Shown: positions 1-64,000 of the stretch, in pieces | Position numbering within the stretch: the stretch's first letter is position 1 | How the letters are laid out: every line of letters starts with the position of its first letter | DNA from: a virus | Taxonomy: Duplodnaviria; Heunggongvirae; Uroviricota; Caudoviricetes | DNA length: 64,000 nucleotides | Reading direction: 5' to 3' (one strand) | IMG/VR virus record: IMGVR_UViG_3300034102_002177 | Made by a program: the position numbers and the translations under genes | Notes under the pieces: generated by a model | The model's database searches: none | What the model was told of the DNA's origin: nothing | The model's input: the letters and a program-made list of their open reading frames with translations, nothing else

Positions 1-220
1 CAATTTACTTGGGTTAGTTTAAATATGACATTTGGAACAACAATAGGTGGGTCATTTACTAACACGATTTCACCTATATTACCAACACCACATTGTTTTG
101 TTGCAACTTCATCATATTATATTTTCATAAACAATGTGAGAATTAATAATGATTGTGATACAATAAGAGTTGTTAATCCTAAACCACCAAAAATTCAATA
201 ATTAACTATTTATATACAAA

Positions 221-2755
221 ATGGCATATATAATAAAAAATACATCAGGACTTGTTAACACTAGAATGACAGATACAGGTAGATTGAAAATGTCTCAAGG
301 CAATTTCAATATATCATATTTCCAAATTGGAGATAGTGAAGTTTCTTACGATAAAGTTTCTAGTACTTATAATCAAGCAAATAGTTTTGTATTAATACCA
401 CCATTTGGTAGTCAAAATAGTGACGGTATACCAAAATCAAACAAACAAAATGTTAAATATCCATATTATGTTGATGGAAATGACGGTAACACTTATGGTA
501 TTCCATACATGGATTCTACTGTTGAAAACGTTTTTAATAGGGCTCCTTTGAGAGGGTTTTTTACGGGTAATACAACCGCTAGTACAATCACATGGAGTGC
601 ATTAACAAGTAGTAATTATGTTAAAACATCCAATTATTTAGTTGATCCATTTTCATTAAATGGTACTAATGAAATTACTTTAATTTATTCTGGTTGTAAT
701 ACATTTTTAACCGGATCATTTGATGTTGGTGATTTCATTACAATTTATTTCGATGGTTTGGGTTGTAACAATTGTACTTGTGTTAATCTACCAACCCCAA
801 CTCCAACGGCATCTCAAGGATCAACCCCAACTCCAACCCCAACACCTTCTGCGACTAGTGGAACAATAAATTGTGCTAGTCCTACCCCTACACCAACACC
901 ATCAAAAACTCAATGTTTAACACCAACACCAAGTAGACAATGTCCGGCTCCACCGGATCCTGTTTGTTTAATGTCTATGTATAGTTGTTATCCAATATTA
1001 ACCTATAGAATCATTGCGGTGTGTGAAAATAAAATTACATTAGATAGAACAACACCAAATTTTGGTTTAATTAGTAATGAATGTTGTTTTAGGGCTTTAG
1101 TATACCCTAAAACCATGACAGAATTATATGATAGTATAACGCCAAGTCCACATTGGGATAATGATGTTATTAACTATGAAACAATATGTGATGTTGATCA
1201 GTTTGATGTTAAAATTTGGAATATGAATATTCCTTGGACTGAAAGTCCTGCGGGTCTAAGATCAACTCAATTTGAGGACTATACTTATTTTGGATCAGTT
1301 AATTATATAGGAAGTAAGGAGTATTTTGGATATAATTCAAATTCAGGACAAACCTTTTATGTTAATTCAACTTTAAGTGCTGAAACTACTGACACATATT
1401 ACTACAACTCATTTGATGAGGTGGTAAAAGTTGAACCTGAAGAACAAAAAGCGATTGCGATAATACATTATACAAATCAAACGATTGACTTCTTCTATGG
1501 TGAGAAATTTGCGTTAGAACCGTATGATCCATCTAACCCTGACGACACAACCGGTCAGGCAAGAAACTTTAAGGTTCACATTCCTTGGATTATGTGGCAT
1601 AAAAATCCTGAATGTTGTTTTGGTGATACATTTTGGGTAGATCCTCCGGGATTTGATGGTAAAGGATTATTTGAGGTTCATTTCATGGAATCTAATCTTA
1701 ATAATGATATGAATAACCCTGGTTTAAGATATTATCACTTATGGGATACTCACCCTAATGCTAATGGATTACCAAGTAGAATAGGTAAAGTTTTCCCTGA
1801 TAGTCAAACTATTATTATTGATGATGAAGAAATTGTTGCGGCAATGTCATATAAAGCAAATCGAAATTGGACATTACCGGCACCTCAAGTATCATTAATA
1901 ACTCCGAATATATGTGATACAACCTCATCTACGATTAATGGTATATTAACGGGTAGTAATGAAACTATGTATATTACATATCGTTTAACTAATGATTACG
2001 GATTTACAAATTCATTACATTCCAATTATTATATTAAGATAACGGGTAATAATAACGATTGTTTCCCTGATACGTCTAAAAACGTGGCGATAAGATTTGG
2101 TGGTGAATTTGGATGTTTAGTTGTACCGGGATACAACCCAACAACAACCACAACAACGTATAGTCCAATAACAACTACAACAACAGTATATAGTCCTGTT
2201 ACAACTACTACCACATTCTGCCCAACTTGTGATATACCAAATGGTTTTTATGCTACTAAATTTGAAGTTTTGGCACAAAAAGTACCAACAGGTACTAGAC
2301 CAAATCCATCTAATTGGAGGTTAATAGATTTTACAAATAGTATTAGTGGAGACACAATTAATGGTTATATTACTGAAGATGCCTTAACAGGTACCACATT
2401 TATAGTAACGGAATCTTTGTATAATTCGGCTCCATATTATAACTTAAATGACTATATTGATTTAACCCCACTTGGTAATACAAGTCCAAAATTAAATTTT
2501 GGTGATGAATATTATTTTTATGGTGGGATTGAAACCGATATTCAAGCAACGATTTATGAAATGATGTATAAAGTTAATTTAAATTATACTGAATTCCAAA
2601 ATACGTCAAATCCGACATGGACACCAGGAACAAAATCTTATATTACTGAAATTGCGTTATTAGATGACAAAAAAGACGTGTTGGTTGTATCAAAACTACA
2701 ATCACCTGTTTTAAGACAAGGGATACAACAGTTCTTAGTTAAGTTTGATTTATAA
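221..2755 (+). CDS. Large Cys-rich protein with Pro/Thr-rich linkers (PTPTPT tracts near nt 790-940; poly-Thr near nt 2140-2220). Putative virion surface or host-recognition protein
   Basis: 844-aa uninterrupted ORF. PTPTPT linkers separate Cys-rich modules. Function is inferred only from composition and architecture. Confidence 0.6.
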   Translation: MAYIIKNTSGLVNTRMTDTGRLKMSQGNFNISYFQIGDSEVSYDKVSSTYNQANSFVLIPPFGSQNSDGIPKSNKQNVKYPYYVDGNDGNTYGIPYMDSTVENVFNRAPLRGFFTGNTTASTITWSALTSSNYVKTSNYLVDPFSLNGTNEITLIYSGCNTFLTGSFDVGDFITIYFDGLGCNNCTCVNLPTPTPTASQGSTPTPTPTPSATSGTINCASPTPTPTPSKTQCLTPTPSRQCPAPPDPVCLMSMYSCYPILTYRIIAVCENKITLDRTTPNFGLISNECCFRALVYPKTMTELYDSITPSPHWDNDVINYETICDVDQFDVKIWNMNIPWTESPAGLRSTQFEDYTYFGSVNYIGSKEYFGYNSNSGQTFYVNSTLSAETTDTYYYNSFDEVVKVEPEEQKAIAIIHYTNQTIDFFYGEKFALEPYDPSNPDDTTGQARNFKVHIPWIMWHKNPECCFGDTFWVDPPGFDGKGLFEVHFMESNLNNDMNNPGLRYYHLWDTHPNANGLPSRIGKVFPDSQTIIIDDEEIVAAMSYKANRNWTLPAPQVSLITPNICDTTSSTINGILTGSNETMYITYRLTNDYGFTNSLHSNYYIKITGNNNDCFPDTSKNVAIRFGGEFGCLVVPGYNPTTTTTTYSPITTTTTVYSPVTTTTTFCPTCDIPNGFYATKFEVLAQKVPTGTRPNPSNWRLIDFTNSISGDTINGYITEDALTGTTFIVTESLYNSAPYYNLNDYIDLTPLGNTSPKLNFGDEYYFYGGIETDIQATIYEMMYKVNLNYTEFQNTSNPTWTPGTKSYITEIALLDDKKDVLVVSKLQSPVLRQGIQQFLVKFDL

Positions 2756-2809
2756 TAAAAACTTTAGTTTTATTATCGTCTAATTATATTATTATAAAAT
2801 AATCATTAT

Positions 2810-3418
2810 ATGAGAACACCAATTAAAAACTCACCTAAAGTTTTAGGGTTAGATATTTCCACTAAAACAATAGGATGGGCCTTATTTGATATCAAGACAC
2901 AAGAACTATTAGAATTAACTCATGTATCACCAAGACCAAAATCAAAAGATACTGAGGATAATAAAATGTTAGAGTTAATACTTAAATCTGAAATTTTTAA
3001 AACAAAATTAGAGGATTATAAAAAATTAGGTATCGTTAGTGTGATCATTGAAGAACCATTACTTAATTCAAATAACGTATATACCATTCAAACCTTATTA
3101 AGGTTTAATACATTAATATGTAAAACGATTTATGATATTATTGGTATTGTGCCTGAATTCATTTCTACATATAATTCAAGGAAATTTGCTTTTCCTGAAT
3201 TGGTTAAAGAAAATGATAAGAAGAAACACGTACTATTTGGGGGTCTCCCAAAAGACGTTGATAAGAAAATGGTTATATGGGAATTAGTTGCTAAAAGAGA
3301 ACCACAGATCCAATGGCAATATACAAAAAATCAAACACTTAAGAAAGAGAATTTTGATCAAACAGATGCATATACCTGTGTGTTAGGTTATATGAGATCA
3401 AAAGGTATATGGGAATAA
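2810..3418 (+). CDS. RuvC-like/RNase H-fold Holliday junction resolvase candidate
   Basis: N-terminal GLDISTKTIGWAL (catalytic-Asp context), IIEEP (Glu), C-terminal DQTDAYTCVLGY resembling the RuvC DAADAL motif. Confidence 0.45.
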   Translation: MRTPIKNSPKVLGLDISTKTIGWALFDIKTQELLELTHVSPRPKSKDTEDNKMLELILKSEIFKTKLEDYKKLGIVSVIIEEPLLNSNNVYTIQTLLRFNTLICKTIYDIIGIVPEFISTYNSRKFAFPELVKENDKKKHVLFGGLPKDVDKKMVIWELVAKREPQIQWQYTKNQTLKKENFDQTDAYTCVLGYMRSKGIWE

Positions 3419-3471
3419 TATATGTTAAACAACATATATTTTACTTTATATGATAATTAACATATAAATTT

Positions 3472-3530
3472 AAATATCGTCTTTTTGACCGATATTTTTA
3501 AATATCGTCTTTATAGACGATATTTTTTTT
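3472..3530. terminator. Tandem hairpins sharing AAATATCG(TC)/(GA)CGATATTT arms, each followed by a T-run, between convergent genes. Bidirectional intrinsic terminator
   Basis: Perfect 8-bp and 10-bp inverted repeats read directly, followed by TTTTTTTT. Confidence 0.6.
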
Positions 3531-5115
3531 ATGGACAAAGTACTACGTCAATTATTGTTCCTGTAGAATCTACTTGTACGGCATAAACCACAACTGATGG
3601 TGCTAATACAGATGATATTGCAATCCATTGATTATTTTGACCTGTTATTGGTAAATTTGATAAAGCATCGATTAATGGAATTCCGACAACAGGTAATGAA
3701 GTAGATGTAATCCATCCATTACTTGCAAATGATACATAATTACTACAAGCCAATATATCCGTAGACCACCAATTTGCTCCACTAGTCCAATTATAACTTG
3801 TAATTTGGTTTGTGGATGATGGTGTTGGTGTGTGTGTTGGAGTAGGTGTTGGACTTGGGAAACAAGGTATACCTGTTTCACTAACAATTATTCCACCAAA
3901 CAATGAATATGGTGTTGATAATGAATTAACAATTATGCTTTGGTATGCATTTAATGTTTGAGTTGTGGATAGTCCTGATAAATCGGTATAAATATATGAT
4001 TGACCATTAACCGGACTATTATTATTTAATAAATATTGAACACAAAGATTACTATTACAACATATACCAACATTAGTTATTACGGCGCTACCTACTGAAA
4101 TAGTTGGTATTGTGGTGGAACAAATACGAACTACTCGATCAGCCCAAAATTGCCAACCCATAGACGACGGTCTTAAATCCACTAATCTATTATCTGAACA
4201 ATCGTTAAATGTAATAACTCCAATCTGAGCCGCAGAATTAAAGTTTGATATTGTATATGCGTTACACGAACAAGGTGTTGTTGGTGTTGGGGTCATTGTT
4301 GGTGTTGGTGTTGGTGTAGAGGTGGTTGGAATACAATCTAAACAACTACCATCACTAGAAGGACCATATTCTGTAGTAATAACAATTTTATCACCACCAC
4401 TTATATTATCAACTATTGTTTGGAATATAAAACAAGATGATTTACCGTTTATTGTACCACCATAAACATCCCCAACTACTAATATATTACCAACTGAGTC
4501 AAATAAAGTTTGTGTTGTGTAGTATTCAATACCAGTAAAACAATCTTCAAATTTCTTACTTGTGGCACAAACAATAAATCCATCAACATTATTAAATTTT
4601 GCAACACCATCATAATTACAAGGTCTATCAATTGGTGATGAGGGTGTTGGTGTGTTTGTTGGTGTAGGTGTGGGGGTGGGTGAATATGTGTTTGCGGTGA
4701 CATCTAATGAGACCCCACCACATACATTAGTTGGCGTGGGAGTCATTGTTGGGGTTGGAGTTAAAGTTGAGGTTGGGGTAGGGGTTGGAGTTGGTGGAAC
4801 ATCACAATCAAATTCTGCATCAAAATCAATATCACAAGGTGCTGGTGTGGGAGGTGTTGGATCACAAACCCCATCAGACAAAATTGATGGATAAAAATCG
4901 GGACAACTACTTGATGTTGGGTTTGGACCAAATAAAATACAAGGGTCACCTAAATTAGATGCTAAACACCACCTACTTTCTGATGTTGAATAAAAAATAT
5001 AGTAACCATTAGTGGCTCCCGTATAGTAATCTAAACTATTATATAGACCATCAATGGTATATGTGTCATCATATACTCCGGTACCGCTTATGCAAATATT
5101 TGTACTACAACTCAT
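3529..5115 (-). CDS. Cys-rich protein with multiple PT(P/S)T linkers. Paralogous in style to the 221..2755 protein. Putative structural or adhesin protein
   Basis: 528-aa ORF with at least five PTPTPT linker tracts. The ORFs antisense to it are low-complexity artefacts. Confidence 0.6.
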   Translation of the reverse strand: MSCSTNICISGTGVYDDTYTIDGLYNSLDYYTGATNGYYIFYSTSESRWCLASNLGDPCILFGPNPTSSSCPDFYPSILSDGVCDPTPPTPAPCDIDFDAEFDCDVPPTPTPTPTSTLTPTPTMTPTPTNVCGGVSLDVTANTYSPTPTPTPTNTPTPSSPIDRPCNYDGVAKFNNVDGFIVCATSKKFEDCFTGIEYYTTQTLFDSVGNILVVGDVYGGTINGKSSCFIFQTIVDNISGGDKIVITTEYGPSSDGSCLDCIPTTSTPTPTPTMTPTPTTPCSCNAYTISNFNSAAQIGVITFNDCSDNRLVDLRPSSMGWQFWADRVVRICSTTIPTISVGSAVITNVGICCNSNLCVQYLLNNNSPVNGQSYIYTDLSGLSTTQTLNAYQSIIVNSLSTPYSLFGGIIVSETGIPCFPSPTPTPTHTPTPSSTNQITSYNWTSGANWWSTDILACSNYVSFASNGWITSTSLPVVGIPLIDALSNLPITGQNNQWIAISSVLAPSVVVYAVQVDSTGTIIDVVLCP

Positions 5116-5116
5116 A

Positions 5117-5338
5117 TTATATATTTAAAGTATCCGTAACGATACAATTATTATTATCCACCACTTTTACAACAAATTCTGTTAAACTTGAATAAACAAC
5201 AGGAATATCAAAACTATATGGTATGTCAATTGTATTAATGGTAGCGACATAAATACAAGTTGTTATTGGTGAATCACACACATATATATCAAATGGTTGT
5301 GCACCAGTAACATTGTTTATTGTTATATTTGTTGGCAT
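5117..5338 (-). CDS. Small hypothetical protein, co-oriented immediately upstream of the PT-linker gene
   Basis: 73-aa ORF abutting the downstream minus-strand gene. Confidence 0.4.
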   Translation of the reverse strand: MPTNITINNVTGAQPFDIYVCDSPITTCIYVATINTIDIPYSFDIPVVYSSLTEFVVKVVDNNNCIVTDTLNI

Positions 5339-5410
5339 ATCTATAAATATAGAACTTATTAAAAACTTGTGAAGTTGATATGTTCTTTTATTTTGTCTAT
5401 ATTACTAAAA

Positions 5411-6310
5411 ATGGATGAAAGCGAAGCAATAGTTGAATTACTTGAGGATCTTTTAGGGGATCATGGATTACATTATCCTAATAGAGGTCAAATATCTTTT
5501 AATTGTCCTGTGTGTGATGAGGGTAGGAATAAACATAATTTAGAAATAAACTACATAAATAATGTTTATAAATGTTGGTCATGTGGGGATGTTGATGGAA
5601 CGCATGGTTCTTTAGGTAAATTATTTGATAAGTACGGTAATAAAAAGTTAAAGAAACTATATAATGTTTTGAAACCTGAGACCGTACAACCAAAACAAAG
5701 AAAAACAAAGAAACTTACCTTACCTGAAGGATTTACCTTATTTAAGGATTCAAGTGTGGTTTATCCGGTTAGACGACAAGCGTATAATTACCTAAAAAAT
5801 AGAGGGATAACAGATGAAATTATTGAAAAATATAATATTGGCTTTTGTGATCGTGGTAGTCATACAGGTCGCATTGTCGTTCCATCCTATAACAGTAAAG
5901 GAGAATTAAATTATTATATTGCCAGAAGTTGGGACACCAAAAGTAAGTTCAAGTATAAAAACCCTGAAGCAGAAAAAGATAAGATCATCTTCAATGAGAG
6001 ATTAATTGATTGGGGTAAAGACATTTATTTAGTAGAAGGTGTGTTTGATGGATTTTTCTTAGATAATTCAATCCCAATGTTAGGAAAACATATGTCCGAA
6101 ATTTTATTTGAGAAGATATATACCAAAGCGAAAGGTGATATTATCATTGCGTTGGATGGGGATGCTTGGGACAATGCGGTTAAACTATATCGTGAATTAA
6201 ATGGGGGTGAATTATATGATAGAATTAAGATAGTTCATTTACCTATGGATCAAGATGTTTGTGACCTACGAGGAAAAATTGAAGATTTTTTTGTAAAAAT
6301 TAGAGATTAA
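5411..6310 (+). CDS. DNA primase, T7 gp4-type: Zn-ribbon plus TOPRIM, no helicase domain
   Basis: CPVCDEG...CWSCGD zinc ribbon. TOPRIM motifs YLVEGVFDG (ExxD) and IIIALDGDAWD (DxD). The track start at 5369 is GTG; the first ATG (MDESEA) is at 5411. Confidence 0.8.
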   Translation: MDESEAIVELLEDLLGDHGLHYPNRGQISFNCPVCDEGRNKHNLEINYINNVYKCWSCGDVDGTHGSLGKLFDKYGNKKLKKLYNVLKPETVQPKQRKTKKLTLPEGFTLFKDSSVVYPVRRQAYNYLKNRGITDEIIEKYNIGFCDRGSHTGRIVVPSYNSKGELNYYIARSWDTKSKFKYKNPEAEKDKIIFNERLIDWGKDIYLVEGVFDGFFLDNSIPMLGKHMSEILFEKIYTKAKGDIIIALDGDAWDNAVKLYRELNGGELYDRIKIVHLPMDQDVCDLRGKIEDFFVKIRD

Positions 6311-6323
6311 TAAAAAAAAGTAT

Positions 6324-6331
6324 TATCTTTG
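6324..6331 (+). promoter_or_regulatory. Bacteroidetes-type -7 promoter box TAtcTTTG, 20 nt upstream of the ATG at 6352
   Basis: Exact TAnnTTTG. The same TATCTTTG/TACCTTTG recurs upstream of five other genes. Confidence 0.55.
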
Positions 6332-6351
6332 TGAAATTAATTATATAAAAT

Positions 6352-7206
6352 ATGGATTTAAAAGAAGTTGCTAACGAAATACGTGAGATAATTGCTCAGA
6401 AGCAAAAAGAACTTAAACTAACGTTTGAGGAGGATTCTCATAAGTATACGATGATAGATGTTGATGGTAAATTAAGAGATGATTTCCCATCTGTTTCAAA
6501 AGTTCTTAAATCATTTTATGAGGAATTTGATTCTGAAGGAATTTCATACAGAAAGGCAAATGGAGATCCGTACGAACAACAACGACTATTAGAAGAATGG
6601 GCGGCGGCTGGTGAGTACTCGGTAAACATTGGATCTAGATCTCACTTCTTTTTAGAAGAACATACGTTAAATGAGTTCGGTCTTGAGAAAGAATTGAGAC
6701 AACCTGTTTTTAAATGTGATGCCGAACAAATCGTTAAAAGTGATACGATGATAGTGGCCGGCAAAAAATACATTGATCTTCTTAAAGAACGAGGATGTGT
6801 ATTATTAGATACTGAAATTGTATTGGGTCACCCTGAATTAGGATATACAGGACAACCTGATAAGGTTTGGTTAGTTATTGGTGTTAATGGTCAAGTTGGT
6901 ATACTTATCACGGATTGGAAAACAAACAAACCAAAAAACTTTGAAACCAATAAGTTTACAAAGCAAATGAAGACACCTCTTGATCACTTACCGGATAATG
7001 CTCTTGGTCACTATAAAACACAACTTCCACTATATGGTAAGTTATTGTTAAAAATGTTAGAGGGATCTAAATATGAGAATATCCAACTATTAGGATGTAT
7101 TATTGTTCTAATAACAGAAGAAAGAGAGTATGTTGAACATAGAGTTGATAAAAAGACAATTAATACTATCTTAGAGATGAATGTTAAACAATATTTGAAA
7201 AAATAA
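6352..7206 (+). CDS. PD-(D/E)XK-family nuclease (lambda-Exo/YqaJ/Cas4-like recombination exonuclease)
   Basis: GQPDKVW ... ILITDWKT gives PD-x(n)-DxK. Sits between primase and Mre11/Rad50 genes. Confidence 0.5.
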   Translation: MDLKEVANEIREIIAQKQKELKLTFEEDSHKYTMIDVDGKLRDDFPSVSKVLKSFYEEFDSEGISYRKANGDPYEQQRLLEEWAAAGEYSVNIGSRSHFFLEEHTLNEFGLEKELRQPVFKCDAEQIVKSDTMIVAGKKYIDLLKERGCVLLDTEIVLGHPELGYTGQPDKVWLVIGVNGQVGILITDWKTNKPKNFETNKFTKQMKTPLDHLPDNALGHYKTQLPLYGKLLLKMLEGSKYENIQLLGCIIVLITEEREYVEHRVDKKTINTILEMNVKQYLKK

Positions 7207-7225
7207 ACTTTAAAAATTATATTAA

Positions 7226-7438
7226 ATGGATGATATTTTAAAACCAAGAATTGACCTTAAACAACAACCAACGGTTACTTGTGAGGATTGTGGGTCAAAG
7301 TACTTCAAAGAAGTGGTATTATTAAAAAAAGTACCAAAGTTATTAACCGGAAGTTCAGAAGATACGATCGTACCATTCCCAACATATATGTGTAATTCAT
7401 GTGGGTTTGTTAATGAGGACTTCATATTATTTGATTAA
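7226..7438 (+). CDS. Small zinc-ribbon protein
   Basis: CEDCGS ... CNSCGF pair of CxxC. Confidence 0.4.
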   Translation: MDDILKPRIDLKQQPTVTCEDCGSKYFKEVVLLKKVPKLLTGSSEDTIVPFPTYMCNSCGFVNEDFILFD

Positions 7439-7582
7439 AATGGAAATTGGAAAAATGACAATAAGTGAGGTATATCCTCATTTGAAAACTATATCGCTTG
7501 CGTATGGTTTAAGATTAAACAGATCAAAAGATTTTAAGTTAGCAAGAATTATTTTAGCAAACCTTTATAGTAGAGAATTAGT

Positions 7583-7828
7583 ATGACATACAAAGAATTT
7601 TACATTTGGTTAGAAGGATTTATGACCAATAGAAGTTGGACAGTTATTCAACAATCCGACATTGAGGGAATTCAGAATAAAATGAAAGAAGTTAAAGAAG
7701 TGAACCAACCTGGTATGTTTGATCCTAACAGAATACCAATACCGGTTAACCCATTTCCTAAAACTGATGACCCATTTAAACCACCATTTGAAATATATTG
7801 CAGAGACAAAACACAATTAAATGATTAA
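7583..7828 (+). CDS. Hypothetical protein
   Basis: 81-aa ORF in the operon run. Confidence 0.3.
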   Translation: MTYKEFYIWLEGFMTNRSWTVIQQSDIEGIQNKMKEVKEVNQPGMFDPNRIPIPVNPFPKTDDPFKPPFEIYCRDKTQLND

Positions 7829-8600
7829 GAAAATAGTACACTTTTCTGATTTACATATCAGATTATTTAAAGATCACGATTTATACCGATCAATATTAGA
7901 GACGGCAATTAAACAATGGAAAGAATTAGAACCTGACCGTATAATATTTACGGGTGATTTAGTTCATTCTAAAAACCAAATAACACCCGAACTTATTGAG
8001 ATTGTTGCTTGGATTTTAACTGAATGTTCATTCATTGCTAAAACTGTTATTATACCTGGTAATCACGACTTTTTGGTAAACAATACCGAAAGATTAGATG
8101 CTCTTACTCCTATTATTAATTCTTTGAGGAATGAGGATATTGTGTACTACCGAGATAGAGGTGTGTATGAGGATGAGAATATTAGTTGGTGTGTCTATTC
8201 GCAATATCAGGCTAATATCCCACCGGATTTGAATGTTGCCACGGGAATTAAAATTGGTTTATTTCACGGACCAATTCAAGGAATGAAAACCGATCTTGGT
8301 TTTGATTTTGGAGAAGAAGCATATGATGTGGATAAGTTCAACGGACTTGAAGCCGTACTATGTGGTGATATACATAAAAGACAGGAATTCAAATTCAAAA
8401 CCGGTAAAGGTTATATGATTGGAAGCCCTATTCAACAGAATATTGGAGAAAGTATTGGCAAACATGGATATGGTATTTATGACATTGTCAAAAAAGAATA
8501 TTCGTATGTTGATCTACCGAACCCAAAACCATTTTTAAAGTTCTCCATAAAATCATTTGAAGACATTGAAAATGGAACAGAAAAACTCCAAAATATTTAG
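7821..8600 (+). CDS. Mre11/SbcD-like metallophosphoesterase nuclease (T4 gp47-like)
   Basis: Calcineurin-fold motifs HFSDLHI, FTGDLVH, PGNHDF, FHGP, CGDIHK. Adjacent to a Rad50-like gene. Confidence 0.75.
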   Translation: MIKKIVHFSDLHIRLFKDHDLYRSILETAIKQWKELEPDRIIFTGDLVHSKNQITPELIEIVAWILTECSFIAKTVIIPGNHDFLVNNTERLDALTPIINSLRNEDIVYYRDRGVYEDENISWCVYSQYQANIPPDLNVATGIKIGLFHGPIQGMKTDLGFDFGEEAYDVDKFNGLEAVLCGDIHKRQEFKFKTGKGYMIGSPIQQNIGESIGKHGYGIYDIVKKEYSYVDLPNPKPFLKFSIKSFEDIENGTEKLQNI

Positions 8601-9186
8601 TAAGGAAACGATTCAGTTAGTAATGGCATTTTGTGAATCCCAAGAAATAAAAGACGTAAACAACTTTATGTATTTATGTTTCAAACAAGGGTTTGATATA
8701 AAGAAATATGGATTTTTAGGGGAAACCGAACAAGAAAAAATTGTAGAAGTTCCTGTTGAAATTATCAAAGAGGTTGAGAAAATAGTTGAGGTTCCTGTTG
8801 AAAAAGTTATTACAAAAATAGAATACATACGTGACCAAAATAACGAAAACGAACTTGTTGAAAAAATTACCAAGTTGGAAAATGAAATGTCTAAAAAGGA
8901 TGAAGAATTAGACGAACTTAGACGTAATTTAGACATAATTGTAGACAAACCACCGGTTGAAGTAATCAAAGAGGTGGAGAAAATCGTTGAAGTCATTAAA
9001 GAGGTTGAGAAACCGGATGATAGGATGGAAATGTTACAAGAAACATTACTTACCTTAAGAAAAGAACTTCAAACAAAAAACGAAAGAATAAAAGAATTAG
9101 AAAAAATAAACCGAGATCTTGAGAACATCAGTTCAAATAAAGGGGCTGTTTTTCTTAGGGGATCAAATTTAAATAATAGATTATGA
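8557..9186 (+). CDS. Coiled-coil protein carrying EKIVEVPVE/IKEVEKIVEV repeats. The start is probably an internal Met (8572 or 8623)
   Basis: Repeats at nt 8737-8806 and 8961-9010. The rest is heptad-like and E/K-rich. Confidence 0.5.
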   Translation: MKTLKMEQKNSKIFSKETIQLVMAFCESQEIKDVNNFMYLCFKQGFDIKKYGFLGETEQEKIVEVPVEIIKEVEKIVEVPVEKVITKIEYIRDQNNENELVEKITKLENEMSKKDEELDELRRNLDIIVDKPPVEVIKEVEKIVEVIKEVEKPDDRMEMLQETLLTLRKELQTKNERIKELEKINRDLENISSNKGAVFLRGSNLNNRL

Positions 9187-9536
9187 TAGAATTATTAATT
9201 TGGATGATTGTGGCATATGGTATGACCACAATATTAGTGTATGGATCAATCTTTAATGGGTTGAGAAATAATATTAAAAAAGCGGGTAGTAATGAAGGAT
9301 GGTTCTTAACTAGACCATTTTTTAAATTTGTATCTGACTTAATTTCTTGTATGTTATGTACGGGAACATGGGTAGGGTTTTTCCTATCATTAACTTTTTA
9401 TTCACCAATTTCACATTTTATTGGACTTAATGAATATTATTCCGTATTCTTTGATGGAATGTTATCCGCAGGTTCAGTTTGGGGGATTAATGCAATAATT
9501 GAATGGTTTGAAGAAAATAGACCGAGTAATAAATAA
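9183..9536 (+). CDS. Small integral membrane protein (CxxC in a TM segment, DUF1360-like)
   Basis: Three hydrophobic helices. CMLCTGTW motif. Confidence 0.45.
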   Translation: MIELLIWMIVAYGMTTILVYGSIFNGLRNNIKKAGSNEGWFLTRPFFKFVSDLISCMLCTGTWVGFFLSLTFYSPISHFIGLNEYYSVFFDGMLSAGSVWGINAIIEWFEENRPSNK

Positions 9537-9553
9537 TAACAAATAATATAACA

Positions 9554-9796
9554 ATGGGAAAAGCGGCAAAGGCTCACAGAGCAAAAGTGGAAAAACGAAA
9601 CAGAAAAATTGCACAAGACAAATACGCAATGAACAAGGCAATTGAACGAATGTTTGAGGCACGAAAAATGGCAATGGAAAATGAAGAAAACCTAAATGTT
9701 GAATTAAACGGACAAGAATTAGGGTTTCAAGTTGTTGAAGAAGTAGAGGTTAATGAATCACAAGTTGAAGACCAAGTTTCTGAGTTACAAAAATAA
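9554..9796 (+). CDS. Small basic/acidic bipartite protein
   Basis: 80-aa ORF, Lys/Arg-rich N-terminus, acidic C-terminus. Confidence 0.35.
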   Translation: MGKAAKAHRAKVEKRNRKIAQDKYAMNKAIERMFEARKMAMENEENLNVELNGQELGFQVVEEVEVNESQVEDQVSELQK

Positions 9797-9798
9797 AA

Positions 9799-12174
9799 AT
9801 GGATTTATTCAATCCCCCAAAATTATTCAATTACAATATAATGATAAAAGATTTAGATTTTTCTACGTTTGAAAACCCATCAATTCAAGTTGTATGGGAG
9901 GACTTACCTGAAAATTTCACACAAGATAAGATTAAGAGTGTTAAACATTATTTCCAAAAGAAATATAACACGACTAATGTGAATGTATTAACTAAGGTTA
10001 AAAACATTGAGAAAGATAGTATGCAAACTATTGATGTATCGGTGAATGTTGCTGACGTTAATTACCAACTTGACTTGTTGAAAAAATTCTTGGAATCAAA
10101 AGGTTATGACGGTCACTTGGATGACGTTTTAGGGATCAACAGAATGGTTGAGAACAAAATGCAAGAAGAGGAAGTTGAAACCACACAATTCAAGAAATGG
10201 TATATCAGAAACATAGAGTTCTCTAATTTCTTATCATATGGTGAGAACCAAAGATTGGATTTTGATAAGTGTGATGGTGTTGTGGTTGTAGAATCAAACC
10301 CACCAAACTTTGGGGGAAAAACAGTTCTTACGGTGGATTTGTTAATGTTCTTATTTTTTAATGAGACGACAAAAACTACTAAAGCGGAGGAAATCTTCAA
10401 CCGATTTACTGACAAAAATAAAGTAACGGTTAAAGGTGAGATCACAATTGATGGTGAGGAGTACATCATAGTTAGAAACATTGAAAGAAAACTTTCTAAG
10501 AAAGGTGAATGGAATGTTAAGACAGAATTGGACTTCTTCAAAAAATTGGCTGACGGTAGTTTACAAAACTTCACTGGAGAACAAAGAAGGGAAACTGAGG
10601 CGTTCATTAAGAATTCCATCGGTACAAAGGAAGATTTCCTTATGACCATTTTAACTACGGCAACAAACCTTGAGGAATTGTTGGAATCAAAACCAACGGC
10701 AAGAGGTCAAGTGTTGTCTCGTTTTATGGGACTTGAGTTTTTGAAACGGAAAGAGGAAGTTGCAAAAGAAGTTTATTCGGACTTCAACAAGTCAAAATTA
10801 TCTAACATTTATAATTCTGAAATGTTGAAAACAGATAATGAAACTTATGTAACTCAAATCGCTGAATTAAATGATCAAATTGAGGTATTAAAAACAGAGA
10901 TTGGTGATGTTGATGAGAAAATCCTGAAAGGGAAAGAGTATCGTGACGATATGTTGAAGAAAAAACACGGAGACATTGACCATGAAATCAGTTTGATGAA
11001 CCCGACTAAAACTCAGGAGGAAATTGATTCTTTGGAACGAGAGAAAACAGGGTTTCAAAAGAAATCAGAAGAACTTAAAGTTATTGAACCAAAAGAATTT
11101 TATCACGAAGACCAACATGATAAAATTAAAGAGGAGTATAACGATACCTTTAAGTTGAAAATTGAGCTTGATACACAGATCAATGAGATTGAGAAATTGA
11201 AGAGTTCTGTGAGTGATGGTATCAAATGTGAGCACTGTGGAATTGAGTTAATGAACGCTTCAATAACTCAACAAAAAATTAGTCAACTTGCCGTTTATAT
11301 CACGCATAGAGACCAAAAAACAACCTTAATGACGGATTTATCCGGCAGAGAACAACAGTTCGTACAACTTAAAAAAGATTTTGATGAGTATGAAAAAAAC
11401 AAACTTATCAAAGAAAAATATGAGTTAAGTATTGAAAGTTGTGATTTGAAGATTGGGACCTTAAAAGGTAAATTGGATAGTTGGGGTAAAGTTCAGGATA
11501 AAATCAAAGAGAACACTAAAATTGATGAAATGTTGATTAAGGCGGATCTAAGATTGGATGAACTTGAAAACATTAAAAAGAATAAAAACTCTCAAATTTC
11601 AAATAATGAATATCAAATCAAATCATTTAACGAGAAGATTGTTAATAACGAAGGATTAATTGATAAGATTAAGTTAGAAGAGGGTAGAGAAAAAATTTAC
11701 AAAATTTATTTAGAGGCGTACGGTAAAAATGGGTTATCAAAAATTATTATGAAAACAATGATGCCACTGATTAACTCAGAACTACAAAGATTGATGGAAG
11801 ATAGTTGTTACTTCAAATTAGAAATTAGAATTAATGACAAAAATGAAGTTGAATTTTTGATGGTCGATAATAGCACTGGTATTGAAAAATTAATGGTTTC
11901 GGGATCAGGTTATGAAAGAACAATTGCGTCTTTAGCGTTACGTTCGGTACTAAGTAAAATTTGCACATTACCGAAACCAAATATTGTAGTATTTGATGAG
12001 GTATTTGGAAAAATATCAAATGATAACCTTGAGATGGTATCTGAGTTCTTCCAAAAAATTAAAGAGTATTTTGGTAAAGTGTTCCTAATTAGCCACAACC
12101 CAATGATTAGTCAGTGGGGCGATACTATTGTAAAAATTGAAAAGGAAAATAATGTATCAAGAGTGTTAAATTAA
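9799..12174 (+). CDS. Rad50/SbcC-like SMC-family ATPase (T4 gp46-like)
   Basis: N-terminal P-loop NPPNFGGKTVL. About 450 aa of coiled coil with a CxxC hook-like CEHCG. C-terminal signature MVSGSGYERT and Walker B VVFDEVFG. Confidence 0.8.
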   Translation: MDLFNPPKLFNYNIMIKDLDFSTFENPSIQVVWEDLPENFTQDKIKSVKHYFQKKYNTTNVNVLTKVKNIEKDSMQTIDVSVNVADVNYQLDLLKKFLESKGYDGHLDDVLGINRMVENKMQEEEVETTQFKKWYIRNIEFSNFLSYGENQRLDFDKCDGVVVVESNPPNFGGKTVLTVDLLMFLFFNETTKTTKAEEIFNRFTDKNKVTVKGEITIDGEEYIIVRNIERKLSKKGEWNVKTELDFFKKLADGSLQNFTGEQRRETEAFIKNSIGTKEDFLMTILTTATNLEELLESKPTARGQVLSRFMGLEFLKRKEEVAKEVYSDFNKSKLSNIYNSEMLKTDNETYVTQIAELNDQIEVLKTEIGDVDEKILKGKEYRDDMLKKKHGDIDHEISLMNPTKTQEEIDSLEREKTGFQKKSEELKVIEPKEFYHEDQHDKIKEEYNDTFKLKIELDTQINEIEKLKSSVSDGIKCEHCGIELMNASITQQKISQLAVYITHRDQKTTLMTDLSGREQQFVQLKKDFDEYEKNKLIKEKYELSIESCDLKIGTLKGKLDSWGKVQDKIKENTKIDEMLIKADLRLDELENIKKNKNSQISNNEYQIKSFNEKIVNNEGLIDKIKLEEGREKIYKIYLEAYGKNGLSKIIMKTMMPLINSELQRLMEDSCYFKLEIRINDKNEVEFLMVDNSTGIEKLMVSGSGYERTIASLALRSVLSKICTLPKPNIVVFDEVFGKISNDNLEMVSEFFQKIKEYFGKVFLISHNPMISQWGDTIVKIEKENNVSRVLN

Positions 12175-12175
12175 C

Positions 12176-12709
12176 ATGGATAAAGTTGACTTATCTGATG
12201 TTTCTTTAGATGAAATTATAAAGGAACTATCAAATAGAGATCTTTTAACAAATACTAAATCAAATGGTGCAATTATTGCGGAAAATTTAGAAAACGTTAA
12301 ATTGATTTTAACAATGGGGATCCCTGAGGGTCATTTGGAATGTAGGGAGTGTTTAGAATTTTTACCGGCCACACAATTTAGTTTTTATCAAGGTAGGGTA
12401 GATAAAAATGGTTATTTGATGAGATCAAATGCGATATGTCTAACTTGCTCAAAAAAAATTAATAATGGTAGAAGTGAGGTTTTTAAAAACTCTAAAAAAA
12501 TACCTAAACCAAAAAAAGGAGATGTTTGTCCAAAATGTGATAGATCTTGGATTGGTAACTGGCACAAACATCATATAGATGATACAGTTCTTGGTTATAT
12601 ATGTGGTCATTGTAATATGTCATTAAGTGACCAAAGGAATAAACTTAATAATGATAAAGAATATTCTGTTATACCTGAGGAATTGAAAAAAAATAGTATA
12701 AATGCCTAA
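12176..12709 (+). CDS. Endonuclease VII-like (T4 gp49 family) resolvase/HNH-fold nuclease
   Basis: CPKCDRSWIGNWHKHHIDDTVLGYICGHCN matches the EndoVII CxxC...HxDH...GxxC..CN core. Confidence 0.55.
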   Translation: MDKVDLSDVSLDEIIKELSNRDLLTNTKSNGAIIAENLENVKLILTMGIPEGHLECRECLEFLPATQFSFYQGRVDKNGYLMRSNAICLTCSKKINNGRSEVFKNSKKIPKPKKGDVCPKCDRSWIGNWHKHHIDDTVLGYICGHCNMSLSDQRNKLNNDKEYSVIPEELKKNSINA

Positions 12710-12739
12710 AAAAATTAGTACATATACTAAATAATTTAG

Positions 12740-12747
12740 TATCTTTG
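12740..12747 (+). promoter_or_regulatory. Bacteroidetes-type -7 promoter box TAtcTTTG upstream of the 12773 ATG
   Basis: Exact motif, 25 nt upstream of the start. Confidence 0.55.
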
Positions 12748-12772
12748 TTGAATTAATTAAAAACACAAATAT

Positions 12773-13264
12773 ATGAAGTACTTACTTTTTGTTTATTATT
12801 CGGAAGGAGAAAAAACCGAAGATGATATTCACCAAATTGCCGAAGAATTATCACCAATCGTTGATTCGGATGAGATTAAATATGTATTCGGTCCATCACA
12901 CGTAGTTTTTAACTTTGTGACTGAGATGTCACATAGTGAATTATCAATGTATGTTGATATTATAACAGAAGATATCGGTTATTTTAAGTATATTTTAATC
13001 CCAACACCAAAGGTGATTGCTTCAAACATGGAACCAGATCATCTCAAACACCTTATGGCGGTTAATAGTCAAAATGAAGATAGTGGAGATATATCCCCTA
13101 ACTTTATTGAGTTTCTAAAGGAAAGTTTTAGTGGGTCAAATCACAGTATTTGTTATCTAACAATAGACGAGATTTTAGAGAAAATTAAAGATCAGGGAGT
13201 ACAATCCTTAACAAAAGAAGAAAAAGAAAAATTAGATAATTATTCACAATCAATCAAAAATTAA
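12773..13264 (+). CDS. Acidic hypothetical protein co-transcribed with the sigma factor (4-nt gap)
   Basis: 163-aa ORF with its own host-type promoter. The next gene is the sigma factor. Confidence 0.5.
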   Translation: MKYLLFVYYSEGEKTEDDIHQIAEELSPIVDSDEIKYVFGPSHVVFNFVTEMSHSELSMYVDIITEDIGYFKYILIPTPKVIASNMEPDHLKHLMAVNSQNEDSGDISPNFIEFLKESFSGSNHSICYLTIDEILEKIKDQGVQSLTKEEKEKLDNYSQSIKN

Positions 13265-13267
13265 TAA

Positions 13268-14068
13268 ATGAAGGACAAAAACTTAGGAATACCTATTAAC
13301 CAAGACGAAGTTTACCACTACCTTAAAGACATCAGAAAAATCAAAGTAATGACTCCCGACAGAGAGCGTGAGTTAGCCGTTAAGATGAAATCAAATGAGA
13401 TTTCAGACAAAGAGAGAAAACAAATTGAGGAAGAACTTCTTATAGGTAACTTAAGATTTGTCATTACTGTGGCGAAGCAGTACCAAAACCAAGGTTTAGA
13501 TTTACAAGATCTAATTGCTGAGGGTAATTATGGTTTGATGAAGGCAATCAAAAACTTTGATTGGGGAAAAGACCTTAGATTTATATCTTATGCGGTATGG
13601 TGGGTTAAACAATCAATTATTCAATCGTTAAATGATAATGCGAGAACAATAAGATTACCGGTGAATGTTGTTCAAGATCTTCATAGAGCAAAGAAAGAGT
13701 TGGAACAGACAGGTAAGAAGTTGGAAGACAAATTTTCCACATTACCATCAATCATTGATTTGGACATGAGAATTAATGATGAGGGAGATACTCTTATTGA
13801 TATGATTGCGAATCAAGATGCTGAGGCTCCTGATGCTTCTTTTCATACAAAAGATATTCTAAAAGAAAAAATGATGACCTTGTTGGATGTTTTAGATGAT
13901 CGTGAGAAGTCAATCATTGGGGATTACTTTGGGTTAACAGGAACTCCAAGAACTTTAGAGGACATTGGTAGTGATTTTGGTCTCACAAAAGAAAGAGTAC
14001 GTCAGATTAAAGAAAAGGCGTTAAGACGATTAAGAAACGATAGTTCGGAACTATTTGATTATTTGTAA
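13268..14068 (+). CDS. Sigma-70 family (RpoD/RpoS-like) RNA polymerase sigma factor
   Basis: Region 2: LIAEGNYGLMKAIKNFD. Region 3/4: TLEDIGSDFGLTKERVRQIKEKALRRLR. Confidence 0.8.
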   Translation: MKDKNLGIPINQDEVYHYLKDIRKIKVMTPDRERELAVKMKSNEISDKERKQIEEELLIGNLRFVITVAKQYQNQGLDLQDLIAEGNYGLMKAIKNFDWGKDLRFISYAVWWVKQSIIQSLNDNARTIRLPVNVVQDLHRAKKELEQTGKKLEDKFSTLPSIIDLDMRINDEGDTLIDMIANQDAEAPDASFHTKDILKEKMMTLLDVLDDREKSIIGDYFGLTGTPRTLEDIGSDFGLTKERVRQIKEKALRRLRNDSSELFDYL

Positions 14069-14173
14069 GAAAAGGGTTGAACCGAGATTACCCTTATAAC
14101 TCGGCGGAATGGGACACGAGGTTCCCTGGGTGAAATTCCTCAACTATATCTATATGGTATAGTGAAACTACAT

Positions 14174-14203
14174 CCCCTCACTGGTACCGGTGGGGGGTTT
14201 TTT
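14174..14203. terminator. GC-rich hairpin CCCCTCACTGG/TACC/GGTGGGGGG followed by TTTTTT. Intrinsic terminator of the sigma operon
   Basis: About 10-bp stem with T-run. The downstream gene is on the opposite strand. Confidence 0.7.
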
Positions 14204-14651
14204 ATACCCATATAACTGTTTGCCAACCGGCAACTCTAAAAGGATTTTCTTTTGATTCTCTAAAAACAGTGATCACATTTAATGTCCATTCTAAGTCATT
14301 TTTTTGAACAGGTTGAATTGCAATTGCAATCTCCCATTTTAATGATTTAACAACAAATCTTACATTTGTGACTATATGGTGGGAAACTATTTTTTCGGCT
14401 ATTTTATTTTTTGCTTTAAGTAATACTTCATTTATCTCGGAATTAGTTATTTCTCTTTGATTATAATCGTAACTATATTTACCTGTTAAATCTTTACCCT
14501 TACCCTCCAAATCAGGCCTCATTCTTCTTGCCCAAGCGTGATTTTCCCTATTTATCTCAAGATAAAAATCAGAATTTAAATTAACTGACATATTACCAAT
14601 AGTCCGTTCAATAAGTAAATGTTTTAATATTGTGTTCCTAAGTAATGACAT
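14202..14651 (-). CDS. Hypothetical protein: a single opposite-strand gene island
   Basis: 149-aa ORF. No recognisable motif. Confidence 0.4.
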   Translation of the reverse strand: MSLLRNTILKHLLIERTIGNMSVNLNSDFYLEINRENHAWARRMRPDLEGKGKDLTGKYSYDYNQREITNSEINEVLLKAKNKIAEKIVSHHIVTNVRFVVKSLKWEIAIAIQPVQKNDLEWTLNVITVFRESKENPFRVAGWQTVIWV

Positions 14652-14701
14652 ATGATTATAAATATGTTATTATTGATATTTATAAACACATAACAATTAT
14701 T

Positions 14702-15781
14702 ATGAAAGAAAAATTTTTACCTTGGTTTTTATTATTTTGTGCGTTGGGTCTATCGGGAACTGCGGCTTATTATAGTGTTGTTGGACTATCAATAGTGTTT
14801 GTGGGGGTTGCTATACCTGTTATTATTATGGGTGGGTTTTTGGAAGTTTCCAAGATAGCAATTGCGACTTATTTACACGATAAATGGAAAGAAACTTACG
14901 GAGCATTGAAGATTTATTTAACAATGGCATTAATTATTTTGTCAATTATCACATCCATCGGAATATACGGTTTATTGAGTACTGGATTCCAATCAAACAT
15001 TGCAAAATTAGAGATCAATGATAAACAGATTAAAAACATTGAGGTTAAAAAAAACAGGTTTGAGGAGATTAAATTAGAGTACACTAAAGAAAAAACAATA
15101 TTGGATAAGGACATCTCAAAGTTGAGAGACGGGTTATCAAGCAATACAACAACTCAAACTGTGGATAGACAAACAGGTCAAATTGTAACAAGAGCAAATA
15201 ATGCAAATAGACAATCATTTGAGAAACAGTTAAAATCTGCTCAAGACAACCGAGATATTGTGTCGGGTAAAATTGATGCAATGAACGACAGTATAACTAG
15301 ATTAGACATTAAAATATTGGACATGGAATCCCAAGAGATTGAAGGTAATGAACTTGGAGCAATTAAATATGTTAGTGAATTAAGTGGTTGGGGACTTAAT
15401 GAAGTTGCAAATTTATTTATTCTTATTTTGATTTTTGTATTTGATCCATTGGCAATCACATTAGTTATTGCGACTAATCAGGCGTTTAAGGCAAATAGAA
15501 AACGACCAAGTACCGATGAAGTAACCGATGAAGTTGATCCTATTATAATTGAAAAGATAGTTGAGGTTCCTGTTGAGGTAATTAAAGAGGTTGAGAAGAT
15601 TGTTGAGGTTCCTGTTGAAGTATTTGTGGAAAAAGGAAAGGTAGTTCCTAATATTGAGGAATTATTTGAATCTGACAATTTGTATATGGATATAATGTTG
15701 GATGATGAAACTACGACTACAACAACAACGACTCAAGAAGGTCCTAAAGTTTTAAGATACACTAAAAATAATGCTGGATGA
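14702..15781 (+). CDS. Membrane-anchored coiled-coil protein carrying the same EKIVEVPVEVIKEVEKIVEVPVE repeat, plus a poly-Thr tail
   Basis: Four N-terminal TM helices, coiled coil, a further TM, repeat at nt 15551-15625. The ATG at 14702 is preferred over the track start. Confidence 0.55.
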   Translation: MKEKFLPWFLLFCALGLSGTAAYYSVVGLSIVFVGVAIPVIIMGGFLEVSKIAIATYLHDKWKETYGALKIYLTMALIILSIITSIGIYGLLSTGFQSNIAKLEINDKQIKNIEVKKNRFEEIKLEYTKEKTILDKDISKLRDGLSSNTTTQTVDRQTGQIVTRANNANRQSFEKQLKSAQDNRDIVSGKIDAMNDSITRLDIKILDMESQEIEGNELGAIKYVSELSGWGLNEVANLFILILIFVFDPLAITLVIATNQAFKANRKRPSTDEVTDEVDPIIIEKIVEVPVEVIKEVEKIVEVPVEVFVEKGKVVPNIEELFESDNLYMDIMLDDETTTTTTTTQEGPKVLRYTKNNAG

Positions 15782-16370
15782 ACTGATGAAATACGGGAAC
15801 TTCCAATCAGTCGGGAAGAACCAAAACAAAAAACAAATTATACTAACCAACACATCCCGAAACGTAAAGGATTATTTACAATCACTAAAATATAGATATA
15901 ACGGTAAGTATAATAAGATACCAAACTATATTGTTACCAGAGATGGAAAGATTTTACAGTTATTGGAGAACGATGAGTATGGTAAATATAATGGTAATGA
16001 TAAGGTTGATATGAACTCTATTGTTATATCGTTAGAAAATTTAGGATGGTTAGAAAAAGAACCATTAAAAAATTCACACATTAATTGGATTGGAGATATT
16101 TATAATCAAAAGGTTTTTGAACGTAAATGGAGAGATTATTTTTTTTGGCAACCTTATGTTGAAGAACAGTTAAAAATAACTGCTAAACTATGTGTTGAAA
16201 TAACAAAAGAAACGTTAATTCCTTTAAAAAGTGTTGAACATAATACGAAAATAAATGGTGTAGAAAAAGTTGAAGGTATTGTGACAAGAAGTAATTTTGA
16301 TAGTGATTTTACTGATGTTAGTCCGGCTTTTAATTTTGAATATTTTATAAAACAATTATACGATGAGTAA
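15771..16370 (+). CDS. Amidase_2/PGRP-fold protein (T7-lysozyme-like) with likely substituted zinc ligands
   Basis: NYIVTRDGKILQLLEN...NGNDKVDMNSIVISLENLGW parallels the amidase_2 core IRRDGTV...GYNSQSIGV. The usual His ligands are absent. Confidence 0.35.
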   Translation: MLDELMKYGNFQSVGKNQNKKQIILTNTSRNVKDYLQSLKYRYNGKYNKIPNYIVTRDGKILQLLENDEYGKYNGNDKVDMNSIVISLENLGWLEKEPLKNSHINWIGDIYNQKVFERKWRDYFFWQPYVEEQLKITAKLCVEITKETLIPLKSVEHNTKINGVEKVEGIVTRSNFDSDFTDVSPAFNFEYFIKQLYDE

Positions 16371-16992
16371 TTACGACGAATTAAAACAATTATTATCGGC
16401 TTCAAGAAAATTAATTGGGGGTGATAAATTAAATGAAGATTATAATCGCATAAGAAAAACTTATGGGTTATTAATTGAACAACCAGTTGAAGATCCTGAC
16501 GCGGGTATTAATATAATGAAAGATATTGATGATAAGATTAAGGATGATACCGAATATGAAACCGCTGAAAAACCTGAAGAAGATGAGGATTACGATGAAA
16601 TAAAATCAGATAAAAAAAAGGCATATAGAATTTCAGGTGCGATTTTAGTAATTCACAGTAAAAATACTAGCGACTTACAATTAACAACAGATGACAAGTT
16701 GGCGTTCCAAGAAACTATGGATGAGTTTAAACAAGGAGTTACTGAAATGGCTGACTTCAATAAATTAAATTTATATCCAACAAATGTTGAATGGTCAGGT
16801 AAAATAACAGAGTTAGATATTGAGTTTTTCTTTTCAATTGCGGAAAGAAACGGAGTTTATATTAATGGTACCATGATTAAACTTGATGATGAATTTAGTG
16901 AAATGTCAACAAAACTAAAAACATATTATGAAAAGTTTAAAACAAAATGGTCAAAAATCGTATCAACAAGAAAGGAAACAAGTGGATTATGA
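16363..16992 (+). CDS. Acidic hypothetical protein
   Basis: 209-aa ORF. Confidence 0.45.
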   Translation: MSNYDELKQLLSASRKLIGGDKLNEDYNRIRKTYGLLIEQPVEDPDAGINIMKDIDDKIKDDTEYETAEKPEEDEDYDEIKSDKKKAYRISGAILVIHSKNTSDLQLTTDDKLAFQETMDEFKQGVTEMADFNKLNLYPTNVEWSGKITELDIEFFFSIAERNGVYINGTMIKLDDEFSEMSTKLKTYYEKFKTKWSKIVSTRKETSGL

Positions 16993-17342
16993 GAAAGTTT
17001 TTAAGTGAAAATTTCAAATATATTATGACACCAATATTATTAATCTTAATTGGGTTATTAATTTATGATCTAACAAGTAAAGATAATGGTATGTCCAAGG
17101 AAGATAAAAAAAGAATTGAACAACTTGATAAAGATATTAACAGTATGATTGAATATCAGAAACAGTTAGATGAAAAAATAACCGAATACAATAAAGAGAT
17201 TTTGAAGATAGATTCAACAATCTCAAATATAAAAGTTAAAAAAGAAGTTGTTAATAATTACTACGAACAAAAAGGTAAAGAAATTAAAAACTCTAACGCT
17301 AAACAAGTTGATAGTTTATTACGATCAAGATATAATTTTTAA
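16989..17342 (+). CDS. Type-II membrane protein with a periplasmic coiled coil (i-spanin-like architecture)
   Basis: N-terminal TM PILLILIGLLIY followed by a coiled coil. Start taken at the internal Met. Confidence 0.35.
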   Translation: MRKFLSENFKYIMTPILLILIGLLIYDLTSKDNGMSKEDKKRIEQLDKDINSMIEYQKQLDEKITEYNKEILKIDSTISNIKVKKEVVNNYYEQKGKEIKNSNAKQVDSLLRSRYNF

Positions 17343-17345
17343 AAA

Positions 17346-17759
17346 ATGAAAAATTTATTATTAATAGTATTCATGGCAATTGGGATTACCTCTTTCAGTC
17401 AAACAATTAAGAAGGAAGATACAACTGAAATTTGTTTACCGTATACTGTGGGAAAACAAATTATGTTGGATTTAAATAAATTAGATTCAACTACAGCAAT
17501 TTTAAAATTAACTGAGGAGGAAGTGATTGAGTTAAATAAAAAAATTGATCTACAACAATCGGTGATTACCACCATGGAAGAAAAGGTTAAAACAAGTGAA
17601 ACCATTATACAAAAAACAAATGAGAAGTTTCAAATTGTAGATAACATCAATAAAGACCTTACTTCAGATAACAAAAAATTAAAGAGAAAAAATACAATCA
17701 TACAGATAGTTTCCGCTGTAATTATAGGAGCATTAACATACGAAGTAGTAAGTAATTAA
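17346..17759 (+). CDS. Secreted/membrane coiled-coil protein (signal peptide plus C-terminal TM)
   Basis: Signal-like N-terminus, C-terminal hydrophobic segment. Confidence 0.4.
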   Translation: MKNLLLIVFMAIGITSFSQTIKKEDTTEICLPYTVGKQIMLDLNKLDSTTAILKLTEEEVIELNKKIDLQQSVITTMEEKVKTSETIIQKTNEKFQIVDNINKDLTSDNKKLKRKNTIIQIVSAVIIGALTYEVVSN

Positions 17760-17760
17760 G

Positions 17761-18006
17761 ATGGCGTTAACACAGGCAGATAAAAGAGAAATTGAAACAC
17801 TTATTAAAAAAGAAATTAAAGATTTCTTAGGATCTTCTACCGCCAAACAATTTGAAGACAAATTAGTGGAAAGAATCTCTAAGGAGATGAAAAGAGGTAA
17901 GTTGGAAAAAGACGTTAAGGAGTTAATTATTAAATCATTTAGGGAGTTTTATACCATAATGTACCAGCAAAGAAGTTTCTGGGAATCTAAATTCAAAAGT
18001 TCATAA
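17761..18006 (+). CDS. Hypothetical protein
   Basis: 81-aa ORF, tightly packed. Confidence 0.4.
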   Translation: MALTQADKREIETLIKKEIKDFLGSSTAKQFEDKLVERISKEMKRGKLEKDVKELIIKSFREFYTIMYQQRSFWESKFKSS

Positions 18007-18770
18007 TGGATTTAATTGATTTATTTAATAAAGAATATAATAAAAATGCTACCGATTTGGGAGTTACTGGAACTGAATTGGCTAAACAAAGAAAAAATTT
18101 CCAACCAATGGCCGAAGAGAACGAAAAAAAGAAAAAAACAAAACCTCAGGATTATCTTAAAGATAAGAATGATTTAAAAGACATTTTAGTGTTGGTAAAA
18201 AATAAAAGATTATCGGCAAATAAAACAAGGGTTGAATTGAAAAAAATGTTGGAGGATCCGGAAGATCTTAATGATTTCCTTAATTCATTATTAAAAGTCA
18301 CTAAAGGTAAAAAAGAAGAACCTAAAGAAATGGGTGCAGTATCTGCGGGGGCATATTCAGGTCAATTGTTTACGTCCAAAGAGATGAAAGAAGAAGAGTA
18401 TTGTGATTCTTGTGATAGAGTTAAATCTAAATGTGTTTGTAATAGACCTAAAAAGGTTGAAACAAAAGAAGGTGCAAGTACCACATCATCAGGTCAATAT
18501 TCAGGACCCAAGATGTGGGCGAAGTCAACTAGTAAAAAAGATTGGGGACCAAGCCGTAAAACACAATTACCTGGTGGTAAGTTTGTCCAAGTTAAGAAAA
18601 AGTGTAAAAAGTTTCCTTATTGTAATCAGGGTGATATTAATGCGCTTAAAATCTTTGAAAATGAAGGGTTAAAGAAAGTAATATCAAATATAAGTGAATC
18701 TTATGGTCTCACAGAGAGTTATATTAGAAACATAATTTATTTGGAGATGGAAAAATTGAATAAACATTGA
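18006..18770 (+). CDS. Lys-rich protein with a Cys cluster (possible nucleic-acid-binding or internal virion protein)
   Basis: CDSCDRVKSKCVCN cluster, very basic. Confidence 0.45.
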   Translation: MDLIDLFNKEYNKNATDLGVTGTELAKQRKNFQPMAEENEKKKKTKPQDYLKDKNDLKDILVLVKNKRLSANKTRVELKKMLEDPEDLNDFLNSLLKVTKGKKEEPKEMGAVSAGAYSGQLFTSKEMKEEEYCDSCDRVKSKCVCNRPKKVETKEGASTTSSGQYSGPKMWAKSTSKKDWGPSRKTQLPGGKFVQVKKKCKKFPYCNQGDINALKIFENEGLKKVISNISESYGLTESYIRNIIYLEMEKLNKH

Positions 18771-18792
18771 TATTTATATAAAAAACAAGAAA

Positions 18793-20202
18793 ATGAAAAA
18801 TAACAAATATTATGATGTTTTATTGAAAAAAATCCTCAATGAAACTTTAGAAGATAAGGCAAATGAAGTAATGGAAAAATTAAAATTTAATAAACCAGGT
18901 TCTTCATTTGATTATGTTGAGGAAGGTGAAACTTGCGAATGTGGGTCACCTATGGTTGAAGGGCAATGTATGGAGTGTGGTTATATGAAAGACGGTGAAG
19001 TATTAGAAATTGGGTTAGATGATCTTGAAATGGACAAAAAATATAAATACAACCCGAAAAAGTTTAAGAGAGAAGAAAGTGGAAAAGAATTATCTTATAA
19101 AGGTAGGACTAATTACCCACAAGGAGGAACTCAACATAACATATTCCAAGATGATATGATGGGTATGTTAATACCTGATGAAGGTTTAGATGATTTTGAT
19201 GAAATTGATGAAATTGATATTGAGGAAATTACTGAAAGATTATTATCTAAAGGACAAAAATTTATCGCAAAACAAGCAAAACCTCACAATAAAATTGATG
19301 CGGAAGATTTTAAAATGTTAAGAAAGAAAAAAGAAACAAAAGAAAATCGTGGTGAATGTATGGAATGTGGTGACAAATGGTCAATGGAAGAGGAAGAAAC
19401 TTCGGAAGGTAATGCATTTACAGATAAATTAAGGAACACACCAAAAGGTGGTAAATTTAAACTTGGTAATAAAGAATATACTGATAATTCTTCATTAGAA
19501 GAGGGAGTATTATACAAATTACAATCAGGTAATGATTCTGAATTATTTACTGAAAGTGAAATTGTTGATATGATAGAACAAATTATTATGGAAGAAAAAG
19601 ATAATATTAAGAAAGGAAAAACACCGGCAGGTTTAGAAGCGTATGAAAAGGCTCACAAAGGATCGGGTAAAGAGAATAAAGAATACATGAAAGAATTCAC
19701 AAAGAAAATTACTGAATATCAGAAAGATGGGTCTAAAGAGAAATTTACAACAGATCCAAAACATTTCCCCAAAGGTAACGGTGAATTAGAAAAGATGAGT
19801 AAAAAGGCTTATGTTATGTCTGATGGTGGAAAAGAATTTTTAGATGATTATATGAGTCCTGGTATGGAGGATCTTGTACCTGAAGAAATCACATATGATG
19901 AAGATTGGGTAAAAGATAACATCAAAGGCTCGTCAAGAACTGGTAATAACCCTGAGTGGGCTAATGCGGAAGAAACCGATTTAGGTGAAAAATTAGTTAA
20001 AAAACAAAAGGCTAAAAAATTCCACAAAGCTAAAGAAACTGCTTATAGAAAATCTAAACAACCTATAAGTGATGGTACGGGTGAGAACTCAGGAAGCGGT
20101 GTTAATATTAAACTTGAAAGTGTTGATAAAAAAACAGAAAAATTAAACGAAGAGTTTAACAGAATGAAAAGTTTAATTGGGTATAACCAAAAGACCCAAT
20201 AA
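18793..20202 (+). CDS. K/E-rich protein with zinc-ribbon motifs
   Basis: CECGSP...CMECGY and CMECGD. Confidence 0.45.
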   Translation: MKNNKYYDVLLKKILNETLEDKANEVMEKLKFNKPGSSFDYVEEGETCECGSPMVEGQCMECGYMKDGEVLEIGLDDLEMDKKYKYNPKKFKREESGKELSYKGRTNYPQGGTQHNIFQDDMMGMLIPDEGLDDFDEIDEIDIEEITERLLSKGQKFIAKQAKPHNKIDAEDFKMLRKKKETKENRGECMECGDKWSMEEEETSEGNAFTDKLRNTPKGGKFKLGNKEYTDNSSLEEGVLYKLQSGNDSELFTESEIVDMIEQIIMEEKDNIKKGKTPAGLEAYEKAHKGSGKENKEYMKEFTKKITEYQKDGSKEKFTTDPKHFPKGNGELEKMSKKAYVMSDGGKEFLDDYMSPGMEDLVPEEITYDEDWVKDNIKGSSRTGNNPEWANAEETDLGEKLVKKQKAKKFHKAKETAYRKSKQPISDGTGENSGSGVNIKLESVDKKTEKLNEEFNRMKSLIGYNQKTQ

Positions 20203-20228
20203 TTTACATATACCATATCTTTATTATA

Positions 20229-20258
20229 ATTTCTCCATAGACATAAATCTATGGAGAA
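20229..20258 (+). promoter_or_regulatory. Perfect 10-bp inverted repeat TTCTCCATAG-N8-CTATGGAGAA overlapping the ATG of the 20251 gene
   Basis: Read directly. The start codon lies inside the right arm. Confidence 0.5.
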
Positions 20259-20718
20259 TTTTTTTAACTATATAACCCAACCGATGAAACCTGAGGATGT
20301 TGATATTTGGTTTAGGATTAATAATATAATTCCTGAAAAAATGGATTTATATTATGATTTCACCTTTTCGCTATATTATTTGATAGTTGAGACATATTTG
20401 GGTGATGACAACAACGGATCTGAAACAAAGATCAACATGACAGATGACGACAAGAAAAATCATTTTCAATGGTGTTGGAAAAAAACAATAGAAAATTTTA
20501 ATAAAGAAAGCCTCATTTTTAATGAGAAGGGTGATCATCTTGATTACTTCTTAGATTTTTTTATGGAGATATTTTATTTACAAAAAGAGGATAAGATAAA
20601 GAATTCTATACCTACTTTTTTTACGGATGTTTTTGATAGAAAAAAACCGTTTACAAAATCTGATTTAGATATGATATCTAGTATATATAAGTCGTTAGAT
20701 AAAAATATACTCTTATAG
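20251..20718 (+). CDS. Hypothetical protein
   Basis: 155-aa ORF. Confidence 0.45.
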   Translation: MENFFNYITQPMKPEDVDIWFRINNIIPEKMDLYYDFTFSLYYLIVETYLGDDNNGSETKINMTDDDKKNHFQWCWKKTIENFNKESLIFNEKGDHLDYFLDFFMEIFYLQKEDKIKNSIPTFFTDVFDRKKPFTKSDLDMISSIYKSLDKNILL

Positions 20719-20785
20719 TATTTACAAACGACATTTATTGATTTAGATTTGATTATATAAAAATAAACAATTATTATTTTAAACA

Positions 20786-20959
20786 ATGGAAACTTTAGAA
20801 AAAATTAAAACGTTGACAGAAGAATTAAATGTTGATGTAACTAAATTCTACGGTGGTAATAAAAGTGCTGGAACACGTGCTAGAAAAACATCACAAGAAT
20901 TGAAAGCGTTGTTACAAACACTTAGAGGTGAGATTTTGGAAACAAGAAAAAATGACTAA
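20786..20959 (+). CDS. Histone H1-like (Hc1/Bacteroidetes histone-like) small DNA-binding protein. Below the ORF-track length cutoff
   Basis: 57-aa ORF translating to ...KFYGGNKSAGTRARKTSQELKALLQTLRGEIL, matching the GNKAAGTRARKASLEL core of bacterial H1-like proteins. Confidence 0.5.
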   Translation: METLEKIKTLTEELNVDVTKFYGGNKSAGTRARKTSQELKALLQTLRGEILETRKND

Positions 20960-21140
20960 TATTAATACAATATATTTATTTGTTTTTGTTTTCTCGGCAA
21001 TCTTATTGGTGAGAACAACGTTCAAATTTATTATCTCCTTATTACAAACAAATCCTGAAAGAATGGTTTTAAGTAGTAAGGAGATTTTATTCAACGGTTT
21101 AGCATTAAGTTATATAATAACATATTTAATACAAGTATAA
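20952..21140 (+). CDS. Small hydrophobic membrane protein
   Basis: MTNINTIYLFVFVFSAILLV TM segment. Confidence 0.3.
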   Translation: MTNINTIYLFVFVFSAILLVRTTFKFIISLLQTNPERMVLSSKEILFNGLALSYIITYLIQV

Positions 21141-21578
21141 ATGAGCTTATTTAAGGAATTTACAATATTATTCCCATATTTACAATCGGTTAGGAAATTA
21201 AAGACATACTTATCGTTTGATATTGAATTTCCCGATACTTGGAAATTACCTAAAAAATATGTGAATGAAGAAAAAGTGGTTGAAAATGATAAATCAAAAC
21301 AAGGGTTTAGATTCTTTTCATTTGTTTCAGAATTTGATGAAAAATCAGTTGATGAGATTATATCAAACATTAAAAATATAATTGCATATAATAAGGAAAG
21401 AGAAGAAAAGGAAAAATTATTCCAAGTAAAGGTGGATGAACTTAAAAAGATGTTTGAAAAAGAAAAGTTAGATGATCTACAAGCATTAAAATTTGAAATC
21501 ATCGAAGAAAAAATTATGTTAGATGACACAGAAGAAACCATCAAGCCGGTTGGAGGGAATGCAACAATGGCTAAATAA
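21141..21578 (+). CDS. Hypothetical coiled-coil protein
   Basis: 145-aa ORF. Confidence 0.45.
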   Translation: MSLFKEFTILFPYLQSVRKLKTYLSFDIEFPDTWKLPKKYVNEEKVVENDKSKQGFRFFSFVSEFDEKSVDEIISNIKNIIAYNKEREEKEKLFQVKVDELKKMFEKEKLDDLQALKFEIIEEKIMLDDTEETIKPVGGNATMAK

Positions 21579-21695
21579 TGAAATTGAAAAAGACCAACTT
21601 GATTTGATAAACGAAAAAAATCGTTTCATTAATCAAATTAAAAAAATTAATAAAGAAGATATTATTCCCGTTAAAAAGAAAATAAAACTAACCAT

Positions 21696-22016
21696 ATGGC
21701 AGAAGATCAAAAAAGTATTGATGGGATAATTGAAAAGTTAGCAATGATAACAGACGCGACTCAAACACTATTTCCAAATGGTAAAAGTGCTATAGTCCTT
21801 GAGTTACCTTTTGATGACTTTAAAAAAGTGCAATCAAATTTTAGGCAAATAGATCAAGGTTTTAAACAATTTAAAATTGATCTATCCGGTGTTGAAGTTA
21901 TTTTTATTTTAGATGGGGAATTTAAAATTGTTGAACCACCAAAAGAAATTAAAAAACAAGGGTTTTTTTCTAAAGTACTATCTCTTATACGTGGTAAATC
22001 TACGGTAAAGAACTGA
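21696..22016 (+). CDS. Hypothetical protein
   Basis: 106-aa ORF. Confidence 0.4.
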   Translation: MAEDQKSIDGIIEKLAMITDATQTLFPNGKSAIVLELPFDDFKKVQSNFRQIDQGFKQFKIDLSGVEVIFILDGEFKIVEPPKEIKKQGFFSKVLSLIRGKSTVKN

Positions 22017-22613
22017 TTTAGAATAACCATTTTCTGACAAAAGATCGTACATATATTTCTTTTGTTCTTTTGAAGAATCTTTAACTAAAAGACAATCAAT
22101 CCTTCCCTCGTTTAACATATGGGAAGAAAGACAATCCATTAACCGATCACAATCATCCTCACTCTTAAGTGAAAAAAGAAATATCTTATCATCGTTTTGT
22201 ATAACAATTTTATTGTTAAGTTTAGATACTAATTTAACTCCAACTTTAGGTAAGTATTGTTTCAATAATGTAGGAACGGTTATCTTCTTTGATTTATTAA
22301 GATCATATATTAATTCTTCCTTATTATATTGATTAATAACCGTGATGTTAAAATCAGGATCATCAAGATCAATTTTAATTTGTCTACCAAATTGGTCTCT
22401 TACAAAATAAGGTCTGTGAGCAATTACTCGTTCCAGAAAACCAATTTCATATTCACACGGTTTACCATTCTCCGTTTTCATTCCAAATATAACCGATTGA
22501 CTTTCCTTAACTAAATTATCATAAAATTTTTTAGCCCTATCAAATGTCTTAAATTTCTTGATAATTTTCTTTTTTGTTTTATTTTTAAACAATACGATTA
22601 TATAGTTATCCAT
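21978..22613 (-). CDS. Hypothetical protein, divergent from dnaJ. Start taken at MDNY
   Basis: Minus-strand ORF. The N-terminal 33 codons of the track ORF are hydrophobic junk. Confidence 0.45.
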   Translation of the reverse strand: MDNYIIVLFKNKTKKKIIKKFKTFDRAKKFYDNLVKESQSVIFGMKTENGKPCEYEIGFLERVIAHRPYFVRDQFGRQIKIDLDDPDFNITVINQYNKEELIYDLNKSKKITVPTLLKQYLPKVGVKLVSKLNNKIVIQNDDKIFLFSLKSEDDCDRLMDCLSSHMLNEGRIDCLLVKDSSKEQKKYMYDLLSENGYSKSVLYRRFTTYKR

Positions 22614-22664
22614 TTTGATTATTATATATCTGTTAAATATAAGTGTAAATAAGTTAAAATAAAT

Positions 22665-23594
22665 ATGGAAGATTATTATAGTGTTTTGGGGGTTAATGAA
22701 AGTGCGACCCAAGAGGAGATTAAAAGAGAATATAGAAAGTTAGTAAAAGAGAACCATCCTGATAAAGGAGGGGATGAAGAGAAGTTTAAAAAAATCTCAA
22801 CGGCTTATGATACAATAGGTGACGAAACTAAACGTAGGCAGTACGATCAACAAAAAAACAATCCATTTGGTAACATGGGTGGATTTGGTGGAGCATCTAT
22901 GGAAGAAATGATGAACAGTATGTTTGGTGGTAATCGTAGACAACAAACTAGAGTTCACGATACTGTTATTGATGTTCATATTGGTGTGATAGAATCTTAT
23001 ATGGGTGGAAAGAAAACAATGACATATAATAGAAAGGATAAATGTAATCCTTGTAATGGAACAGGTGGTGAAAAGAAAGTATGTCACACTTGTGGAGGAC
23101 AAGGATATACAGTTAAACAAATGGGTTCAGGTATGTTCATTCAAATTGTACAGGTTGCTTGTGGAACTTGTAATGGTGTTGGAAAAATAACAACCGCCGC
23201 TTGTTATGCTTGCGGTGGACAAGGGGCTAAAAACACAATAAACACAATAGAAGTACAATTACCACATGGTATTGATGATGGTCAATTTTTAAGGTTACAA
23301 GGACTTGGTGATTACAGAAATGGGGGTTACGGTAATTTAGTTGTGAGAATAAGAACGATAAATGAGGGAAATTTTGAAAAGGATGGACCTAATTTAATAT
23401 ATAATGCATTTTTAAATATTGGAGATTTTCAAAAAGGGGATTTTGAGGTACCTCATCCCGATGGATCAATAAGTATTAAGTTTCCTAATAATATAGATAC
23501 CTCAATGCCGTTAAGAGTTAAGGGTAAAGGGTTCAAATATCAACCACAAGGTGATTTATTAATTAATCAATATTTAAAATATAATAGAGGTTAG
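22665..23594 (+). CDS. dnaJ: DnaJ (Hsp40) type-I co-chaperone
   Basis: J-domain with HPD (ENHPDKGG), G/F-rich linker, four CxxCxGxG zinc repeats. Confidence 0.85.
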   Translation: MEDYYSVLGVNESATQEEIKREYRKLVKENHPDKGGDEEKFKKISTAYDTIGDETKRRQYDQQKNNPFGNMGGFGGASMEEMMNSMFGGNRRQQTRVHDTVIDVHIGVIESYMGGKKTMTYNRKDKCNPCNGTGGEKKVCHTCGGQGYTVKQMGSGMFIQIVQVACGTCNGVGKITTAACYACGGQGAKNTINTIEVQLPHGIDDGQFLRLQGLGDYRNGGYGNLVVRIRTINEGNFEKDGPNLIYNAFLNIGDFQKGDFEVPHPDGSISIKFPNNIDTSMPLRVKGKGFKYQPQGDLLINQYLKYNRG

Positions 23595-23758
23595 AATAAG
23601 GATTTAATATCATAAATTAATGATACTAATCCGTAGATTGATAACATCAACATTAAACCTCCAGTTATAAAAACAAATTTTTGAGTTCTTCCTGTTGTTT
23701 GGTTACATTTTCTACATCCGGTTACTTGAGTTGCTTCAGTTTTCATTTCGTCTTCCAT
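23591..23758 (-). CDS. Small tail-anchored membrane protein with CxxC
   Basis: 55-aa ORF MEDEMKTEATQVTGCRKCNQ... with a C-terminal TM. Below the track cutoff. Confidence 0.25.
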   Translation of the reverse strand: MEDEMKTEATQVTGCRKCNQTTGRTQKFVFITGGLMLMLSIYGLVSLIYDIKSLF

Positions 23759-23833
23759 GATTTCTTTTTATTAATAATAAATATTATTGATTGACATATA
23801 AATATAAAATAACTATTTTTACACTAAAAAATT

Positions 23834-24673
23834 ATGCTATCATATATCGGAGGTAAAAGTAAAATTGGAAAGTGGATTGTCCCTTTCTATGATAAAAATA
23901 TGGAAACATATCTTGAAACATTTGGAGGTATGTTTTGGTGTTTTTATAACATGGATTTAAAACAATTTCCCAATTTAAATAAAGTTGTGTATAACGACTT
24001 TAACCCACTCAACCACAATTTATTTAAGTGTGTTCAAAACCCAACTGAATTATTAAGGTCAATCAACTCAATTGACTGTCAAAAATTTGGTAATGAGGTA
24101 ACACCTGAAATATATCGTGAACAATTTGTTTCTTTCCAAAGTGAGTTATTTAATGACGGATTCAAAATTGATGGAGTTGATTATGATGCTGCGGCTAAAT
24201 ATGTTTACGTGTTAACTCAGGTTTTTAGTGGGTCAAAACCAGAAACGTCAAAATTTATTGACTTAAAAGGAAAATATAAGTCAAAATACCTTACCTTTAG
24301 AGACAAGTTAATGAAACCTGATTGGGTAGATCATTTCTTAAAGATTACAGATGTTGAAAACATGGATTTTGCGGATGTAATCAATAAGTACGACTCACCA
24401 TCAACATACATTTACTTGGACCCGCCTTATTGGAAAACTGAGAACTACTACTCCAACCACGACTTTGATCGTGACGATCATGAGCGTTTAGCAAATGTGT
24501 TAGATGAGGTTAAAGGTAAGTTTTCATTGTCTTACTATGACTTTGACTTACTTCGTGAATGGTTCCCTGAGGATAAATATACTTGGGTTAGAAAAGAGTT
24601 TGCAAAAGCGGCGGCAGCTAAGAAAGGGGAGAAACAAAATATGGGTGAAGAGTTACTTATAATGAATTACTAA
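23834..24673 (+). CDS. Dam-like N6-adenine DNA methyltransferase (D12 class)
   Basis: N-terminal SYIGGKSK, catalytic motif IV YLDPPYW. Confidence 0.7.
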   Translation: MLSYIGGKSKIGKWIVPFYDKNMETYLETFGGMFWCFYNMDLKQFPNLNKVVYNDFNPLNHNLFKCVQNPTELLRSINSIDCQKFGNEVTPEIYREQFVSFQSELFNDGFKIDGVDYDAAAKYVYVLTQVFSGSKPETSKFIDLKGKYKSKYLTFRDKLMKPDWVDHFLKITDVENMDFADVINKYDSPSTYIYLDPPYWKTENYYSNHDFDRDDHERLANVLDEVKGKFSLSYYDFDLLREWFPEDKYTWVRKEFAKAAAAKKGEKQNMGEELLIMNY

Positions 24674-24714
24674 TTTTTTTTATTTCTTAGATATTTATAT
24701 TAAAAAAAGTCAAC

Positions 24715-26778
24715 ATGGAATTAGTAAGAATTTTATCAAAAGTTATTAAAGAAAACGTAAATATTAAAAAAATATTATTAGAATATCCCGAATCAACGGT
24801 TAAAAAACTATTGGATAAGTTTTCTGGAGAAACTGATGATACTGAGGATGAAATCAAGAAAACAATATCTGATTTTGAAAGATTTAAAGGTGGTTTTGCT
24901 ATAGATGAAAAAAATGAACTTAAACAACTTAACGACGAGTTAAAAACTTTAGAACCGTCTTCTCAAGAGTATATAGATTTACAAAATAGAATTCGTGATT
25001 TAAACAAAAGAGTACAAGATACCTTAGACATATTCAAGTACGACTATGAGAGTTTAAAAAATCTGACCGCAGATAAATCCACAAAACAAAAAACCAAAAA
25101 AGATCTTGAAAGTATAGCTCAAGAATTTGTTACCAAACATAAAGGTGCTGACTTACAATTAGTGAAAACAAATATTAAAAAATATTTTGAGTTAAAAACT
25201 TTGTTCCCTGAACAAAAATTATTCAAAAGAGAGATAACTGAATTAACACCATCTCAGTTGAGTGATTTAGTTGGTAAATTCTTTTCTAAATTTAATGAAA
25301 GAGGGGAAAATGAGTTAACAAAAAGGATGACGGAAAAGTTTTCTAAAGAAAATCCGGATGATGATCCACTTACCGTAATATTACCAAGGGTTAAAAGATT
25401 TGTACATCACTTTGAATTAATTCCATTAAACGCTAAATTAAGTGCGTTTATGACATTTGATGACTTTGAACATTTAGTTGATGGTTACACACCAATGGGT
25501 GAAGATGAATATAGTTTACCTGAAATTGATTTAGATGACGTTGATATTGCGTATGAAGATGATGACATATTAATTTTTGCTCCTGATGAAAAACAAAAAT
25601 GTATTAACATTAGAAAAAAACACGCTCCTGATAGAAAATGGTGTACATCTTGGGAAGGATCAAGTAATTACTACTACAATTATAGATTAAATCAAAACTT
25701 AACATTATATTATGTTATTAGTAAGAATTTACCTGAATCTGATGTGAACTATGCGGTTGTTGTTCTTGTTGATAGATGGGGAGGAATGAGATTGGCGGAT
25801 GGTACCAATTCAGGTAAATATGCTGGTGGACAAGAAATTGATTGGTCTGAAATTATTAGAAAGGTCCCTACATTACGAGATAAGAAAGAATATCTTGAAC
25901 CAAAACCATTTAGTAATGAGGATCAAGAAAAAATGCAGAGATACAAATCTTATAACTTAAAAACTGATGACCCAATACAAGAGTTAGGTAGTGTTGAAGA
26001 AGTTGAATTATGGATAGAATTAAGAGGTCCTGACTTTAGTCATATGAGTAATGGTGATGTAATATTTGGTAAATTACCTGAAGAATTACAAAGAAAATAT
26101 ATTGGTTTAGGAACTGAGTTAAGTGGTGGGATGGTTAAAGTCCTTAAAGGTGGGGCACTAGGTTATTATGTGTCAAAGAAAAAAGAGAAGTTACTTACAA
26201 AGACATTAAGTCAGTTAACTTCAAGTGATATTGAAACAATTAAGACCTTAGAAATGAGACCTTATTTAAGAGAGTTAAAAAGAAAATTCTCTAAGGAGTT
26301 AGTTTCTAAGGATATGGGATCATATGTTCAATTAGAATACCCTAAAGATGATGCGTCTAAATATGTTGCTCTATTTGGTTTTGAGGAATATTTTGATTCT
26401 ATTCCTGATAATGTTGAATTTATTAACATAGAGAATAAATCAAATGATGTGATTGCGGAGAAACTACCTGAATCAATAGGAAGATTTACTGAACTTAAAA
26501 CATTGGTAATTGATAATTATATTAAATCAATACCTGAAAGTATTGGAAATTGTAGACAATTGTCATTCTTAAATTTAACTAATAATAGTCAATTGGATAA
26601 ATTGCCGGGATCTATTTCTAAATTAACTTGTTTGGAGTTCTTCTCAATTATGGGATCAGATCCAAACATTAAAATACCTAAAAAATTAAAGGATTATATG
26701 ACACCGGATGAAGATTTTTTCTTACTACACTTCCCTGAAAATATGAAAAAACACTGTACCGGAATGGTAGGGTTCTAA
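24715..26778 (+). CDS. Member of the KWCT-core paralog family fused to C-terminal leucine-rich repeats
   Basis: Core DDDILIFAP...RKWCTSWEG...LTLYYVISKN aligns with the 41903, 47763 and 55853 proteins. C-terminal LPESIGRFTELKTLVIDNYIKSIPESIGNCRQLSFLNLTNN are LRRs. Confidence 0.6.
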   Translation: MELVRILSKVIKENVNIKKILLEYPESTVKKLLDKFSGETDDTEDEIKKTISDFERFKGGFAIDEKNELKQLNDELKTLEPSSQEYIDLQNRIRDLNKRVQDTLDIFKYDYESLKNLTADKSTKQKTKKDLESIAQEFVTKHKGADLQLVKTNIKKYFELKTLFPEQKLFKREITELTPSQLSDLVGKFFSKFNERGENELTKRMTEKFSKENPDDDPLTVILPRVKRFVHHFELIPLNAKLSAFMTFDDFEHLVDGYTPMGEDEYSLPEIDLDDVDIAYEDDDILIFAPDEKQKCINIRKKHAPDRKWCTSWEGSSNYYYNYRLNQNLTLYYVISKNLPESDVNYAVVVLVDRWGGMRLADGTNSGKYAGGQEIDWSEIIRKVPTLRDKKEYLEPKPFSNEDQEKMQRYKSYNLKTDDPIQELGSVEEVELWIELRGPDFSHMSNGDVIFGKLPEELQRKYIGLGTELSGGMVKVLKGGALGYYVSKKKEKLLTKTLSQLTSSDIETIKTLEMRPYLRELKRKFSKELVSKDMGSYVQLEYPKDDASKYVALFGFEEYFDSIPDNVEFINIENKSNDVIAEKLPESIGRFTELKTLVIDNYIKSIPESIGNCRQLSFLNLTNNSQLDKLPGSISKLTCLEFFSIMGSDPNIKIPKKLKDYMTPDEDFFLLHFPENMKKHCTGMVGF

Positions 26779-26788
26779 ATTATAAAAT

Positions 26789-27085
26789 ATGAAAAACATA
26801 GATGTTGAGGTTTACATAAGTCAAATGATCACTTTTTTTGAAAACAATCCTAGTGATTTTATGGATTTAGTTGGTACCGCACAAAAAGATGAGTTCTTTC
26901 AAAAAATGAAAGAAAAATCATTAGAAAATGTTGAAAAAGGTGAAGATTTTATTTTAACTAAACAACAAATTTTAGATATTGTATTAGAGTTAAAGGCACC
27001 TGAATTAACGGAAAAGTTAGGATCAATTGAAAAAATTGAACAACATATTATGAAAACAAAATTCGGAGATATATTTTTAAATTAA
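26789..27085 (+). CDS. Hypothetical protein
   Basis: 98-aa ORF. Confidence 0.4.
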   Translation: MKNIDVEVYISQMITFFENNPSDFMDLVGTAQKDEFFQKMKEKSLENVEKGEDFILTKQQILDIVLELKAPELTEKLGSIEKIEQHIMKTKFGDIFLN

Positions 27086-27126
27086 AAAAAAAGTAAAAAA
27101 GTTATTGTGGTTTTTAAAAAAAGCAT

Positions 27127-27134
27127 TATCTTTG
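27127..27134 (+). promoter_or_regulatory. Bacteroidetes-type -7 promoter box TAtcTTTG upstream of 27158
   Basis: Exact motif, 23 nt upstream of the ATG. Confidence 0.55.
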
Positions 27135-27157
27135 TGGTATAATTAAAATTTATACTT

Positions 27158-27913
27158 ATGATTTACACACCAGAATTAATTAAACAAGTGGCACCATCGG
27201 TGTTCGCAACAGAACCTTCAAGTAAATTAACTAACAAATATTCTTTTGTACCTACGGATCAGGTAATTGAATATTTTGTAAGAGAAGGTTGGGATGTTTC
27301 TTCGGCACATCAAACGGGTAGAGGTATCCATGCTTTACATGAAGTTAAATTCCGTAACAAACAATTACCGGCAGTTGGTGATACCTTAGTTGAGGCGATT
27401 GTTCGTAACTCACACAATGGTACTTCAGGGTTTTCTTTGGGGGCTGGTCTTTATCGTTTGGTTTGTAGTAATGGTCTTGTTGTCCCTACGTCTGTTTCTG
27501 AAAGATTTAATATTCGTCATAAGGCATTTACTTTAGATGAGGTTAAAGAATTGACTGAAAGTTTTAGTAAGAAATTACCTAAGATTGAACATTCTGTTGG
27601 TAGAATGATGGCAAGAACATTAACAATTGATGAGAAGATTGATTTTGTTGAAAAATCCTCTAAGTTTAGATGGTCAATGGGATCTGTACCTGCGGAGTTA
27701 AATATTGAAGAAATATTAACACCTTTAAGACACGAAGATTCTGGAGATGACCTTTGGTCAACATTCAATATGGTTCAGGAAAAATTTGTCCGAGGGGGTA
27801 TTGAGTATAAGACAAAAACAGGTCGTAGATCAAGTTTAAGAAGTTTGAAAAACATATCATCTTTGAATTATGTTAACACAAAACTTTGGGAAACTGCTGA
27901 ATCGATGTTGTAA
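27158..27913 (+). CDS. Hypothetical protein
   Basis: 251-aa ORF with its own promoter and terminator. Confidence 0.5.
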   Translation: MIYTPELIKQVAPSVFATEPSSKLTNKYSFVPTDQVIEYFVREGWDVSSAHQTGRGIHALHEVKFRNKQLPAVGDTLVEAIVRNSHNGTSGFSLGAGLYRLVCSNGLVVPTSVSERFNIRHKAFTLDEVKELTESFSKKLPKIEHSVGRMMARTLTIDEKIDFVEKSSKFRWSMGSVPAELNIEEILTPLRHEDSGDDLWSTFNMVQEKFVRGGIEYKTKTGRRSSLRSLKNISSLNYVNTKLWETAESML

Positions 27914-27918
27914 ATACT

Positions 27919-27944
27919 ATGGGGTCTACGGACCCCATTTTTTA
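27919..27944 (+). terminator. Intrinsic terminator ATGGGGTC-TACG-GACCCCAT followed by TTTTTT
   Basis: Perfect 8-bp stem with T-run, directly after the stop codon. Confidence 0.8.
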
Positions 27945-27948
27945 AATT

Positions 27949-28284
27949 ATGGAAGATAAATATTTTTTAAAGGAAAATGACTTTTTGGGGATCCTTAAGG
28001 ATAAACACCAAAAATTATATGGTATAATAAAAGTTAATAGTCATCTTATTTTAACTCCTGATTTATTAATCCAAAAAGAATTTGATATCGAATATCTTAA
28101 TGGGGATGAGTACAACGGGGAGATAAAATATAATGAAGGGATTTTTAGACATAGATCTGGTTTTTATATATATTTATCTAAGATTACGGCAACAGAATTA
28201 AATTTTAGTGTTAGAGTTTATTATGATGTTGATCAATTAGAAGAGGTAAAATTCTTCATAAAAAATTTGTTAAAATTAAAGTAA
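27949..28284 (+). CDS. Hypothetical protein
   Basis: 111-aa ORF. Confidence 0.4.
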   Translation: MEDKYFLKENDFLGILKDKHQKLYGIIKVNSHLILTPDLLIQKEFDIEYLNGDEYNGEIKYNEGIFRHRSGFYIYLSKITATELNFSVRVYYDVDQLEEVKFFIKNLLKLK

Positions 28285-28289
28285 AAAAA

Positions 28290-28604
28290 ATGGAAATTAC
28301 GAGTGTAGAATTACAAGAAAAAATCAACAAAGGTGAAAAACTTATTATTGAGTTTTGGGCTGAATGGTGTGGGCCATGTAGAATGATGAAACCCATCTTT
28401 GAGAGAATCTCAACTGAAAATACATCTGACGTACAAATGTATACAATGAATGTTGATTTAAATAGAGAAGTTGGGGCATCGTTAGGTATTAGAAGTATCC
28501 CTACGATTAAGGTAATCAATTCTGGTGAAGTTATTGACACAAAAGTTGGTGTTCTTAACGAAGGACAACTAAAAGGTATGTTAACTGAATTAATTAATGG
28601 ATAA
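28290..28604 (+). CDS. trxA: Thioredoxin
   Basis: WAEWCGPCRMMKP active site. Confidence 0.85.
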   Translation: MEITSVELQEKINKGEKLIIEFWAEWCGPCRMMKPIFERISTENTSDVQMYTMNVDLNREVGASLGIRSIPTIKVINSGEVIDTKVGVLNEGQLKGMLTELING

Positions 28605-28881
28605 GGTAGCGGTTCTTTTTACGATGAAACAATGTCCTTTTTGTCATATGTTAAAAGAAATGTTAGACAAAGAGGGTGTTGAATATGTTGATCGTGACAT
28701 ACACGAATATGAGGAAGAGTATAACTTATTTGTTGAAGTAACAGAAAATGAGTTTGTTCCTGCGTTTATGTTGATTGAATCACCTGAGAATAATCCTGTT
28801 ACTAGATTATTTGCCCCTGACCGAGATTTTGAAGATATCAATCAGGGTGCTAAAATCATTAAAGAATTCTTTGAAAGATAG
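28597..28881 (+). CDS. Glutaredoxin-like (NrdH/Grx) redoxin
   Basis: N-terminal MKQCPFCHMLK CxxC in glutaredoxin context. Overlaps trx by 8 nt. Confidence 0.65.
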   Translation: MDKVAVLFTMKQCPFCHMLKEMLDKEGVEYVDRDIHEYEEEYNLFVEVTENEFVPAFMLIESPENNPVTRLFAPDRDFEDINQGAKIIKEFFER

Positions 28882-28882
28882 A

Positions 28883-29578
28883 TTAGAAGACAATAACGTC
28901 TTCCAATCTATCTTGGATAAGATATGGTTTTTCTCCCATAGGATCTAATATATCTTGAATTATATTATATCCATCCACTTTAGTTTTAAAGTCCTCTAAA
29001 TCAAAGTCAAATAGGTCTAATATTAAAGATTTAATAATATTTTTATCTAATCCTTTATCTGTCACTATTTTAATTTTAAAATCTTCATTGGAATCAATTT
29101 TCTTACTAAAGAAAAAGTGAACCTCATCAGTCATTATTGTGCTATAAACTTGGTTAAACATATAGTGGGTGTAGTAAACCATTAATCTACCACAGTTTAA
29201 ACTATGACCGTAGGGGAATTCAGAATTGATTGATATTTCACTTAAAGGTTCAGGTTCTTCAACGAACGGGTGTTTATTAACTTTAACCCATCCTTTCTCA
29301 ATGTTACCAATTTCTTGGTTATATTTGATAATATCAATAACGTTAAGTGATTTTATTTCTAATGACGTTAAGATGTCTTGAAATTTTTCCGTAAATTCAT
29401 CTCTTATTAAATTTACATCTAAAAATGTTTCACTTGTGGTTATACCATTTATAACATAAAAAGATCCCACATCTGAAACTTGTATTATTGAATTTTCATT
29501 CTTATCAATTTTAGATAAAATGAAATCGGCAAATAAATTAACAATGCCTCTTTTTGAATTTTTATTTATTAATCTCAT
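28883..29578 (-). CDS. Hypothetical protein
   Basis: 231-aa minus-strand ORF. Confidence 0.45.
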   Translation of the reverse strand: MRLINKNSKRGIVNLFADFILSKIDKNENSIIQVSDVGSFYVINGITTSETFLDVNLIRDEFTEKFQDILTSLEIKSLNVIDIIKYNQEIGNIEKGWVKVNKHPFVEEPEPLSEISINSEFPYGHSLNCGRLMVYYTHYMFNQVYSTIMTDEVHFFFSKKIDSNEDFKIKIVTDKGLDKNIIKSLILDLFDFDLEDFKTKVDGYNIIQDILDPMGEKPYLIQDRLEDVIVF

Positions 29579-29639
29579 ACCTTTTTTTTACAATTGATAT
29601 GGATTTTAAATGAATATCTAAATAGTTAATGATTTTTAG

Positions 29640-30725
29640 TTAAATATAATCTGATAACATATCATTTATATTCTTCTCAACTTCACGGTAGTCAGGATAA
29701 TCTGGTATTCTAAAATCTAAGTAATCCATTATTTCCGAATCCATTAAATGTTTAATCATTTCGGTATATGATCCGTGATAGTCAAGGTTATCTTCGTTAT
29801 ATCCTGAACCTTCAAATGAACTAAGAAATCTGTGTACATCATTATAAAAATCTCGTATTTTAATATATGGGGTATAATAAGTTCTATCATTCTTTGTTGA
29901 CTGTTCTTCGGTTATGTCACCAACAAATAATCTTTCTAATTCTGATCTAACATCGTCATAAATTTCACTTTCATAAGCACTGTTATATGAGTTACTGTGT
30001 AGTGAGTACAATTCTTGTTTTAAATCATCAAGATCGTCATTAAGAAGTAGTTTCATTGATTCTTCATCTCTGAGTAATTCACCGACATTTTCCGTTGTAA
30101 TTGTAAATTCTCCCGATTCATTTGAAATACTATCAAAAAATTCAGTTTCATAATCATCAATTGATAAAACCTGATTACCAATACGATCAACTATATAATG
30201 AGAGATAACTTCTAAATTTTCTTTATCTAAAACTTCAATAACATCCCTATAAACATCATTAGTTGTGTCCCAATATGGTTCAAATATATCATCTTCACCT
30301 AAAACTGATTTTGCAACATCACGGGGAGAAGTACTTCTACCATAATCTTTAAAAAATTGAGATAATTCTTCTCGGTCTGTTAAACGAAGGTAATAATCTT
30401 CACCCCTTAGCTCAACGTCTGATAAAAGGTCATCACAAATAAATGACAAAGTTTCTTTTGGATTTTTCTCTAATTTATACAAAAGAAATTTATTTGATGA
30501 TTCGTCTGGAACTGATCTATATTCTAAATTATCTAAAAGACCTAAAGAATCCAAAAATTCCATTTCAGGAAAATCATCTTCCGGTATCTGATTTATATCA
30601 ATTCTATCTAATAAGTTTTTACCTTTTAAAAATTTTAAAAAAGTCGTAATTTTACGATTAAAAATAGGTGATATATCTTCCCAATCACCATCATTAAAAT
30701 TTTGTATAATTTGTCTTAAATCCAT
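29640..30725 (-). CDS. Acidic hypothetical protein
   Basis: 361-aa minus-strand ORF. Confidence 0.45.
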   Translation of the reverse strand: MDLRQIIQNFNDGDWEDISPIFNRKITTFLKFLKGKNLLDRIDINQIPEDDFPEMEFLDSLGLLDNLEYRSVPDESSNKFLLYKLEKNPKETLSFICDDLLSDVELRGEDYYLRLTDREELSQFFKDYGRSTSPRDVAKSVLGEDDIFEPYWDTTNDVYRDVIEVLDKENLEVISHYIVDRIGNQVLSIDDYETEFFDSISNESGEFTITTENVGELLRDEESMKLLLNDDLDDLKQELYSLHSNSYNSAYESEIYDDVRSELERLFVGDITEEQSTKNDRTYYTPYIKIRDFYNDVHRFLSSFEGSGYNEDNLDYHGSYTEMIKHLMDSEIMDYLDFRIPDYPDYREVEKNINDMLSDYI

Positions 30726-30741
30726 ATCTAATTAATAAATA

Positions 30742-30770
30742 TAAAAAAAGGTGGAAAAATAATTCTCCAC
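30742..30770 (-). terminator. Minus-strand intrinsic terminator GGTGGA-N10-TCCACC with a T-run on the minus strand
   Basis: Perfect 6-bp IR. The A-run at 30743-30748 is the T-run on the minus strand. Confidence 0.45.
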
Positions 30771-30793
30771 CTCAACAATTAGCATAACACCTA

Positions 30794-30934
30794 TTACTTA
30801 TTCTTGTAATATTTCTCAACAATTTTTTTCACAGATTCCTGAACCGTAGCATTTTGTGGTGCTGGCTGAGGTTGTGCTTGTGGTTGAGGTGCCGCTTGTG
30901 CTTGATTTTTTTTACATCCGCATCCCATGATCAT
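30794..30934 (-). CDS. Small Cys-rich protein MIMGCGCKKNQAQAAPQPQ...
   Basis: 46-aa ORF followed by its own terminator. Below the track cutoff. Confidence 0.3.
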   Translation of the reverse strand: MIMGCGCKKNQAQAAPQPQAQPQPAPQNATVQESVKKIVEKYYKNK

Positions 30935-30978
30935 TTGTTTTTATTAGGTTTATTTATCTATAAATATCTAAAGATTAT

Positions 30979-30986
30979 TATATTTG
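30979..30986 (+). promoter_or_regulatory. Bacteroidetes-type -7 box TAtaTTTG
   Basis: Exact TAnnTTTG. Implies a TSS near 30993, so the second Met (31012) is the likely start. Confidence 0.45.
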
Positions 30987-31011
30987 TAAAGAATTGAATA
31001 TTTATTATTAT

Positions 31012-32502
31012 ATGTCAAGAATAGTAGAGATAAAGGAAAGTGATTTAGTTGATCTAATAAAAACTATAATATTTGAGGAAACTGAAGATCAAAATGATTA
31101 TTATGATCTTTCACCTGAACAGTATTATAAATTGTTACGATCTGTTAATTATGTGGCTCAGGCAATACCTAAGTTACCAATGTTTAAAGGTAAAAAACTT
31201 AGAGTTAATGGTAATTTAAATTTATCCGATAAACCTATTAAAAGTTTGGGTGAATTATCAATAACTGGACAGTTAGATTTTAGGAATACAAATATAAAAA
31301 GTTTAGAGGGTGTTGAATATGGTGTCCTTGGGACTTATTATGGTACGCCATATTCGGAAGAAATTGAAAGACGTAAAAAACAAAAAGAAAGAGACGATGC
31401 CGATCAGAGAAGAATTGATGATGAGTGGAATTTAAACGATACTGATAATACTGGGGAAATGGCTCATGCGGTATTCCGATTTATGGTTAATGAGGGTGAT
31501 ATTGATGAGTTAGATGAAGATGAAATTGAAGAGTTAAAAAGTTTAGAACAAAAACTAGAGGAACTCCAAGATAGGATTGATGTTGAATCAGATGCTGATG
31601 TGGTTGATGAATTAACAAATGATTATGATGAGTTACAATATGATATTGACGAACTTAAATCTAAAAATAATGATGTTTACGGATTAATTCCAACCGGTTA
31701 TAATCATTATGAGATGGATACATTTAGATCAATTCATGATGATACAAATGGAAATACATATGCGGTTGGTACCGAATACGAAGCGGATAAATCTCTTGAA
31801 ACTTATTATGATGATATGGTGGATGATTTAAGTAATTTTGATAAAAATACTTTATCTTATTATATTGATGGTGATGAGGTGGCTGAATATTTTGAGGAAA
31901 CAATAAGAGAATGGATCTATGATGACCCGGATAATTATGATGTGACAAGATATCTGTCCAAATCTCAAGAAACCGAAATAAAAGAATTAGAGGTTGAGTT
32001 ATTTTTATTAAACTATGGTATTATACCACCATTAGAATTGGTTGTTAACCGAGAAAATAATTGGGAGTACACTGATGGTGTCGGAAATAAAATAAACTTT
32101 ATTTCCAACCAAGACGGTAGTAGTACGGTTTTATTAAATGGGACACCAACTCTCAAGAATCCGGTATATGAAGATATTGATTGGGATGAAATGTCAGAAA
32201 ATATTTCTGAAAGAATTGTTGATATTAATGATGAGATAGAAACAATAAAAGATAATCCGGATGGAGATCTTGATGACAGTACTGTTGAAAGAGAAGTTGA
32301 AGAAAAAATGGATGAAATAAAAGATGATCCAGTTAGATGGTTGGACGACTATGGTATGGAGTATCAACAATTTGTAGATGTGAGAGGTTTAAAGGACCAA
32401 TTAGTAAGTGAATCGGATTATGGTACATTGGCAAGTTATGACGGAACTTATGATGAAATTAGAGTTGATAATACAAACTACGTTGTCTTTAGAATTGACT
32501 AA
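31012..32502 (+). CDS. Large highly acidic protein
   Basis: About 497-aa D/E-rich ORF. Alternative start at 30994. Confidence 0.5.
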   Translation: MSRIVEIKESDLVDLIKTIIFEETEDQNDYYDLSPEQYYKLLRSVNYVAQAIPKLPMFKGKKLRVNGNLNLSDKPIKSLGELSITGQLDFRNTNIKSLEGVEYGVLGTYYGTPYSEEIERRKKQKERDDADQRRIDDEWNLNDTDNTGEMAHAVFRFMVNEGDIDELDEDEIEELKSLEQKLEELQDRIDVESDADVVDELTNDYDELQYDIDELKSKNNDVYGLIPTGYNHYEMDTFRSIHDDTNGNTYAVGTEYEADKSLETYYDDMVDDLSNFDKNTLSYYIDGDEVAEYFEETIREWIYDDPDNYDVTRYLSKSQETEIKELEVELFLLNYGIIPPLELVVNRENNWEYTDGVGNKINFISNQDGSSTVLLNGTPTLKNPVYEDIDWDEMSENISERIVDINDEIETIKDNPDGDLDDSTVEREVEEKMDEIKDDPVRWLDDYGMEYQQFVDVRGLKDQLVSESDYGTLASYDGTYDEIRVDNTNYVVFRID

Positions 32503-32543
32503 TATCTTTACAGAATAGAAAAATATTATTATCTTTATGTGTA

Positions 32544-33326
32544 ATGGGAAGAAAGAAAAAAATAGAGTTTTTAATGAACACCGAGTGGATGTTTGAAAAA
32601 CCTATTGACCAAGAGCACAAAGAATACAAGTTATTATCGTACTTCCAAAAAATGGGAGAAAAATTAGACAACATGGAACTGTATCCAAGTTTCATTGAAT
32701 TATCATTACATTTAGCGAATATCCAAACCTTAATTAAGGATAAGAAAATAATTTATACCGATAAGAAATTTTCAACAATAGACGATGAGTTACTTGTTAA
32801 AGATTTAAAGATCAAAGAAATCCCAACACTGGAAAGTGATGAAATGGGTGAATTTACAAAAATACTTTCGTATAGTGCTCCAAGGATGTTAGAATACTTT
32901 AACATAGCAAAATCTGTTTGGGAAATAGTTTTTGATAGTATTGTTATGAAGTTAAAGAAAAACAAAAGTGAAGTTTTACAAAAAAAAGGTTATTTTTATT
33001 ATATTAATCCTAAAGATGAGATGTATTATGTTTGGGAGTATGATATTAAACCTGTTAATAAAAAATCACCTGAAAGTAAAACTTTAGTGAATTTAATATA
33101 TTCAGATAAAAAAAATAATTTGACAATTACAAAAATTATAAATACATTTAGTCAATGGAACACAGAAAATAAATCAAAGTTACCTCTATTTGAAATGAGT
33201 TGTGAGGGTGAGTTTCCGATTAATGAAACACTTTTACCTCTTTTCAAAAGAAAGTTGATTAGTTATGTAAACCAAGTACAAATGTTGGAAAACTACAAAA
33301 AGAACAAGGAACAATTAAATTCTTAA
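32544..33326 (+). CDS. Hypothetical protein
   Basis: 260-aa ORF. Confidence 0.45.
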   Translation: MGRKKKIEFLMNTEWMFEKPIDQEHKEYKLLSYFQKMGEKLDNMELYPSFIELSLHLANIQTLIKDKKIIYTDKKFSTIDDELLVKDLKIKEIPTLESDEMGEFTKILSYSAPRMLEYFNIAKSVWEIVFDSIVMKLKKNKSEVLQKKGYFYYINPKDEMYYVWEYDIKPVNKKSPESKTLVNLIYSDKKNNLTITKIINTFSQWNTENKSKLPLFEMSCEGEFPINETLLPLFKRKLISYVNQVQMLENYKKNKEQLNS

Positions 33327-33466
33327 TATGGATAAAAATTTTGACAAATTAATTGAAAAATTAATTAAGGATCTACCAAATGATATGGAGTTAGGTAGAG
33401 AAATCAGAAAGGCATATATTAAAAATGTAAAAGAAAAAAAATCCGAAACCCTTAAATCTAATTTAA

Positions 33467-33649
33467 ATGGGATTCAATAAAAGAATTTTCACAAAAGAAC
33501 TTATTATAAGACACATTTATGATATTGAAAGATATCTAAGTGTTGATGCGGCATTTTTGAGAGATGATTTCTCAAGAGATGTTTATAGAATGCATAATGA
33601 GGGAAAATCAAAAGAAGAAATAATAAAATACATAAATGAAAACAAATGA
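33467..33649 (+). CDS. Small hypothetical protein
   Basis: 60-aa ORF abutting glnA-like gene. Confidence 0.3.
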   Translation: MGFNKRIFTKELIIRHIYDIERYLSVDAAFLRDDFSRDVYRMHNEGKSKEEIIKYINENK

Positions 33650-34770
33650 AAATTAAGTTAGAGTATGTTTGGCTTGATGGATACAAACCAGAACCAAACC
33701 TTAGAAGTAAAGTTAAAATTGTTGAAAGTGAAGTTCCTATGGAATTAAAAGATATTCCGGTATGGAATTTTGATGGATCATCCACTTCTCAAGCGGAAAC
33801 AGGTAATTCGGATCGTCTTTTAAAACCTGTTAGACAATATACAACCCATGGATTCCCATTCATAAATGATACTGTGTATGTGTTATGTGAAGTATTAAAT
33901 CCTGATGGTACACCACACGAATCAAATAAAAGATCTCAGATTGGAGATAACTTTGAAGATCTTTGGTTTGGTTTTGAACAAGAATACTTTATTCGTGAAG
34001 AAATTAACGGAAACATTTTAGGACATAAAAGAAACATTCTTAAAGGTCAGGGTGAATATTATTGTGGTGTGGGTCATAATGTTGTTGGTCGTGATTTTGT
34101 TGAAGAACATTTAGAAATGTGTTTAAACTACGGAATTGATATTACCGGTATAAATGCTGAAGTTGCTTTAGGCCAGTGGGAATATCAAGTATTTTCAAAA
34201 GGAAAACATAAAGGAGGAGATGATCTCTGGATGACTCGTTACTTCTTATTTAAGATGGGGGAAAAATACGGATATCATATTGAACTACATCCAAAACCAT
34301 TAACTCACGGAGAATGGAATGGATCAGGACTCCACACAAATTTTTCAACAGATATGATGAGAAACGAGGGGAATGAGAAATATTTTATGGCTTTGTTTAA
34401 TGCATTTGAATCAAGACACCAAGATCATATTAAAGCGTATGGGTCCAACAACAACCTTCGTTTAACTGGTGAGTATGAAACTCAATCAATTGATAAGTTC
34501 AGTTGGGGTGTGTCTGATCGAGGAGCGTCAATTAGAGTTCCACAAGATACCGCAAAAGAATGGAAAGGTTATGTTGAAGATCGTAGACCTGGATCAAACG
34601 CGGATCCATACAAAATTATTCGTGAGATTGTTAAATCATTAGACACCACTAAACAAATCTATGAAATGAAAGATATAATGACTAGATTTGTTGATATGGA
34701 TGGTTTAAGTGGTAAGTACAATGCCATATCAAATGAAGAATTATTAAAAGAATATAGAGAGGAGGAATAA
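33646..34770 (+). CDS. Glutamine synthetase, type II (GSII)
   Basis: N-terminal LEYVWLDG, GFEQEYF, GLHTNFST, RGASIRVP. All are hallmark GSII motifs. Confidence 0.85.
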   Translation: MKIKLEYVWLDGYKPEPNLRSKVKIVESEVPMELKDIPVWNFDGSSTSQAETGNSDRLLKPVRQYTTHGFPFINDTVYVLCEVLNPDGTPHESNKRSQIGDNFEDLWFGFEQEYFIREEINGNILGHKRNILKGQGEYYCGVGHNVVGRDFVEEHLEMCLNYGIDITGINAEVALGQWEYQVFSKGKHKGGDDLWMTRYFLFKMGEKYGYHIELHPKPLTHGEWNGSGLHTNFSTDMMRNEGNEKYFMALFNAFESRHQDHIKAYGSNNNLRLTGEYETQSIDKFSWGVSDRGASIRVPQDTAKEWKGYVEDRRPGSNADPYKIIREIVKSLDTTKQIYEMKDIMTRFVDMDGLSGKYNAISNEELLKEYREEE

Positions 34771-34772
34771 TA

Positions 34773-35057
34773 ATGGATAATTTAAAAGTGTGTTTATGTG
34801 GGGGTACAGGACCTTGTCAGTGTCCTCCACTAAAAGTAGAACAAGTTAACCATCCACTACATTATGGTGGAGTAAACAATCCTTACGAAGCCATCAAGGT
34901 AATAGATGCTTGGGGATTAGGATTTAGTTTAGGTAATACAGTAAAATACATTTCAAGAGCCGGAAAGAAAGATTCGGATAAAGAATTACAAGATTTAAAA
35001 AAGGCATTATGGTACTTACAACACCATATTAAAATGTTAGAAAATCAAAATGGATAA
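34773..35057 (+). CDS. DUF3310-like phage protein
   Basis: HPLHYGG...PYEAIKVIDAWGLGFSLGNTVKYISRAGKK...LKKALWYLQHHI pattern. Confidence 0.45.
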   Translation: MDNLKVCLCGGTGPCQCPPLKVEQVNHPLHYGGVNNPYEAIKVIDAWGLGFSLGNTVKYISRAGKKDSDKELQDLKKALWYLQHHIKMLENQNG

Positions 35058-35370
35058 AAAAACTAAAAAAGTATTAGAAAAAGAGATTGTTGTTTTAGAT
35101 GCGATAACAAGTCCGGGGGAACTTATAAGAGAAACTTTAATTAATTTTACTTGGGGATTATTAGGGAACTCCGTAGTGGTTTTTGTTTCTAAAGAAATGG
35201 ATTTCATGGTTTTAATTAACTATATTTTATACTACATTTTAATATCATATATTGTGAATAGAAAAAAATACGAAACCATGTTAGGTAAGTTTATTGTACT
35301 TCCTGGATCGGCAGCAATCGGTGCTTATACGGGATACAAAATTGCACAATTAATTTCAGGAACATTATGA
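35050..35370 (+). CDS. Small membrane protein
   Basis: Two hydrophobic helices. Confidence 0.4.
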   Translation: MDKKTKKVLEKEIVVLDAITSPGELIRETLINFTWGLLGNSVVVFVSKEMDFMVLINYILYYILISYIVNRKKYETMLGKFIVLPGSAAIGAYTGYKIAQLISGTL

Positions 35371-36305
35371 AAATAGTAGTAACGGGAGGGGCGGGTTTTA
35401 TAGGTTCCGCATTTATAAATCACTTATTAGATAACTTTGAATGTGATGTTCTTTGTATTGATAAACTGACTTATGCTGGTAAAAGAGAAAATATCAAACA
35501 TAATGTTTCGTTTCTACAAAAAGATATTTGTGAGGTGACGGCAGATCAACTTGGTGAATTTGATTATATTGTTCATTTTGCTGCGGAATCTCATGTAGAT
35601 AATTCAATTAAAAATGGGTTACCATTTGTTAGAACTAATGTGGAAGGAACATTCAATTTGTTGGAGATTTCAAGAAAGAATAAAAATCTTAAGAAATTTA
35701 TTCACATCTCAACTGATGAAGTTTATGGGGACATGGATGATCATTTTGCAATAAACCATACTGCAACAGAGGAGAATAAGATTAAACCAAGTTCCTATTA
35801 CTCATCAACTAAGGCAGCTTCTGATATGTTAGTTATTTCCGCAAATAGGACATATGGGTTACCATACTTAATCACAAGAACTTGTAATAATTTTGGGGAA
35901 CATCAATTTGAAGAGAAATTCCTCCCAACAATTACAAGATCAATTAATGAGGGTAACTCAATACCTGTTTATGGTGATGGAAAACAGGTAAGGGAATGGA
36001 TGTATGTGTATGATAATGTAAAAGTAATATGTGACCTAATGTTTGATGATGAGGTTATAAATCAAATTTTTAACATTGGAACACGTTTTAGATTAACTAA
36101 TTTAGATATTATTAAAGAAATAGGTATTATTTTAAATAAAGATGTTAAAATAAAACACGTTGAGGATAGATTAGGTCATGATAAGAAATATGGTTTAAAT
36201 ACCAATAAAATGGATAACTACTATAAAAATAAACATGGACAAATACCTGAATTTTTAAATTTAATAAACTATCTAAAAAAAATTTACGGAAATGAAATGG
36301 GATAG
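35367..36305 (+). CDS. dTDP-glucose 4,6-dehydratase-like (RmlB) NAD-dependent sugar dehydratase/epimerase
   Basis: VTGGAGFIGSAF Rossmann, HFAAESHVDNS, YSSTKAASD (YxxxK). Confidence 0.8.
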   Translation: MKIVVTGGAGFIGSAFINHLLDNFECDVLCIDKLTYAGKRENIKHNVSFLQKDICEVTADQLGEFDYIVHFAAESHVDNSIKNGLPFVRTNVEGTFNLLEISRKNKNLKKFIHISTDEVYGDMDDHFAINHTATEENKIKPSSYYSSTKAASDMLVISANRTYGLPYLITRTCNNFGEHQFEEKFLPTITRSINEGNSIPVYGDGKQVREWMYVYDNVKVICDLMFDDEVINQIFNIGTRFRLTNLDIIKEIGIILNKDVKIKHVEDRLGHDKKYGLNTNKMDNYYKNKHGQIPEFLNLINYLKKIYGNEMG

Positions 36306-36445
36306 GAATGAATGGCAAGGAAGATCGGAGGAACAGGTAAAACGTAACTATAAAGTATTTGGAATGGGTATTATAAGTATTTTTGTTGTTACCACTGGAC
36401 TTTTAATTATTTATTTATTATTATTATAAAAAACAAAAAAAAGAA

Positions 36446-37291
36446 ATGATAGAAACAGGAAAAATAATAAATGGGGATTGTGTTGAGGTAATGAAAACAC
36501 TACCTGAAGGAACGGTAGATCTGATTGTAACGTCTCCACCTTATGGGGTTGGCATTGCGTATGATGTTCACGAAGATGATGTTGAATTTGATGAATATGT
36601 TGAGTTTGCAAAAAATTGGTTAACAGAAGCGTATAGATTATTAAAAGATGATGGAAGAATCGCTTTGAATATTCCATATGAGATTAATCGTCAAAAAAAA
36701 GGAGGTCGTATCTTTTTTGTATCTGAGATGTGGCAAATTATGAAAGAGATTGGTTATGGGTTCTTTGGAATCGTTGACCTTGAAGAACAATCACCACATA
36801 GAAGCAAGACAACGGCTTGGGGATCTTGGATGAGTCCTAGTTCACCATATATCTATAACCCAAAAGAATGTGTTATCTTAGCGTATAAGAAACAACACAT
36901 CAAAAAAGTTAAAGGTCAACCACAATGGACCGGAGTTCCAACTGATATTGAACAGGAAGATGGAACATTAAAGAAAAAAGTAGTTTATGAAGAGGAAGAT
37001 AAGAAAGAGTTTATGGAGCTTGTTTTTGGTCAGTGGAATTATTTTGCAGATACAAAATCACTCACCAAGGCGACCTTCTCAATGGACATCCCAACGAAAG
37101 CAATCAAAATATTGTCCTACAAAAACGATGTAGTATTAGATCCGTTTGCGGGATCTGGAACAACTTTAGTGGCGGCAGAAATATTAAATCGTAGATGGTT
37201 AGGAATTGAATTATCACCTAATTATATGGAAATTGCTTTAGAAAGAGTTAGTTTATTTGCGAATCAGAAATCACTCTTTGATCAAAATTGA
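36446..37291 (+). CDS. Beta-class DNA N6-adenine/N4-cytosine methyltransferase
   Basis: Motif IV DLIVTSPPYGVG precedes motif I LDPFAGSGTT. Confidence 0.8.
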   Translation: MIETGKIINGDCVEVMKTLPEGTVDLIVTSPPYGVGIAYDVHEDDVEFDEYVEFAKNWLTEAYRLLKDDGRIALNIPYEINRQKKGGRIFFVSEMWQIMKEIGYGFFGIVDLEEQSPHRSKTTAWGSWMSPSSPYIYNPKECVILAYKKQHIKKVKGQPQWTGVPTDIEQEDGTLKKKVVYEEEDKKEFMELVFGQWNYFADTKSLTKATFSMDIPTKAIKILSYKNDVVLDPFAGSGTTLVAAEILNRRWLGIELSPNYMEIALERVSLFANQKSLFDQN

Positions 37292-37627
37292 ATCTCCCTC
37301 GGTGATATCGTATTTGATACAATCACCACCATTGATCTCTAAGATCATATCACCAACACCTTCATAGTGGGAACATTTCGTATTGTCTTGTTCCCTACAT
37401 GGAGGACAGTCACTGTAAATTTTTTGAATTTTACCGTCTGATATGTAAATGATGTCTAAAGAAATCAAACAATCTTTCATCCAAAATGAATGATAACCTT
37501 CATTCATTACAAATAACATTCCATTAAATGTGTCATTAAATTTTTTACCTTTCATCCCTTCTTGAATGTCTTTATCAGTTATTGCTGATTTGACATTAAA
37601 AAGATTATTGTTTATTATTATTTCCAT
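37271..37627 (-). CDS. DUF192 (COG1430) family protein
   Basis: GMLFVMNEGYHSFWMKDCLISLDIIYISDGKI and LEINGG cores. Confidence 0.55.
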   Translation of the reverse strand: MEIIINNNLFNVKSAITDKDIQEGMKGKKFNDTFNGMLFVMNEGYHSFWMKDCLISLDIIYISDGKIQKIYSDCPPCREQDNTKCSHYEGVGDMILEINGGDCIKYDITEGDSILIKE

Positions 37628-37646
37628 ATTTATAAATATAGGAGGT

Positions 37647-38066
37647 ATGAAGAAAAATAAAAGATTTTCCGGTATATTAGTTAAATGTAATGATAAGGTA
37701 TTGTTGTGTAAGAGAAGTAATGATAATACTTTACCTGGCGTTTGGTCAATACCTGGTGGTGGGATAGAAGATGGGGAAAGTCCTGAAGATGCTGCTCGTA
37801 GAGAGTTTTATGAAGAAACAAATATCAAAGTTGATGGTAATTTAGATTTAGTTGGATTTATTGATCGTTATAATAAAGACGGGACTTATTTAAAAGGATT
37901 TATGTATGTGTACTCTTTAGAGGTGGATGAAGAGATTTATCCCGATTTAGAAAACGCAGTTGATGGTGGAGAACATACTGAATGTGGTTACTTTGGTATT
38001 AATAATTTACCATTGGATAAAAAAAATGATGAATTTTATAATATTATTGTAAATAATTTAAAATAA
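37647..38066 (+). CDS. NUDIX hydrolase
   Basis: Nudix box GGIEDGESPEDAARREFYEETNI. Start taken at the internal Met, because the track N-terminus overlaps the minus-strand gene. Confidence 0.8.
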   Translation: MKKNKRFSGILVKCNDKVLLCKRSNDNTLPGVWSIPGGGIEDGESPEDAARREFYEETNIKVDGNLDLVGFIDRYNKDGTYLKGFMYVYSLEVDEEIYPDLENAVDGGEHTECGYFGINNLPLDKKNDEFYNIIVNNLK

Positions 38067-38163
38067 AATTGAATTTTGGTAAATAATGGTATATTTATAT
38101 CATACAAAAACAACCAAAATCCCCCTTCTCAGTTATTTAATGGTTAATCAAAACATAATCCCA

Positions 38164-38210
38164 TAATTTTTTTAAAAAAAAAGTTGTGGGATTTTTTGTT
38201 TTTGTTTGGC
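38164..38210. terminator. Hairpin ATCCCATA-loop-TGTGGGAT followed by a T-rich run
   Basis: Near-perfect IR with a palindromic T7/A9 loop. Confidence 0.4.
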
Positions 38211-38227
38211 AGTTTAAAAAATAGTAT

Positions 38228-38235
38228 TACCTTTG
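38228..38235 (+). promoter_or_regulatory. Bacteroidetes-type -7 box TAccTTTG upstream of 38262
   Basis: Exact motif, 26 nt upstream of the ATG. Confidence 0.55.
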
Positions 38236-38261
38236 TAGTGTAATTAAAAACATAAACAATT

Positions 38262-38720
38262 ATGACAACTACAAAAACCAACACAATTATCACAGTTAAT
38301 GAAGGAACAATGGCTGGTGACGTATTCTACGGATCTTTTAGTACAATCGTTAAAAACAAGGTACATAAGGTACTAGTTACTAATCATCTTAAAGATGAGA
38401 ATCAAGAATATGAATTCCGTATCGCGGGAAAATGTAGAGCAGGGTTTATTAGTATCCACGATACTAAAGGAACACCTTCTAGTGTTATTCGTGGGTATAA
38501 GAAAAATGTATTAGTTAACATCCAAATGAAAAATGAGTTTGGTCATTGGATGAATGTTTATACTACTAAAGGTGGTAAGTGGTTTTCAATAGATAAAGCA
38601 TTCTTGGAAACATTAACTGTTGGGACTATGAGAGAATCATTCCCTGATATGTGTGACATGAATATTTGGACCCGAATGGGAGCAAAAACTTGGGCTGATA
38701 AAGCGTTTAGTCAAAATTAA
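38262..38720 (+). CDS. Hypothetical protein
   Basis: 152-aa ORF with its own promoter and terminator. Confidence 0.5.
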   Translation: MTTTKTNTIITVNEGTMAGDVFYGSFSTIVKNKVHKVLVTNHLKDENQEYEFRIAGKCRAGFISIHDTKGTPSSVIRGYKKNVLVNIQMKNEFGHWMNVYTTKGGKWFSIDKAFLETLTVGTMRESFPDMCDMNIWTRMGAKTWADKAFSQN

Positions 38721-38727
38721 TTAATCT

Positions 38728-38756
38728 TCCCCCCTTAATTGGGGGGATTTAAATTT
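38728..38756 (+). terminator. TCCCCCC-TTAATT-GGGGGGA hairpin plus T-rich tail
   Basis: 7-bp G/C stem. Confidence 0.6.
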
Positions 38757-38763
38757 TAAAACA

Positions 38764-39093
38764 ATGGGAACTTACATTTATACTTACAAGAAGAAATTAG
38801 ATAAGAAGGCAACTCTTGATGGACAAGAGGTTATAGTTGGAGAAGCAACTTTCTTGTGTAGACAAGATTGGTCTGGAAATTACACACCACAAGAAAAACG
38901 TGAAATGACAAGATCAGCATCTTTACTTGAACACGATCAACCGGAATATATTACATTCGGTGAAGAAGTTTATAAAAATAATAAACGTGGTCTTTGGAGT
39001 GATGGTAGTGGTTTTTGGTCAGGAATTGATTATAAAAACGACTATGTTGGTAAGTTAGAAAAACAAGGTAAAAAATATATAATAACAAAATAA
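38764..39093 (+). CDS. Hypothetical protein
   Basis: 109-aa ORF. Confidence 0.4.
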   Translation: MGTYIYTYKKKLDKKATLDGQEVIVGEATFLCRQDWSGNYTPQEKREMTRSASLLEHDQPEYITFGEEVYKNNKRGLWSDGSGFWSGIDYKNDYVGKLEKQGKKYIITK

Positions 39094-39094
39094 T

Positions 39095-39547
39095 ATGGGA
39101 AGTGTAATTGATAATATCGAATGTCCAAACTGTAAACAAGAAGCGTTTAGCGACTTCTATTATAAAACAGGAGAAGAATATATAGGTTGTAATAATTGTG
39201 GTTATCGTAGATTGGCATTTTATAAAAGAGATGAGAACGGTAAACTTGTAACCGAAGATGGTACTGATAATTATAAATTTGAAAATCTTATTATGGAATT
39301 TTCGGAACTTAAAAATCCATATGGATCATATAGGATAAAGACCTACAACTCACCGGCAACACAGATAGGTTCATTTGAAAATGAAGAACAATATAATGAG
39401 TTTAAGTTACAACTTGAAGGGGATGTTGAAATTGAGTTTTGTTCCGTGTCAAAATTTGTTGATGGTGAAATAAAAGTTGAAGTTTTAATTGATAATGGGC
39501 CACAAATTGATTCATCAGGATTTACACATGAAGATAATTTTTTATAA
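39095..39547 (+). CDS. Zinc-ribbon protein
   Basis: CPNCKQ...CNNCGY. Confidence 0.45.
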   Translation: MGSVIDNIECPNCKQEAFSDFYYKTGEEYIGCNNCGYRRLAFYKRDENGKLVTEDGTDNYKFENLIMEFSELKNPYGSYRIKTYNSPATQIGSFENEEQYNEFKLQLEGDVEIEFCSVSKFVDGEIKVEVLIDNGPQIDSSGFTHEDNFL

Positions 39548-39576
39548 TAAAAATTTGTTATTGTAAAATAGTTTAC

Positions 39577-39584
39577 TATCTTTG
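39577..39584 (+). promoter_or_regulatory. Bacteroidetes-type -7 box TAtcTTTG upstream of 39601
   Basis: Exact motif, 16 nt upstream of the ATG. Confidence 0.55.
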
Positions 39585-39600
39585 TTTAAAATTATAGAAT

Positions 39601-39885
39601 ATGTCAAAACCAACAATTACAGGATACACATTAAAAGTCATCAACGAGAACATGGGTGTGTTAATTGATGAGAAGTTTATGGATCAGATTCAATTCAAAT
39701 TGTTTCTAAAAATGATTCATGGATCAATTGAGTTAAAACACAATTTAAGTTTTTACAATGGTGATACATTTTTAGTTCACATTCCATATAAAATTTTGGT
39801 TAACTCTGTAATTATTAGTAATGAGAGTGAGATCTTAATGTCAGAACAAGTTAAGAGTAAGATTGAATCATTAGTAACACAATAG
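39601..39885 (+). CDS. Hypothetical protein
   Basis: 94-aa ORF. Confidence 0.4.
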   Translation: MSKPTITGYTLKVINENMGVLIDEKFMDQIQFKLFLKMIHGSIELKHNLSFYNGDTFLVHIPYKILVNSVIISNESEILMSEQVKSKIESLVTQ

Positions 39886-39888
39886 ATT

Positions 39889-40341
39889 ATGAAGAGAATA
39901 TTTTTTTTATTAGTATTATCCTTGGGTTTGTTTTCTTGTGAGAAACAAGTAATTGAACCGGGAGTGTATCAACCACCGGTTCCTACTAACCCAAACCCAC
40001 AGGATACTACAGAGTATTCATTGGTTGGACAAACTTGGGTGATCAAACAATACCGTATTGGTGAAATGGGATTACCATTGGATATGACCCCACCTGATAC
40101 AATTAAATTTATCACAAAGAGTGTGTATAAGTATAATTCAATGGGACCATATAACTATGGGTTTAATTCAGTTGGAACTGTTTATTCTTTAACATTGAAT
40201 TACACAATATTTGGGTATTTGACTGGTAATCTGAATAAGGTTAATTTAGAAATGGGATATATAATTGGGGGTAGATTTACAGATATTTCAATAGGTGTGG
40301 TTAATCCTCCAAACTACTACCTTTGGATTGAAAGAATATAG
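39889..40341 (+). CDS. Lipoprotein (signal peptide plus lipobox LFSC)
   Basis: MKRIFFLLVLSLGLFSCEKQ. Confidence 0.5.
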   Translation: MKRIFFLLVLSLGLFSCEKQVIEPGVYQPPVPTNPNPQDTTEYSLVGQTWVIKQYRIGEMGLPLDMTPPDTIKFITKSVYKYNSMGPYNYGFNSVGTVYSLTLNYTIFGYLTGNLNKVNLEMGYIIGGRFTDISIGVVNPPNYYLWIERI

Positions 40342-40343
40342 AT

Positions 40344-40823
40344 ATGGGAACAAATTATTACAGAATACCAACTGTAAATGAATTGGAAACAAGACGAAAT
40401 CGTCTTATGTCTAGAATTAGACAAATGGAATTAACTGTGGAATCGGTTAGTAAAGATTTTACGATTGGGGATCCTACTAAATTTGACAATTGGTCACCTT
40501 GGGATGAGTTTAGTGATAATGTAAAAGTTCATTTAGGTAAACGTAGTATGGGGTGGAAGTTCCTTTGGAATTTTAATGATGATAAGTATTTTAAGGATAA
40601 AGAATCACTATTTAAATTCATTAGATCAGGACGTATTATAGATGAATACGGAAATGAAATGAGTCAGGAAAAATTCATTGATATGGCTCTTTCTTGGGGT
40701 AAGGAAGATGGTTATGATATTGAGTCATACTATTTGGAATATCCTGAACGTAGAACTTCCTGGAGTAAACCTGAACGTTATGTGGATGGATTAAGAATAT
40801 CAGATTCAACAAACTTTAGTTAA
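40344..40823 (+). CDS. Hypothetical protein
   Basis: 159-aa ORF. Confidence 0.4.
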   Translation: MGTNYYRIPTVNELETRRNRLMSRIRQMELTVESVSKDFTIGDPTKFDNWSPWDEFSDNVKVHLGKRSMGWKFLWNFNDDKYFKDKESLFKFIRSGRIIDEYGNEMSQEKFIDMALSWGKEDGYDIESYYLEYPERRTSWSKPERYVDGLRISDSTNFS

Positions 40824-40882
40824 TTTTCCTTGTTTAGTAAAACAAGGTGGTGGAGTCGGACAATTCGTTGTCGACCTTTAAA

Positions 40883-40909
40883 GGGAGGGGTTAACCTTCC
40901 CTTTTTTTA
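40883..40909. terminator. GGGAGGG-GTTAA-CCTTCCC hairpin plus TTTTTTT, between convergent genes
   Basis: 7-bp stem with T7. Confidence 0.65.
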
Positions 40910-41451
40910 TTTAGTTTTTCTAAATAAGATTTAACATTTGCTTTTGCTTTAAATAAATTTGATTTTGAGGTCCCATCACTAATTCCTAATTCATCGGCAA
41001 TTTCTTGGTGAGACATATTTTCAAAATAATACATATTAAAAATTCTTTTATATGATGGTGATAAACTTTCCATCGCATCTTTAATATCTGACATAGAAAA
41101 AATGGGTTCTTCATTTGGTATATCCTCAAGACCTAAATCTTCATAACCAAAATCAACATCTTTTCTTTTTGGAGATCTTTTTTCTTTTCTTAATTCATCA
41201 ATAATTGTATTTTTTATAATACGTTGAATCCAACCTTCAAGGCTACCTGAACCATCGTACATAGACATTTTTTGGTGAACTTTAATAAACCCTAATTGAC
41301 AAAAATCATTTGCCTTTTCTATATCACCATTTGCATATCTTAAACAAATTTGTTTAAATAGTTTTGGGTATAATCTTTTATATTCAAGATCAAAATTAAA
41401 ACCTTCATTTAATAGGTGTTGATATTGTAACTCAGTCAAGATAATTTTCAT
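40891..41451 (-). CDS. ECF-type (sigma-24 family) sigma factor, orphan with no adjacent anti-sigma
   Basis: Region 2 YPKLFKQICLRYANGDIEKANDFCQLGFIKV. Region 4 LSPSYKRIFNMYYFENMSHQEIADELGISDGTSKSNLFKAKANV. Confidence 0.7.
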   Translation of the reverse strand: MKIILTELQYQHLLNEGFNFDLEYKRLYPKLFKQICLRYANGDIEKANDFCQLGFIKVHQKMSMYDGSGSLEGWIQRIIKNTIIDELRKEKRSPKRKDVDFGYEDLGLEDIPNEEPIFSMSDIKDAMESLSPSYKRIFNMYYFENMSHQEIADELGISDGTSKSNLFKAKANVKSYLEKLNKKREG

Positions 41452-41492
41452 ACATATAAATAGTTGTTTATTAAAAAAAAATTTTCTATATT

Positions 41493-41900
41493 TTGATTAT
41501 GGAAAAAATATTATATATTGTTCGTGGAATTCCAGGATCCGGTAAATCCACATTTGCCAAATCTTTAGGTGGTACTCACTTTGAAACTGATATGTTTTTT
41601 ATGAAAGACGGTGAGTATAAATTTGATATGTTTAAACTTAAAGAGGCTCATAAATGGTGCCAGGATAGTGTTTATAGTGCAATGCTATTAAATCATACTG
41701 CGTTATTAAACAACGTAATTGTTGTTTCAAACACATTCACTCAAGAATGGGAAATGAAACCATATTTTGAAATGGCGGAATATTTTGAATATAAAATTTT
41801 TTCCATAATTGTGGAAAACAGGCACGGTGGTATTAACGAACATAATGTACCTGAAGAAACATTAACCTCAATGAGAAATCGGTTTGAAATAAATTTGTAG
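41493..41900 (+). CDS. P-loop polynucleotide kinase-like protein (T4 Pnk N-terminal domain-like)
   Basis: LYIVRGIPGSGKSTFAKSL Walker A. Resembles the T4 Pnk N-terminus ILTIGCPGSGKSTWAREF. Confidence 0.6.
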   Translation: MIMEKILYIVRGIPGSGKSTFAKSLGGTHFETDMFFMKDGEYKFDMFKLKEAHKWCQDSVYSAMLLNHTALLNNVIVVSNTFTQEWEMKPYFEMAEYFEYKIFSIIVENRHGGINEHNVPEETLTSMRNRFEINL

Positions 41901-41902
41901 TT

Positions 41903-42817
41903 ATGAGTAGATTAGATAAATTAAAAGAACAACATCCTGAATTAAACATTACAATTATTGATCTTATTGGTATGATAGATCCTACCGATACTTACAAGTA
42001 TTCGGAGTTTCTAATTAAAATTTTGAAAAATTGGTATGATAATATGGACATACGATATGGAATTGGGGTTGATCTTTTTGGTGATGAGAATGTAGAGACC
42101 TTAAATGAGTTTGAAAAACATTGTAAGGCAAAAAGAATTGAAAAAAACGATATTAGTCAACATACCACCTTTATAACTTTACAAAGTGAGGTTAATAAGG
42201 CTAAAGAAATTCTTAGATTGAAAGAGTTAGAAAAACAAACCAAAAAATTACTTGAACACGGAGAATGGTTGGTTATGATACCATTAAGTTATGAAGCGGC
42301 GAAGTTATATGGGGCAAATACTAAATGGTGTATAACTGAATTAAAATATTGGAATAACTATGTTGAGAATTATAAAATTATTTATGTGATCAATAGAAGT
42401 ACGGATGTTAAATACGCTATCTCTAGAGATAAAACGGATAATAAAGATTTAAAAGCGTGGTTGTCTGATGATAGTGAGACAAGTCCATTACTATTAAATA
42501 TACCTCAGGAAATATGGTCGGTGGTAATACCTGAATTACAAAAAGAAGAATCAATATGGGATTTACTACCAGATAATAATAAGATTATTCCACATAATTT
42601 GGGTTCGGATAACATCCTTGATAGAGTGAGAAATTTATTAATCAGCAATAGTACGGGCACAACAAATTTGACCGGAGGTTATATGGGTGACATAAATACT
42701 GATTTCCGCACTGACGCATATAAAACTTACAGTACATATGGTACATATGGAGATGATTTTGAAAAGTATTTAAGAGAATATATGTATACGTCAGATGAAT
42801 CAATTGATTTACCTTAA
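41903..42817 (+). CDS. KWCT-core paralog family protein, copy 1
   Basis: EWLVMIPLSYEAAKLYGANTKWCITE...YKIIYVINRS. Confidence 0.55.
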   Translation: MSRLDKLKEQHPELNITIIDLIGMIDPTDTYKYSEFLIKILKNWYDNMDIRYGIGVDLFGDENVETLNEFEKHCKAKRIEKNDISQHTTFITLQSEVNKAKEILRLKELEKQTKKLLEHGEWLVMIPLSYEAAKLYGANTKWCITELKYWNNYVENYKIIYVINRSTDVKYAISRDKTDNKDLKAWLSDDSETSPLLLNIPQEIWSVVIPELQKEESIWDLLPDNNKIIPHNLGSDNILDRVRNLLISNSTGTTNLTGGYMGDINTDFRTDAYKTYSTYGTYGDDFEKYLREYMYTSDESIDLP

Positions 42818-42828
42818 ATAAAAAGAAT

Positions 42829-43482
42829 ATGAAATTTGATAAAATATTAACAACAGGTAGAGTGTGGGTCACATCGGATCCACATTACAACCATAAAAAC
42901 ATTTGTAGAGGGGTAACGAATTGGAGAACCCAAGATGGTGAGATTCCTATTAATAGTACAAGAGATTTTCACACAATAGATCTAATGAATAATGTTTTAG
43001 TGGATAACATAAACTCAAAAGTTGGACAGAACGACACATTAATTATATTGGGTGATGTTGCGTTCGGTGGTTTTGAAAGTATTAGAATTTTCTTGGATCG
43101 TTTGGTGTGTAAGAATATTCATTTAGTTATGGGTAATCATGATCAACACATAAGAAACAATAGAGATAACATCAAAGATATGTTTTTATCTGTGAGCGAT
43201 TACCTCCAAGTTAATATTGACGGTGCCGATTTTGTTATGACACATTATCCATTTGAAAGTTGGAATGGTCTTAATAAAGGTGTTATACACCTTCACGGAC
43301 ACGTTCACTTACCTGCAAGTAAAAAGTGGGGTAAAGGTAAACGATTAGATGTTGGTGTTGATGGTAACAATCTATCACCATATAGTATAACTGAAATTGT
43401 ACATATGATGGATAAACGAGATATCGTTCCTGAAATGGAAGGTGATCACCATTTAGATGATTTAATTGGGGTTATTGGATAA
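42829..43482 (+). CDS. Calcineurin-like metallophosphoesterase (lambda-PPase or CthPnkp-phosphoesterase type)
   Basis: DPHYNH, ILGDVAFGG, GNHDQ, LHGHVH. Confidence 0.75.
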   Translation: MKFDKILTTGRVWVTSDPHYNHKNICRGVTNWRTQDGEIPINSTRDFHTIDLMNNVLVDNINSKVGQNDTLIILGDVAFGGFESIRIFLDRLVCKNIHLVMGNHDQHIRNNRDNIKDMFLSVSDYLQVNIDGADFVMTHYPFESWNGLNKGVIHLHGHVHLPASKKWGKGKRLDVGVDGNNLSPYSITEIVHMMDKRDIVPEMEGDHHLDDLIGVIG

Positions 43483-43509
43483 TTTAATATCCTCAATATA
43501 TTTATTAGT

Positions 43510-44748
43510 ATGAAAATTATTATAACTGAAAGTCAATGTAGAATTATTAATGAGGCGTTAGGTGTTCCTGACAATATTCTTGATGCCGCAGAAAAACTAT
43601 TTGAGATAGTATCTAAAGATATTCAAACCATTAATACCAAACAAGAAGAATATAATTTTGAGGGGGATTTAGATATTGAGTTAGGGTATAATAAAAAAAT
43701 AATTATTGATCATTATGAGTTATCGGTTGAGGTAAAAGAATTTGATGAATACAATGGTGAACCGGATGTTCTATCAATGGGTATGGGTCAAACATTTAGG
43801 TTTGATAGAAAAATTATGATGAAAAAAGTTAAACCATCAACGAATGCCGCTTTAGTAATAACATTTGCGGTTTCACCATATTGGGAACCTAACCAGTTAT
43901 ATGAAACTTTAATAAAAAACAAGAGTGAACATTTATCTTCACTAGCGCATGAACTAAAACATAAGTACGATAAACAAGCGAAACAAACTGATTTAATCGG
44001 TAGAGATGTAAAATATAGTGCAACACAAAAAATCTCTACATTTGGAATACCTGTGATAGATAAACAATTTTTTAGGTATATGTACTATACTTCTATTGCT
44101 GAAAATTTAGTAAGACCAACTGAAATTGCATCTGGACTTAAAAGTGAAAATATAACAAAATCTCAATTCAGGGAATTTTTACAAAACAATAGAGTTTATA
44201 AAGAATTAATTGAAATTAAAAATTTTACATACGAAAAACTTATTGAAGGTTTGTATGAAAGGATGGACAGAGTGGATGCATTACTTAACCATATTGGAGA
44301 AGATACGGATGAAATGACGGATCAAGAAAAAGTTGAAAGAGTACTAGAACTTGTATTTATAAATCTTGCAAATATAAAAATTGAAATATTTGATGAAATG
44401 GTTAGTACTGAGAACGATATGTTAAAAAGTTTTTTTAGACAAATGGTGGGTAATGTACCTTCATTTATGGAAGATGATGAAGAAAAAAACGTGGATAAAG
44501 TAAGGAGAAAAATTATAAATAGTATTGTTAAATATGAAAAAGACCCCTTAAGATTCTTCCAAGACGAGTGCGAAAAATTTAATTACATTACAACAAAAAT
44601 GTTGAAAAAAATTGGTAAACTTTATGCTATGGCAAAAGATGATGAACCGGTTAATGAATCTATCATTAATTGGGAACTTCATCAGAAGTTAATGGAAAAA
44701 AAGTATGGAAAAAGACCAATACACAAAAAAATTTCTTACTTAAAGTAA
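43510..44748 (+). CDS. Hypothetical protein
   Basis: 412-aa ORF. Confidence 0.5.
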   Translation: MKIIITESQCRIINEALGVPDNILDAAEKLFEIVSKDIQTINTKQEEYNFEGDLDIELGYNKKIIIDHYELSVEVKEFDEYNGEPDVLSMGMGQTFRFDRKIMMKKVKPSTNAALVITFAVSPYWEPNQLYETLIKNKSEHLSSLAHELKHKYDKQAKQTDLIGRDVKYSATQKISTFGIPVIDKQFFRYMYYTSIAENLVRPTEIASGLKSENITKSQFREFLQNNRVYKELIEIKNFTYEKLIEGLYERMDRVDALLNHIGEDTDEMTDQEKVERVLELVFINLANIKIEIFDEMVSTENDMLKSFFRQMVGNVPSFMEDDEEKNVDKVRRKIINSIVKYEKDPLRFFQDECEKFNYITTKMLKKIGKLYAMAKDDEPVNESIINWELHQKLMEKKYGKRPIHKKISYLK

Positions 44749-44768
44749 ATTAATCAAAATTTTTTTAT

Positions 44769-44776
44769 TATCTTTG
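44769..44776 (+). promoter_or_regulatory. Bacteroidetes-type -7 box TAtcTTTG, 7 nt upstream of a short ORF
   Basis: Exact motif. Confidence 0.5.
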
Positions 44777-44783
44777 TTCTTAT

Positions 44784-44963
44784 ATGAAAAAACCATGTAA
44801 GGAATGTCCTCATTTTATCAAAAATCATCACAATGATATGATTGTTAGTTTTGCCGAAAGAACCGGTAAAAAACATAATTGTCATATGACGGAAGGAAAA
44901 AAAGATTTGTGGAATGTAACGGATAAGAAACTTGAATGTTATGGTAGTAGAAAGGACAGTTAA
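44784..44963 (+). CDS. Small Cys/His-rich (zinc-binding-like) protein, 59 aa. Below the track cutoff
   Basis: MKKPCKECPHFIKNHHND...NCHMTEGKK...ECYG. Promoter immediately upstream. Replaces the antisense track ORF 44754..44978. Confidence 0.4.
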   Translation: MKKPCKECPHFIKNHHNDMIVSFAERTGKKHNCHMTEGKKDLWNVTDKKLECYGSRKDS

Positions 44964-45222
44964 GAAGAAATATATCATTGTGTTTTTAAGTGCTTCGGTT
45001 CTTGAAATTGGGAGTACTTTTTACATTAGTGTGGTCTCAGATAAGGATTATCTTGGTATGATGTTTTTTGCATTTATTGGGCCATTTCTATCATTACCAT
45101 TTGTTGGTTTTATGGTTGAATCAAAAACTTGGAAAGAAAGATTAAAACTTGCTTTATGGTCAGGTTTTGGTTATTTGATTGGTTCATTAATAACTATTAT
45201 ATTTTTTGAAATATTAAAATGA
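44932..45222 (+). CDS. Small membrane protein
   Basis: Three hydrophobic helices. Start uncertain. Confidence 0.35.
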   Translation: MNVMVVERTVKKKYIIVFLSASVLEIGSTFYISVVSDKDYLGMMFFAFIGPFLSLPFVGFMVESKTWKERLKLALWSGFGYLIGSLITIIFFEILK

Positions 45223-45581
45223 AAAAAAAAGAAACAAAATTTGGAACCTATATAGATATGGAAACAAAAAGTAACTCAGAAATAACCGGAGATAAAATCA
45301 CGGTATTCGTAGAAAGATTAAAAAAGATTGGTATTGAAGTTAAACTTGTGGGTAACTATCCTTGGGTTTATATTGATGAAATCTGTGGTATTAAAGTAAA
45401 AGAGAAGTTCGCGGGTAATCACGGGTTTACTATAATCTTTCTTCCTGTAAGAACTGACACACCGCCAAGCGATTTTACCGATATTGGGGAGACATTCAAA
45501 TTGATAAGAAAATACAGTAGACAAGCTCTATTGGTAAAACTTATGAAAGATGATGAAGAAAGTGGAATGTATGAAAATTAA
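45219..45581 (+). CDS. Hypothetical protein
   Basis: 120-aa ORF. Confidence 0.4.
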   Translation: MKKKETKFGTYIDMETKSNSEITGDKITVFVERLKKIGIEVKLVGNYPWVYIDEICGIKVKEKFAGNHGFTIIFLPVRTDTPPSDFTDIGETFKLIRKYSRQALLVKLMKDDEESGMYEN

Positions 45582-45592
45582 AAAAAATAAAA

Positions 45593-46036
45593 ATGGAAAA
45601 ACAAAAATATAGAATTTATTTGGATGATGTAAGAACACCGGTTAGTCCTAACAATGCATTGGTGGATGGTATTCCTGAGTGGACTGTGGTTCGTTCTTAC
45701 GACGAGTTCGTACAAAAGATAAACTCAATTGGTTTGGAGAACATTGAGTTAATCTCATTAGATCACGACTTGGGTGACAGTGCTATGTCAGAATGGTTAT
45801 ATGGTGTTACTAAAAACTATTCAATTAACTACGATAACATTACCGAAAAAACCGGTATGGATTGTACTAAATGGTTAGTGAATCAATGGTTAGATGGTAA
45901 ACCTGTTGTTGAAGTTGTAGTTCATTCCGCAAACGCTGTTGGTAGTGCAAATATGATGGGTTACATTAACAATTACCGACACCTCAATCGTTTACCACAA
46001 AATTGTGTGAGAGTACAAATAGAACATACAGTATAA
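45593..46036 (+). CDS. Hypothetical protein
   Basis: 147-aa ORF. Confidence 0.45.
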   Translation: MEKQKYRIYLDDVRTPVSPNNALVDGIPEWTVVRSYDEFVQKINSIGLENIELISLDHDLGDSAMSEWLYGVTKNYSINYDNITEKTGMDCTKWLVNQWLDGKPVVEVVVHSANAVGSANMMGYINNYRHLNRLPQNCVRVQIEHTV

Positions 46037-46046
46037 AAATAAAGTT

Positions 46047-46307
46047 ATGGAATTAGAAAAATTTGAACAAGCAAAAAAAGTAAAAGAAAACCTTGATAGG
46101 TTGGAAAGACAGAAGTATAAATTGGAATCTGCGCTTAAATCTTGTGGTTTGAGTGTCACGATTGGATTTACACACTCTGGAGGATTCAACAGAAAAGGTG
46201 AGGTCAGTTTCTATAACAAAGAGATTATTAAAGAAATGATCTCTAAAGAACTTGATAGAGTGAATGAAGAAATTGATTTAGTAAAAAAAGAATTTGAAAA
46301 CGTATAA
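46047..46307 (+). CDS. Small coiled-coil protein
   Basis: 86-aa ORF. Confidence 0.4.
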   Translation: MELEKFEQAKKVKENLDRLERQKYKLESALKSCGLSVTIGFTHSGGFNRKGEVSFYNKEIIKEMISKELDRVNEEIDLVKKEFENV

Positions 46308-46310
46308 AAA

Positions 46311-47444
46311 ATGGAAAATTTAAATAGTGTATGTTATGTTGGTGTGATCGGAGAGATATTACCAATAGATGGAGCGGATAACATTGAACTTGCATTGGTT
46401 GGTGGTTGGCAAGCCATTACTAAGAAAGGTGAATATAGTGTTGGTGATAAGGTTGTTGTTGCAACTACCGATGCGGTAATCCCTGTTGAATTATCTGATT
46501 TAATGGGCGTAACTAATTACCTAAGAAAAGGTCAAAGAGTTCGCACCGTTAAACTTCGTAAAGTTTACTCTGAGTGTTTGTTAATACCATTCAAATACTT
46601 GGCACCAAGGTCTTTGGAGAACAATGTAAATGAAGGTCACGACATGATGGAACTGTTAGGTATCACTAAATATGAACCACCAGTTAAGATGGTTGAGATG
46701 AGTGTTGGTGGAAGAAAATTCAAATACCACCAAAACCCGAACTTCCACATTTACTACAAATTCCCAAATATGAAGAACGTACCTGATATGTTCAATGAGG
46801 AGGATGAAGTATGTATCACTCGTAAGTTACACGGAACCAATGCTCGTTACGGTATTGTGAGAAAGAAAAAACTTTCAATCCTTGATAAGATTAAAGGGTG
46901 GTTTGGTAATCAATGGGTTGGTTACGAATACGTTTATGGATCCCACAACGTTGAGAAGGGATCTGACTCTCAAGGTTTTTATGCAACTGATGTGTGGAAA
47001 ACAGTTGCGGAAAAATATGATATCCGTAAAAAACTTTGGGATCACGTTAAAGATACTTTTGATCCTAATGATGTTGGTTCAGGATTTATCATCTATGGTG
47101 AAATCTATGGACACGGAATACAAAAGAATTACGACTATGGTTTAACTGAAATCCGTTTTGCGGGATTTGACGTTGAGGTTGATGGATCTTATGTTGATAA
47201 CATTTACCAATCAACTCATTTTAAATGTTTAGGTTTAGAAGAAGTTGAAACTTTATATTCAGGTCTTTGGTCAAAAGAAGAACAAGATAAATATGTGTTT
47301 AATAACAACATTCAAGGAACTAAAGTTCCTCACGAAGGTATTGTTGTAAAATGTTTATCTGGTAATCGTCATAAGATTGGAAAAGTAATCAACCCTGATT
47401 ATTTAATTTACGGTGAAAAAAATAACGTAGGTGACTCCCATTAA
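46311..47444 (+). CDS. RNA ligase, Rnl5-type (DraRnl/NgrRnl-like)
   Basis: Motif I as KLHGTN (KxHGxN variant characteristic of DraRnl), motif IV EGIVVK, motif V HKIGKV. Confidence 0.65.
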   Translation: MENLNSVCYVGVIGEILPIDGADNIELALVGGWQAITKKGEYSVGDKVVVATTDAVIPVELSDLMGVTNYLRKGQRVRTVKLRKVYSECLLIPFKYLAPRSLENNVNEGHDMMELLGITKYEPPVKMVEMSVGGRKFKYHQNPNFHIYYKFPNMKNVPDMFNEEDEVCITRKLHGTNARYGIVRKKKLSILDKIKGWFGNQWVGYEYVYGSHNVEKGSDSQGFYATDVWKTVAEKYDIRKKLWDHVKDTFDPNDVGSGFIIYGEIYGHGIQKNYDYGLTEIRFAGFDVEVDGSYVDNIYQSTHFKCLGLEEVETLYSGLWSKEEQDKYVFNNNIQGTKVPHEGIVVKCLSGNRHKIGKVINPDYLIYGEKNNVGDSH

Positions 47445-47488
47445 CTTGATGGGATCACTTTTTTTATTTATATTTAAAAAAATAACAA

Positions 47489-47761
47489 ATGAGTTGGGTT
47501 AGAATTGATGTGGATTTAGATGAGGTTTATAATGAAATGAGCCGCAATGATAAAAGAGATATGGCCGAATGGTTACACGAAGATGGAATTTTGGAATCAC
47601 ATCCAAATCCTGAAATACGTAAAGTGGTTAGAGGTGACCGAGAATCTCCAGGGGAAAAAGAATTAAGAGATAATCTCCTTAGAATATGGAATTCTTATTA
47701 TCAGTTAACACAAGAAGATGAAGAAATAATAAAAAAAATAACAAATAAATTACCTTTATAG
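47489..47761 (+). CDS. Hypothetical protein
   Basis: 90-aa ORF. Confidence 0.4.
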   Translation: MSWVRIDVDLDEVYNEMSRNDKRDMAEWLHEDGILESHPNPEIRKVVRGDRESPGEKELRDNLLRIWNSYYQLTQEDEEIIKKITNKLPL

Positions 47762-47762
47762 T

Positions 47763-48863
47763 ATGGGAATAAAACATTTAATTCAGGAAAATCCTAATAT
47801 GGATATAAATTTGGTTCGTTTAATATCTAAACTTGATCCAAGCAAAACAAATAAACTAACACCATTTATGGTAAAAGTTTTTAAAAAAAGAATGGTTGAT
47901 TTTGAAAAAGAAATCACTCAAGAGGAAGGTATTTATGGATTAAGATATGAATATGTTAATAGTAAGATGAGTGATGCAAGTGGTTTTGAAAAATTAATAT
48001 TAACTTGGGTTATAGATCAATTTAGAGCGGAAAATATTGAAATCTTAAGAGAATTTAATGAGGTTTTGGATAAAGGTTTAGTGGATCAAAATGACATATC
48101 TAAATACGAAAATTTTGAAGAGATTACAAATCAATTGTCGGTTGCTAGAACAAAAGATTTATTGAAGAAATCTAGAAAAGAAATCTCTGTTGTCTATGAA
48201 GATGATGAAATTATGATGCTTAAACCATTATCTTTTGAGGCATCTTTGAAATATGGTGCTGGAACAAAATGGTGTACAGCAATGAAAAATGAACCTGAAT
48301 ATTTTTATAGATACTCTAAAAATGGTATTTTAATCTATCTTATTAATAAAGAAACCGGTAGAAAATTTGGGTGTCATTCGGAAAGATATAATGATAATAG
48401 AGTTCAAATCTTTAATGAGATTGATCAGGTTATTGATTCTTTCCATATGGGTTTACCATATGAAAAATTAACTATCTTAATGGATTTAATGGATTCAGAA
48501 AAATATGGTGTTAATTCAGAGTTATTTAGTGAAGAGGAAAAAAGTAAGTATGGGTTAAGAGTGAATAAATATTCGGTAGATGAGGTGATGGATATGCCAA
48601 CTGAAGAAATGCCAGTGAATGAAGAATTACCAAGATTGATGCCAAGATTGAACAGACGAATCCCAATTACGGATCAAGAAATGAGAATAATGGAAGACCC
48701 AATGGTAGAAGAGCAAGGACCGATAGAAATTGAATACAATATGGCTGTACCTGATAGAATGTTAATGAGAGAGATTCAAAAAGAAATTGATTCCATTATG
48801 GTTCTTGATCGTGCGGGAGCTTTCGCTCATCTTGAAAATGAAGAGGGTGACACATTACCATGA
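47763..48863 (+). CDS. KWCT-core paralog family protein, copy 2
   Basis: EIMMLKPLSFEASLKYGAGTKWCTAMK...GILIYLINKE. Confidence 0.55.
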   Translation: MGIKHLIQENPNMDINLVRLISKLDPSKTNKLTPFMVKVFKKRMVDFEKEITQEEGIYGLRYEYVNSKMSDASGFEKLILTWVIDQFRAENIEILREFNEVLDKGLVDQNDISKYENFEEITNQLSVARTKDLLKKSRKEISVVYEDDEIMMLKPLSFEASLKYGAGTKWCTAMKNEPEYFYRYSKNGILIYLINKETGRKFGCHSERYNDNRVQIFNEIDQVIDSFHMGLPYEKLTILMDLMDSEKYGVNSELFSEEEKSKYGLRVNKYSVDEVMDMPTEEMPVNEELPRLMPRLNRRIPITDQEMRIMEDPMVEEQGPIEIEYNMAVPDRMLMREIQKEIDSIMVLDRAGAFAHLENEEGDTLP

Positions 48864-48906
48864 TTAGATTACGAAGATAAACAAGGATAAAAATAAATAA
48901 AATAAT

Positions 48907-49110
48907 ATGCAAACACTAACATTTAACACAACAAAAAGAGAAGTTAAAGTAGTTAACTCTCAAGGGGATACGATTTATAGTCAAGATAACGTCCCAACGG
49001 TAAAAGTAATGGAACAACACTATGAAGTTTATGTTGAGGATTTTGAAGGAAAAAAAATCCCAACATTTAGAGCCCCAATTGCTAACACAAATATGTTTAT
49101 TCAAAAATAG
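48907..49110 (+). CDS. Hypothetical protein
   Basis: 67-aa ORF. Confidence 0.35.
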   Translation: MQTLTFNTTKREVKVVNSQGDTIYSQDNVPTVKVMEQHYEVYVEDFEGKKIPTFRAPIANTNMFIQK

Positions 49111-49116
49111 TAAGTC

Positions 49117-49407
49117 ATGGATGAACCTCAAGAACGTATTAACAAAATGTATTTGAGAATAAATGGTGAAATAACAGATCGTGAAATGCCACCACCTCCA
49201 CCTAAAAAAGGTAAAACTAAAACTTTTACTCTTGATGAAAATCAAGTTAAAAAGTTGGAGGAGTGGCAGAGCCACATAAAGGCAATCTATGGGAGTTATG
49301 GAAACTACGAATATACATTCTCAAGTAGTGGTATAGGACAAAATGTCGTAGTATACAGCGAATTAGCTGACACAGAATTAGATTTGACAGACGTTGATAG
49401 TTGGTAA
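49117..49407 (+). CDS. Hypothetical protein
   Basis: 96-aa ORF followed by a small hairpin and T-run at 49408-49429. Confidence 0.4.
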   Translation: MDEPQERINKMYLRINGEITDREMPPPPPKKGKTKTFTLDENQVKKLEEWQSHIKAIYGSYGNYEYTFSSSGIGQNVVVYSELADTELDLTDVDSW

Positions 49408-49507
49408 ACTGACAAAATGTCAGTATTTTACGAATGGAACATTTTTTGGGAAACTTGGTACGACTGAAAAGTAATAATAAATAAAAAATAAAAACTAAAA
49501 ATTAAAA

Positions 49508-51364
49508 ATGGGAAAAATAATTGGAATTGACTTAGGTACAACAAACTCTTGTGTGGCCGTTATGGAAGGGAATGAACCGGTAGTTATTACAAATAACGAA
49601 GGTAAACGAACAACGCCATCTGTAATCGGATTCATTAAAGATGGTGAAAGAAAGATTGGGGATCCGGCTAAACGACAAGCGGTAACCAATCCTGAAAAAA
49701 CCGTACATTCAATTAAACGATTTATGGGAACAAGTTTTACTGAATCTAAAAATGAGGTAAAGAAAGTTCCTTATAAAGTTGTAAAAGGAGATGGTGGATC
49801 ACCAAGAGTGGATATTGATAAACGACAGTATTCTCCGCAGGAACTTTCCGCAATGGTTTTACAAAAAATGAAACAAACTGCTGAGGATTATTTGGGTGAG
49901 ACGGTTACTGAGGCGGTTATTACGGTACCAGCGTATTTTAATGATGCTCAACGACAGGCAACCAAAGAAGCGGGTGAGATTGCGGGTTTGGAAGTAAAAC
50001 GTATCATTAATGAGCCAACAGCGGCGGCATTAGCATATGGTTTAGATAAAATGTCTAAAGATATGGTAGTGGTTGTGTTTGACTGTGGTGGTGGTACACA
50101 CGATGTTTCTATTCTTGAATTAGGTGATGGTGTATTTGAAGTATTGTCTACTGATGGTGATACTCACTTAGGTGGTGATGACTTTGATCAGGTTATTATT
50201 GAATGGTTAGCAAATGAATTCAAAGATGAGAATGGAATTGATGTGACCAAGGATCCGATGGCGTTACAACGTTTACGAGAAGCGGCAGAAAAGGCAAAAG
50301 TTGAATTATCTTCAACCTCATCAACGGAAATTAATTTACCGTATTTGATGCCGGTAGATGGGATGCCAAAACACTTGGTTAGAACTTTATCAAAATCTAA
50401 ATTTGAACAACTGGCAGATTCATTAATCAAACGAACTATTGAACCTTGTAAGACAGCGTTGAAAAATGCTAAGATGGATGTGTCTGATGTTGATGAAATT
50501 ATCTTGGTTGGAGGTACAACAAGAATTCCGGCAATTCAAGAAGCGGTTAAACAATTCTTTGGTAAGGAACCATCTAAAGGTGTTAATCCTGATGAGGTAG
50601 TTGCTTTAGGTGCGGCGATCCAAGGTGGTGTACTTGCTGGTGATGTTAAAGATGTCTTATTATTAGATGTGACTCCATTATCTTTAGGTATTGAAACTAT
50701 GGGTGGAGTTATGACTAAATTGATTGATGCTAACACCACGATCCCAACTAAAAAATCTCAGGTGTTCTCAACGGCAGTAGATAATCAACCAACAGTTGAG
50801 ATCCACGTACTTCAGGGAGAACGAGCAATGGCAAAAGATAATAAAACCATTGGTAAGTTCAATTTAGATGGTGTTCCACCAGCGATGAGAGGTGTTCCAC
50901 AAATTGAGGTTACGTTTGATATTGATGCGAATGGTATTATCAATGTTTCTGCAATGGATAAAGGTACAAACAAACAACAAACAATTCGTATCGAAGCGTC
51001 CTCAGGTTTATCAAAAGAAGAGATTGAGAAAATGAAACAAGAAGCTGAGTTAAATGCCGAACAGGATAAAAAACTCAGAGAAGATGCTGAAGTTCTAAAC
51101 ACGGCTGATGGTACAATCTTCCAAACTGAGAAGTCAATCAAAGATTTGGAAGATAAATTAACTGAAGAACAAAAGAGTGAACTTGATGGATTACTTGGAA
51201 CGTTAAAAGAATCTTACGCAAAAAAAGACATTGAGAAGATTAATCAAGATATTGAAAATCTTAATAGTCAGTTCCACCATATTAGTCAATCATTGTACGA
51301 ACAAACTACAACTGAAGAAGGTAATGATGCTCCGTCTGACGTTGAATTTGAAGAAGTACTTTAA
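49508..51364 (+). CDS. dnaK: Hsp70 chaperone DnaK
   Basis: [47 protein letters not shown], full substrate-binding and lid domains. Variant [10 protein letters not shown] in place of canonical DLGGGTFDVS. Confidence 0.9.
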
Positions 51365-51403
51365 AAAAGTTATCGGGGCCTCAAAAATAAATTGGGGTCC
51401 CGC

Positions 51404-51432
51404 TTGACTTAACGGTATTTATAACTTATACT
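51404..51432 (+). promoter_or_regulatory. Sigma-70-consensus-like promoter TTGACT-N17-TATACT
   Basis: Read directly. -35 at 51404-51409, -10 at 51427-51432, 21 nt to the ATG at 51454. Confidence 0.45.
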
Positions 51433-51453
51433 TTCATACAAAAAATATTTATT

Positions 51454-51888
51454 ATGACAATTAAGCAAGCTCTGAAACAAAAAAATAAACTGATCAAACA
51501 GATTGGTGAGAACACAAAGTTGATGCAAGAATACAACTCAATAGAGGTTGGAAATGAAAGACCATATAGTTCAATTATACTATTGGCTAAAATCTCTGAA
51601 GACACAAAAGAGTTGGCTAATTTGAAATCAAAAATCCATATTGCCAACACACCGGTATTGGAAGACATCTTTTTGATGTCAGAGTTGAAATCCATTGCTC
51701 AATCACTTAAAAAAATGGATTGTACCGAAGGTAAATCAAATCGTGATCGTTACCGATTAGAAAGTGAGAGTGTTAAAACCTCAGAAATCTCTTTGGTTAG
51801 ACGAAATGAAACAATTAAAGAGTTGGAAACTCGTATTGAAGAAATCCAAGATCGTTTGGATGTATTCAACGCAACCACTCAAATCTAA
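51454..51888 (+). CDS. Coiled-coil protein immediately downstream of dnaK
   Basis: 144-aa ORF. Confidence 0.45.
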   Translation: MTIKQALKQKNKLIKQIGENTKLMQEYNSIEVGNERPYSSIILLAKISEDTKELANLKSKIHIANTPVLEDIFLMSELKSIAQSLKKMDCTEGKSNRDRYRLESESVKTSEISLVRRNETIKELETRIEEIQDRLDVFNATTQI

Positions 51889-52066
51889 TATAGTTTGTGG
51901 ATAGGGTCAAAATGATATGTGTTCTATACATGGAGGCTGCATAGTCGGATAATTGATAGTGATAACGTAATGGTCCCAAACTCATTATTCAAATACTCAA
52001 AAGTCATTTGATTAAAATTTAAAACTCTTGTCTACATAATTTTAATTCTTGAAACAAACTATACGA

Positions 52067-52096
52067 AACCCTCACAGAAATGTGGGGGTTTTTTTG
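52067..52096 (+). terminator. AACCCTCACA-loop-TGTGGGGGTT hairpin plus TTTTTTT, ending a roughly 180-nt non-coding stretch
   Basis: About 9-bp stem with T7. Confidence 0.6.
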
Positions 52097-52122
52097 ACTA
52101 TATGATTTTTATTTATTATTAT
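52094..52122 (+). promoter_or_regulatory. Second sigma-70-consensus-like promoter TTGACT-N17-TATTAT, 7 nt before the ATG at 52130
   Basis: Read directly. Same -35 hexamer and spacing as at 51404. Confidence 0.4.
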
Positions 52123-52129
52123 TACATAA

Positions 52130-52411
52130 ATGAACTCAAACAAGAAAATATTAATTAAAAAGTTTCTTTCCTTACACTATAGTAATTTAGAGTATAGTCC
52201 TAAACGAATGCTGTATTATAAGGAAGGTAAAGTTTATTTTGAGTATCAACCAAAAGACGAAATAATATTTTTGAATTTTAAGTTAATGGTTGAACCAATG
52301 ATAAGAACACTTAGAATTGATGATAAAGATCCTGTCATACTAACAGAAGTTTATAAAGTGATGGAAGAATGGTTTGAGGAGAAGTTTAATATAATAGGTG
52401 CAATAACATAA
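52130..52411 (+). CDS. Hypothetical protein
   Basis: 93-aa ORF. Confidence 0.4.
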   Translation: MNSNKKILIKKFLSLHYSNLEYSPKRMLYYKEGKVYFEYQPKDEIIFLNFKLMVEPMIRTLRIDDKDPVILTEVYKVMEEWFEEKFNIIGAIT

Positions 52412-52414
52412 AGT

Positions 52415-52999
52415 ATGAAAGTATTATTTTTAGATCATGATGGTGTAATTTGTCTCTCCAATAATTGGGGTGGACGAACAAAGAAATGGGCGAAATATCG
52501 TTCTGAAAATCCTGAATCCTCCTCAAATCTAAAAGAGGGTCCGGTGTCTGTACGATTTGATGACTTTGATCAAAAGGCAATTAAGATCCTTAATGAGATT
52601 GTTGAAGAGACAGGATGTGAAATTGTGGTAAGTTCAGATTGGAAGCTACACGCAACTCTTGAAGAACTTGGTGAATATTATGAATTACATGGGATAAGTA
52701 AAAAACCAATTGCGTTAACACCAAATATACAAGATTGTAAAGTTCATGGTAATTTATTTATATGGTCACCAAGATGGGATTTAGAACAAACACGAACTAT
52801 TGAAATCAGACAATATCTTCAGGATCATCCTGAGGTTACACATTGGGTTTCTGTTGATGATTTAAATATGGGTAAAATTGGTGAGGATTGGAAAGATGTA
52901 TGGGCGATAGATAATTTTGTTTTAACGCCAAGATCAAATGAGGGAATAAAACAGAGCGGAGTTAAAGAAAAAATATTAAAGTTTTTGAAAAATGACTAA
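52415..52999 (+). CDS. HAD-superfamily phosphatase-like protein (T4 Pnk 3'-phosphatase-domain-like)
   Basis: N-terminal VLFLDHDGVI = hhhhDxDGV motif I, comparable to T4 Pnk VIFDVDGTL. Confidence 0.45.
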   Translation: MKVLFLDHDGVICLSNNWGGRTKKWAKYRSENPESSSNLKEGPVSVRFDDFDQKAIKILNEIVEETGCEIVVSSDWKLHATLEELGEYYELHGISKKPIALTPNIQDCKVHGNLFIWSPRWDLEQTRTIEIRQYLQDHPEVTHWVSVDDLNMGKIGEDWKDVWAIDNFVLTPRSNEGIKQSGVKEKILKFLKND

Positions 53000-53390
53000 A
53001 AATATAGAAGAAGAAATGAATGAGTATCTTGAGTCCATTGGAGGACTTGAGAGTGGGTTTTTTACGGATAGACCACCAATTACTGATAGTGGTTTTTTTA
53101 GTGTTGGTTTGGGTTGGTACCCAATCATTAAAGATCTAATAGAAGATCTCATTAAACTTGGATGGAATAAACAATTGTGTCAGGTTAAAGAAAAATTTGG
53201 TGGATTACGGTTTTACATTAATGAGGGATCGGATGAAATACATAAAAGAATCCGACTTGCTGAAGATCAAAGTTATGAAATCTGTGAGATCTGCGGTGAA
53301 AAAGGGGAGTTAAGAACAAATATAGGTTGGTATAGTACATTATGTGAAAATCATTACAATGAAAAATATAAATCAAATATTCAAAAATAA
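52992..53390 (+). CDS. Zinc-finger hypothetical protein
   Basis: CEICGEKG...CENH. Confidence 0.4.
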   Translation: MTKNIEEEMNEYLESIGGLESGFFTDRPPITDSGFFSVGLGWYPIIKDLIEDLIKLGWNKQLCQVKEKFGGLRFYINEGSDEIHKRIRLAEDQSYEICEICGEKGELRTNIGWYSTLCENHYNEKYKSNIQK

Positions 53391-53670
53391 TAGACACCTG
53401 ATGGATGAACCTGAAGTTATGGAGTTAATAGAGTATTGTAGAGAATTAGAAGGAGACGTTATGGAAGTGGAGATCAATAGACAATACGATAAAGAAGAAA
53501 TCCTACATAACGTGGTTAAAGAAATCTATAGTAGTTGTCGGCAACTAATCAAAGATGAGGAAGATTCTGTTAGATTTGGTGAAACTCCGAGAGTTGATTT
53601 TGAAAAATCTATCACTAACCTTAAAGAGTATATTGAGGATATAAATAGAACATACAAGTTTGGGTTATGA
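53344..53670 (+). CDS. Hypothetical protein
   Basis: 108-aa ORF. Confidence 0.35.
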   Translation: MKIITMKNINQIFKNNRHLMDEPEVMELIEYCRELEGDVMEVEINRQYDKEEILHNVVKEIYSSCRQLIKDEEDSVRFGETPRVDFEKSITNLKEYIEDINRTYKFGL

Positions 53671-53984
53671 AAAAGATAAGATTAAGTGAAAATTGTTTTG
53701 GTCCTGATGTTGAAATTGATGATGAGTCATTATTTATACATGAGTATGATAATAGAAATCCTGAGATGATTAGTGATTTACAAGATCAATTAATTGATAA
53801 ATTAAAATCATTAAAAAACAATTTGGGAATGAGTGATTGGACTGAAATTACAATGATGGTTATTAATAGTGGTGATGAGTTTGAATATGATGTGGATAAC
53901 TCAAAAGAATACGAACCTTGCGATCAGTGTGGTAATTGGAACCATAATCACATATATATAAAAAAAGATAAAAATGATGAATAA
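53667..53984 (+). CDS. Hypothetical protein
   Basis: 105-aa ORF. Confidence 0.35.
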   Translation: MKKIRLSENCFGPDVEIDDESLFIHEYDNRNPEMISDLQDQLIDKLKSLKNNLGMSDWTEITMMVINSGDEFEYDVDNSKEYEPCDQCGNWNHNHIYIKKDKNDE

Positions 53985-54276
53985 GATTATTATAATGGAA
54001 AAGGAACCGTACTTGGTTTCAGATGAAGAGATCCAATTAGGAGATGTTGCAATTGTAACGGTGGGCAATCAATACCCTTCAAGAGTTGTTTGTGAAAACG
54101 AAACGGTACTATCCTTAATAAAAGATCCAAAATTAACTCTAACTAAGAGTTATAAGTTGGTTGGTGAACCTGATAAAGTAAAATTACCTGAAGCCAGAAT
54201 CAATACCATAATTGAGAATGGTGGTATATGTGATGTTATAATTGATGGTGCGGAACTTAAATTTACTACGGTATGA
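53974..54276 (+). CDS. Hypothetical protein
   Basis: 100-aa ORF. Confidence 0.35.
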   Translation: MMNKIIIMEKEPYLVSDEEIQLGDVAIVTVGNQYPSRVVCENETVLSLIKDPKLTLTKSYKLVGEPDKVKLPEARINTIIENGGICDVIIDGAELKFTTV

Positions 54277-54372
54277 TGTTAATAGAAGGTATATTACATT
54301 TGGTTGGGATTGGTTTTTTACTTATTGTTATGCCAATATGTTGGATTATAAAAAACTATAAAAATAAAAAAT

Positions 54373-54927
54373 ATGGTCATAGAAATTAATAATTTTTTAT
54401 CGTACGAAGAATGTGATAATTTAATAAGTTTAGCCTCAGATATTTTTGATGAAGTTGGAGTTCTTGGTGAGAGTATTGAAGGGTATAGAGTTGCAAAAGG
54501 GGCTTGGTTAGATGAAGAACATGGGGATGTTGTTATAAAATATAGAGACCTTATTTCTGAGACGACCAAACTACCAAAAATTAATATGGAAAGTATTCAT
54601 GTTGTTAAATATAGTGTTGGTGAAGAATATAAAGATCATCATGATTTTTTTCATCCTGGTGAAGAATACTATGAGGATGAGGTAAATAGAGGTGGACAAA
54701 GATTAAAAACGGCTTTGGTTTACTTAAATGATGATTTTGAAGGTGGAGAAACAAATTTCCCAAATTTAAATATTAAAGTTGATCCTAAAAAAGGTAAACT
54801 TGTATTGTGGGACAACATTAAAGATGATGGTTCTTTAGATTACGATAGCCTTCATGCTGGATTACCCGTAAAAAGTGGTTACAAGTATATTGCGGTAATT
54901 TGGATTAGAGAGAATGAATTTTATTAA
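54373..54927 (+). CDS. 2OG-Fe(II) oxygenase, prolyl 4-hydroxylase-like
   Basis: HHDFFHP (HxD), GGETNFPNL, LHAGLPV distal His. P4H alpha-subunit-like. Confidence 0.7.
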   Translation: MVIEINNFLSYEECDNLISLASDIFDEVGVLGESIEGYRVAKGAWLDEEHGDVVIKYRDLISETTKLPKINMESIHVVKYSVGEEYKDHHDFFHPGEEYYEDEVNRGGQRLKTALVYLNDDFEGGETNFPNLNIKVDPKKGKLVLWDNIKDDGSLDYDSLHAGLPVKSGYKYIAVIWIRENEFY

Positions 54928-54980
54928 AAATTTGTTTTATTTAAAAAATAATTACTATATTTGTCTAATAATATAATTTT

Positions 54981-55217
54981 ATGGACCCAATCAAAGCAAA
55001 TTTATTAAGTCAAACTTTGGAAATGACATACACCCAAGAGGCGGATTGTTGTACAACTGAGGAACAATATTTAACGATCAAAACAGATAATGGTGGTGGT
55101 GGTGATTTTTATGTCATTGAGACAAAAAGATGGGCATTTGATACTGTTGAAGAGATCATTGAATTATTAAATCAATTTAAAGAAAAACACCTTAAAATAA
55201 AAGAAGAAAATCTATGA
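54981..55217 (+). CDS. Hypothetical protein
   Basis: 78-aa ORF. Confidence 0.35.
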   Translation: MDPIKANLLSQTLEMTYTQEADCCTTEEQYLTIKTDNGGGGDFYVIETKRWAFDTVEEIIELLNQFKEKHLKIKEENL

Positions 55218-55456
55218 AAAAGTTAATATTAATTACTTTAGTTGGGATAGTATTGTTTTCTTGTAAGAGAAAAGAATATAAATATGAAATTCACGGGAAA
55301 GTTTATATCCCAACCTCAGGGTTGAACCCAATGCATGATGCAATATGGTATACGGATACAATTAGTTTTGATGGTGACACATTATATTATTTTAATAGTG
55401 ATGGGTCTGAAGTAAGAATTTATCCACCGTATATTTTAAAAGATAATTCAAAATGA
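55214..55456 (+). CDS. Small lipoprotein (lipobox VLFSC)
   Basis: MKKLILITLVGIVLFSCKRKE. Confidence 0.45.
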   Translation: MKKLILITLVGIVLFSCKRKEYKYEIHGKVYIPTSGLNPMHDAIWYTDTISFDGDTLYYFNSDGSEVRIYPPYILKDNSK

Positions 55457-55866
55457 AGATAGGAATAACTTGCTCCTGTTTTGATTTATTTCATGCGGGA
55501 CACGTAAAGATGTTGGAGGAAGCTAAAACTCAATGTGATTATTTAATTATTGCGTTACAAACAGATCCAACAATTGATAGACCAGAAAAAAACAAACCAA
55601 TACAATCGGTCGTTGAAAGATACATTCAACTTAAAGGTTGTAAATTCGTTGATGAGATCATACCATACGAAACTGAAAAAGATTTAGAAGATCTTTTTAA
55701 CACATTAAAATTAGATGTTAGAATTATTGGTGAGGACTATAAGGGTAAAGATTTCACCGCAAAACAAATATGTTTAGATAGGAGTATTGTGTTATACTAC
55801 AATGAAAGAAAACACAATTTCTCAAGTACAGAACTTAAAAAAAGAATAAACAATGGCAAAAATTGA
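55453..55866 (+). CDS. Cytidylyl/adenylyltransferase of the HxGH nucleotidyltransferase superfamily (HldE C-domain/TagD-like)
   Basis: GITCSCFDLFHAGHVKMLEEAK. Confidence 0.7.
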   Translation: MKIGITCSCFDLFHAGHVKMLEEAKTQCDYLIIALQTDPTIDRPEKNKPIQSVVERYIQLKGCKFVDEIIPYETEKDLEDLFNTLKLDVRIIGEDYKGKDFTAKQICLDRSIVLYYNERKHNFSSTELKKRINNGKN

Positions 55867-56746
55867 TGAACTAAGAAAAAAATACCCAAAAGTTAATAAA
55901 TCTACGGGTGATAAATTTTTTGAGGGAGATAAAACACCAACCAAAAAATATCTTGAATTTATGTTTAAGATGTGGTCAACAAGAAATGAACGTCCAGTTG
56001 AGGGAGTATCGGCACCTCAGTATGTTAAAATAATTAATGAGTTTGATCAGTTGTTACCATATATTCAAAATAAAGACATTTATAGTAGTCAATATAAATC
56101 TATGATGCAGTTATTTAGGATAGTTGAAAATGCTAAAGCATTAAAAGAGGAAAATGAATTTATTCGTGAAGATCATATTGATGTTTTAATTGAAAATGAT
56201 GATTATCTTTTAATTAGTCCTTTAACTTTAAAGGGATCCCTAAAATATGGTGCGGATACTAAATGGTGTACCGCCAGTAAATCAAGTTCTTATCAGTTTA
56301 CAAGTTACACTAAAGACGGTTATTTGTTTTATTTGATCTCAAAAAAAGAAAGAGCTAAAAATTATAATAAGGTTGCATTTTATTCACGTAGTAAAAATGA
56401 ACACTTGACCACATATTATACAATTTATAATCAAATTGATACTGAAGTTAATGAGCAAAAAGTTATTTTGAATGATTGGACTATGTTTGAACTATTTGAA
56501 ATAATGGCTAAAATAAGAGTTTATACTTATGAAAAGTATATAATTGAAAAGGCTAAAACTGATGTTGAAAAAACTGTTAATGTTCTGAAATCAGTTAATT
56601 TAGATGAATTTTTACGACAAGTTAATTTGTTGGAGAAATACGGAGAAAGTGGGAAAATAGAAGGAAAAGATGAATTGGAAAAAGTAATTCAAACTTTAAG
56701 TAAAAAAACAGAAGATTTATTTGGTAAATCTAAAATTAATGTGTAG
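55853..56746 (+). CDS. KWCT-core paralog family protein, copy 3
   Basis: DYLLISPLTLKGSLKYGADTKWCTASK...YLFYLISKK. Confidence 0.55.
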   Translation: MAKIDELRKKYPKVNKSTGDKFFEGDKTPTKKYLEFMFKMWSTRNERPVEGVSAPQYVKIINEFDQLLPYIQNKDIYSSQYKSMMQLFRIVENAKALKEENEFIREDHIDVLIENDDYLLISPLTLKGSLKYGADTKWCTASKSSSYQFTSYTKDGYLFYLISKKERAKNYNKVAFYSRSKNEHLTTYYTIYNQIDTEVNEQKVILNDWTMFELFEIMAKIRVYTYEKYIIEKAKTDVEKTVNVLKSVNLDEFLRQVNLLEKYGESGKIEGKDELEKVIQTLSKKTEDLFGKSKINV

Positions 56747-56789
56747 ATTTGTCATTCACAAGTTAAATCATATAAAATAAATGAAGTAA

Positions 56790-57011
56790 ATGTTTAAAAC
56801 AGAAAAGTTAGGACTATGGGGAGTCATAATACTAACAACGATCTATCTCTATCTAATCAATTTATATTTTGAATATATCCTTAGTAGAGAGGTGGCAAGT
56901 GAAATCCAAATTGTTGTAAGTTTAGTAGCCTTGGCTTACACAATTTTTCAAGTAAAATTAATAGTAAAAAAGGCAGTTAGTTTATTTAAAAAAGAAGAAA
57001 AAAATGATTAG
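56790..57011 (+). CDS. Small membrane protein
   Basis: Two TM helices. Confidence 0.4.
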   Translation: MFKTEKLGLWGVIILTTIYLYLINLYFEYILSREVASEIQIVVSLVALAYTIFQVKLIVKKAVSLFKKEEKND

Positions 57012-57906
57012 TATTGTATTATTTATTGTGTTTATTGCTATTGGGGCAATGATGTTTTTATCAGGTCGTGCAAATGACGATGACCGTAGAACTATAATGG
57101 GAATTGCCGTTGCGGTGATTGGAATTTTGGTTACAATATTCCAACCATATTCAATTGAAAAAATTGATTCGGGTCACAAAGGATTAAAAATTAATTTGAT
57201 TGGTAATCAACGAGGAGTGTCAAGTTATCAATATAAGACAGGTTGGGTTTTTTATAATAGTTGGACAGAACAAGTTTTAGAGTTCCCAACATACCAACAA
57301 CATATTGAATACGAAGATCAAGGTGTGATCCTAAAAGGTGGGTTCTCTGCGACTATTAAACCAACGTTCAACTATTCATTACGTGAAGATGCGATTGGAG
57401 ATATGTTTGTTAACTTAAGAAAAGATATCAAAGAGATTGAACAAGGTTGGTTGAAAAATGCCATTATCGGAGCGGTTAATGATGTTGCTAATACATGGGA
57501 AGTAGATAGTATCTTTAATCACCGACAAGCATTTGAGGCGGCTATTGTAACCGAATGTAATGTACGTTTATCTAAGTGGTTTAATGTGTCTCAATTACGA
57601 ACTAATATTATCCCACCTGATGCATTACAAGAATCTATTATAGCAAAAACAAAGGCAATCCAACAAGCGGAAGCATCAGAGCAACAAGCGATCGCTGCGA
57701 TCTCTGAAGGTAGACGTAAGGTGGCTGTGGCACGAGCTGACTCGGCAGAAACTATCATCAACGCACAAGCGGCGGCATTGGCAATCAAAATTAAACAAAA
57801 CCAATTGTCTCCATTGTATATTGAATATGTTAAGTGGAATGCTTGGGATGGGAAACTTCCTACAACAGTGGCTGGTGGATCAGGAACTTTATTAAACATT
57901 AAGTAA
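57004..57906 (+). CDS. SPFH/Band-7 (HflK/C, prohibitin-like) membrane protein
   Basis: N-terminal TM, then a C-terminal AIQQAEASEQQAIAAISEGRRKVAVARADSAE Ala/Glu-rich coiled coil typical of SPFH proteins. Confidence 0.5.
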   Translation: MISIVLFIVFIAIGAMMFLSGRANDDDRRTIMGIAVAVIGILVTIFQPYSIEKIDSGHKGLKINLIGNQRGVSSYQYKTGWVFYNSWTEQVLEFPTYQQHIEYEDQGVILKGGFSATIKPTFNYSLREDAIGDMFVNLRKDIKEIEQGWLKNAIIGAVNDVANTWEVDSIFNHRQAFEAAIVTECNVRLSKWFNVSQLRTNIIPPDALQESIIAKTKAIQQAEASEQQAIAAISEGRRKVAVARADSAETIINAQAAALAIKIKQNQLSPLYIEYVKWNAWDGKLPTTVAGGSGTLLNIK

Positions 57907-57927
57907 TTCACTAATATTATAATTAAA

Positions 57928-57956
57928 CCCCATCTTTTTTACAGGTGGGGTTTTTT
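57928..57956 (+). terminator. CCCCATC-loop-GGTGGGG hairpin plus TTTTTT
   Basis: 7-bp stem with one G-U pair, T6. Confidence 0.65.
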
Positions 57957-57973
57957 ATTTAAAAAACTTTTAT

Positions 57974-57981
57974 TATATTTG
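57974..57981 (+). promoter_or_regulatory. Bacteroidetes-type -7 box TAtaTTTG, 4 nt before the ATG at 57986
   Basis: Exact motif. Implies a leaderless or near-leaderless transcript. Confidence 0.4.
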
Positions 57982-57985
57982 TATT

Positions 57986-58219
57986 ATGGAAAAAAGAAGT
58001 ACACACTACGGAGACGTACAAAAATGGATTGAGAAAGTTATTGACTCTTGTGAGACATATGAACAAACTCGTTCAGCAAGAGTTTTAGTTTGGAATTTTG
58101 AAAAACAAATGATTAGAAATAAAGTAGATAGTGGTATTCTTTATACTATAGGACATTATTTACGTGACGTGATTAGTTACAAAGTTCAGGCAATACAAGG
58201 AAAATATTTAGAATCATAA
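57986..58219 (+). CDS. Hypothetical protein
   Basis: 77-aa ORF. Confidence 0.4.
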   Translation: MEKRSTHYGDVQKWIEKVIDSCETYEQTRSARVLVWNFEKQMIRNKVDSGILYTIGHYLRDVISYKVQAIQGKYLES

Positions 58220-58232
58220 AAAATAAAACAAT

Positions 58233-58406
58233 ATGGAAAATAAAATAGATAAGATCGCGATAGCAATTGGAATTGTTATTGGTTGTGTTTTAGGTAGTAT
58301 CATGTCGTACTCAATGTTGAAGGAAGCTAAAAAATGTGAACTACTTGTTGAAGAAAATAAAATGTTGAGAGATATGCTCTATGAAGAGCAAAACGATGGT
58401 CAGTAA
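58233..58406 (+). CDS. Small single-TM protein, 57 aa. Below the track cutoff
   Basis: MENKIDKIAIAIGIVIGCVLGSIMSY... fills an otherwise empty gap. Its stop overlaps the next start (TAAATG). Confidence 0.35.
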   Translation: MENKIDKIAIAIGIVIGCVLGSIMSYSMLKEAKKCELLVEENKMLRDMLYEEQNDGQ

Positions 58407-58652
58407 ATGAAAGGTACGTTAATATATTTTGAACCTGATGAAGAAACAGGTTATAAAGGTAATTGGGTGATACAGATACCTACTGAAAAACCTTATAATA
58501 ATATATTCTCACTTTCTGATGAAAGTGTGAAATGGATTAAAGAAAATAATCCACCAAAAAAAATTGATGTTGATTTTGTGGTAATTTGTGATTGTCATTA
58601 TGATGAGGAAACAAATACTGCTAAACACGCATTAGTTGCCACAATAAAATAA
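58407..58652 (+). CDS. Hypothetical protein
   Basis: 81-aa ORF. Confidence 0.4.
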   Translation: MKGTLIYFEPDEETGYKGNWVIQIPTEKPYNNIFSLSDESVKWIKENNPPKKIDVDFVVICDCHYDEETNTAKHALVATIK

Positions 58653-58666
58653 TAAATAAAAAATTA

Positions 58667-59293
58667 ATGGAAAATTACGAAATACTTGAAAATGGTTTAA
58701 TAAAACAAAAATCTATCGTTAATAAGATCCAAACGTATGATACAAAATATGTGGATGAAAGATATAATCAATACGGTGAAAAAGGACCTCAAATGGCTGG
58801 TATTCGACTTGGATATTTAGTTGGGACTTTAGGTTACTGGCCACAATCCATACTAGATATTGGATATGGTAATGGTGATTTCTTAAAGGTCTGTAAAGGT
58901 GTTATTGAGTCATATGGTAATGATGTTTCAGGATATCCTGTACCTGAAGGTGTTACATACACTGATAATATATTTGATAAACATTACGAGGTGATCTCAT
59001 TCTTTGATGTATTGGAACATTTTGAGGAAATTGATTTCGTAAAAGATTTGGATTGTAATTACGTCTACATTAGTTTACCTTGGTGTCACAACTTTAGTGA
59101 AGAATGGTTTATGAATTGGAAACACAGAAGACCTGATGAACATTTGTGGCATTTTAATGAAAAGTCAATTGAAAACTTCTTCAATGAAATGGGGTATGAC
59201 ATGGTTGATTATTCAAATGTTGAAGATTTAATAAGAGTTTCTGGTGAAGAATATCCTAACATTTTAACTTGTATCTTTAAGAAAAGAAAATAA
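58667..59293 (+). CDS. Class I SAM-dependent methyltransferase
   Basis: Motif I ILDIGYGNGDF, motif II FFDVLEH. Confidence 0.65.
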   Translation: MENYEILENGLIKQKSIVNKIQTYDTKYVDERYNQYGEKGPQMAGIRLGYLVGTLGYWPQSILDIGYGNGDFLKVCKGVIESYGNDVSGYPVPEGVTYTDNIFDKHYEVISFFDVLEHFEEIDFVKDLDCNYVYISLPWCHNFSEEWFMNWKHRRPDEHLWHFNEKSIENFFNEMGYDMVDYSNVEDLIRVSGEEYPNILTCIFKKRK

Positions 59294-60210
59294 TGGGAGA
59301 ATTTGGAATAAAAGTTTCTGAGACATTTGGAGATACGATATATATGACACCTGTAATTGCTTACATGAGCAGGTGTCATAATAAAAAGTTTCATGTTGAG
59401 ACAATGTTTCCTGATCTATTCAAAAACAATCCTTATGTGGAAAAAGTATATAACACCAAAAATGGTGAATTTTTTCCTGAAGATATAATCGTTTATGAAG
59501 CGAAACGAATATTTGAAGGGGATATGTTTAGGCAAAGAAAAATGCATTCAATTGACTTTTATTCAAGTAATCTTGGATTTATTTTAGCGCCTGAAGAAAA
59601 AACTTTATTATATTATCCTGATGAATTGGATATGGAGTTACCTGAAGGAAGATATGTTGTTATAAATCCTTCCGTTACAACTACTTGTCGTACATGGGAT
59701 AAAGAGAAATGGGAAACATTAATAGATATGATCATCAGTACGGGTACAAAAGTTGTTGTTGTTGGTAAAGAAATAAATTACGACCATGAATTTAACAGAG
59801 GTGTTATGCGTGTTGGTGGTGATAAAGTTATTGATCTAATCAATAAATTAAATACCTCACAGTTATGGCATATAATTGAGAATAGTTTAGTGATATTTAC
59901 GATGAACGCAGGATTATGGCCGTTCGCAGGTACAACAGATGCCAACATAATTGCAATGGGAAGTACAATTAATCCTTATTATCGGGCACCATACAGACAT
60001 GGTAGACAAGATTATAAACATTATTTTGTTGGGGGTGAATGTAAAATATTTTGTCATACTGACATGAAGTATAATTCAAGTGGGGATATTAAAGTTACTG
60101 GAGGTTTTCCAATAGCAAAATGTTTTGAAAATAAACCAACTTATGAGTGCCATCCAACGCCAGAAAATGTATTTAAAACATTTTTAAATTTACTTGAAAA
60201 TAAAAATTAA
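59293..60210 (+). CDS. GT9-like glycosyltransferase (heptosyltransferase fold), tandem paralog A
   Basis: N-terminal IKVSETFGDTIYMTPVIAYM and C-terminal NSLVIFTMNAGLWPFAGTTDANIIAMGST match GT9 patterns. Confidence 0.55.
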   Translation: MGEFGIKVSETFGDTIYMTPVIAYMSRCHNKKFHVETMFPDLFKNNPYVEKVYNTKNGEFFPEDIIVYEAKRIFEGDMFRQRKMHSIDFYSSNLGFILAPEEKTLLYYPDELDMELPEGRYVVINPSVTTTCRTWDKEKWETLIDMIISTGTKVVVVGKEINYDHEFNRGVMRVGGDKVIDLINKLNTSQLWHIIENSLVIFTMNAGLWPFAGTTDANIIAMGSTINPYYRAPYRHGRQDYKHYFVGGECKIFCHTDMKYNSSGDIKVTGGFPIAKCFENKPTYECHPTPENVFKTFLNLLENKN

Positions 60211-60212
60211 TA

Positions 60213-61136
60213 ATGAGATACGGATTTAAAATAGAAGGTTGTTTTGGTGATGTGTTATATTCAACACCTGTGTTAAGATATTTGAGTGTGTGTCATAATG
60301 ATAAGATAGATGTTGAAACTAATTTCCCAATTATCTTTAAGAACAACCCATATGTTGGTAAAATATATGACACTAACCAAAATGAATTTTTACCTGGTGG
60401 TCAAGAATTTTATGATTGTAATGGTCATAATTTTGAGGATGTTCAAAAACAAATTAGAAAAATGCATCTCACCGATTATTGGTCAACTCATTTGGGTTTT
60501 ATTTTAACGCCAGAAGAAAAAACAATTAATTTTTATCCGGATCCAATTGACATTGACTTACCTGAAGGTGATTACATTGTAATAAGTCCGTCAAAAACTT
60601 GGGAATGTAGAACGTGGGACAAAGAAAAATGGGAAAAGTTAACTGAAATGATTTTAAAGTTAGGGATAAAAGTTGTTGTTACTGGTAAAGATATAAGTTA
60701 TGGTGATGATATAAAAAGCTCTATAGAAATTGACAATCCTAATGTGATAAATTTGATAAATAAATTAAATTTGTCTCAGTTATGGCATTTGGTTAATAAT
60801 AGTTTGGTTACCATAACTATGAATGCTGGTTTATTACCTTTTGCTGGGACTACAGATGTAAATATTTTGGAATTAGGGGGAGCAATTAATCCGGCATATA
60901 GATCCCCATTTAGGAATGGATCGCAGGAATATAAACACAAATTTGTTGGGGGTTCTTGTAAATTATTTTGTCAGTCAGATATGAAATATAATGTGATTGG
61001 AGATCAAAAAATTACAAGATGGAATAGTTTTGCAGCACCGGCTTGTTATGAAAAAAAACCAACATATGAATGTCACACATCAGTTAATGCTGCTTTTAAT
61101 GGGGTTTTAGAGTTTTTAAAAATGAAAAATAAATGA
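60213..61136 (+). CDS. GT9-like glycosyltransferase, tandem paralog B (about 40% identical to A)
   Basis: Collinear with 59293..60210: GCFGDVLYSTPVLRYL, TWECRTWDKEKWE, NSLVTITMNAGLLPFAGTTDVNILELGG. Confidence 0.55.
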   Translation: MRYGFKIEGCFGDVLYSTPVLRYLSVCHNDKIDVETNFPIIFKNNPYVGKIYDTNQNEFLPGGQEFYDCNGHNFEDVQKQIRKMHLTDYWSTHLGFILTPEEKTINFYPDPIDIDLPEGDYIVISPSKTWECRTWDKEKWEKLTEMILKLGIKVVVTGKDISYGDDIKSSIEIDNPNVINLINKLNLSQLWHLVNNSLVTITMNAGLLPFAGTTDVNILELGGAINPAYRSPFRNGSQEYKHKFVGGSCKLFCQSDMKYNVIGDQKITRWNSFAAPACYEKKPTYECHTSVNAAFNGVLEFLKMKNK

Positions 61137-61567
61137 TAAATCTAAAAGATTATAAAATCATAAAATATAATTACGTTTTATCTAATGAGGAATTAACAAT
61201 TCAGTTATGGGATAAAATGAATTTTGAGGAAACTAGATGGGCGGTTAAACTAACTTTGGAAGGTGTGAATGATTCTTCTTCAGGTGATCAATATCCTGCT
61301 TGGGATATGTTCTTTCTTGAAACAAAATTGGAGGAAAAGATTAGTAATGTACTTTTTAAATATAATATTGAATACGTTATTGAGGATTTAACTGAAGAAT
61401 TGTTAAAAGATGATACTGTATTAACCGAAGAGTTATTAGATAAAATTGAATACTTTTTAGAAAAAAATTTAACCGTTGATGAAGTATTAGATAATATAAT
61501 TGATGTTGGTATTGAAAATATTAGTATCTTTGAAAAATACTATTTGAAAAAACAAAATAATGAATAA
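61133..61567 (+). CDS. Acidic hypothetical protein
   Basis: 144-aa ORF. Confidence 0.4.
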   Translation: MINLKDYKIIKYNYVLSNEELTIQLWDKMNFEETRWAVKLTLEGVNDSSSGDQYPAWDMFFLETKLEEKISNVLFKYNIEYVIEDLTEELLKDDTVLTEELLDKIEYFLEKNLTVDEVLDNIIDVGIENISIFEKYYLKKQNNE

Positions 61568-62624
61568 CAAAGAGAAAATTGTAAAGAGGTTATTATTTGA
61601 AATAATTGATAAAATGAGTAAAGACGCTGATGTTTATCATAATAATGGATCTTTATGGTTAATTCATACTGATGATAGAAAATGGATCGTTGAGTACACA
61701 AAAGAACGAACATTGTGGTTTAATTATAATTTTTTTAGATCTGCCTTTAAATTTGTTTCTTTAGATATTAATGATAAAAATGAATATGTTACCGAATGGT
61801 TTGAGTCAAGATTTTTGAATATGAATAGGGTAAAACACATTTTAGATGTGTCAAATCCTAATCCACCTGGTGTTGAAGACACCATTCAAAATGGGGTGAA
61901 ACGCACCAAAACACTAAATTTGAAAATAGAAGAATCTGTTGAAGACACCATTGAAAATGGGGTGAAACACACCCGGCAATTTGCTGCAAATAAACACTTC
62001 GCGGTTGAAGACACCATTGAAAATGGGGTGAAGAACACCAGTTTTTATTACGATGGATATAACCAATATGTTGAAGACACCATCCAAAATGGAGTTAAAC
62101 GCACCGTACCTGAATCAATTGCCGATTCATTCGCTATTGAAGATACCATTCAAAATGGTGTGAAAGAAACTAATCCTACAAATTTTGCTGCCGTTGATGA
62201 GGCAATTCAAAATGGGGTGAAGGACACCAAAACCTCGATGTCATACCAAACGTTTTCAGTTGAAGATACCATTCAAAATGGTGTTAAGGATACCAAACCA
62301 ATGGATGAGTGGGTAAATGCTGAAAGTATTGTTGAAGGTGTAATGGAGTATGGTGTTAAAGAACTACAACCACTACCGGCACAAGATGGTAATATGGATT
62401 GGGGTAATTACTATCGCGGAAAAGAAGATAGGACAAAACCATTTAATGAATATCTTGATGAAGCAATTAGATTTGGTGTTAAAGAAGTTATTGAAGAAAA
62501 TCATCACAGAACAAGAGAAGTTGTTGTAACAATAAAAGATGGTGTAAAAGAAACTCACCAAGATTGTTCAAATAACATTGCAAGAGTTGAAGGTATAATT
62601 AGAGTTGGGGAAAAATTAGATTAA
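61560..62624 (+). CDS. Tandem-repeat protein: about 10 copies of a roughly 20-aa unit with core VEDTIQNGVK(R/D/E)T
   Basis: Repeat tract at nt 61866-62560, visible also as DNA repeats (gttgaagacaccattcaaaatggggtgaaa...). Confidence 0.6.
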   Translation: MNNKEKIVKRLLFEIIDKMSKDADVYHNNGSLWLIHTDDRKWIVEYTKERTLWFNYNFFRSAFKFVSLDINDKNEYVTEWFESRFLNMNRVKHILDVSNPNPPGVEDTIQNGVKRTKTLNLKIEESVEDTIENGVKHTRQFAANKHFAVEDTIENGVKNTSFYYDGYNQYVEDTIQNGVKRTVPESIADSFAIEDTIQNGVKETNPTNFAAVDEAIQNGVKDTKTSMSYQTFSVEDTIQNGVKDTKPMDEWVNAESIVEGVMEYGVKELQPLPAQDGNMDWGNYYRGKEDRTKPFNEYLDEAIRFGVKEVIEENHHRTREVVVTIKDGVKETHQDCSNNIARVEGIIRVGEKLD

Positions 62625-62625
62625 G

Positions 62626-62931
62626 ATGGGATTTGATAAAAAAATAATGGAATTAAGTAGAACTATCTATCAAACATCTGTCATGTCTCACGGAACAAAA
62701 GCAGATCCAACAAAACAGATTGATAAGATCCGTGCTATGATTAGAGAGTTTATACGAGTTGAGGTGGTTCCATATGAATTAACTAATCAGGAAAAACTAT
62801 CATTCATTTTAAAAAATGAGGCAATGATTAATAGTGCGGTTATGGGTGGTCATCAACCAACAAATCAAGATGAATACCAACCTGTTAGAAATAAAATAAA
62901 ACAATACAGAAAAGAATTGGGGTTGATATAA
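62626..62931 (+). CDS. Hypothetical protein
   Basis: 101-aa ORF. Confidence 0.4.
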   Translation: MGFDKKIMELSRTIYQTSVMSHGTKADPTKQIDKIRAMIREFIRVEVVPYELTNQEKLSFILKNEAMINSAVMGGHQPTNQDEYQPVRNKIKQYRKELGLI

Positions 62932-63119
62932 TGAAAAAAATTGATTATTATAAACTTGTTTATGAGATGTTGGATAAACTATACGAAAATCAGGGTTTTA
63001 GTGAGTGGTATGATAGTTTAGATGATGATCAGGAGAATAAAATAAATGATGATCTTATTGAAATAGTAGAAAGAAGAATTAATAAAAATAAAATAGGAGA
63101 TGGAGGAAAAATTAAATAA
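62931..63119 (+). CDS. Hypothetical protein
   Basis: 62-aa ORF. Confidence 0.3.
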   Translation: MKKIDYYKLVYEMLDKLYENQGFSEWYDSLDDDQENKINDDLIEIVERRINKNKIGDGGKIK

Positions 63120-63342
63120 GTTACACAATCAATTAGAAGATTTTGAAAGCGTTAGATACCGAATGGGTGCTGAAGGATTTCATTATTGTTTTGAAAGTTA
63201 CTCAAGTTTTGAAGAAATTGAGGATGATAAATTTCACGATTTAAGAAATGAATATCTCAGAGTGAGTAAAGAGTTGGAGAACTATGTGAAAAATAAAATT
63301 CATGAAATAGAAACTGAAATTGCGATCAATGAATATGAGTAG
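63100..63342 (+). CDS. Hypothetical protein
   Basis: 80-aa ORF. Confidence 0.35.
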   Translation: MEEKLNKLHNQLEDFESVRYRMGAEGFHYCFESYSSFEEIEDDKFHDLRNEYLRVSKELENYVKNKIHEIETEIAINEYE

Positions 63343-63505
63343 TACATTTGAGGAAATCTATAATGAGATTGTTGAGAGTTCCCGTGGTAATTTAACAAAC
63401 GAAGAATATAGAGAATTAATCACACTTGAATATGTTGTAACTCAAGGGTATGATAAAGTTGGTGATCTTGAAAGATTAAATGAATTAAGAAGTAAGAAAC
63501 GATGA
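63320..63505 (+). CDS. Hypothetical protein
   Basis: 61-aa ORF. Confidence 0.3.
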   Translation: MRSMNMSSTFEEIYNEIVESSRGNLTNEEYRELITLEYVVTQGYDKVGDLERLNELRSKKR

Positions 63506-63708
63506 AAAAAATTTATATATTTTTTTGGTGGGTATGGAATTACCCTGAAATAGTTTGGATGAAAATTAAATCAAAATTTGAAAGATGACGGAAGAAGAAA
63601 AGGATAACAGAATAAAAGAACTTGAGGAATTTCTTGAAGAGGTTATTGAACATCCTTATATGTATGGGTCACACATTTGGGAAGAAGGATGTAAATTATT
63701 AAACAAAG

Positions 63709-64000
63709 ATGAAGATGAACAAACTAGATAAACAATACCAAGAATTACTCCAAACCATATTGGATTACGGAGTTGAAAAGAAAGACAGAACAGGTACAGG
63801 AACCAAAAGTATTTTTGGTTATACCATTCGTCATAATATGCAAGATGGATTTCCAGTTCTTACAACCAAGAAAATGGCTTGGAAACAAATTGTAACTGAA
63901 TTATTATGGTTTTTAAGAGGAGATACCAACATTAAGTTTTTAGTTGACAATGGTTGTCACATTTGGGATGGTGATTGCTTTGCCAATTACATTAGAAATT
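63709..64000 (+). CDS. thyA: Thymidylate synthase (ThyA), N-terminal part. Continues beyond the window
   Basis: [74 protein letters not shown] closely matches the ThyA N-terminus (DRTGTGT, LLWFLxGDTN). Not in the ORF track because it is truncated. Confidence 0.85.

Follow-up and report, generated by a model that had tools for sequence, protein, structure and literature searches.

Which promoters does an ECF-type sigma factor serve when a phage encodes it as a lone minus-strand gene among plus-strand genes? The question arises at positions 40883-41492 of a 64,000-nucleotide stretch of Caudoviricetes DNA, here called the window, by which we mean the whole stretch that was analysed. A preliminary description had taken this span for an orphan ECF sigma factor with regions 2 and 4, unregulated for want of an anti-sigma gene and likely to be a dedicated late or middle transcription factor. 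Phage-encoded sigma factors, ECF-like ones included, are a classic and well known means of timing viral gene expression. To our knowledge, next to nothing is known of how transcription is controlled in phages of Bacteroidota; the promoters of these hosts follow an unusual grammar (TTTG/TAnnTTTG), and Shine-Dalgarno sequences are not used.

Identity of the sigma factor gene

The span comprises the sigma gene, a 3' hairpin and a 47-nt divergent promoter region. The gene (40891-41451, minus strand), identified by profile matches and by homologues on phage contigs, encodes an ECF-type sigma factor of 186 aa; this is the longest possible reading, with no in-frame start upstream. Its sigma2 domain (aa 30-92; 41176-41364, minus strand) matches Pfam Sigma70_r2 (PF04542; 6.7e-13, 48.7 bits against a cut-off of 24) and aligns with cellular homologues, and its sigma4 domain (aa 123-171; 40939-41085, minus strand), which includes the helix GTSKSNLFKAK, matches Sigma70_r4_2 (PF08281; 3.5e-16). 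Additional Pfam matches were obtained to PF04545 (1.6e-8) and Sigma70_ECF (4.7e-6), and those to Sigma70_r2, Sigma70_r4_2 and Sigma70_ECF all exceed the curated cut-offs. The two domains are joined by a 30-aa acidic linker, and neither Sigma70_r3 nor r1 was matched in Pfam at E <= 1. The protein also matches TIGR02937 (sigma70-ECF; 3.2e-28) and phrog_1740 ('RNA polymerase sigma factor'; 7e-29), its best matches in Pfam, NCBIfam and PHROG are ECF or general sigma families, and its relatives in the PDB are all ECF sigmas (SigE, SigH, SigW, SigL and E. coli sigmaE).

ECF (group 4) sigmas lack region 1.1 and region 3 and are about 170-220 aa long, and the phage protein has the same small size and the same composition of sigma2 and sigma4 without region 1.1 or 3. 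We thus confirm that 40891-41451 (minus strand) encodes a genuine sigma of the ECF type (group 4) that has both region 2 and region 4, as the preliminary description had claimed; the profile search proposed there as a check put both domains above their cut-offs and did not return a classification as a non-sigma HTH protein. The product is best explained as a functional group-4 sigma subunit, and binding to core polymerase is predicted from residues of the core-binding type (FIKV, GW and ID..R) that are conserved in alignments.

The phage and its relatives

The DNA of the window belongs to a large T4-like phage from fresh water, whose host is probably a member of the Flavobacteriales. Genes for baseplate wedge, tail, primase, SbcCD, RNR and UvsX-like proteins are carried by the window or by matching contigs, and the window also encodes GlnS and HSP70, together with many proteins that have no annotation. 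The phage setting assumed earlier is borne out by the baseplate, tail, replication and RNR genes found on the same contigs as the sigma, which is also present on IMG/VR contigs. No near-identical DNA was found in the phage collection, in which the protein matches come mostly from huge uncultured phages; protein matches in the phage database are distant for the sigma (23-32% identity, mainly to crAss-like phages) and reach at most 65% for HSP70.

In metagenomes, an identical sigma protein is present on many contigs, and homologues at 93-44% identity occur on phage contigs of 72-311 kb, in which the sigma gene is always divergent from a kinase gene. Hundreds of homologues on phage contigs share its length, position, promoter box and 3' element. 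The DNA that we walked beyond the window holds accessory, replication and further tail genes only, and no capsid, portal, terminase or sheath genes were seen in a non-redundant genome span of about 120 kb.

A sigma factor has been listed among the shared genes of 'moraphages', large aquatic phages of Bacteroidota (PMC12619734). Judged by descriptions only, both groups are freshwater phages with predicted Bacteroidota or Flavobacteriia hosts (PMC12619734), and moraphages carry glutamine synthetase, DnaK, T4-like virion genes and a sigma, as compared with GlnS, HSP70 and a sigma in the window. In that study the sigma (VOG 'sigma-F factor') is merely listed, and its promoter, partner and function are not analysed (PMC12619734).

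Gene neighbourhood of the sigma

As the preliminary description had it, the sigma gene is a single minus-strand gene flanked by plus-strand genes. Upstream of it, and divergent from it, lies the first gene of a plus-strand operon, which encodes a P-loop kinase of 133 aa (41499-41900, plus strand; AAA_33 profile match, 4e-8). The divergent arrangement noted earlier therefore stands, but the start given for the kinase, TTG 41493, is less likely than ATG 41499, which yields the 133 aa found in relatives. The 47-nt spacer between the two genes holds two promoters back to back. The one for the kinase operon is of the host type (41464-41495, plus strand) and consists of a TTG at 41464-41466, an A tract and TATATTTTG at 41487-41495, which reads TATCTTTG in relatives and lies 3-4 nt ahead of ATG 41499. 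The other, predicted to be that of the sigma, is a TATTTATA box (41455-41462, minus strand) 3 nt before the sigma ATG (TATTTAT-N4-ATG), and probably gives a leaderless or near-leaderless mRNA. Invariant in relatives, the box persists upstream of sigmas that are as little as 44% identical and across three gene contexts. On the minus strand, no gene lies downstream of the sigma, and the next gene (40344-40823) is convergent.

A cellular ECF family with a partner and a promoter of its own

The nearest cellular homologues of the phage sigma are 41-48% identical over the full length, and alignments place it in an ECF family of Flavobacteriales that comprises Crocinitomicaceae, Cryomorphaceae, Fluviicola-like bacteria and Wandonia. 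Phage and cellular proteins share the two-domain build, similar sigma2 segments and an identical sigma4 helix: the family signature I[SN]xGTSKSNLxKAK is present in the phage sigma as ISDGTSKSNLFKAKA, and no difference in its recognition helix GTSKSNLxKAK separates the phage clade from the cellular family (alignments A3 and sig.aln). In sigma2, the cellular homologues can be aligned with the phage protein at the loop YDGSGSLEGW and at the segment NTIIDELRK, and the loop of the window lineage, YDGxGSLEGW, matches the family. Among phage lineages the same loop is diverse (DGSGSLEG, RGDNLNG, TGTNVCG, DDVRNVQG), and the phage clade, unlike the cellular family, has an N-terminus of its own, MKIIxTESQYxxL.

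Of 78 cellular loci, 77 have, directly after the sigma gene, a gene for a membrane protein of about 420 aa; the median overlap is -4 nt. A TM-like segment is present in 75 of these partner proteins, whose N-terminus is short and cytoplasmic and is linked by a single TM segment to an external PKD/CHU_C part. Pfam found no anti-sigma domain in them, and on topology alone the partner is a candidate anti-sigma. A cognate anti-sigma co-transcribed with the ECF sigma is typical, not universal. In the phage, a hidden anti-sigma was ruled out near the sigma: an HMM of the N-terminal 75 aa of the partner, which recovers 77 of 77 controls, detected no homologue in six frames of the window and its extensions of about 50 kb (best E 0.21), and Pfam searches with the ten proteins around the sigma returned nothing relevant. 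The earlier observation that no anti-sigma gene follows the phage sigma thus holds, and extends from the lack of a downstream gene on the same strand to the absence, in the window and these extensions, of any homologue of a partner that is nearly universal in the cells.

The promoter of the cellular family is also missing from the phage. ECF promoters are bipartite: the -35 element contains AAC and the -10 element CGT, and such a promoter usually also stands upstream of the gene of the sigma itself. In the cellular family the promoter is aGGCAACc-N16-CGT[CT]t; 73 of 80 loci have it, some 20 nt ahead of the start codon and in 68 cases with the spacer of 16, and the operons that start from GGCAAC-N16-CGTY comprise the sigma, the partner and large PKD/CHU_C cell-surface proteins, including surface proteins of the T9SS type. 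We searched for ECF promoters in the window, in its extensions to the left and to the right, and in related phage loci (268 + 18 + 80). The best score of the GGCAAC-N16-CGTY PWM in the window was 14.7, compared with 24.5 for the median training site and 19.9 for the highest-scoring shuffle, and no site scored 19 or more in about 4.1 Mb of related phage loci. The generic form AAC-N16/17-CGT was not enriched (24 observed versus 35.7 +/- 5.2 expected). The search for an ECF motif upstream of the structural genes, proposed in the preliminary description, accordingly failed for both the family-specific and the generic form, neither of which rose above shuffles, and E. coli-type TTGACN-N16-18-TANANT promoters were likewise rejected as candidates (4 observed versus 4.8 expected).

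Two promoter classes in the window

Two other kinds of promoter were found. The first is the host type, TTTG...TAnnTTTG, which occurs on the plus strand of the window only; a promoter of this type that could drive the sigma was searched for, and none was present for this gene or anywhere on the minus strand of the window. The second is a phage-specific single box, TATTTAT(A/T), present in 14 of 42 upstream regions of window genes as compared with 3.8 expected, a count reached in none of 2000 shuffles. Although non-coding sequence makes up only 6.4% of the window, 13 of the 24 exact TATTTATA copies fall within it, and in spacers between two plus-strand genes the copies are oriented 6:1 along transcription. 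Dozens of relatives retain the box at orthologous positions, including the one right after a terminator and before the gp25-like baseplate operon and those upstream of tail genes of 1897, 302, 686 and 844 aa. In 258 upstream regions from the genomes of cellular relatives, TATTTAT was found 3 times (7.2 +/- 2.6 expected) and TAnnTTTG 40 times (8.5 +/- 2.8 expected); because it is not enriched there, the TATTTAT box is no host signal. Phage middle and late sigmas go with a phage-specific promoter class before middle or late genes that differs from the host consensus, and TATTTAT is such a class.

Besides the sigma gene, every minus-strand unit has a box before it, as do the operons for baseplate and tail fibres and several genes on the plus strand. 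On the plus strand, TATTTATA stands at 207-214, 6 nt before the gene for an 844-aa tail-fibre-like protein, at 18771-18778 and 24692-24699, upstream of the genes for a 469-aa protein and a 687-aa LRR protein, at 38092-38099, where about 110 nt of conserved non-coding sequence and then a terminator follow, at 47465-47472, straight after a terminator hairpin, and at 51416-51423, upstream of gene 51454 and inside the spacer of a TTGACT-N17-TATACT match. Minus-strand copies are found at 5342-5349 (3 nt before the ATG of the unit 5338->3529), 14657-14664 (5 nt before the ATG of the gene 14202-14651) and 30959-30966 (upstream of a small ORF, 30795-30932). A TATATTTAT box (30735-30743, minus strand) stands straight after a terminator and upstream of the minus-strand genes 30725->28883, a palindromic TATTTATAAATA (37627-37638) provides one box each for DUF192 (minus strand) and NUDIX (plus strand), and TATTTAT at 43499-43505 (plus strand) lies 4 nt before the ATG of a 412-aa gene. 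The product of this last gene shares the N-terminus of the sigma.

No -35 element accompanies the box. Twenty aligned TATTTAT sites hold no information outside the core, and the CAAC/ACAA beside the sigma box is accounted for by the TTG (-33) of the divergent kinase promoter. Reading the box in reverse, as a T4-like TATAAATA, was rejected on the grounds of the 6:1 orientation bias and the fixed distance of 3-5 nt to start codons.

Proposed promoter recognition by the phage sigma

We tentatively propose that the phage sigma is a dedicated, self-activating middle/late sigma for the TATTTAT box, an explanation that we favour while giving it somewhat less than an even chance. Early genes would be read by host holoenzyme from the host-type promoters (TTTG...TAnnTTTG). 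The sigma gene would stand alone in its minus-strand unit, with TATTTAT, 4 nt before its ATG, as the one conserved signal upstream, so that its mRNA would be leaderless or nearly so. Once made, it would bind host core RNA polymerase and direct it to TATTTAT boxes, and since these precede both its own gene and the late operons, it would serve as a middle/late sigma and at the same time boost its own production. We infer the reading of the box, the leaderless transcripts and the timing from the arrangement of genes and boxes. As a rule, the gene of an ECF sigma is immediately preceded by a promoter of the sigma's own type; in the phage, the position of the cellular family promoter is occupied by TATTTAT, which we count as an indirect argument for the sigma reading the box. 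That the sigma is a core syntenic gene, listed among the genes shared by moraphages (PMC12619734), also favours this explanation. The role of dedicated late or middle factor suggested in the preliminary description thus still appears to be the best reading, but it would rest on the box common to the sigma gene and the late operons and not on the AAC/CGT motif proposed there. That the sigma is unregulated, as was also suggested, is not established, in that its gene has a TATTTAT box of its own and no host-type promoter.

Several observations count against recognition of the box by the sigma. Its sigma4 helix is that of a cellular family that reads a GGCAAC -35 element, and TATTTAT sites have no -35, which argues against such recognition. 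The sigma2 loop sets -10 specificity in other ECF sigmas, as in structures of E. coli sigmaE with DNA, and here it varies widely among phage lineages while the box is invariant, which would likewise speak against it. There is also a start-up problem, as the sigma gene has no host-type promoter and the minus strand has none.

That problem would be solved, because the sigma lacks a host-type promoter, if TATTTAT were read by host polymerase with another, early phage factor, and the sigma served a third promoter class that lies in the head, neck, sheath and packaging region or is too degenerate to detect. We regard this as possible, though rather unlikely. It would suit an invariant box beside a variable sigma2 loop, as well as a conserved sigma4 helix that implies a real -35-type target, missing at TATTTAT sites. 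Such promoters could lie with the capsid, portal, terminase and sheath genes, outside the span of about 120 kb, or the extra factor among the many unannotated window proteins. However, the sampled DNA revealed no further transcription factor, the genes for baseplate and tail fibres, which normally form the last class to be expressed, are already on TATTTAT, and contigs of relatives, at 116-128 kb, leave scant room for a large extra module. A captured host gene that is decaying or non-functional would account for the loss of both the partner gene and the family promoter, but we consider this very improbable: the ORF is intact with both domains above Pfam thresholds, core-binding and helix residues are invariant, hundreds of homologues on phage contigs keep length, position, box and 3' element, and frameshifted or truncated copies, which would support decay if they were the rule among relatives, are not seen.

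The same absence of the family promoter would place the targets outside the phage if the specificity of the sigma were unchanged. A partner-free phage sigma that keeps the specificity of the family could then activate GGCAAC-N16-CGTY promoters of the host, with TATTTAT read by other means. The fully identical sigma4 helix and the sigma2 loop YDGxGSLEGW of the window lineage are consistent with this, as are the sharply defined cellular promoter (73 of 80 loci, 68 with spacer 16), its absence from the window and about 4.1 Mb of related phage DNA, the T9SS-type surface proteins in the cellular operons, and a precedent in phage sigmas that mimic those of their hosts, as outlined in PMC9429907. We nevertheless find such a role unlikely. 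A core syntenic gene in a very diverse phage lineage (also PMC12619734) fits an essential function better than an accessory one, the sigma is expressed from the same box as the late structural genes, which is late for a takeover, its sigma2 loop is not conserved in other phage lineages, and the host partner, if induced, might still bind it. We are equally doubtful of the wider claim, in which large freshwater phages of a widespread lineage would have as a core gene an anti-sigma-free copy of a host ECF sigma that retains the DNA-reading helix of the host family and, during infection, switches on a cell-surface regulon of the host (PKD/CHU_C, type IX secretion) from GGCAAC-N16-CGTY promoters, with the late genes on a separate TATTTAT system read by another factor.

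Comparison with known phage sigma factors

Phage sigmas of the middle/late class include T4 gp55, SPO1 gp28/gp34, phiEco32 gp36 and 7-11 gp47; T4 gp55 consists of a region-2-like part only and needs gp33 and the sliding clamp. Among them, phiEco32 gp36 reads a single-element promoter, tAATGTAtA, from which transcription starts 6-8 bp downstream, and gp47 of Salmonella phage 7-11 is a late sigma (PMC8948821). As we propose for the window sigma, both are phage proteins of the sigma-70 family that redirect host core polymerase to phage promoters, and the gp36 element is likewise single and AT-rich. However, neither has detectable close homology to the window sigma, and gp36 lacks region 4, which is why its promoters have no -35 element, whereas the window sigma keeps a highly conserved region 4. 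T4 gp55 with its late promoter TATAAATA offers a further precedent (PMC2988020). T4 and the window phage share gp25-like and gp6-like baseplate proteins, a UvsX-like protein and an AT-only single box of the -10 type before late genes, but the window box TATTTAT(A) is the T4 box in reverse complement and faces its genes the other way round, and the window protein is by profile an ECF sigma, unlike gp55. Sporulation-type sigmas of Bacillus phages mimic an alternative sigma of the host and, at least as outlined in PMC9429907, resemble the window sigma in being phage copies of such a factor that could act on host promoters. They belong to another sigma group and other hosts and are accessory genes, whereas the window sigma is a core gene with a phage-specific promoter box.

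The locus yields a testable two-class promoter map for an abundant, uncultured lineage of freshwater phages, and a natural contrast in which one ECF family has a partner and a cognate promoter in bacteria and neither in phages. Recognition of TATTTAT by the sigma would mean that an ECF sigma whose region 4 is intact works on a -10-only promoter; recognition of host promoters would make its gene one for regulatory hijack. Either outcome would be useful, and neither field-changing, since phage sigmas are already well known and a sigma is already listed for a similar lineage.

Terminator and conserved 3' element

Three hairpins lie within the 67-nt spacer between the sigma and the convergent gene 40344-40823. 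The small ORFs 40675-40812 and 40358-40489, antisense to that conserved plus-strand gene and inside it, were dismissed as genes. An intrinsic terminator of the convergent plus-strand genes (40880-40909, plus strand) overlaps with its stem the stop codon of the sigma (40891-40893); a terminator scan made four overlapping calls there, all on the plus strand, for a stem at 40880-40904 followed by a T run, and the element has a z of -3.5. The bidirectional terminator of the preliminary description is thus canonical for the plus strand, but no canonical intrinsic terminator was called on the minus strand of the sigma 3' spacer. Rfam returned no family for the whole window or for three intergenic regions, that of the 3' element included. 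This element (40828-40875, minus strand) consists, on the sigma strand, of a hairpin (40855-40875), TCCACCA and a second hairpin (40828-40847), with a z of -4.6 on the minus strand. It is nearly invariant across lineages at 44-50% sigma identity that differ in their convergent neighbours, and one compensatory change, from G-C to A-T, is present in one related copy.

The sigma gene and its surroundings

The sigma gene (40891..41451, minus strand) encodes a protein of 186 amino acids, and a longer reading is impossible because the ORF begins at the first start codon past a stop. Its Pfam matches, all above the curated cut-offs, are Sigma70_r2 at residues 30-92 (E 6.7e-13), Sigma70_r4_2 at residues 123-171 (E 3.5e-16), Sigma70_r4 and Sigma70_ECF, and the same search gave no match to region 3 or region 1. 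The NCBIfam match was TIGR02937, sigma70-ECF (3.2e-28), with further matches to ECF subfamilies, the PHROGs match was phrog_1740, 'RNA polymerase sigma factor' (7e-29), and the relatives with solved structures are without exception ECF sigmas (SigE, SigH and SigL of M. tuberculosis, SigW of B. subtilis and sigmaE of E. coli). Pfam, NCBIfam, PHROGs and solved structures therefore agree with the preliminary description of an ECF sigma with regions 2 and 4, and the profile search did not return a non-sigma HTH protein. Judged by its sequence signature, the protein belongs to the GTSKSNL-type Flavobacteriales subfamily.

The gene stands as a single minus-strand gene amid plus-strand genes, in a window where only about eight of ~100 ORF calls are on the minus strand, and the minus-strand island described previously, with a divergent kinase gene, was borne out. 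The kinase, an AAA_33 P-loop protein, is called at 133 amino acids in relatives, which places its start at ATG 41499 and not at TTG 41493. The 47 nt between the two start codons hold two predicted promoters back to back: a TATTTATA box on the minus strand (41455-41462), 3 nt before the sigma ATG, and on the plus strand a kinase promoter comprising TTG at 41464-41466, an A tract, and TATATTTTG 3-4 nt before the kinase ATG (TATCTTTG in relatives). The CAAC/ACAA beside the sigma's box is the complement of the TTG in the kinase promoter.

On the other side, the convergent spacer (40824-40890) folds as three hairpins. The bidirectional terminator suggested for it stood in one direction, as the terminator scan called a canonical terminator on the plus strand (40880-40904 plus a T run, overlapping the sigma stop codon) and none on the minus strand. 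Directly 3' of the sigma stop codon, in minus-strand orientation, lies an element of two hairpins flanking TCCACCA (40828-40875), almost invariant across lineages of 44-93% sigma identity, even with a different convergent neighbour; it travels with the sigma gene and, among lineages at 44-50% identity, has changed less than the sigma protein. It contains one G-C to A-T compensatory change, has no match among Rfam families, and may be a 3'-UTR element, a small RNA or a protein site.

An unannotated 412-aa protein (43510-44748, plus strand) has the N-terminus MKII(I/L)TE(S/L)Q in common with the sigma, and both genes have TATTTAT-N4-ATG. Within the window and its extensions these are the only two proteins with this motif, which is kept in phage sigmas and missing from cellular ones; BLASTP similarity between the two spans only 17 residues (E 0.18). 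At loci on more distant phage contigs in IMG/VR (L303, L304, L298, L329 and L317-L333), the sigma domain is continuous in frame with an upstream ORF, with no stop codon preceding the conserved MK(L/I)..E start, which may represent fusions or internal starts, and some of these lineages have a ~950-aa ORF 3' of the sigma.

Comparison with the cellular family

Homologues of the sigma number hundreds in metagenomes. Those at 98% to ~44% identity are on phage-like contigs, with gene order unchanged in lineages down to ~62% sigma identity, and the best cellular relatives (41-48% identical) are from Flavobacteriales (Crocinitomicaceae, Cryomorphaceae, Fluviicola, Wandonia and Lishizhenia). In 77 of 78 cellular loci, a partner gene (median 422 aa) lies directly 3' of the sigma gene with a median overlap of 4 nt; the short N-terminus of its product is conserved (...E.PYD..AW...), and the external part carries PKD or CHU_C domains. 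A TM-like segment is found at residues 30-100 in 75 partners, a topology that is that of a single-pass anti-sigma; since no Pfam anti-sigma domain was found in the partner, we infer this role from the topology. Further, aGGCAACc-N16-CGT[CT]t, a textbook ECF autoregulatory promoter, is present ~20 nt upstream of the start codon in 73 of 80 cellular loci, with a spacer of exactly 16 in 68 of the 73.

By contrast, the phage protein has the domains of the ECF group without its typical partner and promoter. No gene follows the sigma gene on its strand, and an HMM of the partner N-terminus, which recovered 77/77 controls, found nothing in the window and ~50 kb of extensions (best E 0.21), in keeping with the earlier statement that no anti-sigma gene follows. 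The search for an AAC/CGT-style ECF motif proposed at the same time came out negative: AAC-N16/17-CGT occurs 24 times in the window versus 35.7 +/- 5.2 expected, if anything a depletion, and the single copy within 60 nt of a start is itself within a gene. A PWM of the cellular promoter reached at best 14.7 in the window (training median 24.5, shuffle maximum 19.9), with zero matches of at least 19 in 2.95 + 0.30 + 0.91 Mb of related phage loci. The sole intergenic AAC-N16-CGTC match lies in the convergent spacer 3419-3528 and is not a promoter; this spacer, in which three AAATATCGTC copies form two hairpins, is probably a two-way terminator.

Two promoter classes

Promoters of the first class follow TTTG-N~20-(TTTAAAAAA)-TAnnTTTG, mostly TATCTTTG, which is the established housekeeping promoter grammar of Bacteroidota. 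They lie on the plus strand upstream of genes 6352, 12773, 27158, 31012, 38262, 39601, 44788, 54981 and 57986, with imperfect versions before gene 32544 and the kinase gene, and the minus strand of the window has none. In a control set of 258 upstream regions from the loci of the cellular relatives, TAnnTTTG showed strong enrichment (40 versus 8.5 +/- 2.8 expected).

The second class is a single box, TATTTAT(A/T), which heads every minus-strand unit in the window. The exact TATTTATA has 24 copies on both strands, 13 of them in the non-coding 6.4% of the window, and in spacers between co-directional plus-strand genes the orientation is 6:1 with transcription. TATTTAT is present in 14 of 42 upstream regions versus 3.8 expected, a count reached by 0/2000 shuffles. 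The box is frequently directly 3' of a terminator hairpin (47465, 30743 and the gp25 operon) and often 3-5 nt before ATG (sigma, DUF192, 5338, 14651, 43510 and the gp25-like gene), a geometry that puts it at the position of the host -7 box of a leaderless mRNA; the class is probably leaderless. Dozens of relatives have it at orthologous sites, among them those in front of the baseplate operon and of the tail genes of 1897, 302, 686 and 844 aa. Upstream of the sigma gene, TATTTAT-N4-ATG is kept in lineages with sigma identities of 93, 82, 69, 63, 52, 48, 46 and 44% and across three distinct gene contexts. No information was found outside the core in 20 aligned sites, and therefore this class is without a -35 element. 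Since TATTTAT is not enriched in the 258 cellular upstream regions (3 versus 7.2 +/- 2.6 expected), it is a phage-specific signal.

Several other stretches were observed. At 38092-38215 (plus strand), a TATTTATA box precedes ~110 non-coding nt that are nearly unchanged in relatives with 70% protein identity; the stretch closes with a long terminator hairpin rich in A/U, making it a candidate small RNA (fold z = -3.0; no Rfam family matched). The minus-strand island 30932->28883 starts with a small conserved ORF of 46 aa (MGCGCKKNQAQAAPQPQ...; 30795-30932, minus strand), which has its own TATTTATA box and terminator and is a gene call in relatives. The junction of a plus and a minus gene at 14069-14201 is a 133-nt GC-rich, strongly structured stretch in a genome otherwise of 30% GC, and its Rfam matches were all weak and below threshold. 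The conserved sequence TGGAAC-ATTTT-TTGG...ACGACTGAAAAG (49408-49507), which lies upstream of the HSP70 gene, contains no box of the first or the second class and bears a faint likeness to promoters of the -24/-12 type. Two intergenic matches to E. coli-type TTGACT-N17-TATAAT/TATACT lie at 51404-51432 and at 8781-8809 of the related phage locus L370, and the pattern is unenriched overall (4 observed versus 4.8 expected).

Possible targets of the sigma factor

The best-supported reading, which we hold tentatively, is that the sigma is dedicated to the TATTTAT box, and would direct transcription from these boxes, among them that of its own gene. The box is phage-specific, the sigma is a core gene, no other sigma or transcription factor was recognised in the ~120 kb of genome sampled, and in ECF families the motif conserved immediately 5' of a sigma gene is as a rule the sigma's own promoter; all of these support it. 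Against it, the phage and cellular clades have an identical sigma4 recognition helix, GTSKSNLxKAK, implying a conserved -35-type target that is missing at the TATTTAT sites. The sigma2 loop, which sets -10 specificity in studied ECF sigmas (as in E. coli sigmaE-DNA structures), varies freely across phage lineages while the box is identical in all, and a self-dependent loop would need a basal start, as the sigma gene is without a host-type promoter.

These three points keep two alternatives alive. It is rather unlikely, yet conceivable, that another phage factor helps to read the box and that the sigma serves a promoter class in the head region, beyond the sampled DNA. Less likely still, the sigma may have kept the cellular specificity and, free of a partner, act on host GGCAAC-N16-CGTY promoters, which head cellular operons with PKD/CHU_C surface proteins; the sigma2 loop in the window's lineage is the cellular one.

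Phage ECF-like sigmas were already known, and what is new here is the contrast between the phage sigma and the cellular ECF family, the negative outcome for the expected ECF motif, the map of two promoter classes, one of them the phage-specific and probably leaderless TATTTAT class, and the conserved 3' element of the sigma gene. If dedicated to the TATTTAT box, the sigma would work like the phage middle/late sigmas gp55, gp36 and gp47. T4 gp55 uses TATAAATA. The single element of phiEco32 gp36 is tAATGTAtA, with starts 6-8 bp downstream, and gp47 of phage 7-11 is a late sigma (PMC8948821).

Phage lineage and gene content

The window (GC ~30%), in which no tRNAs or Rfam families were found, encodes a primase, an exonuclease, an SbcCD-like nuclease and DNA methyltransferases, as well as RNA ligase, HSP70, glutamine synthetase, NUDIX, DUF192, glycosyltransferases and many unknowns. 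Through contigs with identical window proteins, the map was extended both ways. To the left, genes for gp25-like and gp6-like baseplate wedge proteins lead into a series of giant genes on the plus strand (1897, 589, 273, 390, 302, 1005, 817-858, 326, 686 and 844 aa), and further left are RNR, a DnaB-like helicase, an exonuclease, UvsX-like and SSB proteins, one more baseplate protein and a tail protein of 2357 aa; to the right are thymidylate synthase, ClpP, a type IX secretion sorting domain protein, and lectin-like and accessory genes. The phage is a large T4-like myovirus. Near-identical DNA was absent from the phage collection, and the relatives' contigs are 110-311 kb, almost all from freshwater metagenomes. 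It looks like the 'moraphages', described in 2025 as large aquatic phages with predicted Bacteroidota hosts, whose widely shared genes include GlnS, DnaK, T4-like virion genes and a sigma factor, so that a sigma is already listed for a similar lineage (PMC12619734).

The unannotated 302-aa tail-module protein immediately left of the window (369-1277 of locus L109) is found at 80-99% identity in >200 metagenome contigs, mostly freshwater and a few marine, and would be a good lineage marker because it is far more conserved than its neighbours. The type IX secretion sorting domain (Por_Secre_tail) occurs in phage proteins (L106 14878-16788 and L109 7918-9981) together with a weak SprB repeat match; these proteins fit a Bacteroidota host and hint at phage use of host secretion or gliding surface machinery. 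Finally, the plus-strand run 41499-47444 resembles a T4 Pnk/Rnl-type cassette for RNA repair: besides the AAA_33 kinase it encodes a phosphoesterase of the calcineurin-like kind (42829-43482), a protein with the cREC_REC 'cyclic-phosphate processing receiver' domain (45593-46036) and RNA ligase (46311-47444).

Follow-up and report, generated by a model that had tools for sequence, protein, structure and literature searches.

A probable multi-gene RNA healing and sealing pathway with an Rnl5-type ligase in an abundant lineage of large phages

The question raised by this locus is whether a series of separate end-processing genes around an RNA ligase forms one repair pathway. The window (the whole stretch of DNA analysed) comprises 64,000 nt of the Caudoviricetes record IMGVR_UViG_3300034102_002177. 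The locus comes from a lineage of large phages (up to ~300 kb) that is very abundant and whose closest cultured relative infects Flavobacterium. A sequence-only reading had proposed a T4-Pnk-like kit of kinase, metallophosphoesterase, RNA ligase and HAD phosphatase, split rather than fused. All four ORFs were found where it had placed them, on the + strand and with intact catalytic motifs, and the domain calls held against Pfam and PHROG profiles. A fifth kit component, a cREC gene at 45593-46036, had been overlooked; it lies upstream of the ligase, with a single small gene in between. We consider it probable that these genes, separate rather than fused, make up a pathway for the 'healing and sealing' of broken RNA. 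Kits of this type have already been described in phages by comparative genomics and probably serve in counter-defence. The very roles proposed below have been predicted there for nucleotide kinases, calcineurin-like enzymes, cREC and SAK-HAD beside phage RNA ligases (PMC7824862 sec. 3.4.9; PMC9503650 sec. 3.7.3), and the split state is normal among such kits (PMC7824862). Particular to the present kit is its unusual ligase type (Rnl5). The features are as follows:

41499..41900, + strand: stand-alone Pnk-fold P-loop kinase, 133 aa (AAA_33, PHROG 2071/505 matches)
42829..43482, + strand: calcineurin-type metallophosphoesterase, 217 aa (Metallophos, PHROG 547)
43510..44748, + strand: 412-aa protein with invariant H147-E148-x-x-H151, tightly coupled to the phosphoesterase
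44784..44963, + strand: 59-aa Cys/His-rich protein, Cys and His invariant
45219..45581, + strand: 120-aa conserved protein (PHROG 38683, E=6e-20)
45593..46036, + strand: cREC (cyclic-phosphate processing receiver-like) protein, 147 aa (PF20274, PHROG 1479)
46047..46307, + strand: coiled-coil protein, 86 aa, travelling with cREC
46311..47444, + strand: Rnl5-family ATP-dependent RNA ligase, 377 aa (PF21189 and PF09414)
47436..47464, + strand: terminator-like hairpin and T-run overlapping the ligase stop codon (consensus scan only)
52415..52999, + strand: SAK-type HAD phosphatase, 194 aa (PF18143, HAD_SAK_2, E=4.7e-21)

The kinase is a predicted 5'-OH polynucleotide kinase. The ORF list places its start at a TTG (41493), but translation probably begins at the ATG at 41499. 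The protein matched Pfam AAA_33 (E=4e-8), PHROG 2071 (E=1.6e-41) and PHROG 505 'polynucleotide kinase' (E=9e-6). In a Foldseek search with the AF2 model (pLDDT 84), the top 12 structures were the CthPnkp kinase and T4 Pnk (TM 0.60-0.75), whereas adenylate and shikimate kinases reached a TM of only 0.37-0.54. A profile search of solved structures gave the same ranking, with Pnk-type kinases ahead. As had been proposed, the kinase resembles Pnk; by fold it groups with polynucleotide kinases and not with adenylate or shikimate kinases. Its closest structural match was Clostridium thermocellum Pnkp, and the fold is shared with T4 Pnk at a TM of 0.68-0.73. G-x-x-G-x-G-K-[ST], E31-x-D33, N80-T81, E108-N-R-H111 and H117 were invariant in the homologs, and D33 aligned to S-S-D of the Clostridium Pnkp kinase. 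Ser79-Asn80 occupies the position of the Asp in V-V-D-A-T-N of the latter, which we take to be a metal-binding residue; catalytic competence is therefore not guaranteed. Fused kinase-ligase versions appear to exist, because the N-terminus of a 737-residue PHROG 'RNA ligase' family matches the kinase.

The metallophosphoesterase is predicted to act at the 3' end as a 2',3'-cyclic phosphodiesterase and/or a 2'/3'-phosphatase. It matched Pfam Metallophos (E=8e-8) and PHROG 547 (E=3e-46), and all of its motifs (D17-x-H19, G75-D76, G102-N-H-D105, H139 and G157-H158-x-H160) were invariant in 27 homologs. The closest solved structure was Aquifex aq_1665 (1xm7). The suggested resemblance to the Clostridium Pnkp layout applies to gene order only: kinase followed by metallophosphoesterase mirrors the domain order of C. 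thermocellum Pnkp, but sequence similarity to the Clostridium Pnkp phosphatase was not detectable. In the bacterial Pnkp-Hen1 system, kinase, metallophosphoesterase and ligase-like domains form one protein, whereas the genes are separate here and the sealing enzyme is a classic Rnl5 instead of a Pnkp ligase domain. A Hen1-type methyltransferase was not found in the present cluster.

Three further genes follow. The 412-aa protein is a candidate accessory component. The 59-aa Cys/His-rich protein matched no Pfam family and may bind zinc; its gene was present in all 54 loci whose sequence reaches 8 kb or more upstream of the ligase. The 120-aa gene was found in 50 of 54 loci, usually directly upstream of the ligase or cREC, at 10-14 nt from the ligase where cREC was absent. 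In Vibrio phage 10AMN, no kit gene lies within 9 kb of a homolog of this protein, which makes the linkage lineage-specific.

The cREC protein (PF20274, E=5e-21) conserves D11-D12, S-L-D57-H-D59 and H111-S-x-N114, and its gene was present in 31 of 54 loci. It is predicted to open 2',3'-cyclic phosphate ends, an activity that is a prediction in the literature as well (PMC7824862, PMC9503650). In 32 of 40 loci, the coiled-coil gene overlaps cREC or adjoins it, and its end is 2-3 nt upstream of the ligase; in two loci (L043 and L050) both genes had been relocated jointly.

The ligase consists of an N-terminal OB domain (PHA02142) and a nucleotidyltransferase (RNA_ligase) domain. It matched NCBIfam RNA_lig_DRB0094 with E=4e-35 and 121 bits, below the equivalog cutoff of 151. 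The family profile aligned over the full length with Naegleria NgrRnl (5cot; E=1e-53, residues 4-371 versus 4-338), with K172 on K-L-D-G of NgrRnl. Motif I reads K172-L-H-G-T-N, which is the K-x-H-G-x-N pattern named for an Rnl5-type ligase in the sequence-only reading, and the lysine was invariant even in homologs of only 26-31% identity. K172, the predicted adenylylation site, was accompanied by the invariant residues G175, S211, G263-E264, E342-G343 and K358. NgrRnl and DraRnl (Deinococcus DR_B0094) share its order of OB and nucleotidyltransferase domains, its lack of a C-terminal appendage, its motif I lysine and its motifs III, IV and V. Unlike these two, the present ligase is phage-encoded and embedded among end-healing genes.

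The HAD phosphatase, predicted to remove terminal linear phosphates, carries the DxDGV motif that had been reported at 52415, and D7-x-D9-G-V, S73-S74-D75 and D148-D149 were all invariant. However, it is of the SAK type and not of the T4-Pnk/PNKP type, and it is loosely linked to the kit, through synteny within the lineage and the name of its Pfam family. In the window it lies 5 kb from the kit, beyond DnaK and unrelated genes. Among the loci with at least 9 kb downstream, 37 of 41 had the gene, at a variable distance of 2.5-9.5 kb. The family gave a single match in the phage collection; no solved relative was found, and neither was linkage to kit genes outside its own lineage.

We surveyed gene linkage in 80 related loci. 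As the relatives are 71-91% identical, synteny among them is uninformative by itself. The linkage of the kit genes exceeded mere synteny. In 34 of 58 related loci, the distance from the kinase stop to the phosphoesterase start was -4, -1 or +3 nt, and cREC, the coiled-coil gene and the ligase were tightly packed. In rearranged loci, kinase and phosphoesterase moved as a pair, and so did cREC and its partner. In L068/L093 and their relatives, a T4-Pnk-type phosphatase (HAD_PNKP, E=3e-31; Pnkp1, 6e-16; T4 Pnk, 2e-8) ends 3 nt before the kinase, and the kinase 2 nt before the Rnl5 ligase. This phosphatase, homologous to the C-terminal domain of T4 Pnk, substitutes for the metallophosphoesterase in that sub-lineage, which is a non-homologous replacement. 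A HAD_PNKP phosphatase was directly adjacent to the kinase in nine loci, in both gene orders.

The linkage extended to unrelated phages. In phages of Pseudomonas, Escherichia, Klebsiella, Acinetobacter, Vibrio and Aeromonas, the same kinase family lies by an Rnl1-type ligase, usually together with the phosphoesterase family. Both families occurred at most 2.5 kb apart in seven of nine sampled cultured phages (at least seven genera), with HMM E-values of 1e-32 to 1e-48 for the kinase family and 1e-16 to 1e-28 for the phosphoesterase family. In six of those seven, and in an eighth phage with the kinase only, an annotated Rnl1-type ligase was adjacent to the kinase or one gene away. The rV5 / Mydo-type neighbourhood has been described with an Rnl1-like ligase, cREC, a nucleotide kinase, MazG, a sirtuin and sometimes a calcineurin-like phosphoesterase (PMC9503650 sec. 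3.7.3). It contains the same kinase (HMM E 1e-42 to 1e-45) and phosphoesterase (~1e-21 to 1e-22) families, clustered beside ligase or phosphoesterase, while the cREC match in rV5 was weak. By comparison, the present cluster has an Rnl5 ligase, a nearby SAK-HAD and three interleaved lineage-specific genes; sirtuin and MazG were not found in it.

We infer the enzymatic activities, the order of steps, the division of labour among the phosphoesterases and the identity of the damaged RNA as follows. A host or competitor ribonuclease would leave 5'-OH and 2',3'-cyclic phosphate (or 3'-phosphate) ends, and the small Pnk-fold kinase would phosphorylate the 5'-OH. The cyclic phosphate would be opened by cREC and/or the metallophosphoesterase, and the leftover phosphate taken off by the metallophosphoesterase and/or the SAK-type HAD. 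The Rnl5 ligase would then adenylylate itself on K172, transfer AMP to the 5'-phosphate and join this end to the 3'-OH. With three or four candidate phosphoesterases, the kit in the window is apparently redundant. The logic is that of T4 Pnk (PseT) and Rnl1, which reverse PrrC damage to tRNA-Lys: a phage-encoded 5'-kinase, 3'-phosphate removal and an ATP-dependent RNA ligase. In contrast to T4, the kinase is a separate 133-aa protein with no fused phosphatase, work on the 3' end would fall to a metallophosphoesterase, cREC and a SAK-type HAD in place of the Pnk HAD domain, and the ligase is an Rnl5 with an N-terminal OB domain, of the duplex-nick sealing type, instead of the stem-loop sealing Rnl1.

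This difference affects the likely substrate. The Rnl5 ligases characterised so far act on nicks in duplexes, their activity on single-stranded RNA being 'comparatively feeble', while the stem-loop sealers are Rnl1 and Rnl4; the physiology of Rnl5 has been termed 'uncharted' (PMC4408790, PMC5397189). As these enzymes prefer duplex-held nicks, a break in structured RNA (tRNA or rRNA helices, fold-held tRNA) would be a more likely substrate than a free single-stranded end. The sequence-only reading had seen a complete set for reversing anticodon-nuclease damage. The non-fused end-healing and sealing genes are there, but an anticodon-loop target is doubtful for a ligase type that is poor on open single strands, and reversal of this defence is no more than a possibility. 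The window contained no tRNA gene, and in 45 relatives none lay within 10 kb of the ligase.

Alternatively, there may be no single pathway. The metallophosphoesterase, cREC and HAD (and the product of a NUDIX gene at 37566) would then mainly destroy immune signals or NAD-derived products (e.g. cyclic nucleotides, cyclic ADP-ribose or ADP-ribose 1''-2'' cyclic phosphate), and only the kinase and the ligase would act on nucleic acid. In the literature, cREC appears as a member of NAD/ADP-ribose networks, and its fusions to Nudix are frequent (PMC9503650). Besides the NUDIX gene, the window has a cytidylyltransferase-like gene at 55453 (possibly of the NMN adenylyltransferase type), and NAD-salvage, Macro and Sir2 genes border the cluster in cultured phages. 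In the cultured Flavobacterium phage immuto, the phosphoesterase (47% identity) and cREC (72%) follow a tRNA array, with ligase, kinase and HAD absent from the entire 160 kb, meaning that phosphoesterase and cREC can act without an Rnl5 ligase. We still regard this explanation as unlikely: many relatives have overlapping kinase and phosphoesterase ORFs, cREC lies between kinase and ligase in L097, and a bona fide Pnk-type 3'-phosphatase sits beside the kinase in the other sub-lineage. Since the latter takes the position of the phosphoesterase, it argues for a 3'-end role of that enzyme.

It is quite improbable that the module heals and seals DNA or RNA:DNA nicks (e.g. in RNA-primed or RNA-patched phage DNA) instead of repairing RNA. 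In this reading, the kinase and the phosphatases would clean the ends of DNA or RNA for Rnl5, which would join an RNA 3'-OH to a DNA 5'-phosphate in replication, recombination or repair. Rnl5 requires RNA only on the 3'-OH side and joins it to DNA; deletion of the Deinococcus enzyme, which is tied to recovery after DNA damage, causes sensitivity to ionising radiation and delayed genome reassembly; whether Rnl5/Rnl2 repair concerns DNA, RNA or both is left undecided by the authors (PMC4408790, PMC5397189). In cultured phages, genes for an ATP-dependent DNA ligase and for nucleotide metabolism are often close to the kinase-ligase cluster. However, the partner ligase in these phages is annotated as T4 Rnl1 type, which is the tRNA-repair ligase (PMC4408790), and cREC and SAK-HAD occur in RNA-end and ADP-ribose contexts. 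Moreover, the ligase, phosphoesterase and cREC families adjoin tRNA genes in several phages; for the ligase family, these are tRNA arrays in actinophages and one Brevundimonas phage.

It is very unlikely that functionally unconnected accessory genes have come together by chance in a variable part of a large phage genome. Genes of many kinds do occur side by side here (among them DnaK, sigma factors, sugar enzymes and methylases), the kit is interrupted by a paralog at 41903, the 412-aa protein and DnaK, and the order shared by close relatives reflects simple common descent, but the occurrence of the same kinase and phosphoesterase families around RNA ligases of a different family in many unrelated phage genera, and the tight phosphatase-kinase-ligase operon of the other sub-lineage, largely refute coincidence for the kinase, phosphoesterase, cREC and ligase.

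The hairpin at 47436..47464, at the end of the ligase gene, might mark the end of the transcription unit, as weakly suggested by the consensus scan.

All four open reading frames (ORFs) named in the sequence-only reading, which had proposed a dispersed T4-Pnk-like RNA repair kit, were present, and their domain calls were upheld by Pfam and PHROG matches, motifs and structure matches. A further component, a cREC protein, had been overlooked. The best explanation of the locus, and a reasonably probable one, is a split RNA healing-and-sealing module. This part of the proposal stands on linkage, motifs and fold, whereas the suggested target (breaks made by anticodon nucleases) and the part played by the HAD phosphatase are not established. 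The enzymes concerned are the following.

Enzymes of the putative module
41493-41900, + strand: small Pnk-fold P-loop kinase (AAA_33; PHROG 2071; weaker match to PHROG 505 'polynucleotide kinase')
42829-43482, + strand: calcineurin-like metallophosphoesterase (Metallophos, 33.4 bits vs a Pfam cutoff of 21.5)
45593-46036, + strand: cREC (PF20274, 75.6 bits vs a cutoff of 27, E=5e-21), one small gene 5' of the ligase
46311-47444, + strand: Rnl5-family RNA ligase (PHA02142 OB domain, then RNA_ligase domain)
52415-52999, + strand: SAK-type HAD phosphatase (PF18143, HAD_SAK_2, 76.1 bits vs a cutoff of 27.5)

The kinase probably starts at the ATG at 41499 and not at 41493, because its relatives begin with M-E-K. 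The P-loop (G12-x-x-G15-S-G-K18-S) and E31-x-D33 were invariant in the kinase family. D33 aligned with S-S-D of the Clostridium enzyme CthPnkp, and this Asp is the general base. Even in homologs from cultured phages with 46-53% identity, the P-loop, E31-x-D33, V-S-N-T-F-T-Q-x-W-E and E-N-R-H-G were kept. A reservation about the kinase is that the CthPnkp strand V-V-D-A-T-N, with its acidic residue, corresponded to V-V-S-N-T-F, with Ser79-Asn80-Thr81 at the position of D-A-T. Two arginines, R110, invariant in E-N-R110-H, and one more at R130, may be counterparts of the T4 lid arginines.

When the kinase profile was compared with solved structures, CthPnkp was found with E=0.0045, PSTK (tRNA(Sec) kinase) with 0.014 and T4 Pnk with 0.03; the match of adenylate kinase was confined to the P-loop. 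From the sequence alone, an identification as polynucleotide kinase would be marginal. The AlphaFold model had a pLDDT of 84, and its best 12 PDB matches in Foldseek were the CthPnkp kinase and T4 Pnk (E 5e-6 to 2e-4, TM 0.60-0.75), as against TM 0.37-0.54 for adenylate and shikimate kinases. Judged by the model, the fold is settled as that of the polynucleotide kinase type, and the Pnk-like character claimed for this ORF holds.

The kinase is a stand-alone protein of 133 aa with no fused 3'-phosphatase, and coupling is by gene linkage only. When homologs were sought broadly with the kinase profile, close relatives filled the matches listed, and among them there were no distant members and no fusions. 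No likeness of this small kinase to kinases of the N4BP2/N4BP2L type is claimed here. The annotation of the family in public records is inconsistent: at 4001-4411 of locus L135 (Escherichia phage rV5_ev147, LR597647.1), the small kinase is labelled 'RNA ligase 1 and tail attachment protein', and other records name the family ATPase, phosphatase or polynucleotide kinase.

To obtain relatives, viral contigs were scanned for the ligase; there were 80 loci at 71-91% identity, some on contigs of 250-304 kb. The gene order in this lineage is kinase, phosphoesterase, 412-aa protein ... 59-aa protein, 120-aa protein, (cREC, coiled-coil), ligase ... HAD. A common order among close relatives proves little; the details that follow are more telling. 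The distance from the kinase stop to the phosphoesterase start was -4, -1 or +3 nt in 34 of 58 loci; in the window, a paralogous gene (41903-42817) is inserted between the two. In rearranged loci, the kinase and the phosphoesterase shifted jointly (L059), and so did cREC and its small partner (L043 and L050).

One sub-lineage carries a split Pnk together with an Rnl5 ligase. At 6647-8625 of its example L068, the kinase begins 3 nt past a T4-Pnk-type phosphatase gene, and the Rnl5 ligase comes a further 2 nt on. The phosphatase 5' of this kinase matched HAD_PNKP (E=3e-31), Pnkp1 (6e-16) and T4 Pnk (2e-8). A scan with this phosphatase revealed 9 loci where it directly adjoins a gene of the kinase family, and both orders of the pair occur; the ligase came next in four of the 9, and cREC lay in between in one. 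With such a neighbour in these loci, the kinase behaves like the kinase moiety of a Pnk divided over two genes. The metallophosphoesterase fills the phosphatase slot in the lineage of the window. PHROG 2071, a widespread 'ATPase' of phages, is best interpreted as the kinase part of a polynucleotide kinase that is split in two. L093-L097, L099, L101 and L102 also belong to this sub-lineage. The neighbourhood of L068 contains a different metallophosphoesterase, an SPFH/Band-7 gene and a PRPP-synthetase-like gene.

The metallophosphoesterase motifs D17-x-H19, G75-D76, G102-N-H-D105, H139 and G157-H158-x-H160 showed no variation among 27 sequences. When solved structures were searched, both by single sequence and by profile, the phosphoesterase gave no match to Pnkp or lambda phosphatase; the only solved relatives found were 6unc and Aquifex aq_1665 (1xm7). 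The enzyme was also considered as an Mre11/SbcD-type nuclease. This was rejected, as the metallophosphoesterase at 7821, 5' of an SbcC-like gene, fits better. This second metallophosphoesterase gene (7821-8600) is unrelated to that of the kit and lies just 5' of an SbcC/Rad50-like ATPase (9799-12174), with one 209-aa ORF and a small ORF in between. The pair is probably a DNA nuclease of the SbcCD/Mre11-Rad50 type, outside the RNA kit.

The conserved residues of cREC were D11-D12, D57, D59 and H111-S-x-N. Its context is an RNA ligase, not a histidine kinase; the Pfam scan of window ORFs brought up none of the latter. Hydrolysis of 2',3'-cyclic phosphates by cREC is a published prediction (PMC9503650).

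In the HAD phosphatase, the motifs D7-x-D9-G-V, S73-S74-D75 and D148-D149 were invariant. The gene was kept in 37 of 41 related loci at 2.5-9.5 kb from the ligase, in this lineage only; in the window, it lies 5 kb 3' of the ligase, past DnaK. A homolog was not found near the kinase-ligase clusters of the sampled cultured phages, and the whole phage collection yielded one match. Single-sequence and profile searches of solved structures gave no match either. The place of the HAD in the pathway is taken from the origin of its Pfam family and from the literature, and is not established.

The ligase comprises an OB domain (PF21189, residues 13-93) and a nucleotidyltransferase domain (PF09414, residues 165-359) in Pfam. 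This order, without a C-terminal appendage, is the Rnl5 architecture of NgrRnl and DraRnl. The family profile matched the Naegleria Rnl5 structure 5cot with E=1e-53, with residues 4-371 aligned against 4-338 of 340. The motif I lysine, on which the assignment as a ligase depended, was found as K172: K172-L-H-G aligned with K-L-D-G of NgrRnl, whose nucleophile is Lys170 (170-KLDG; PMC4408790). Motifs I, III, IV and V were tested, and K172, G263-E264, E342-G343 and K358 were invariant in phage ligase homologs of only 26-31% identity. Against NCBIfam TIGR02306 (RNA_lig_DRB0094), the ligase scored 121.4 bits, below the equivalog cutoff of 151.15. By architecture and motifs, the protein is a member of the Rnl5 family, yet no equivalog under TIGR02306. 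A terminator-like hairpin overlaps the stop codon of the ligase gene.

Among the records of cultured phages, 619 contained the kinase family and 1037 the phosphoesterase family. Of the kinase loci, nine were sampled, representing at least seven genera: Pseudomonas Amme-3, Pakpunavirus B55, Escherichia rV5, Antha, Klebsiella KpS8, Acinetobacter P1, Vibrio Chester, Vibrio 1.170.O and Aeromonas AhP_Mru1. The kinase and phosphoesterase families were ≤2.5 kb apart in seven of the nine, and an annotated Rnl1-type RNA ligase was adjacent to the kinase or one gene off, likewise in seven of the nine. Healing enzymes that recur around another ligase family are the pattern expected from a functional module.

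Flavobacterium phage immuto (MW353176.1) carries a different combination. At 6944-9003 of its locus, a phosphoesterase of 47% identity lies directly 3' of a four-tRNA array, and a cREC of 72% identity follows 1 kb on. In the whole genome of immuto (160 kb), no homolog of the ligase, the kinase or the SAK-HAD was found. Because immuto carries both genes without the ligase, the phosphoesterase and cREC can do their work in its absence; a host ligase might then be their partner, or small molecules their substrates.

Several genes of other families lie between or near the enzymes.

Other genes of the region
43510-44748, + strand: 412-aa protein with an invariant H-E-x-x-H, 26 nt after the phosphoesterase in 41 of 48 loci
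44784-44963, + strand: 59-aa Cys/His protein with invariant C-x-x-C-P-H ... C-H ... C, in 54 of 54 relatives with enough upstream sequence
41903-42817, 47763-48863 and 55853-56746: paralogs of an unknown family (PHROG 17056; pairwise E=3e-24)

The 412-aa protein had no family match, and its model, of moderate quality only, gave no fold match. The 59-aa protein is possibly a small zinc binder. Both the 59-aa and the 120-aa proteins were highly conserved beside the ligase within the lineage. The 120-aa protein was rejected as a universal ligase partner: a Vibrio phage has a homolog with no kit genes nearby, and the protein is missing beside the ligases of distant phages. The PHROG 17056 paralogs have P-L-S-x-E-A-x-x-Y-G-A-x-T-K-W-C in common. 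As their presence and position differ among relatives, the family may be mobile or subject to fast turnover.

The logic of the kit resembles that of T4 Pnk and Rnl1, which to our knowledge is the only phage RNA repair pair worked out experimentally. NgrRnl and DraRnl seal nicks in duplexes with an RNA 3'-OH strand and are feeble on single-stranded RNA; in contrast, Rnl1 and Rnl4 act on breaks in stem-loops. The sealing of 3'-OH/5'-phosphate nicks with Mn, where the 3'-OH strand is RNA, is a property known only for NgrRnl and DraRnl (PMC4408790, PMC5397189). Because Rnl5 enzymes seal duplex nicks and act feebly on single strands, a reversal of anticodon-loop cuts by the kit is not secured. A break in a structured RNA, or even an RNA-DNA junction, would fit the known Rnl5 biochemistry at least as well. 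The physiology of Rnl5 has been called uncharted, a Deinococcus Rnl5 knockout affects radiation recovery, and Rnl5 homologs in bacterial viruses have already been noted (PMC4408790, PMC5397189). A further reading, which we consider rather improbable, is that Rnl5 would do the sealing in a phage pathway devoted to ribonuclease breaks inside structured RNA, a class of target other than the open anticodon-loop cuts on which Rnl1 acts, with the 412-aa, 59-aa and 120-aa proteins as new specificity or scaffold factors.

In 45 relatives, no tRNA gene was found up to 10 kb from the ligase, and the window itself had no tRNA genes, tmRNA genes or Rfam matches.

The split RNA healing-and-sealing module has precedents. 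Comparative genomics has previously described phage kits in which an ATP-dependent RNA ligase is combined with polynucleotide kinase, cREC, SAK- or Pnk-type HAD and occasional calcineurin-like phosphoesterases, typically as stand-alone genes; phages V5 and Mydo are the prototypes of one type of neighbourhood (PMC7824862 sec. 3.4.9; PMC9503650 sec. 3.7.3). The kinase and phosphoesterase families of the window were found in the V5/Mydo-type neighbourhood too, as seen in the sampled loci. [quoted passage not shown]

RNA repair is a recognised means by which phages counter RNA-cleaving host defences, those against tRNA among them. The locus and its very abundant relatives place an Rnl5-type ligase among end-healing genes, in some relatives as part of a three-gene operon with the phosphatase and the kinase, and provide a concrete, testable context for Rnl5 ligases. 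They also offer predicted candidate activities for three enzyme families (small kinase, cREC, SAK-type HAD). Should no more than the ordinary reading hold, the gain would be one of annotation, with the PHROG 2071 'ATPase' as a Pnk-type kinase.

The window has a G+C content of ~31%, and the + strand carries nearly all genes. A near-identity DNA search of the cultured-phage collection gave no match to the window; protein searches of metagenomes gave thousands of close homologs. Several window genes have their nearest cultured relative in Flavobacterium phage immuto, and therefore a host in Bacteroidota is probable. Among the larger ORFs, Pfam showed the content of a large phage: primase, two sigma factors, DnaK, DnaJ, DNA methylases and sugar-modifying enzymes, and moreover the SbcCD-like pair, NUDIX, a cytidylyltransferase-like gene and an SPFH/Band-7 protein. 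The DnaK (Hsp70) and DnaJ homologs are full-length (49508-51364 and 22665-23594), and DnaK is at this position in only 6 of 41 relatives.

The NUDIX hydrolase (37566-38066) and the cytidylyltransferase-like (HIGH nucleotidyltransferase) gene (55453-55866) flank the kit region, and NAD-salvage, Macro or Sir2 genes often adjoin the kinase clusters of cultured phages. Together, these neighbours hint at a link to NAD/ADP-ribose metabolism. The SPFH/Band-7 gene lies ~10 kb 3' of the ligase in the window (57004-57906) and ~2 kb 3' of it in L068 (10377-11324). A scaffold role in RNA repair has been proposed for SPFH modules.

No promoter is claimed, because sigma-70-type matches were no commoner in the window (64) than in shuffled sequence (67). 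The two sigma-70-family factors are encoded at 13268-14068 (+) and 40891-41451 (-). The second is ECF-like, belongs to the few minus-strand genes and diverges from the kinase, with 47 bp in between. At 40879-40909, there is a strong hairpin that is terminator-like in both directions.

Follow-up and report, generated by a model that had tools for sequence, protein, structure and literature searches.

A phage-enriched TTGAC-N17 promoter type in a freshwater phage family with a predicted Bacteroidota host, and a putative phage sigma factor as its candidate reader

Introduction

Promoters of Bacteroidota are unreadable by other bacteria, and Bacteroidota in turn fail to read canonical promoters. 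To our knowledge, only some of the protein features that cause this difference have been established. In sigma-70, the residues R-E-R..R-Q of region 4.2 read the -35 hexamer TTGACA, and in E. coli, where a single sigma factor is involved, a strong -35 and an extended -10 compensate for each other. Several phages encode sigma factors that redirect the host RNA polymerase in a transcription cascade, such as SPO1 gp28, T4 gp55 and phiEco32 gp36; these are highly diverged sigma factors with promoters unlike those of the host.

The promoter of the Bacteroidota sigma-A (sigma-ABfr) has been described as a -33 TTTG and a -7 TAnnTTTG element (Bayley 2000, as summarized in PMC7366714), and the TAnnTTTG box has been placed at positions -12 to -5 (PMC9723704). 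A canonical E. coli promoter was found to be non-functional in Bacteroides (PMC12632263), and canonical -35/-10 promoters were reported as inactive there (PMC7366714). The sigma factors of F. psychrophilum comprise sigma-A, sigma-54 and ECF types only, and none of its six promoter motifs is of the TTGAC-N17 form (PMC9723704). A study of bS21 in jumbo phages mentions neither sigma factors nor promoters (PMC9723584).

The phage studied here is a large freshwater phage with a predicted host in the Bacteroidota, and members of its family have genomes of 290–370 kb. We analysed a stretch of 64,000 nucleotides (hereafter the window). The original prediction held that the window carries host-type TAnnTTTG promoters together with two textbook E. 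coli promoters, TTGACT-N17-TATACT and TTGACT-N17-TATTAT, upstream of the open reading frames at 51454 and 52130, and that an RpoD-like phage sigma factor might read the latter. A near-identity search of cultured and deposited phages yielded no cultured relative and no host label; the best match, an uncultured phage of 635 kb, reached 70% and covered 11% of the query.

Results

Both elements were found upstream of these reading frames on the forward strand. Site 1 consists of TTGACT (51404–51409), a 17-nt spacer and TATACT (51427–51432), followed by T at -6, and site 2 of TTGACT (52094–52099), a 17-nt spacer and TATTAT (52117–52122). Each agrees with TTGACA/TATAAT at 10 of 12 positions, five of six in every hexamer, and thus shares its spacing and most of its bases with the canonical sigma-70 promoter. 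The ATG of a 144-aa open reading frame lies at 51454 and that of a 93-aa open reading frame at 52130, distances compatible at both sites with initiation about 7 nt 3' of the -10, as in E. coli and the early promoters of its phages. From the promoter geometry in PMC9723704, transcription from site 1 would start near 51439, leaving a leader of about 15 nt, while a start at 52129 or 52130 would give site 2 a leaderless mRNA or one with a 1-nt leader.

Site 1 serves the 144-aa gene (51454–51888, forward strand), whose orthologs are 49–100% identical and whose product weakly resembles the DIP1984 family; its matches to NCBIfam NF038048 (E = 0.006) and, as a profile, to PDB 3kdq (E = 0.37) are below the respective cut-offs. 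Site 2 precedes a two-gene operon (52130–52999, forward strand) of the 93-aa open reading frame (52130–52411) and a HAD_SAK_2 phosphatase-like gene (52415–52999; PF18143, E = 1.8e-19). No part of the window matched Rfam, and this covers the 241-nt gap at 51889–52129.

Both elements begin no more than 2 nt past a hairpin, a placement immediately behind terminators that is also familiar from canonical sigma-70 promoters. The hairpin at 51374–51402 (forward strand; 11-bp stem, 7-nt loop) ends 1 nt before the site 1 -35, and the minimum free energy of 51365–51412 is -23.0 kcal/mol. In the relatives L002 and L004 a G-to-A change in the stem turns a G.U wobble into a Watson-Crick pair (GGGACC/GGTCCC). 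This GC-rich hairpin is followed by a poor U-tract and corresponds only in part to an intrinsic terminator; in appearance it is a terminator, or another structure at the 3' end, of dnaK. The hairpin at 52065–52092 (forward strand; 12-bp stem, GAAA loop, -17.6 kcal/mol) is followed by seven T and has both the hairpin and the U-tract of a Rho-independent terminator. Its T-run (52087–52095) overlaps the -35 element of site 2. With a strong terminator directly before site 2, the operon needs a promoter of its own at this place. In architecture, position and insulation, these data show both elements to be what one would expect of working promoters.

Site 1 was conserved in all 29 distinct upstream regions of the 144-aa gene orthologs, always with a spacer of 17. 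In the -35 hexamer the frequencies were T 1.0, T 1.0, G 0.97, A 1.0 and C 0.90, and in the -10 region TA 1.0, the last T 0.93 and the T at -6 0.90; 26 of the 29 sequences had C or A at the fifth position of the -10, three of the sequences counted here being anchored one promoter upstream. Spacer, flanks and the neighbouring upstream gene all vary while the hexamers persist, and conservation of site 1 exceeds that of the neighbouring sequence. The distance to the ATG is bimodal, and both modes fit a transcription start. Site 1 is a clear phylogenetic footprint, which purifying selection has maintained throughout the phage family, and it is very probably a real promoter.

That the hexamers are instead an operator of another DNA-binding protein, or act in the RNA as part of the 3' end of dnaK, is very improbable. 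The -35 TTGACT can pair with AAGUUA 5' of the hairpin in a read-through RNA, and a conserved palindrome upstream of dnaK indicates that regulatory sites are present in the region. However, the element stays with the 144-aa gene in L007–L031, although the upstream gene there is not dnaK, and it shows no dyad symmetry. Two hexamers separated by exactly 17 bp form the -35/-10 layout of the sigma-70 family, both modes of the ATG distance suit a transcription start, and nine further gene families are preceded by this arrangement too. Readings of the dnaK upstream region as a sigma-54 (TGGCAC) or an ECF (GGAAC..CGAC) promoter were rejected, as the spacing and the -12 element misfit and the strings are not conserved.

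Conservation of site 2 is more limited, extending to L002, L004 and L001/L003 and not to more distant relatives; it was absent upstream of HAD-gene homologs at about 70 loci. In L048/L068 the HAD operon has a different, leaderless TAnnTTTG-type promoter where this phage has the TTGAC type. Since TATTAT-like strings are frequent in DNA of 30% GC and window-wide counts are at chance, site 2 might be a chance match made from the terminator T-run (TTTTTTTGACT) and AT-rich DNA before the ATG, with the operon transcribed by read-through or from another signal. We consider this unlikely. In L001/L003 the open reading frame is only 59% identical and the hairpin is different, yet TTGACTATATGA and TAT at N17 are retained, and the 7-nt distance from -10 to ATG is the recurrent leaderless geometry of the family, found at 6–8 nt in 7 of 33 promoters of the TTGAC class. 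These points, with the strong terminator directly before it and the positional bias described next, make site 2 a probable promoter, with less assurance than site 1.

Across the whole window, TTGAC-N16-18-TAnnnT occurred 7 times on the forward and 8 times on the reverse strand, which is chance level, and a generic sigma-70 scan of 44001–64000 gave 100 sites against 110 +/- 10 expected, with no enrichment. Window-wide counts without a positional test cannot support the finding. The original prediction was to be given up if such matches occurred at chance frequency and without bias to gene starts; the first applies window-wide, and the second does not hold. In the 36 gene-upstream intergenic stretches (2,720 nt), TTGACN-N17-TAnnnT occurred three times (23791, 51404 and 52094), where dinucleotide shuffles put the expected number at 0.068 (P = 0.0002). 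In the same zones TAnnTTTG occurred 12 times against 3.0 +/- 1.7 expected, and twice on the opposite strand. The window therefore contains host-type boxes and TTGAC-N17 elements side by side, as had been claimed. Perfect intergenic TAnnTTTG boxes begin at 6324, 27127, 30979, 38228, 39577, 54956 and 57974, and another (TATCTTTG, 12740–12747, forward strand) drives the operon that contains a phage sigma gene.

The third upstream-zone match (23791–23821, forward strand) is a hybrid, TTGACA-N17-TATTTTTA, located upstream of a Dam methylase gene with its ATG at 23834. Among its relatives with TTGACA the box reads TATTTTT[G/A/T], the last base (-5) being G, A or T in sister lineages; L232 and L240 combine TTGACA with a perfect TATTTTTG, and other Dam lineages have TTGAAA/TTGATT-N17-TATATTTG-N4-ATG. 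The two putative promoter forms thus intergrade within one orthologous series.

In 495 non-redundant upstream regions of the phage family, TTGACN-Nx-TAnnnT was found 33 times at x = 17 and 0–12 times at other values of x; in whole family sequences the figures were 55 at x = 17 and 8–26 elsewhere. This form occurs in ten independent gene families, the 144-aa gene and nine others, with the consensus TTGACa-N17-TAta(c/a)T-T, and has neither the T at -8 nor the G at -5 that belong to TAnnTTTG. The T at -6 is present in 0.90–0.94 of cases, and TAnnTTTn occurs in 7 of the 10 gene families, with TATATTTA, TATTTTTA and TATATTTT as common octamers. The octamers of site 1 (TATACTTT) and site 2 (TATTATTA) do not match TAnnTTTG either: both have T at -7 and -6, with C or A at -8 and no G at -5. 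A k-mer search for a third motif in 348 unexplained upstream regions was abandoned because terminator stems and tRNA fragments dominated.

The label of textbook E. coli promoters could not be retained. The conserved T at -6 (about 90%) is typical of the Bacteroidota -7 box but not of the E. coli -10, the sites lack an extended -10 TG and a downstream Shine-Dalgarno sequence, and their predicted host belongs to the Bacteroidota, in which canonical promoters are reported to be inactive (PMC12632263). The likeness to Bacteroidota sigma-A promoters is considerable: the TTG-N20-TA register is common to the TTGAC class and the TAnnTTTG promoters of the phage and recurs in host genomes; also shared are TA at -12/-11, T at -7/-6 and A-rich leaders or leaderless starts, and both types coexist in one genome and intergrade in the Dam series. 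The differences are a near-invariant full TTGAC(A/T) -35 in the phage class, compared with a weak TTG in Bacteroidota promoters, and the missing TTTG, which is the defining element of the latter. We regard the TTGAC elements as a putative -35-driven variant of the Bacteroidota promoter type.

This variant is enriched in the phage family in comparison with Bacteroidota genomes and with three phages without annotated sigma factors. In 467 upstream regions of Bacteroidota/FCB genomes we found 151 TAnnTTTG boxes and a TTG-N16/17 peak, whereas TTGAC showed no N17 peak, its two matches being background. Three cultured Bacteroidota phages without an annotated sigma factor had 24 TAnnTTTG boxes and no TTGAC site.

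Phages of Proteobacteria or Firmicutes could have donated, in cassettes (morons) gained by horizontal transfer, foreign promoters that are silent or irrelevant in the Bacteroidota host. The hexamers do resemble the E. coli consensus, and each of the genes forms a small, insulated unit that has its own terminator. Against this origin stand the long-term purifying selection on the hexamers, the Bacteroidota-type character of the other signals of the family, the two traits in common with the TAnnTTTG class (T at -6, leaderless geometry), and the A-rich leaders without a Shine-Dalgarno sequence, which together leave it with hardly any probability.

Two sigma factors are predicted in the window. 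The one encoded on the reverse strand at 40891–41451 is of the ECF type (Sigma70_r2, r4_2, ECF; TIGR02985 Sig70_bacteroi1, GFO_1088 family) and would not be expected to recognize TTGACA/TATAAT. A 266-aa sigma factor (13268–14068, forward strand) with Sigma70 regions 1.2, 2 and 4 is the candidate reader for the TTGACA class; it lacks region 1.1, begins at region 1.2 and is missing about 24 residues of region 3, the sigma-ABfr family having about 287 aa. The alignment showed the phylum signatures VAKQYQNQGL, FISYAVWWxxQSI, RLPxN and ERVRQIKEKAxRRL in the phage protein, and a scan of species genomes for YAVWW[IV]xQSI gave hits almost only in Bacteroidota/FCB. The conserved sigma-A N-terminus MRQLKI(T/S)KxxTNRE is absent, the phage protein beginning with MKDKNLGIPINQDE, and overall identity to Bacteroidota sigma-A is only 35–43%. 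For these reasons the protein is a derivative of the Bacteroidota sigma-A family and not an ortholog. It is highly conserved, with at least 79% identity in all of the best 120 homologs listed, while a protein search for cultured or deposited relatives returned nothing above 40% identity.

The suggested RpoD-like factor is hence present, with its type corrected to that of a Bacteroidota sigma-A derivative. Its DNA-contact segments are almost identical to those of the host, FISYAVWWvkQSI compared with FISYAVWWIRQSI in region 2.4 and tKERVRQIKEKAlRRLR compared with TRERVRQIKEKAIRRLR in region 4.2, so that the sequence predicts no change of specificity and gives no reason to expect an E. coli-like one; this counts against a role of the phage sigma factor as a dedicated reader. 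The genes served, which include methylases, small lipoproteins and a neighbour of a chaperone gene, also count against it, being unlike a typical middle or late class. In its favour, certain genes hold stably to one promoter form. TAnnTTTG preceded the 144-aa gene in 0 of 29 orthologs, with T at -8 in only two, while of about 49 distinct relatives nearly all have a sigma operon with a perfect TAnnTTTG and no TTGAC.

Discussion

The original prediction is partly supported by our analysis: the motifs and their bias to gene starts were confirmed and site 1 proved strongly conserved, whereas the E. coli designation was not upheld. We propose that sites 1 and 2 are real promoters within a cascade step governed by the phage sigma factor, a full explanation to which we assign a probability of about 0.45. 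Host sigma-A would read the canonical TAnnTTTG promoter of the phage sigma operon (12740–14068). The product, a sigma-A derivative from which the N-terminal MRQLKITK..TNRE segment and, in region 3, about 24 residues have been lost, would then direct the host core polymerase to TTGACA-N17-TATAmT promoters, where it would depend on contact with the full -35 and could dispense with TTTG in the -7 box. Such a succession from host sigma-A through the phage sigma factor to the TTGACA class is plausible, and the chance that the phage sigma factor is the one needed at both sites falls just short of even.

As in the cascades of SPO1 gp28, T4 gp55 and phiEco32 gp36, the phage sigma gene stands behind a host-type promoter, and a second promoter form is enriched in the phage. 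The differences from those systems are that the sigma factor described here keeps the DNA-reading residues of the host and that the two promoter forms differ at only a few positions.

The main alternative to this cascade is a single sigma specificity, with host sigma-A, possibly joined on equal terms by the phage sigma factor, reading one graded class in which a consensus TTGACA makes up for an imperfect -7 box, much as promoter elements compensate for each other in E. coli. The geometry of the two forms is identical, TTGnnn-N17-TAnnTTTG having its family peak at x = 17 as well (41 compared with 0–12), and in the alignment host sigma-A retains the R-E-R..R-Q residues of region 4.2. The T at -6 and the common octamers are shared, the Dam series holds intermediates, and L105 combines TTGACC-N17-TATATTTG. 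By instances, a consensus -35 seldom goes together with a complete -7 box (1/33 compared with 37/106), an anticorrelation that resembles E. coli element compensation at this level only; by independent gene families the association is not significant (2/11 compared with 20/63), and a division into two discrete classes on the basis of the instance counts was dropped after this collapse. Against a single graded class, the compensating form seems peculiar to the phage family and no general property of host promoters, with no such promoters above background in host genomes or in the three other Bacteroidota phages. Furthermore, the promoter of the 144-aa gene never gains TTTG and avoids T at -8 in 29 sequences, although one or two point changes would suffice. 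Canonical -35/-10 promoters are also reported to be inactive in Bacteroides (PMC12632263, PMC7366714). We consider a single graded class possible, with the odds clearly against it.

Returning to the proposed cascade, we tentatively suggest, at somewhat less than even odds, that the phage sigma-A paralog is a natural specificity variant in which the TTTG requirement has been dropped and which reads a private TTGACA-N17-TATAmT-T class ignored by host sigma-A. If this is true, a comparison of the phage and host sigma factors would lead to the determinants that set promoter recognition in Bacteroidota apart from that in all other bacteria; the candidate differences lie in the MRQLKITK segment at the N-terminus, in the deletion within region 3, and in R-to-K and L-to-I substitutions in regions 4.2 and 2.4.

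A phage family that has kept a near-canonical promoter on one gene through long divergence, together with a trimmed version of the host primary sigma factor, offers a matched natural pair of sigma factor and promoter. If the phage sigma factor is the reader, a minimal change of specificity would have sufficed to build a transcription cascade, and the system would supply orthogonal promoter and sigma parts for the genetics of Bacteroidota. If host sigma-A is the reader, a full TTGACA can substitute for the 'essential' TTTG of the -7 box, and the definition of Bacteroidota promoters used for annotation and expression constructs would need revision.

Promoter motifs in the window

Both motifs lie exactly where they were first read: site 1 (TTGACT 51404-51409, N17, TATACT 51427-51432) precedes the ATG at 51454 of a 144-aa gene, and site 2 (TTGACT 52094-52099, N17, TATTAT 52117-52122) the ATG at 52130 of a 93-aa ORF. 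The original prediction was to fail if such matches occurred as often as by chance and with no bias to gene starts. Window-wide the first part nearly holds, with seven TTGAC-N16-18-TAnnnT matches on the plus strand and eight on the minus strand, and 100 sites against 110 expected in a generic scan of 44001-64000. The second does not, since the 36 intergenic zones that lie upstream of genes (2,720 nt in all) contain three N17 matches (23791, 51404 and 52094) where 0.068 are expected (P = 0.0002). The host-type TAnnTTTG box proved real as well, with 12 occurrences in the 36 zones against 3.0 ± 1.7 expected and two on the opposite strand.

Conservation of the two sites

Homologs of the 144-aa gene occur at 31 loci or more, and the comparison covered 29 distinct upstream regions whose genes are 49-100% identical. 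With orthologs anchored on the best consensus match, which makes the procedure partly circular, the -35 frequencies were T 1.0, T 1.0, G 0.97, A 1.0 and C 0.90; the opening TA of the -10 element was invariant, its final T reached 0.93, and the spacer was 17 nt in 29/29. Spacer sequence and flanks vary among the orthologs, and the preceding gene is frequently other than dnaK. In nearly every lineage the match scores 9-12 of 12 at fixed distances to the ATG, which is unlike drifting AT-rich DNA. On these comparative grounds, site 1 is a phylogenetic footprint and can be considered established as a functional promoter-type element. Among these orthologs the distance to the ATG clusters at 19-22 nt and at 6-8 nt; either is compatible with a start about 7 nt past the hexamer, and the shorter would yield leaderless mRNA. 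An antisense TTGACC-N17-TAGATT (51910-51882, minus strand) runs across the 144-aa gene's stop codon and is kept solely in close relatives, where conservation is uninformative.

The conservation case is weaker for site 2. The 93-aa ORF has homologs at few loci, and no similar element was found at about 70 loci carrying the HAD gene. Relatives L002 and L004 keep TTGACT-N17-TAT(T/A)(A/T)T at 6-7 nt before the ATG; more telling is its retention in L001 and L003, which have an ORF of 59% identity and an unrelated hairpin before the motif. In L048, L068 and L044 the homolog is preceded by a small ORF whose promoter, TATCTTTG-N4-ATG, is leaderless. Site 2 is likely a promoter-type element too, and a chance match only a minor alternative. 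Both sites lie directly behind terminator hairpins, where new promoters are to be expected: one at 51374-51402 (-23.0 kcal/mol by folding, with a poor U-tract) and one at 52065-52092 (-17.6 kcal/mol, followed by seven T). The 241-nt non-coding gap between the 144-aa gene and site 2 (51889-52129) has a higher GC content than other spacers and no Rfam match; L002 has about 1.7 kb of other sequence in its place.

Distribution in the phage family and in Bacteroidota

The window has about 30% GC and some 100 tightly packed ORFs, almost all on the plus strand, without tRNA genes in its 64 kb. Pfam identified chaperone and redox genes (DnaK, DnaJ, thioredoxin, glutaredoxin), DNA and RNA enzymes (Dam and N4/N6 methylases, an SbcCD-like nuclease, RNA ligase), a NUDIX protein, a histone-like Hc1, an amidase, glycosyltransferases and two sigma factors. 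The Hc1 match (PF07432, E = 2e-17), to chlamydial histone H1-like protein, is a 57-aa ORF at 20786-20959, an unusual phage gene. Two large proteins (221-2755 and 3529-5115, minus strand) with long Pro-Thr-rich linkers (PTPTPTPT) and many cysteines have no Pfam match and may be surface or fibre proteins. No close relative was found among deposited sequences; the window falls within a large group of related IMG/VR contigs, several being 274-373 kb in length, and we read it as a jumbo phage segment. Three features point to a Bacteroidota host: the TAnnTTTG boxes, the ECF-type second sigma (40891-41451, minus strand), whose best matches are Bacteroidetes ECF families, and the origin of the primary-type sigma.

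Across 495 non-redundant upstream regions from the window and 111 loci (1.32 Mb), TTGACN-Nx-TAnnnT occurred 33 times at x = 17 and 0-12 times at each other x from 10 to 25; on whole sequences the peak was 55 against 8-26. After 80 further loci were added and downstream proteins clustered, ten gene families carried this TTGAC flavour: the 144-aa gene, three small-lipoprotein families, Dam, an N4/N6 methylase, one lineage's dnaK, the 93-aa ORF and two hypothetical proteins.

Host genomes were sampled by scanning species genomes for YAVWW[IV]xQSI, which gave 120 loci, nearly all from Bacteroidota or FCB relatives. Their 467 upstream regions contained 151 TAnnTTTG boxes, with a TTG peak at N16/17 (15 and 19 matches against at most 6); TTGAC without TTTG formed no peak there (2 at N17, range 0-3). 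Three short contigs (L129, L141, L191) from MAGs labelled Bifidobacterium breve, Erythrobacter sanguineus and Polynucleobacter meluiroseus encode a typical Bacteroidota rpoD (MRQLKI..., 287-288 aa) and are probably mis-binned. In three cultured phages of Bacteroidota that lack an annotated sigma factor, 11b, phi38:1 (first 50 kb) and B40-8, the 78 upstream regions had 24 boxes and no TTGAC-N16-18 site. By these counts the TTGAC flavour is enriched in the phage family, and it is stable per gene.

Relation to the TAnnTTTG class

The two sites had been described as textbook, E. coli-consensus-like promoters, a reading that needs revision: they share the register of the TAnnTTTG promoters and keep a T at -6. 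In the phage family, TTGnnn-N17-TAnnTTTG was found 41 times at x = 17 against 0-12 elsewhere, and a weak TTTG is discernible in the position matrix of the TAnnTTTG promoters. When the box is set at its published position of -12 to -5 (PMC9723704), one flavour can be superimposed on the other; what sets them apart is position -8, position -5 and the AC(A) within the -35 element. The T at -6, a trait of the Bacteroidota box and not of the E. coli hexamer, has a frequency of 0.94 in the family's TTGAC class and 0.90 in site 1 orthologs, and imported foreign promoters are a minor alternative. Both elements have the -35/-10 architecture of sigma-70-family promoters at sequence level, so that an operator is likewise a minor reading; they lack the TAnnTTTG that defines the Bacteroidota class, whose geometry they share. 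TTTG was seen at 0/29 promoters of the 144-aa gene and T at -8 at 2/29.

The flavours also intergrade. Octamers of the form TAnnTTTn occur in 7/10 TTGAC gene families. Before the Dam gene (ATG 23834), TTGACA is paired with TATTTTTG (L232, L240), TATTTTTA (window, L245, L306) or TATTTTTT (L279); in further lineages TTGAAA or TTGATT accompanies a perfect leaderless TATATTTG-N4-ATG. Flavour switches between orthologous operons at Dam and at 52130-52999 (loci L232-L311, L048, L068). TTGAC and TTTG are anticorrelated by instance (1/33 vs 37/106), but not significantly by gene family (2/11 vs 20/63).

Further elements were seen nearby. The sequence [A/C]TATAAATA is found at 5341-5349, 23796-23804, 30958-30966 and 41454-41462, each time in a short intergenic region and in three of the four cases between divergent genes; it resembles the core of T4 late promoters and might represent another promoter class or else an operator. 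A perfect palindrome, ACTGACAAAATGTCAGT (49408-49424), immediately 5' of dnaK, retains its core TGACA..TGTCA in L002, L004, L053, L062 and L079 despite differing surroundings and could act as an operator or as a weak terminator. For the 294 TAnnTTTG boxes that have an ORF starting no more than 45 nt away (family-wide, L001-L111), the commonest distance to the start codon is 4 nt (67 boxes); examples in the window are at 57974-57988 and 41487-41501. With the box at -12 to -5, this distance places +1 at the A of the ATG, so that many phage genes would be leaderless; the share reported for host Bacteroidota is only 3.7-5.5% (PMC7366714, PMC9723704).

The phage sigma factor and a possible cascade

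The phage sigma (13268-14068, 266 aa) has regions 1.2, 2 and 4. Its best PDB matches are Firmicutes SigA (E ~1e-45), and it scores far below all NCBIfam equivalog cut-offs. It is highly conserved, the best 120 family homologs sharing at least 79% identity and having lengths of 266-276 aa, and is 35-43% identical to sigma-A of Flavobacterium, Chitinophagaceae, Hymenobacter, Segatella and Sphingobacterium. With Bacteroidota sigma-A it shares the phylum-specific strings VAKQYQNQGL, FISYAVWWxxQSI, RLPxN and ERVRQIKEKAxRRLR, whose counterparts in B. subtilis and E. coli are AKRYVGRGM, FSTYATWWIRQAI, RIPVH and ERIRQIEAKALRKLR (by alignment). Missing from the phage protein are the invariant N-terminus MRQLKITKxxTNRE and some 24 region 3 residues, and K replaces the first R of TRER. 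On these grounds it is a trimmed derivative of the host-type primary sigma. Its predicted DNA-reading residues give no positive ground for a new specificity, for which the missing segments are the sole candidates. The sigma operon itself has a perfect TAnnTTTG without TTGAC (12740-12747 in the window); of about 49 distinct relatives, nearly all have such a box 20-25 nt ahead of the operon's first ATG.

The original prediction suggested that the phage sigma might read both sites. We favour a cascade in which host sigma-A would read the TAnnTTTG promoter of the sigma operon and the phage sigma would then serve TTGACA-N17-TATAmT-T promoters. The phage-specific enrichment, the stability of flavour per gene and the reported inactivity of canonical promoters in Bacteroides (PMC12632263; PMC7366714) support this sequence-based scheme; the nearly identical DNA-contact residues weaken it, as does the fact that flavours grade into each other and are exchanged between orthologous operons. 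Nearly as likely is that host sigma-A reads both flavours, with TTGACA offsetting an incomplete box. No description of the TTGAC flavour or of the phage sigma was found in the literature searched. The system would turn the question of what sets Bacteroidota promoter recognition apart into a direct experiment with two sigma factors and two promoters.
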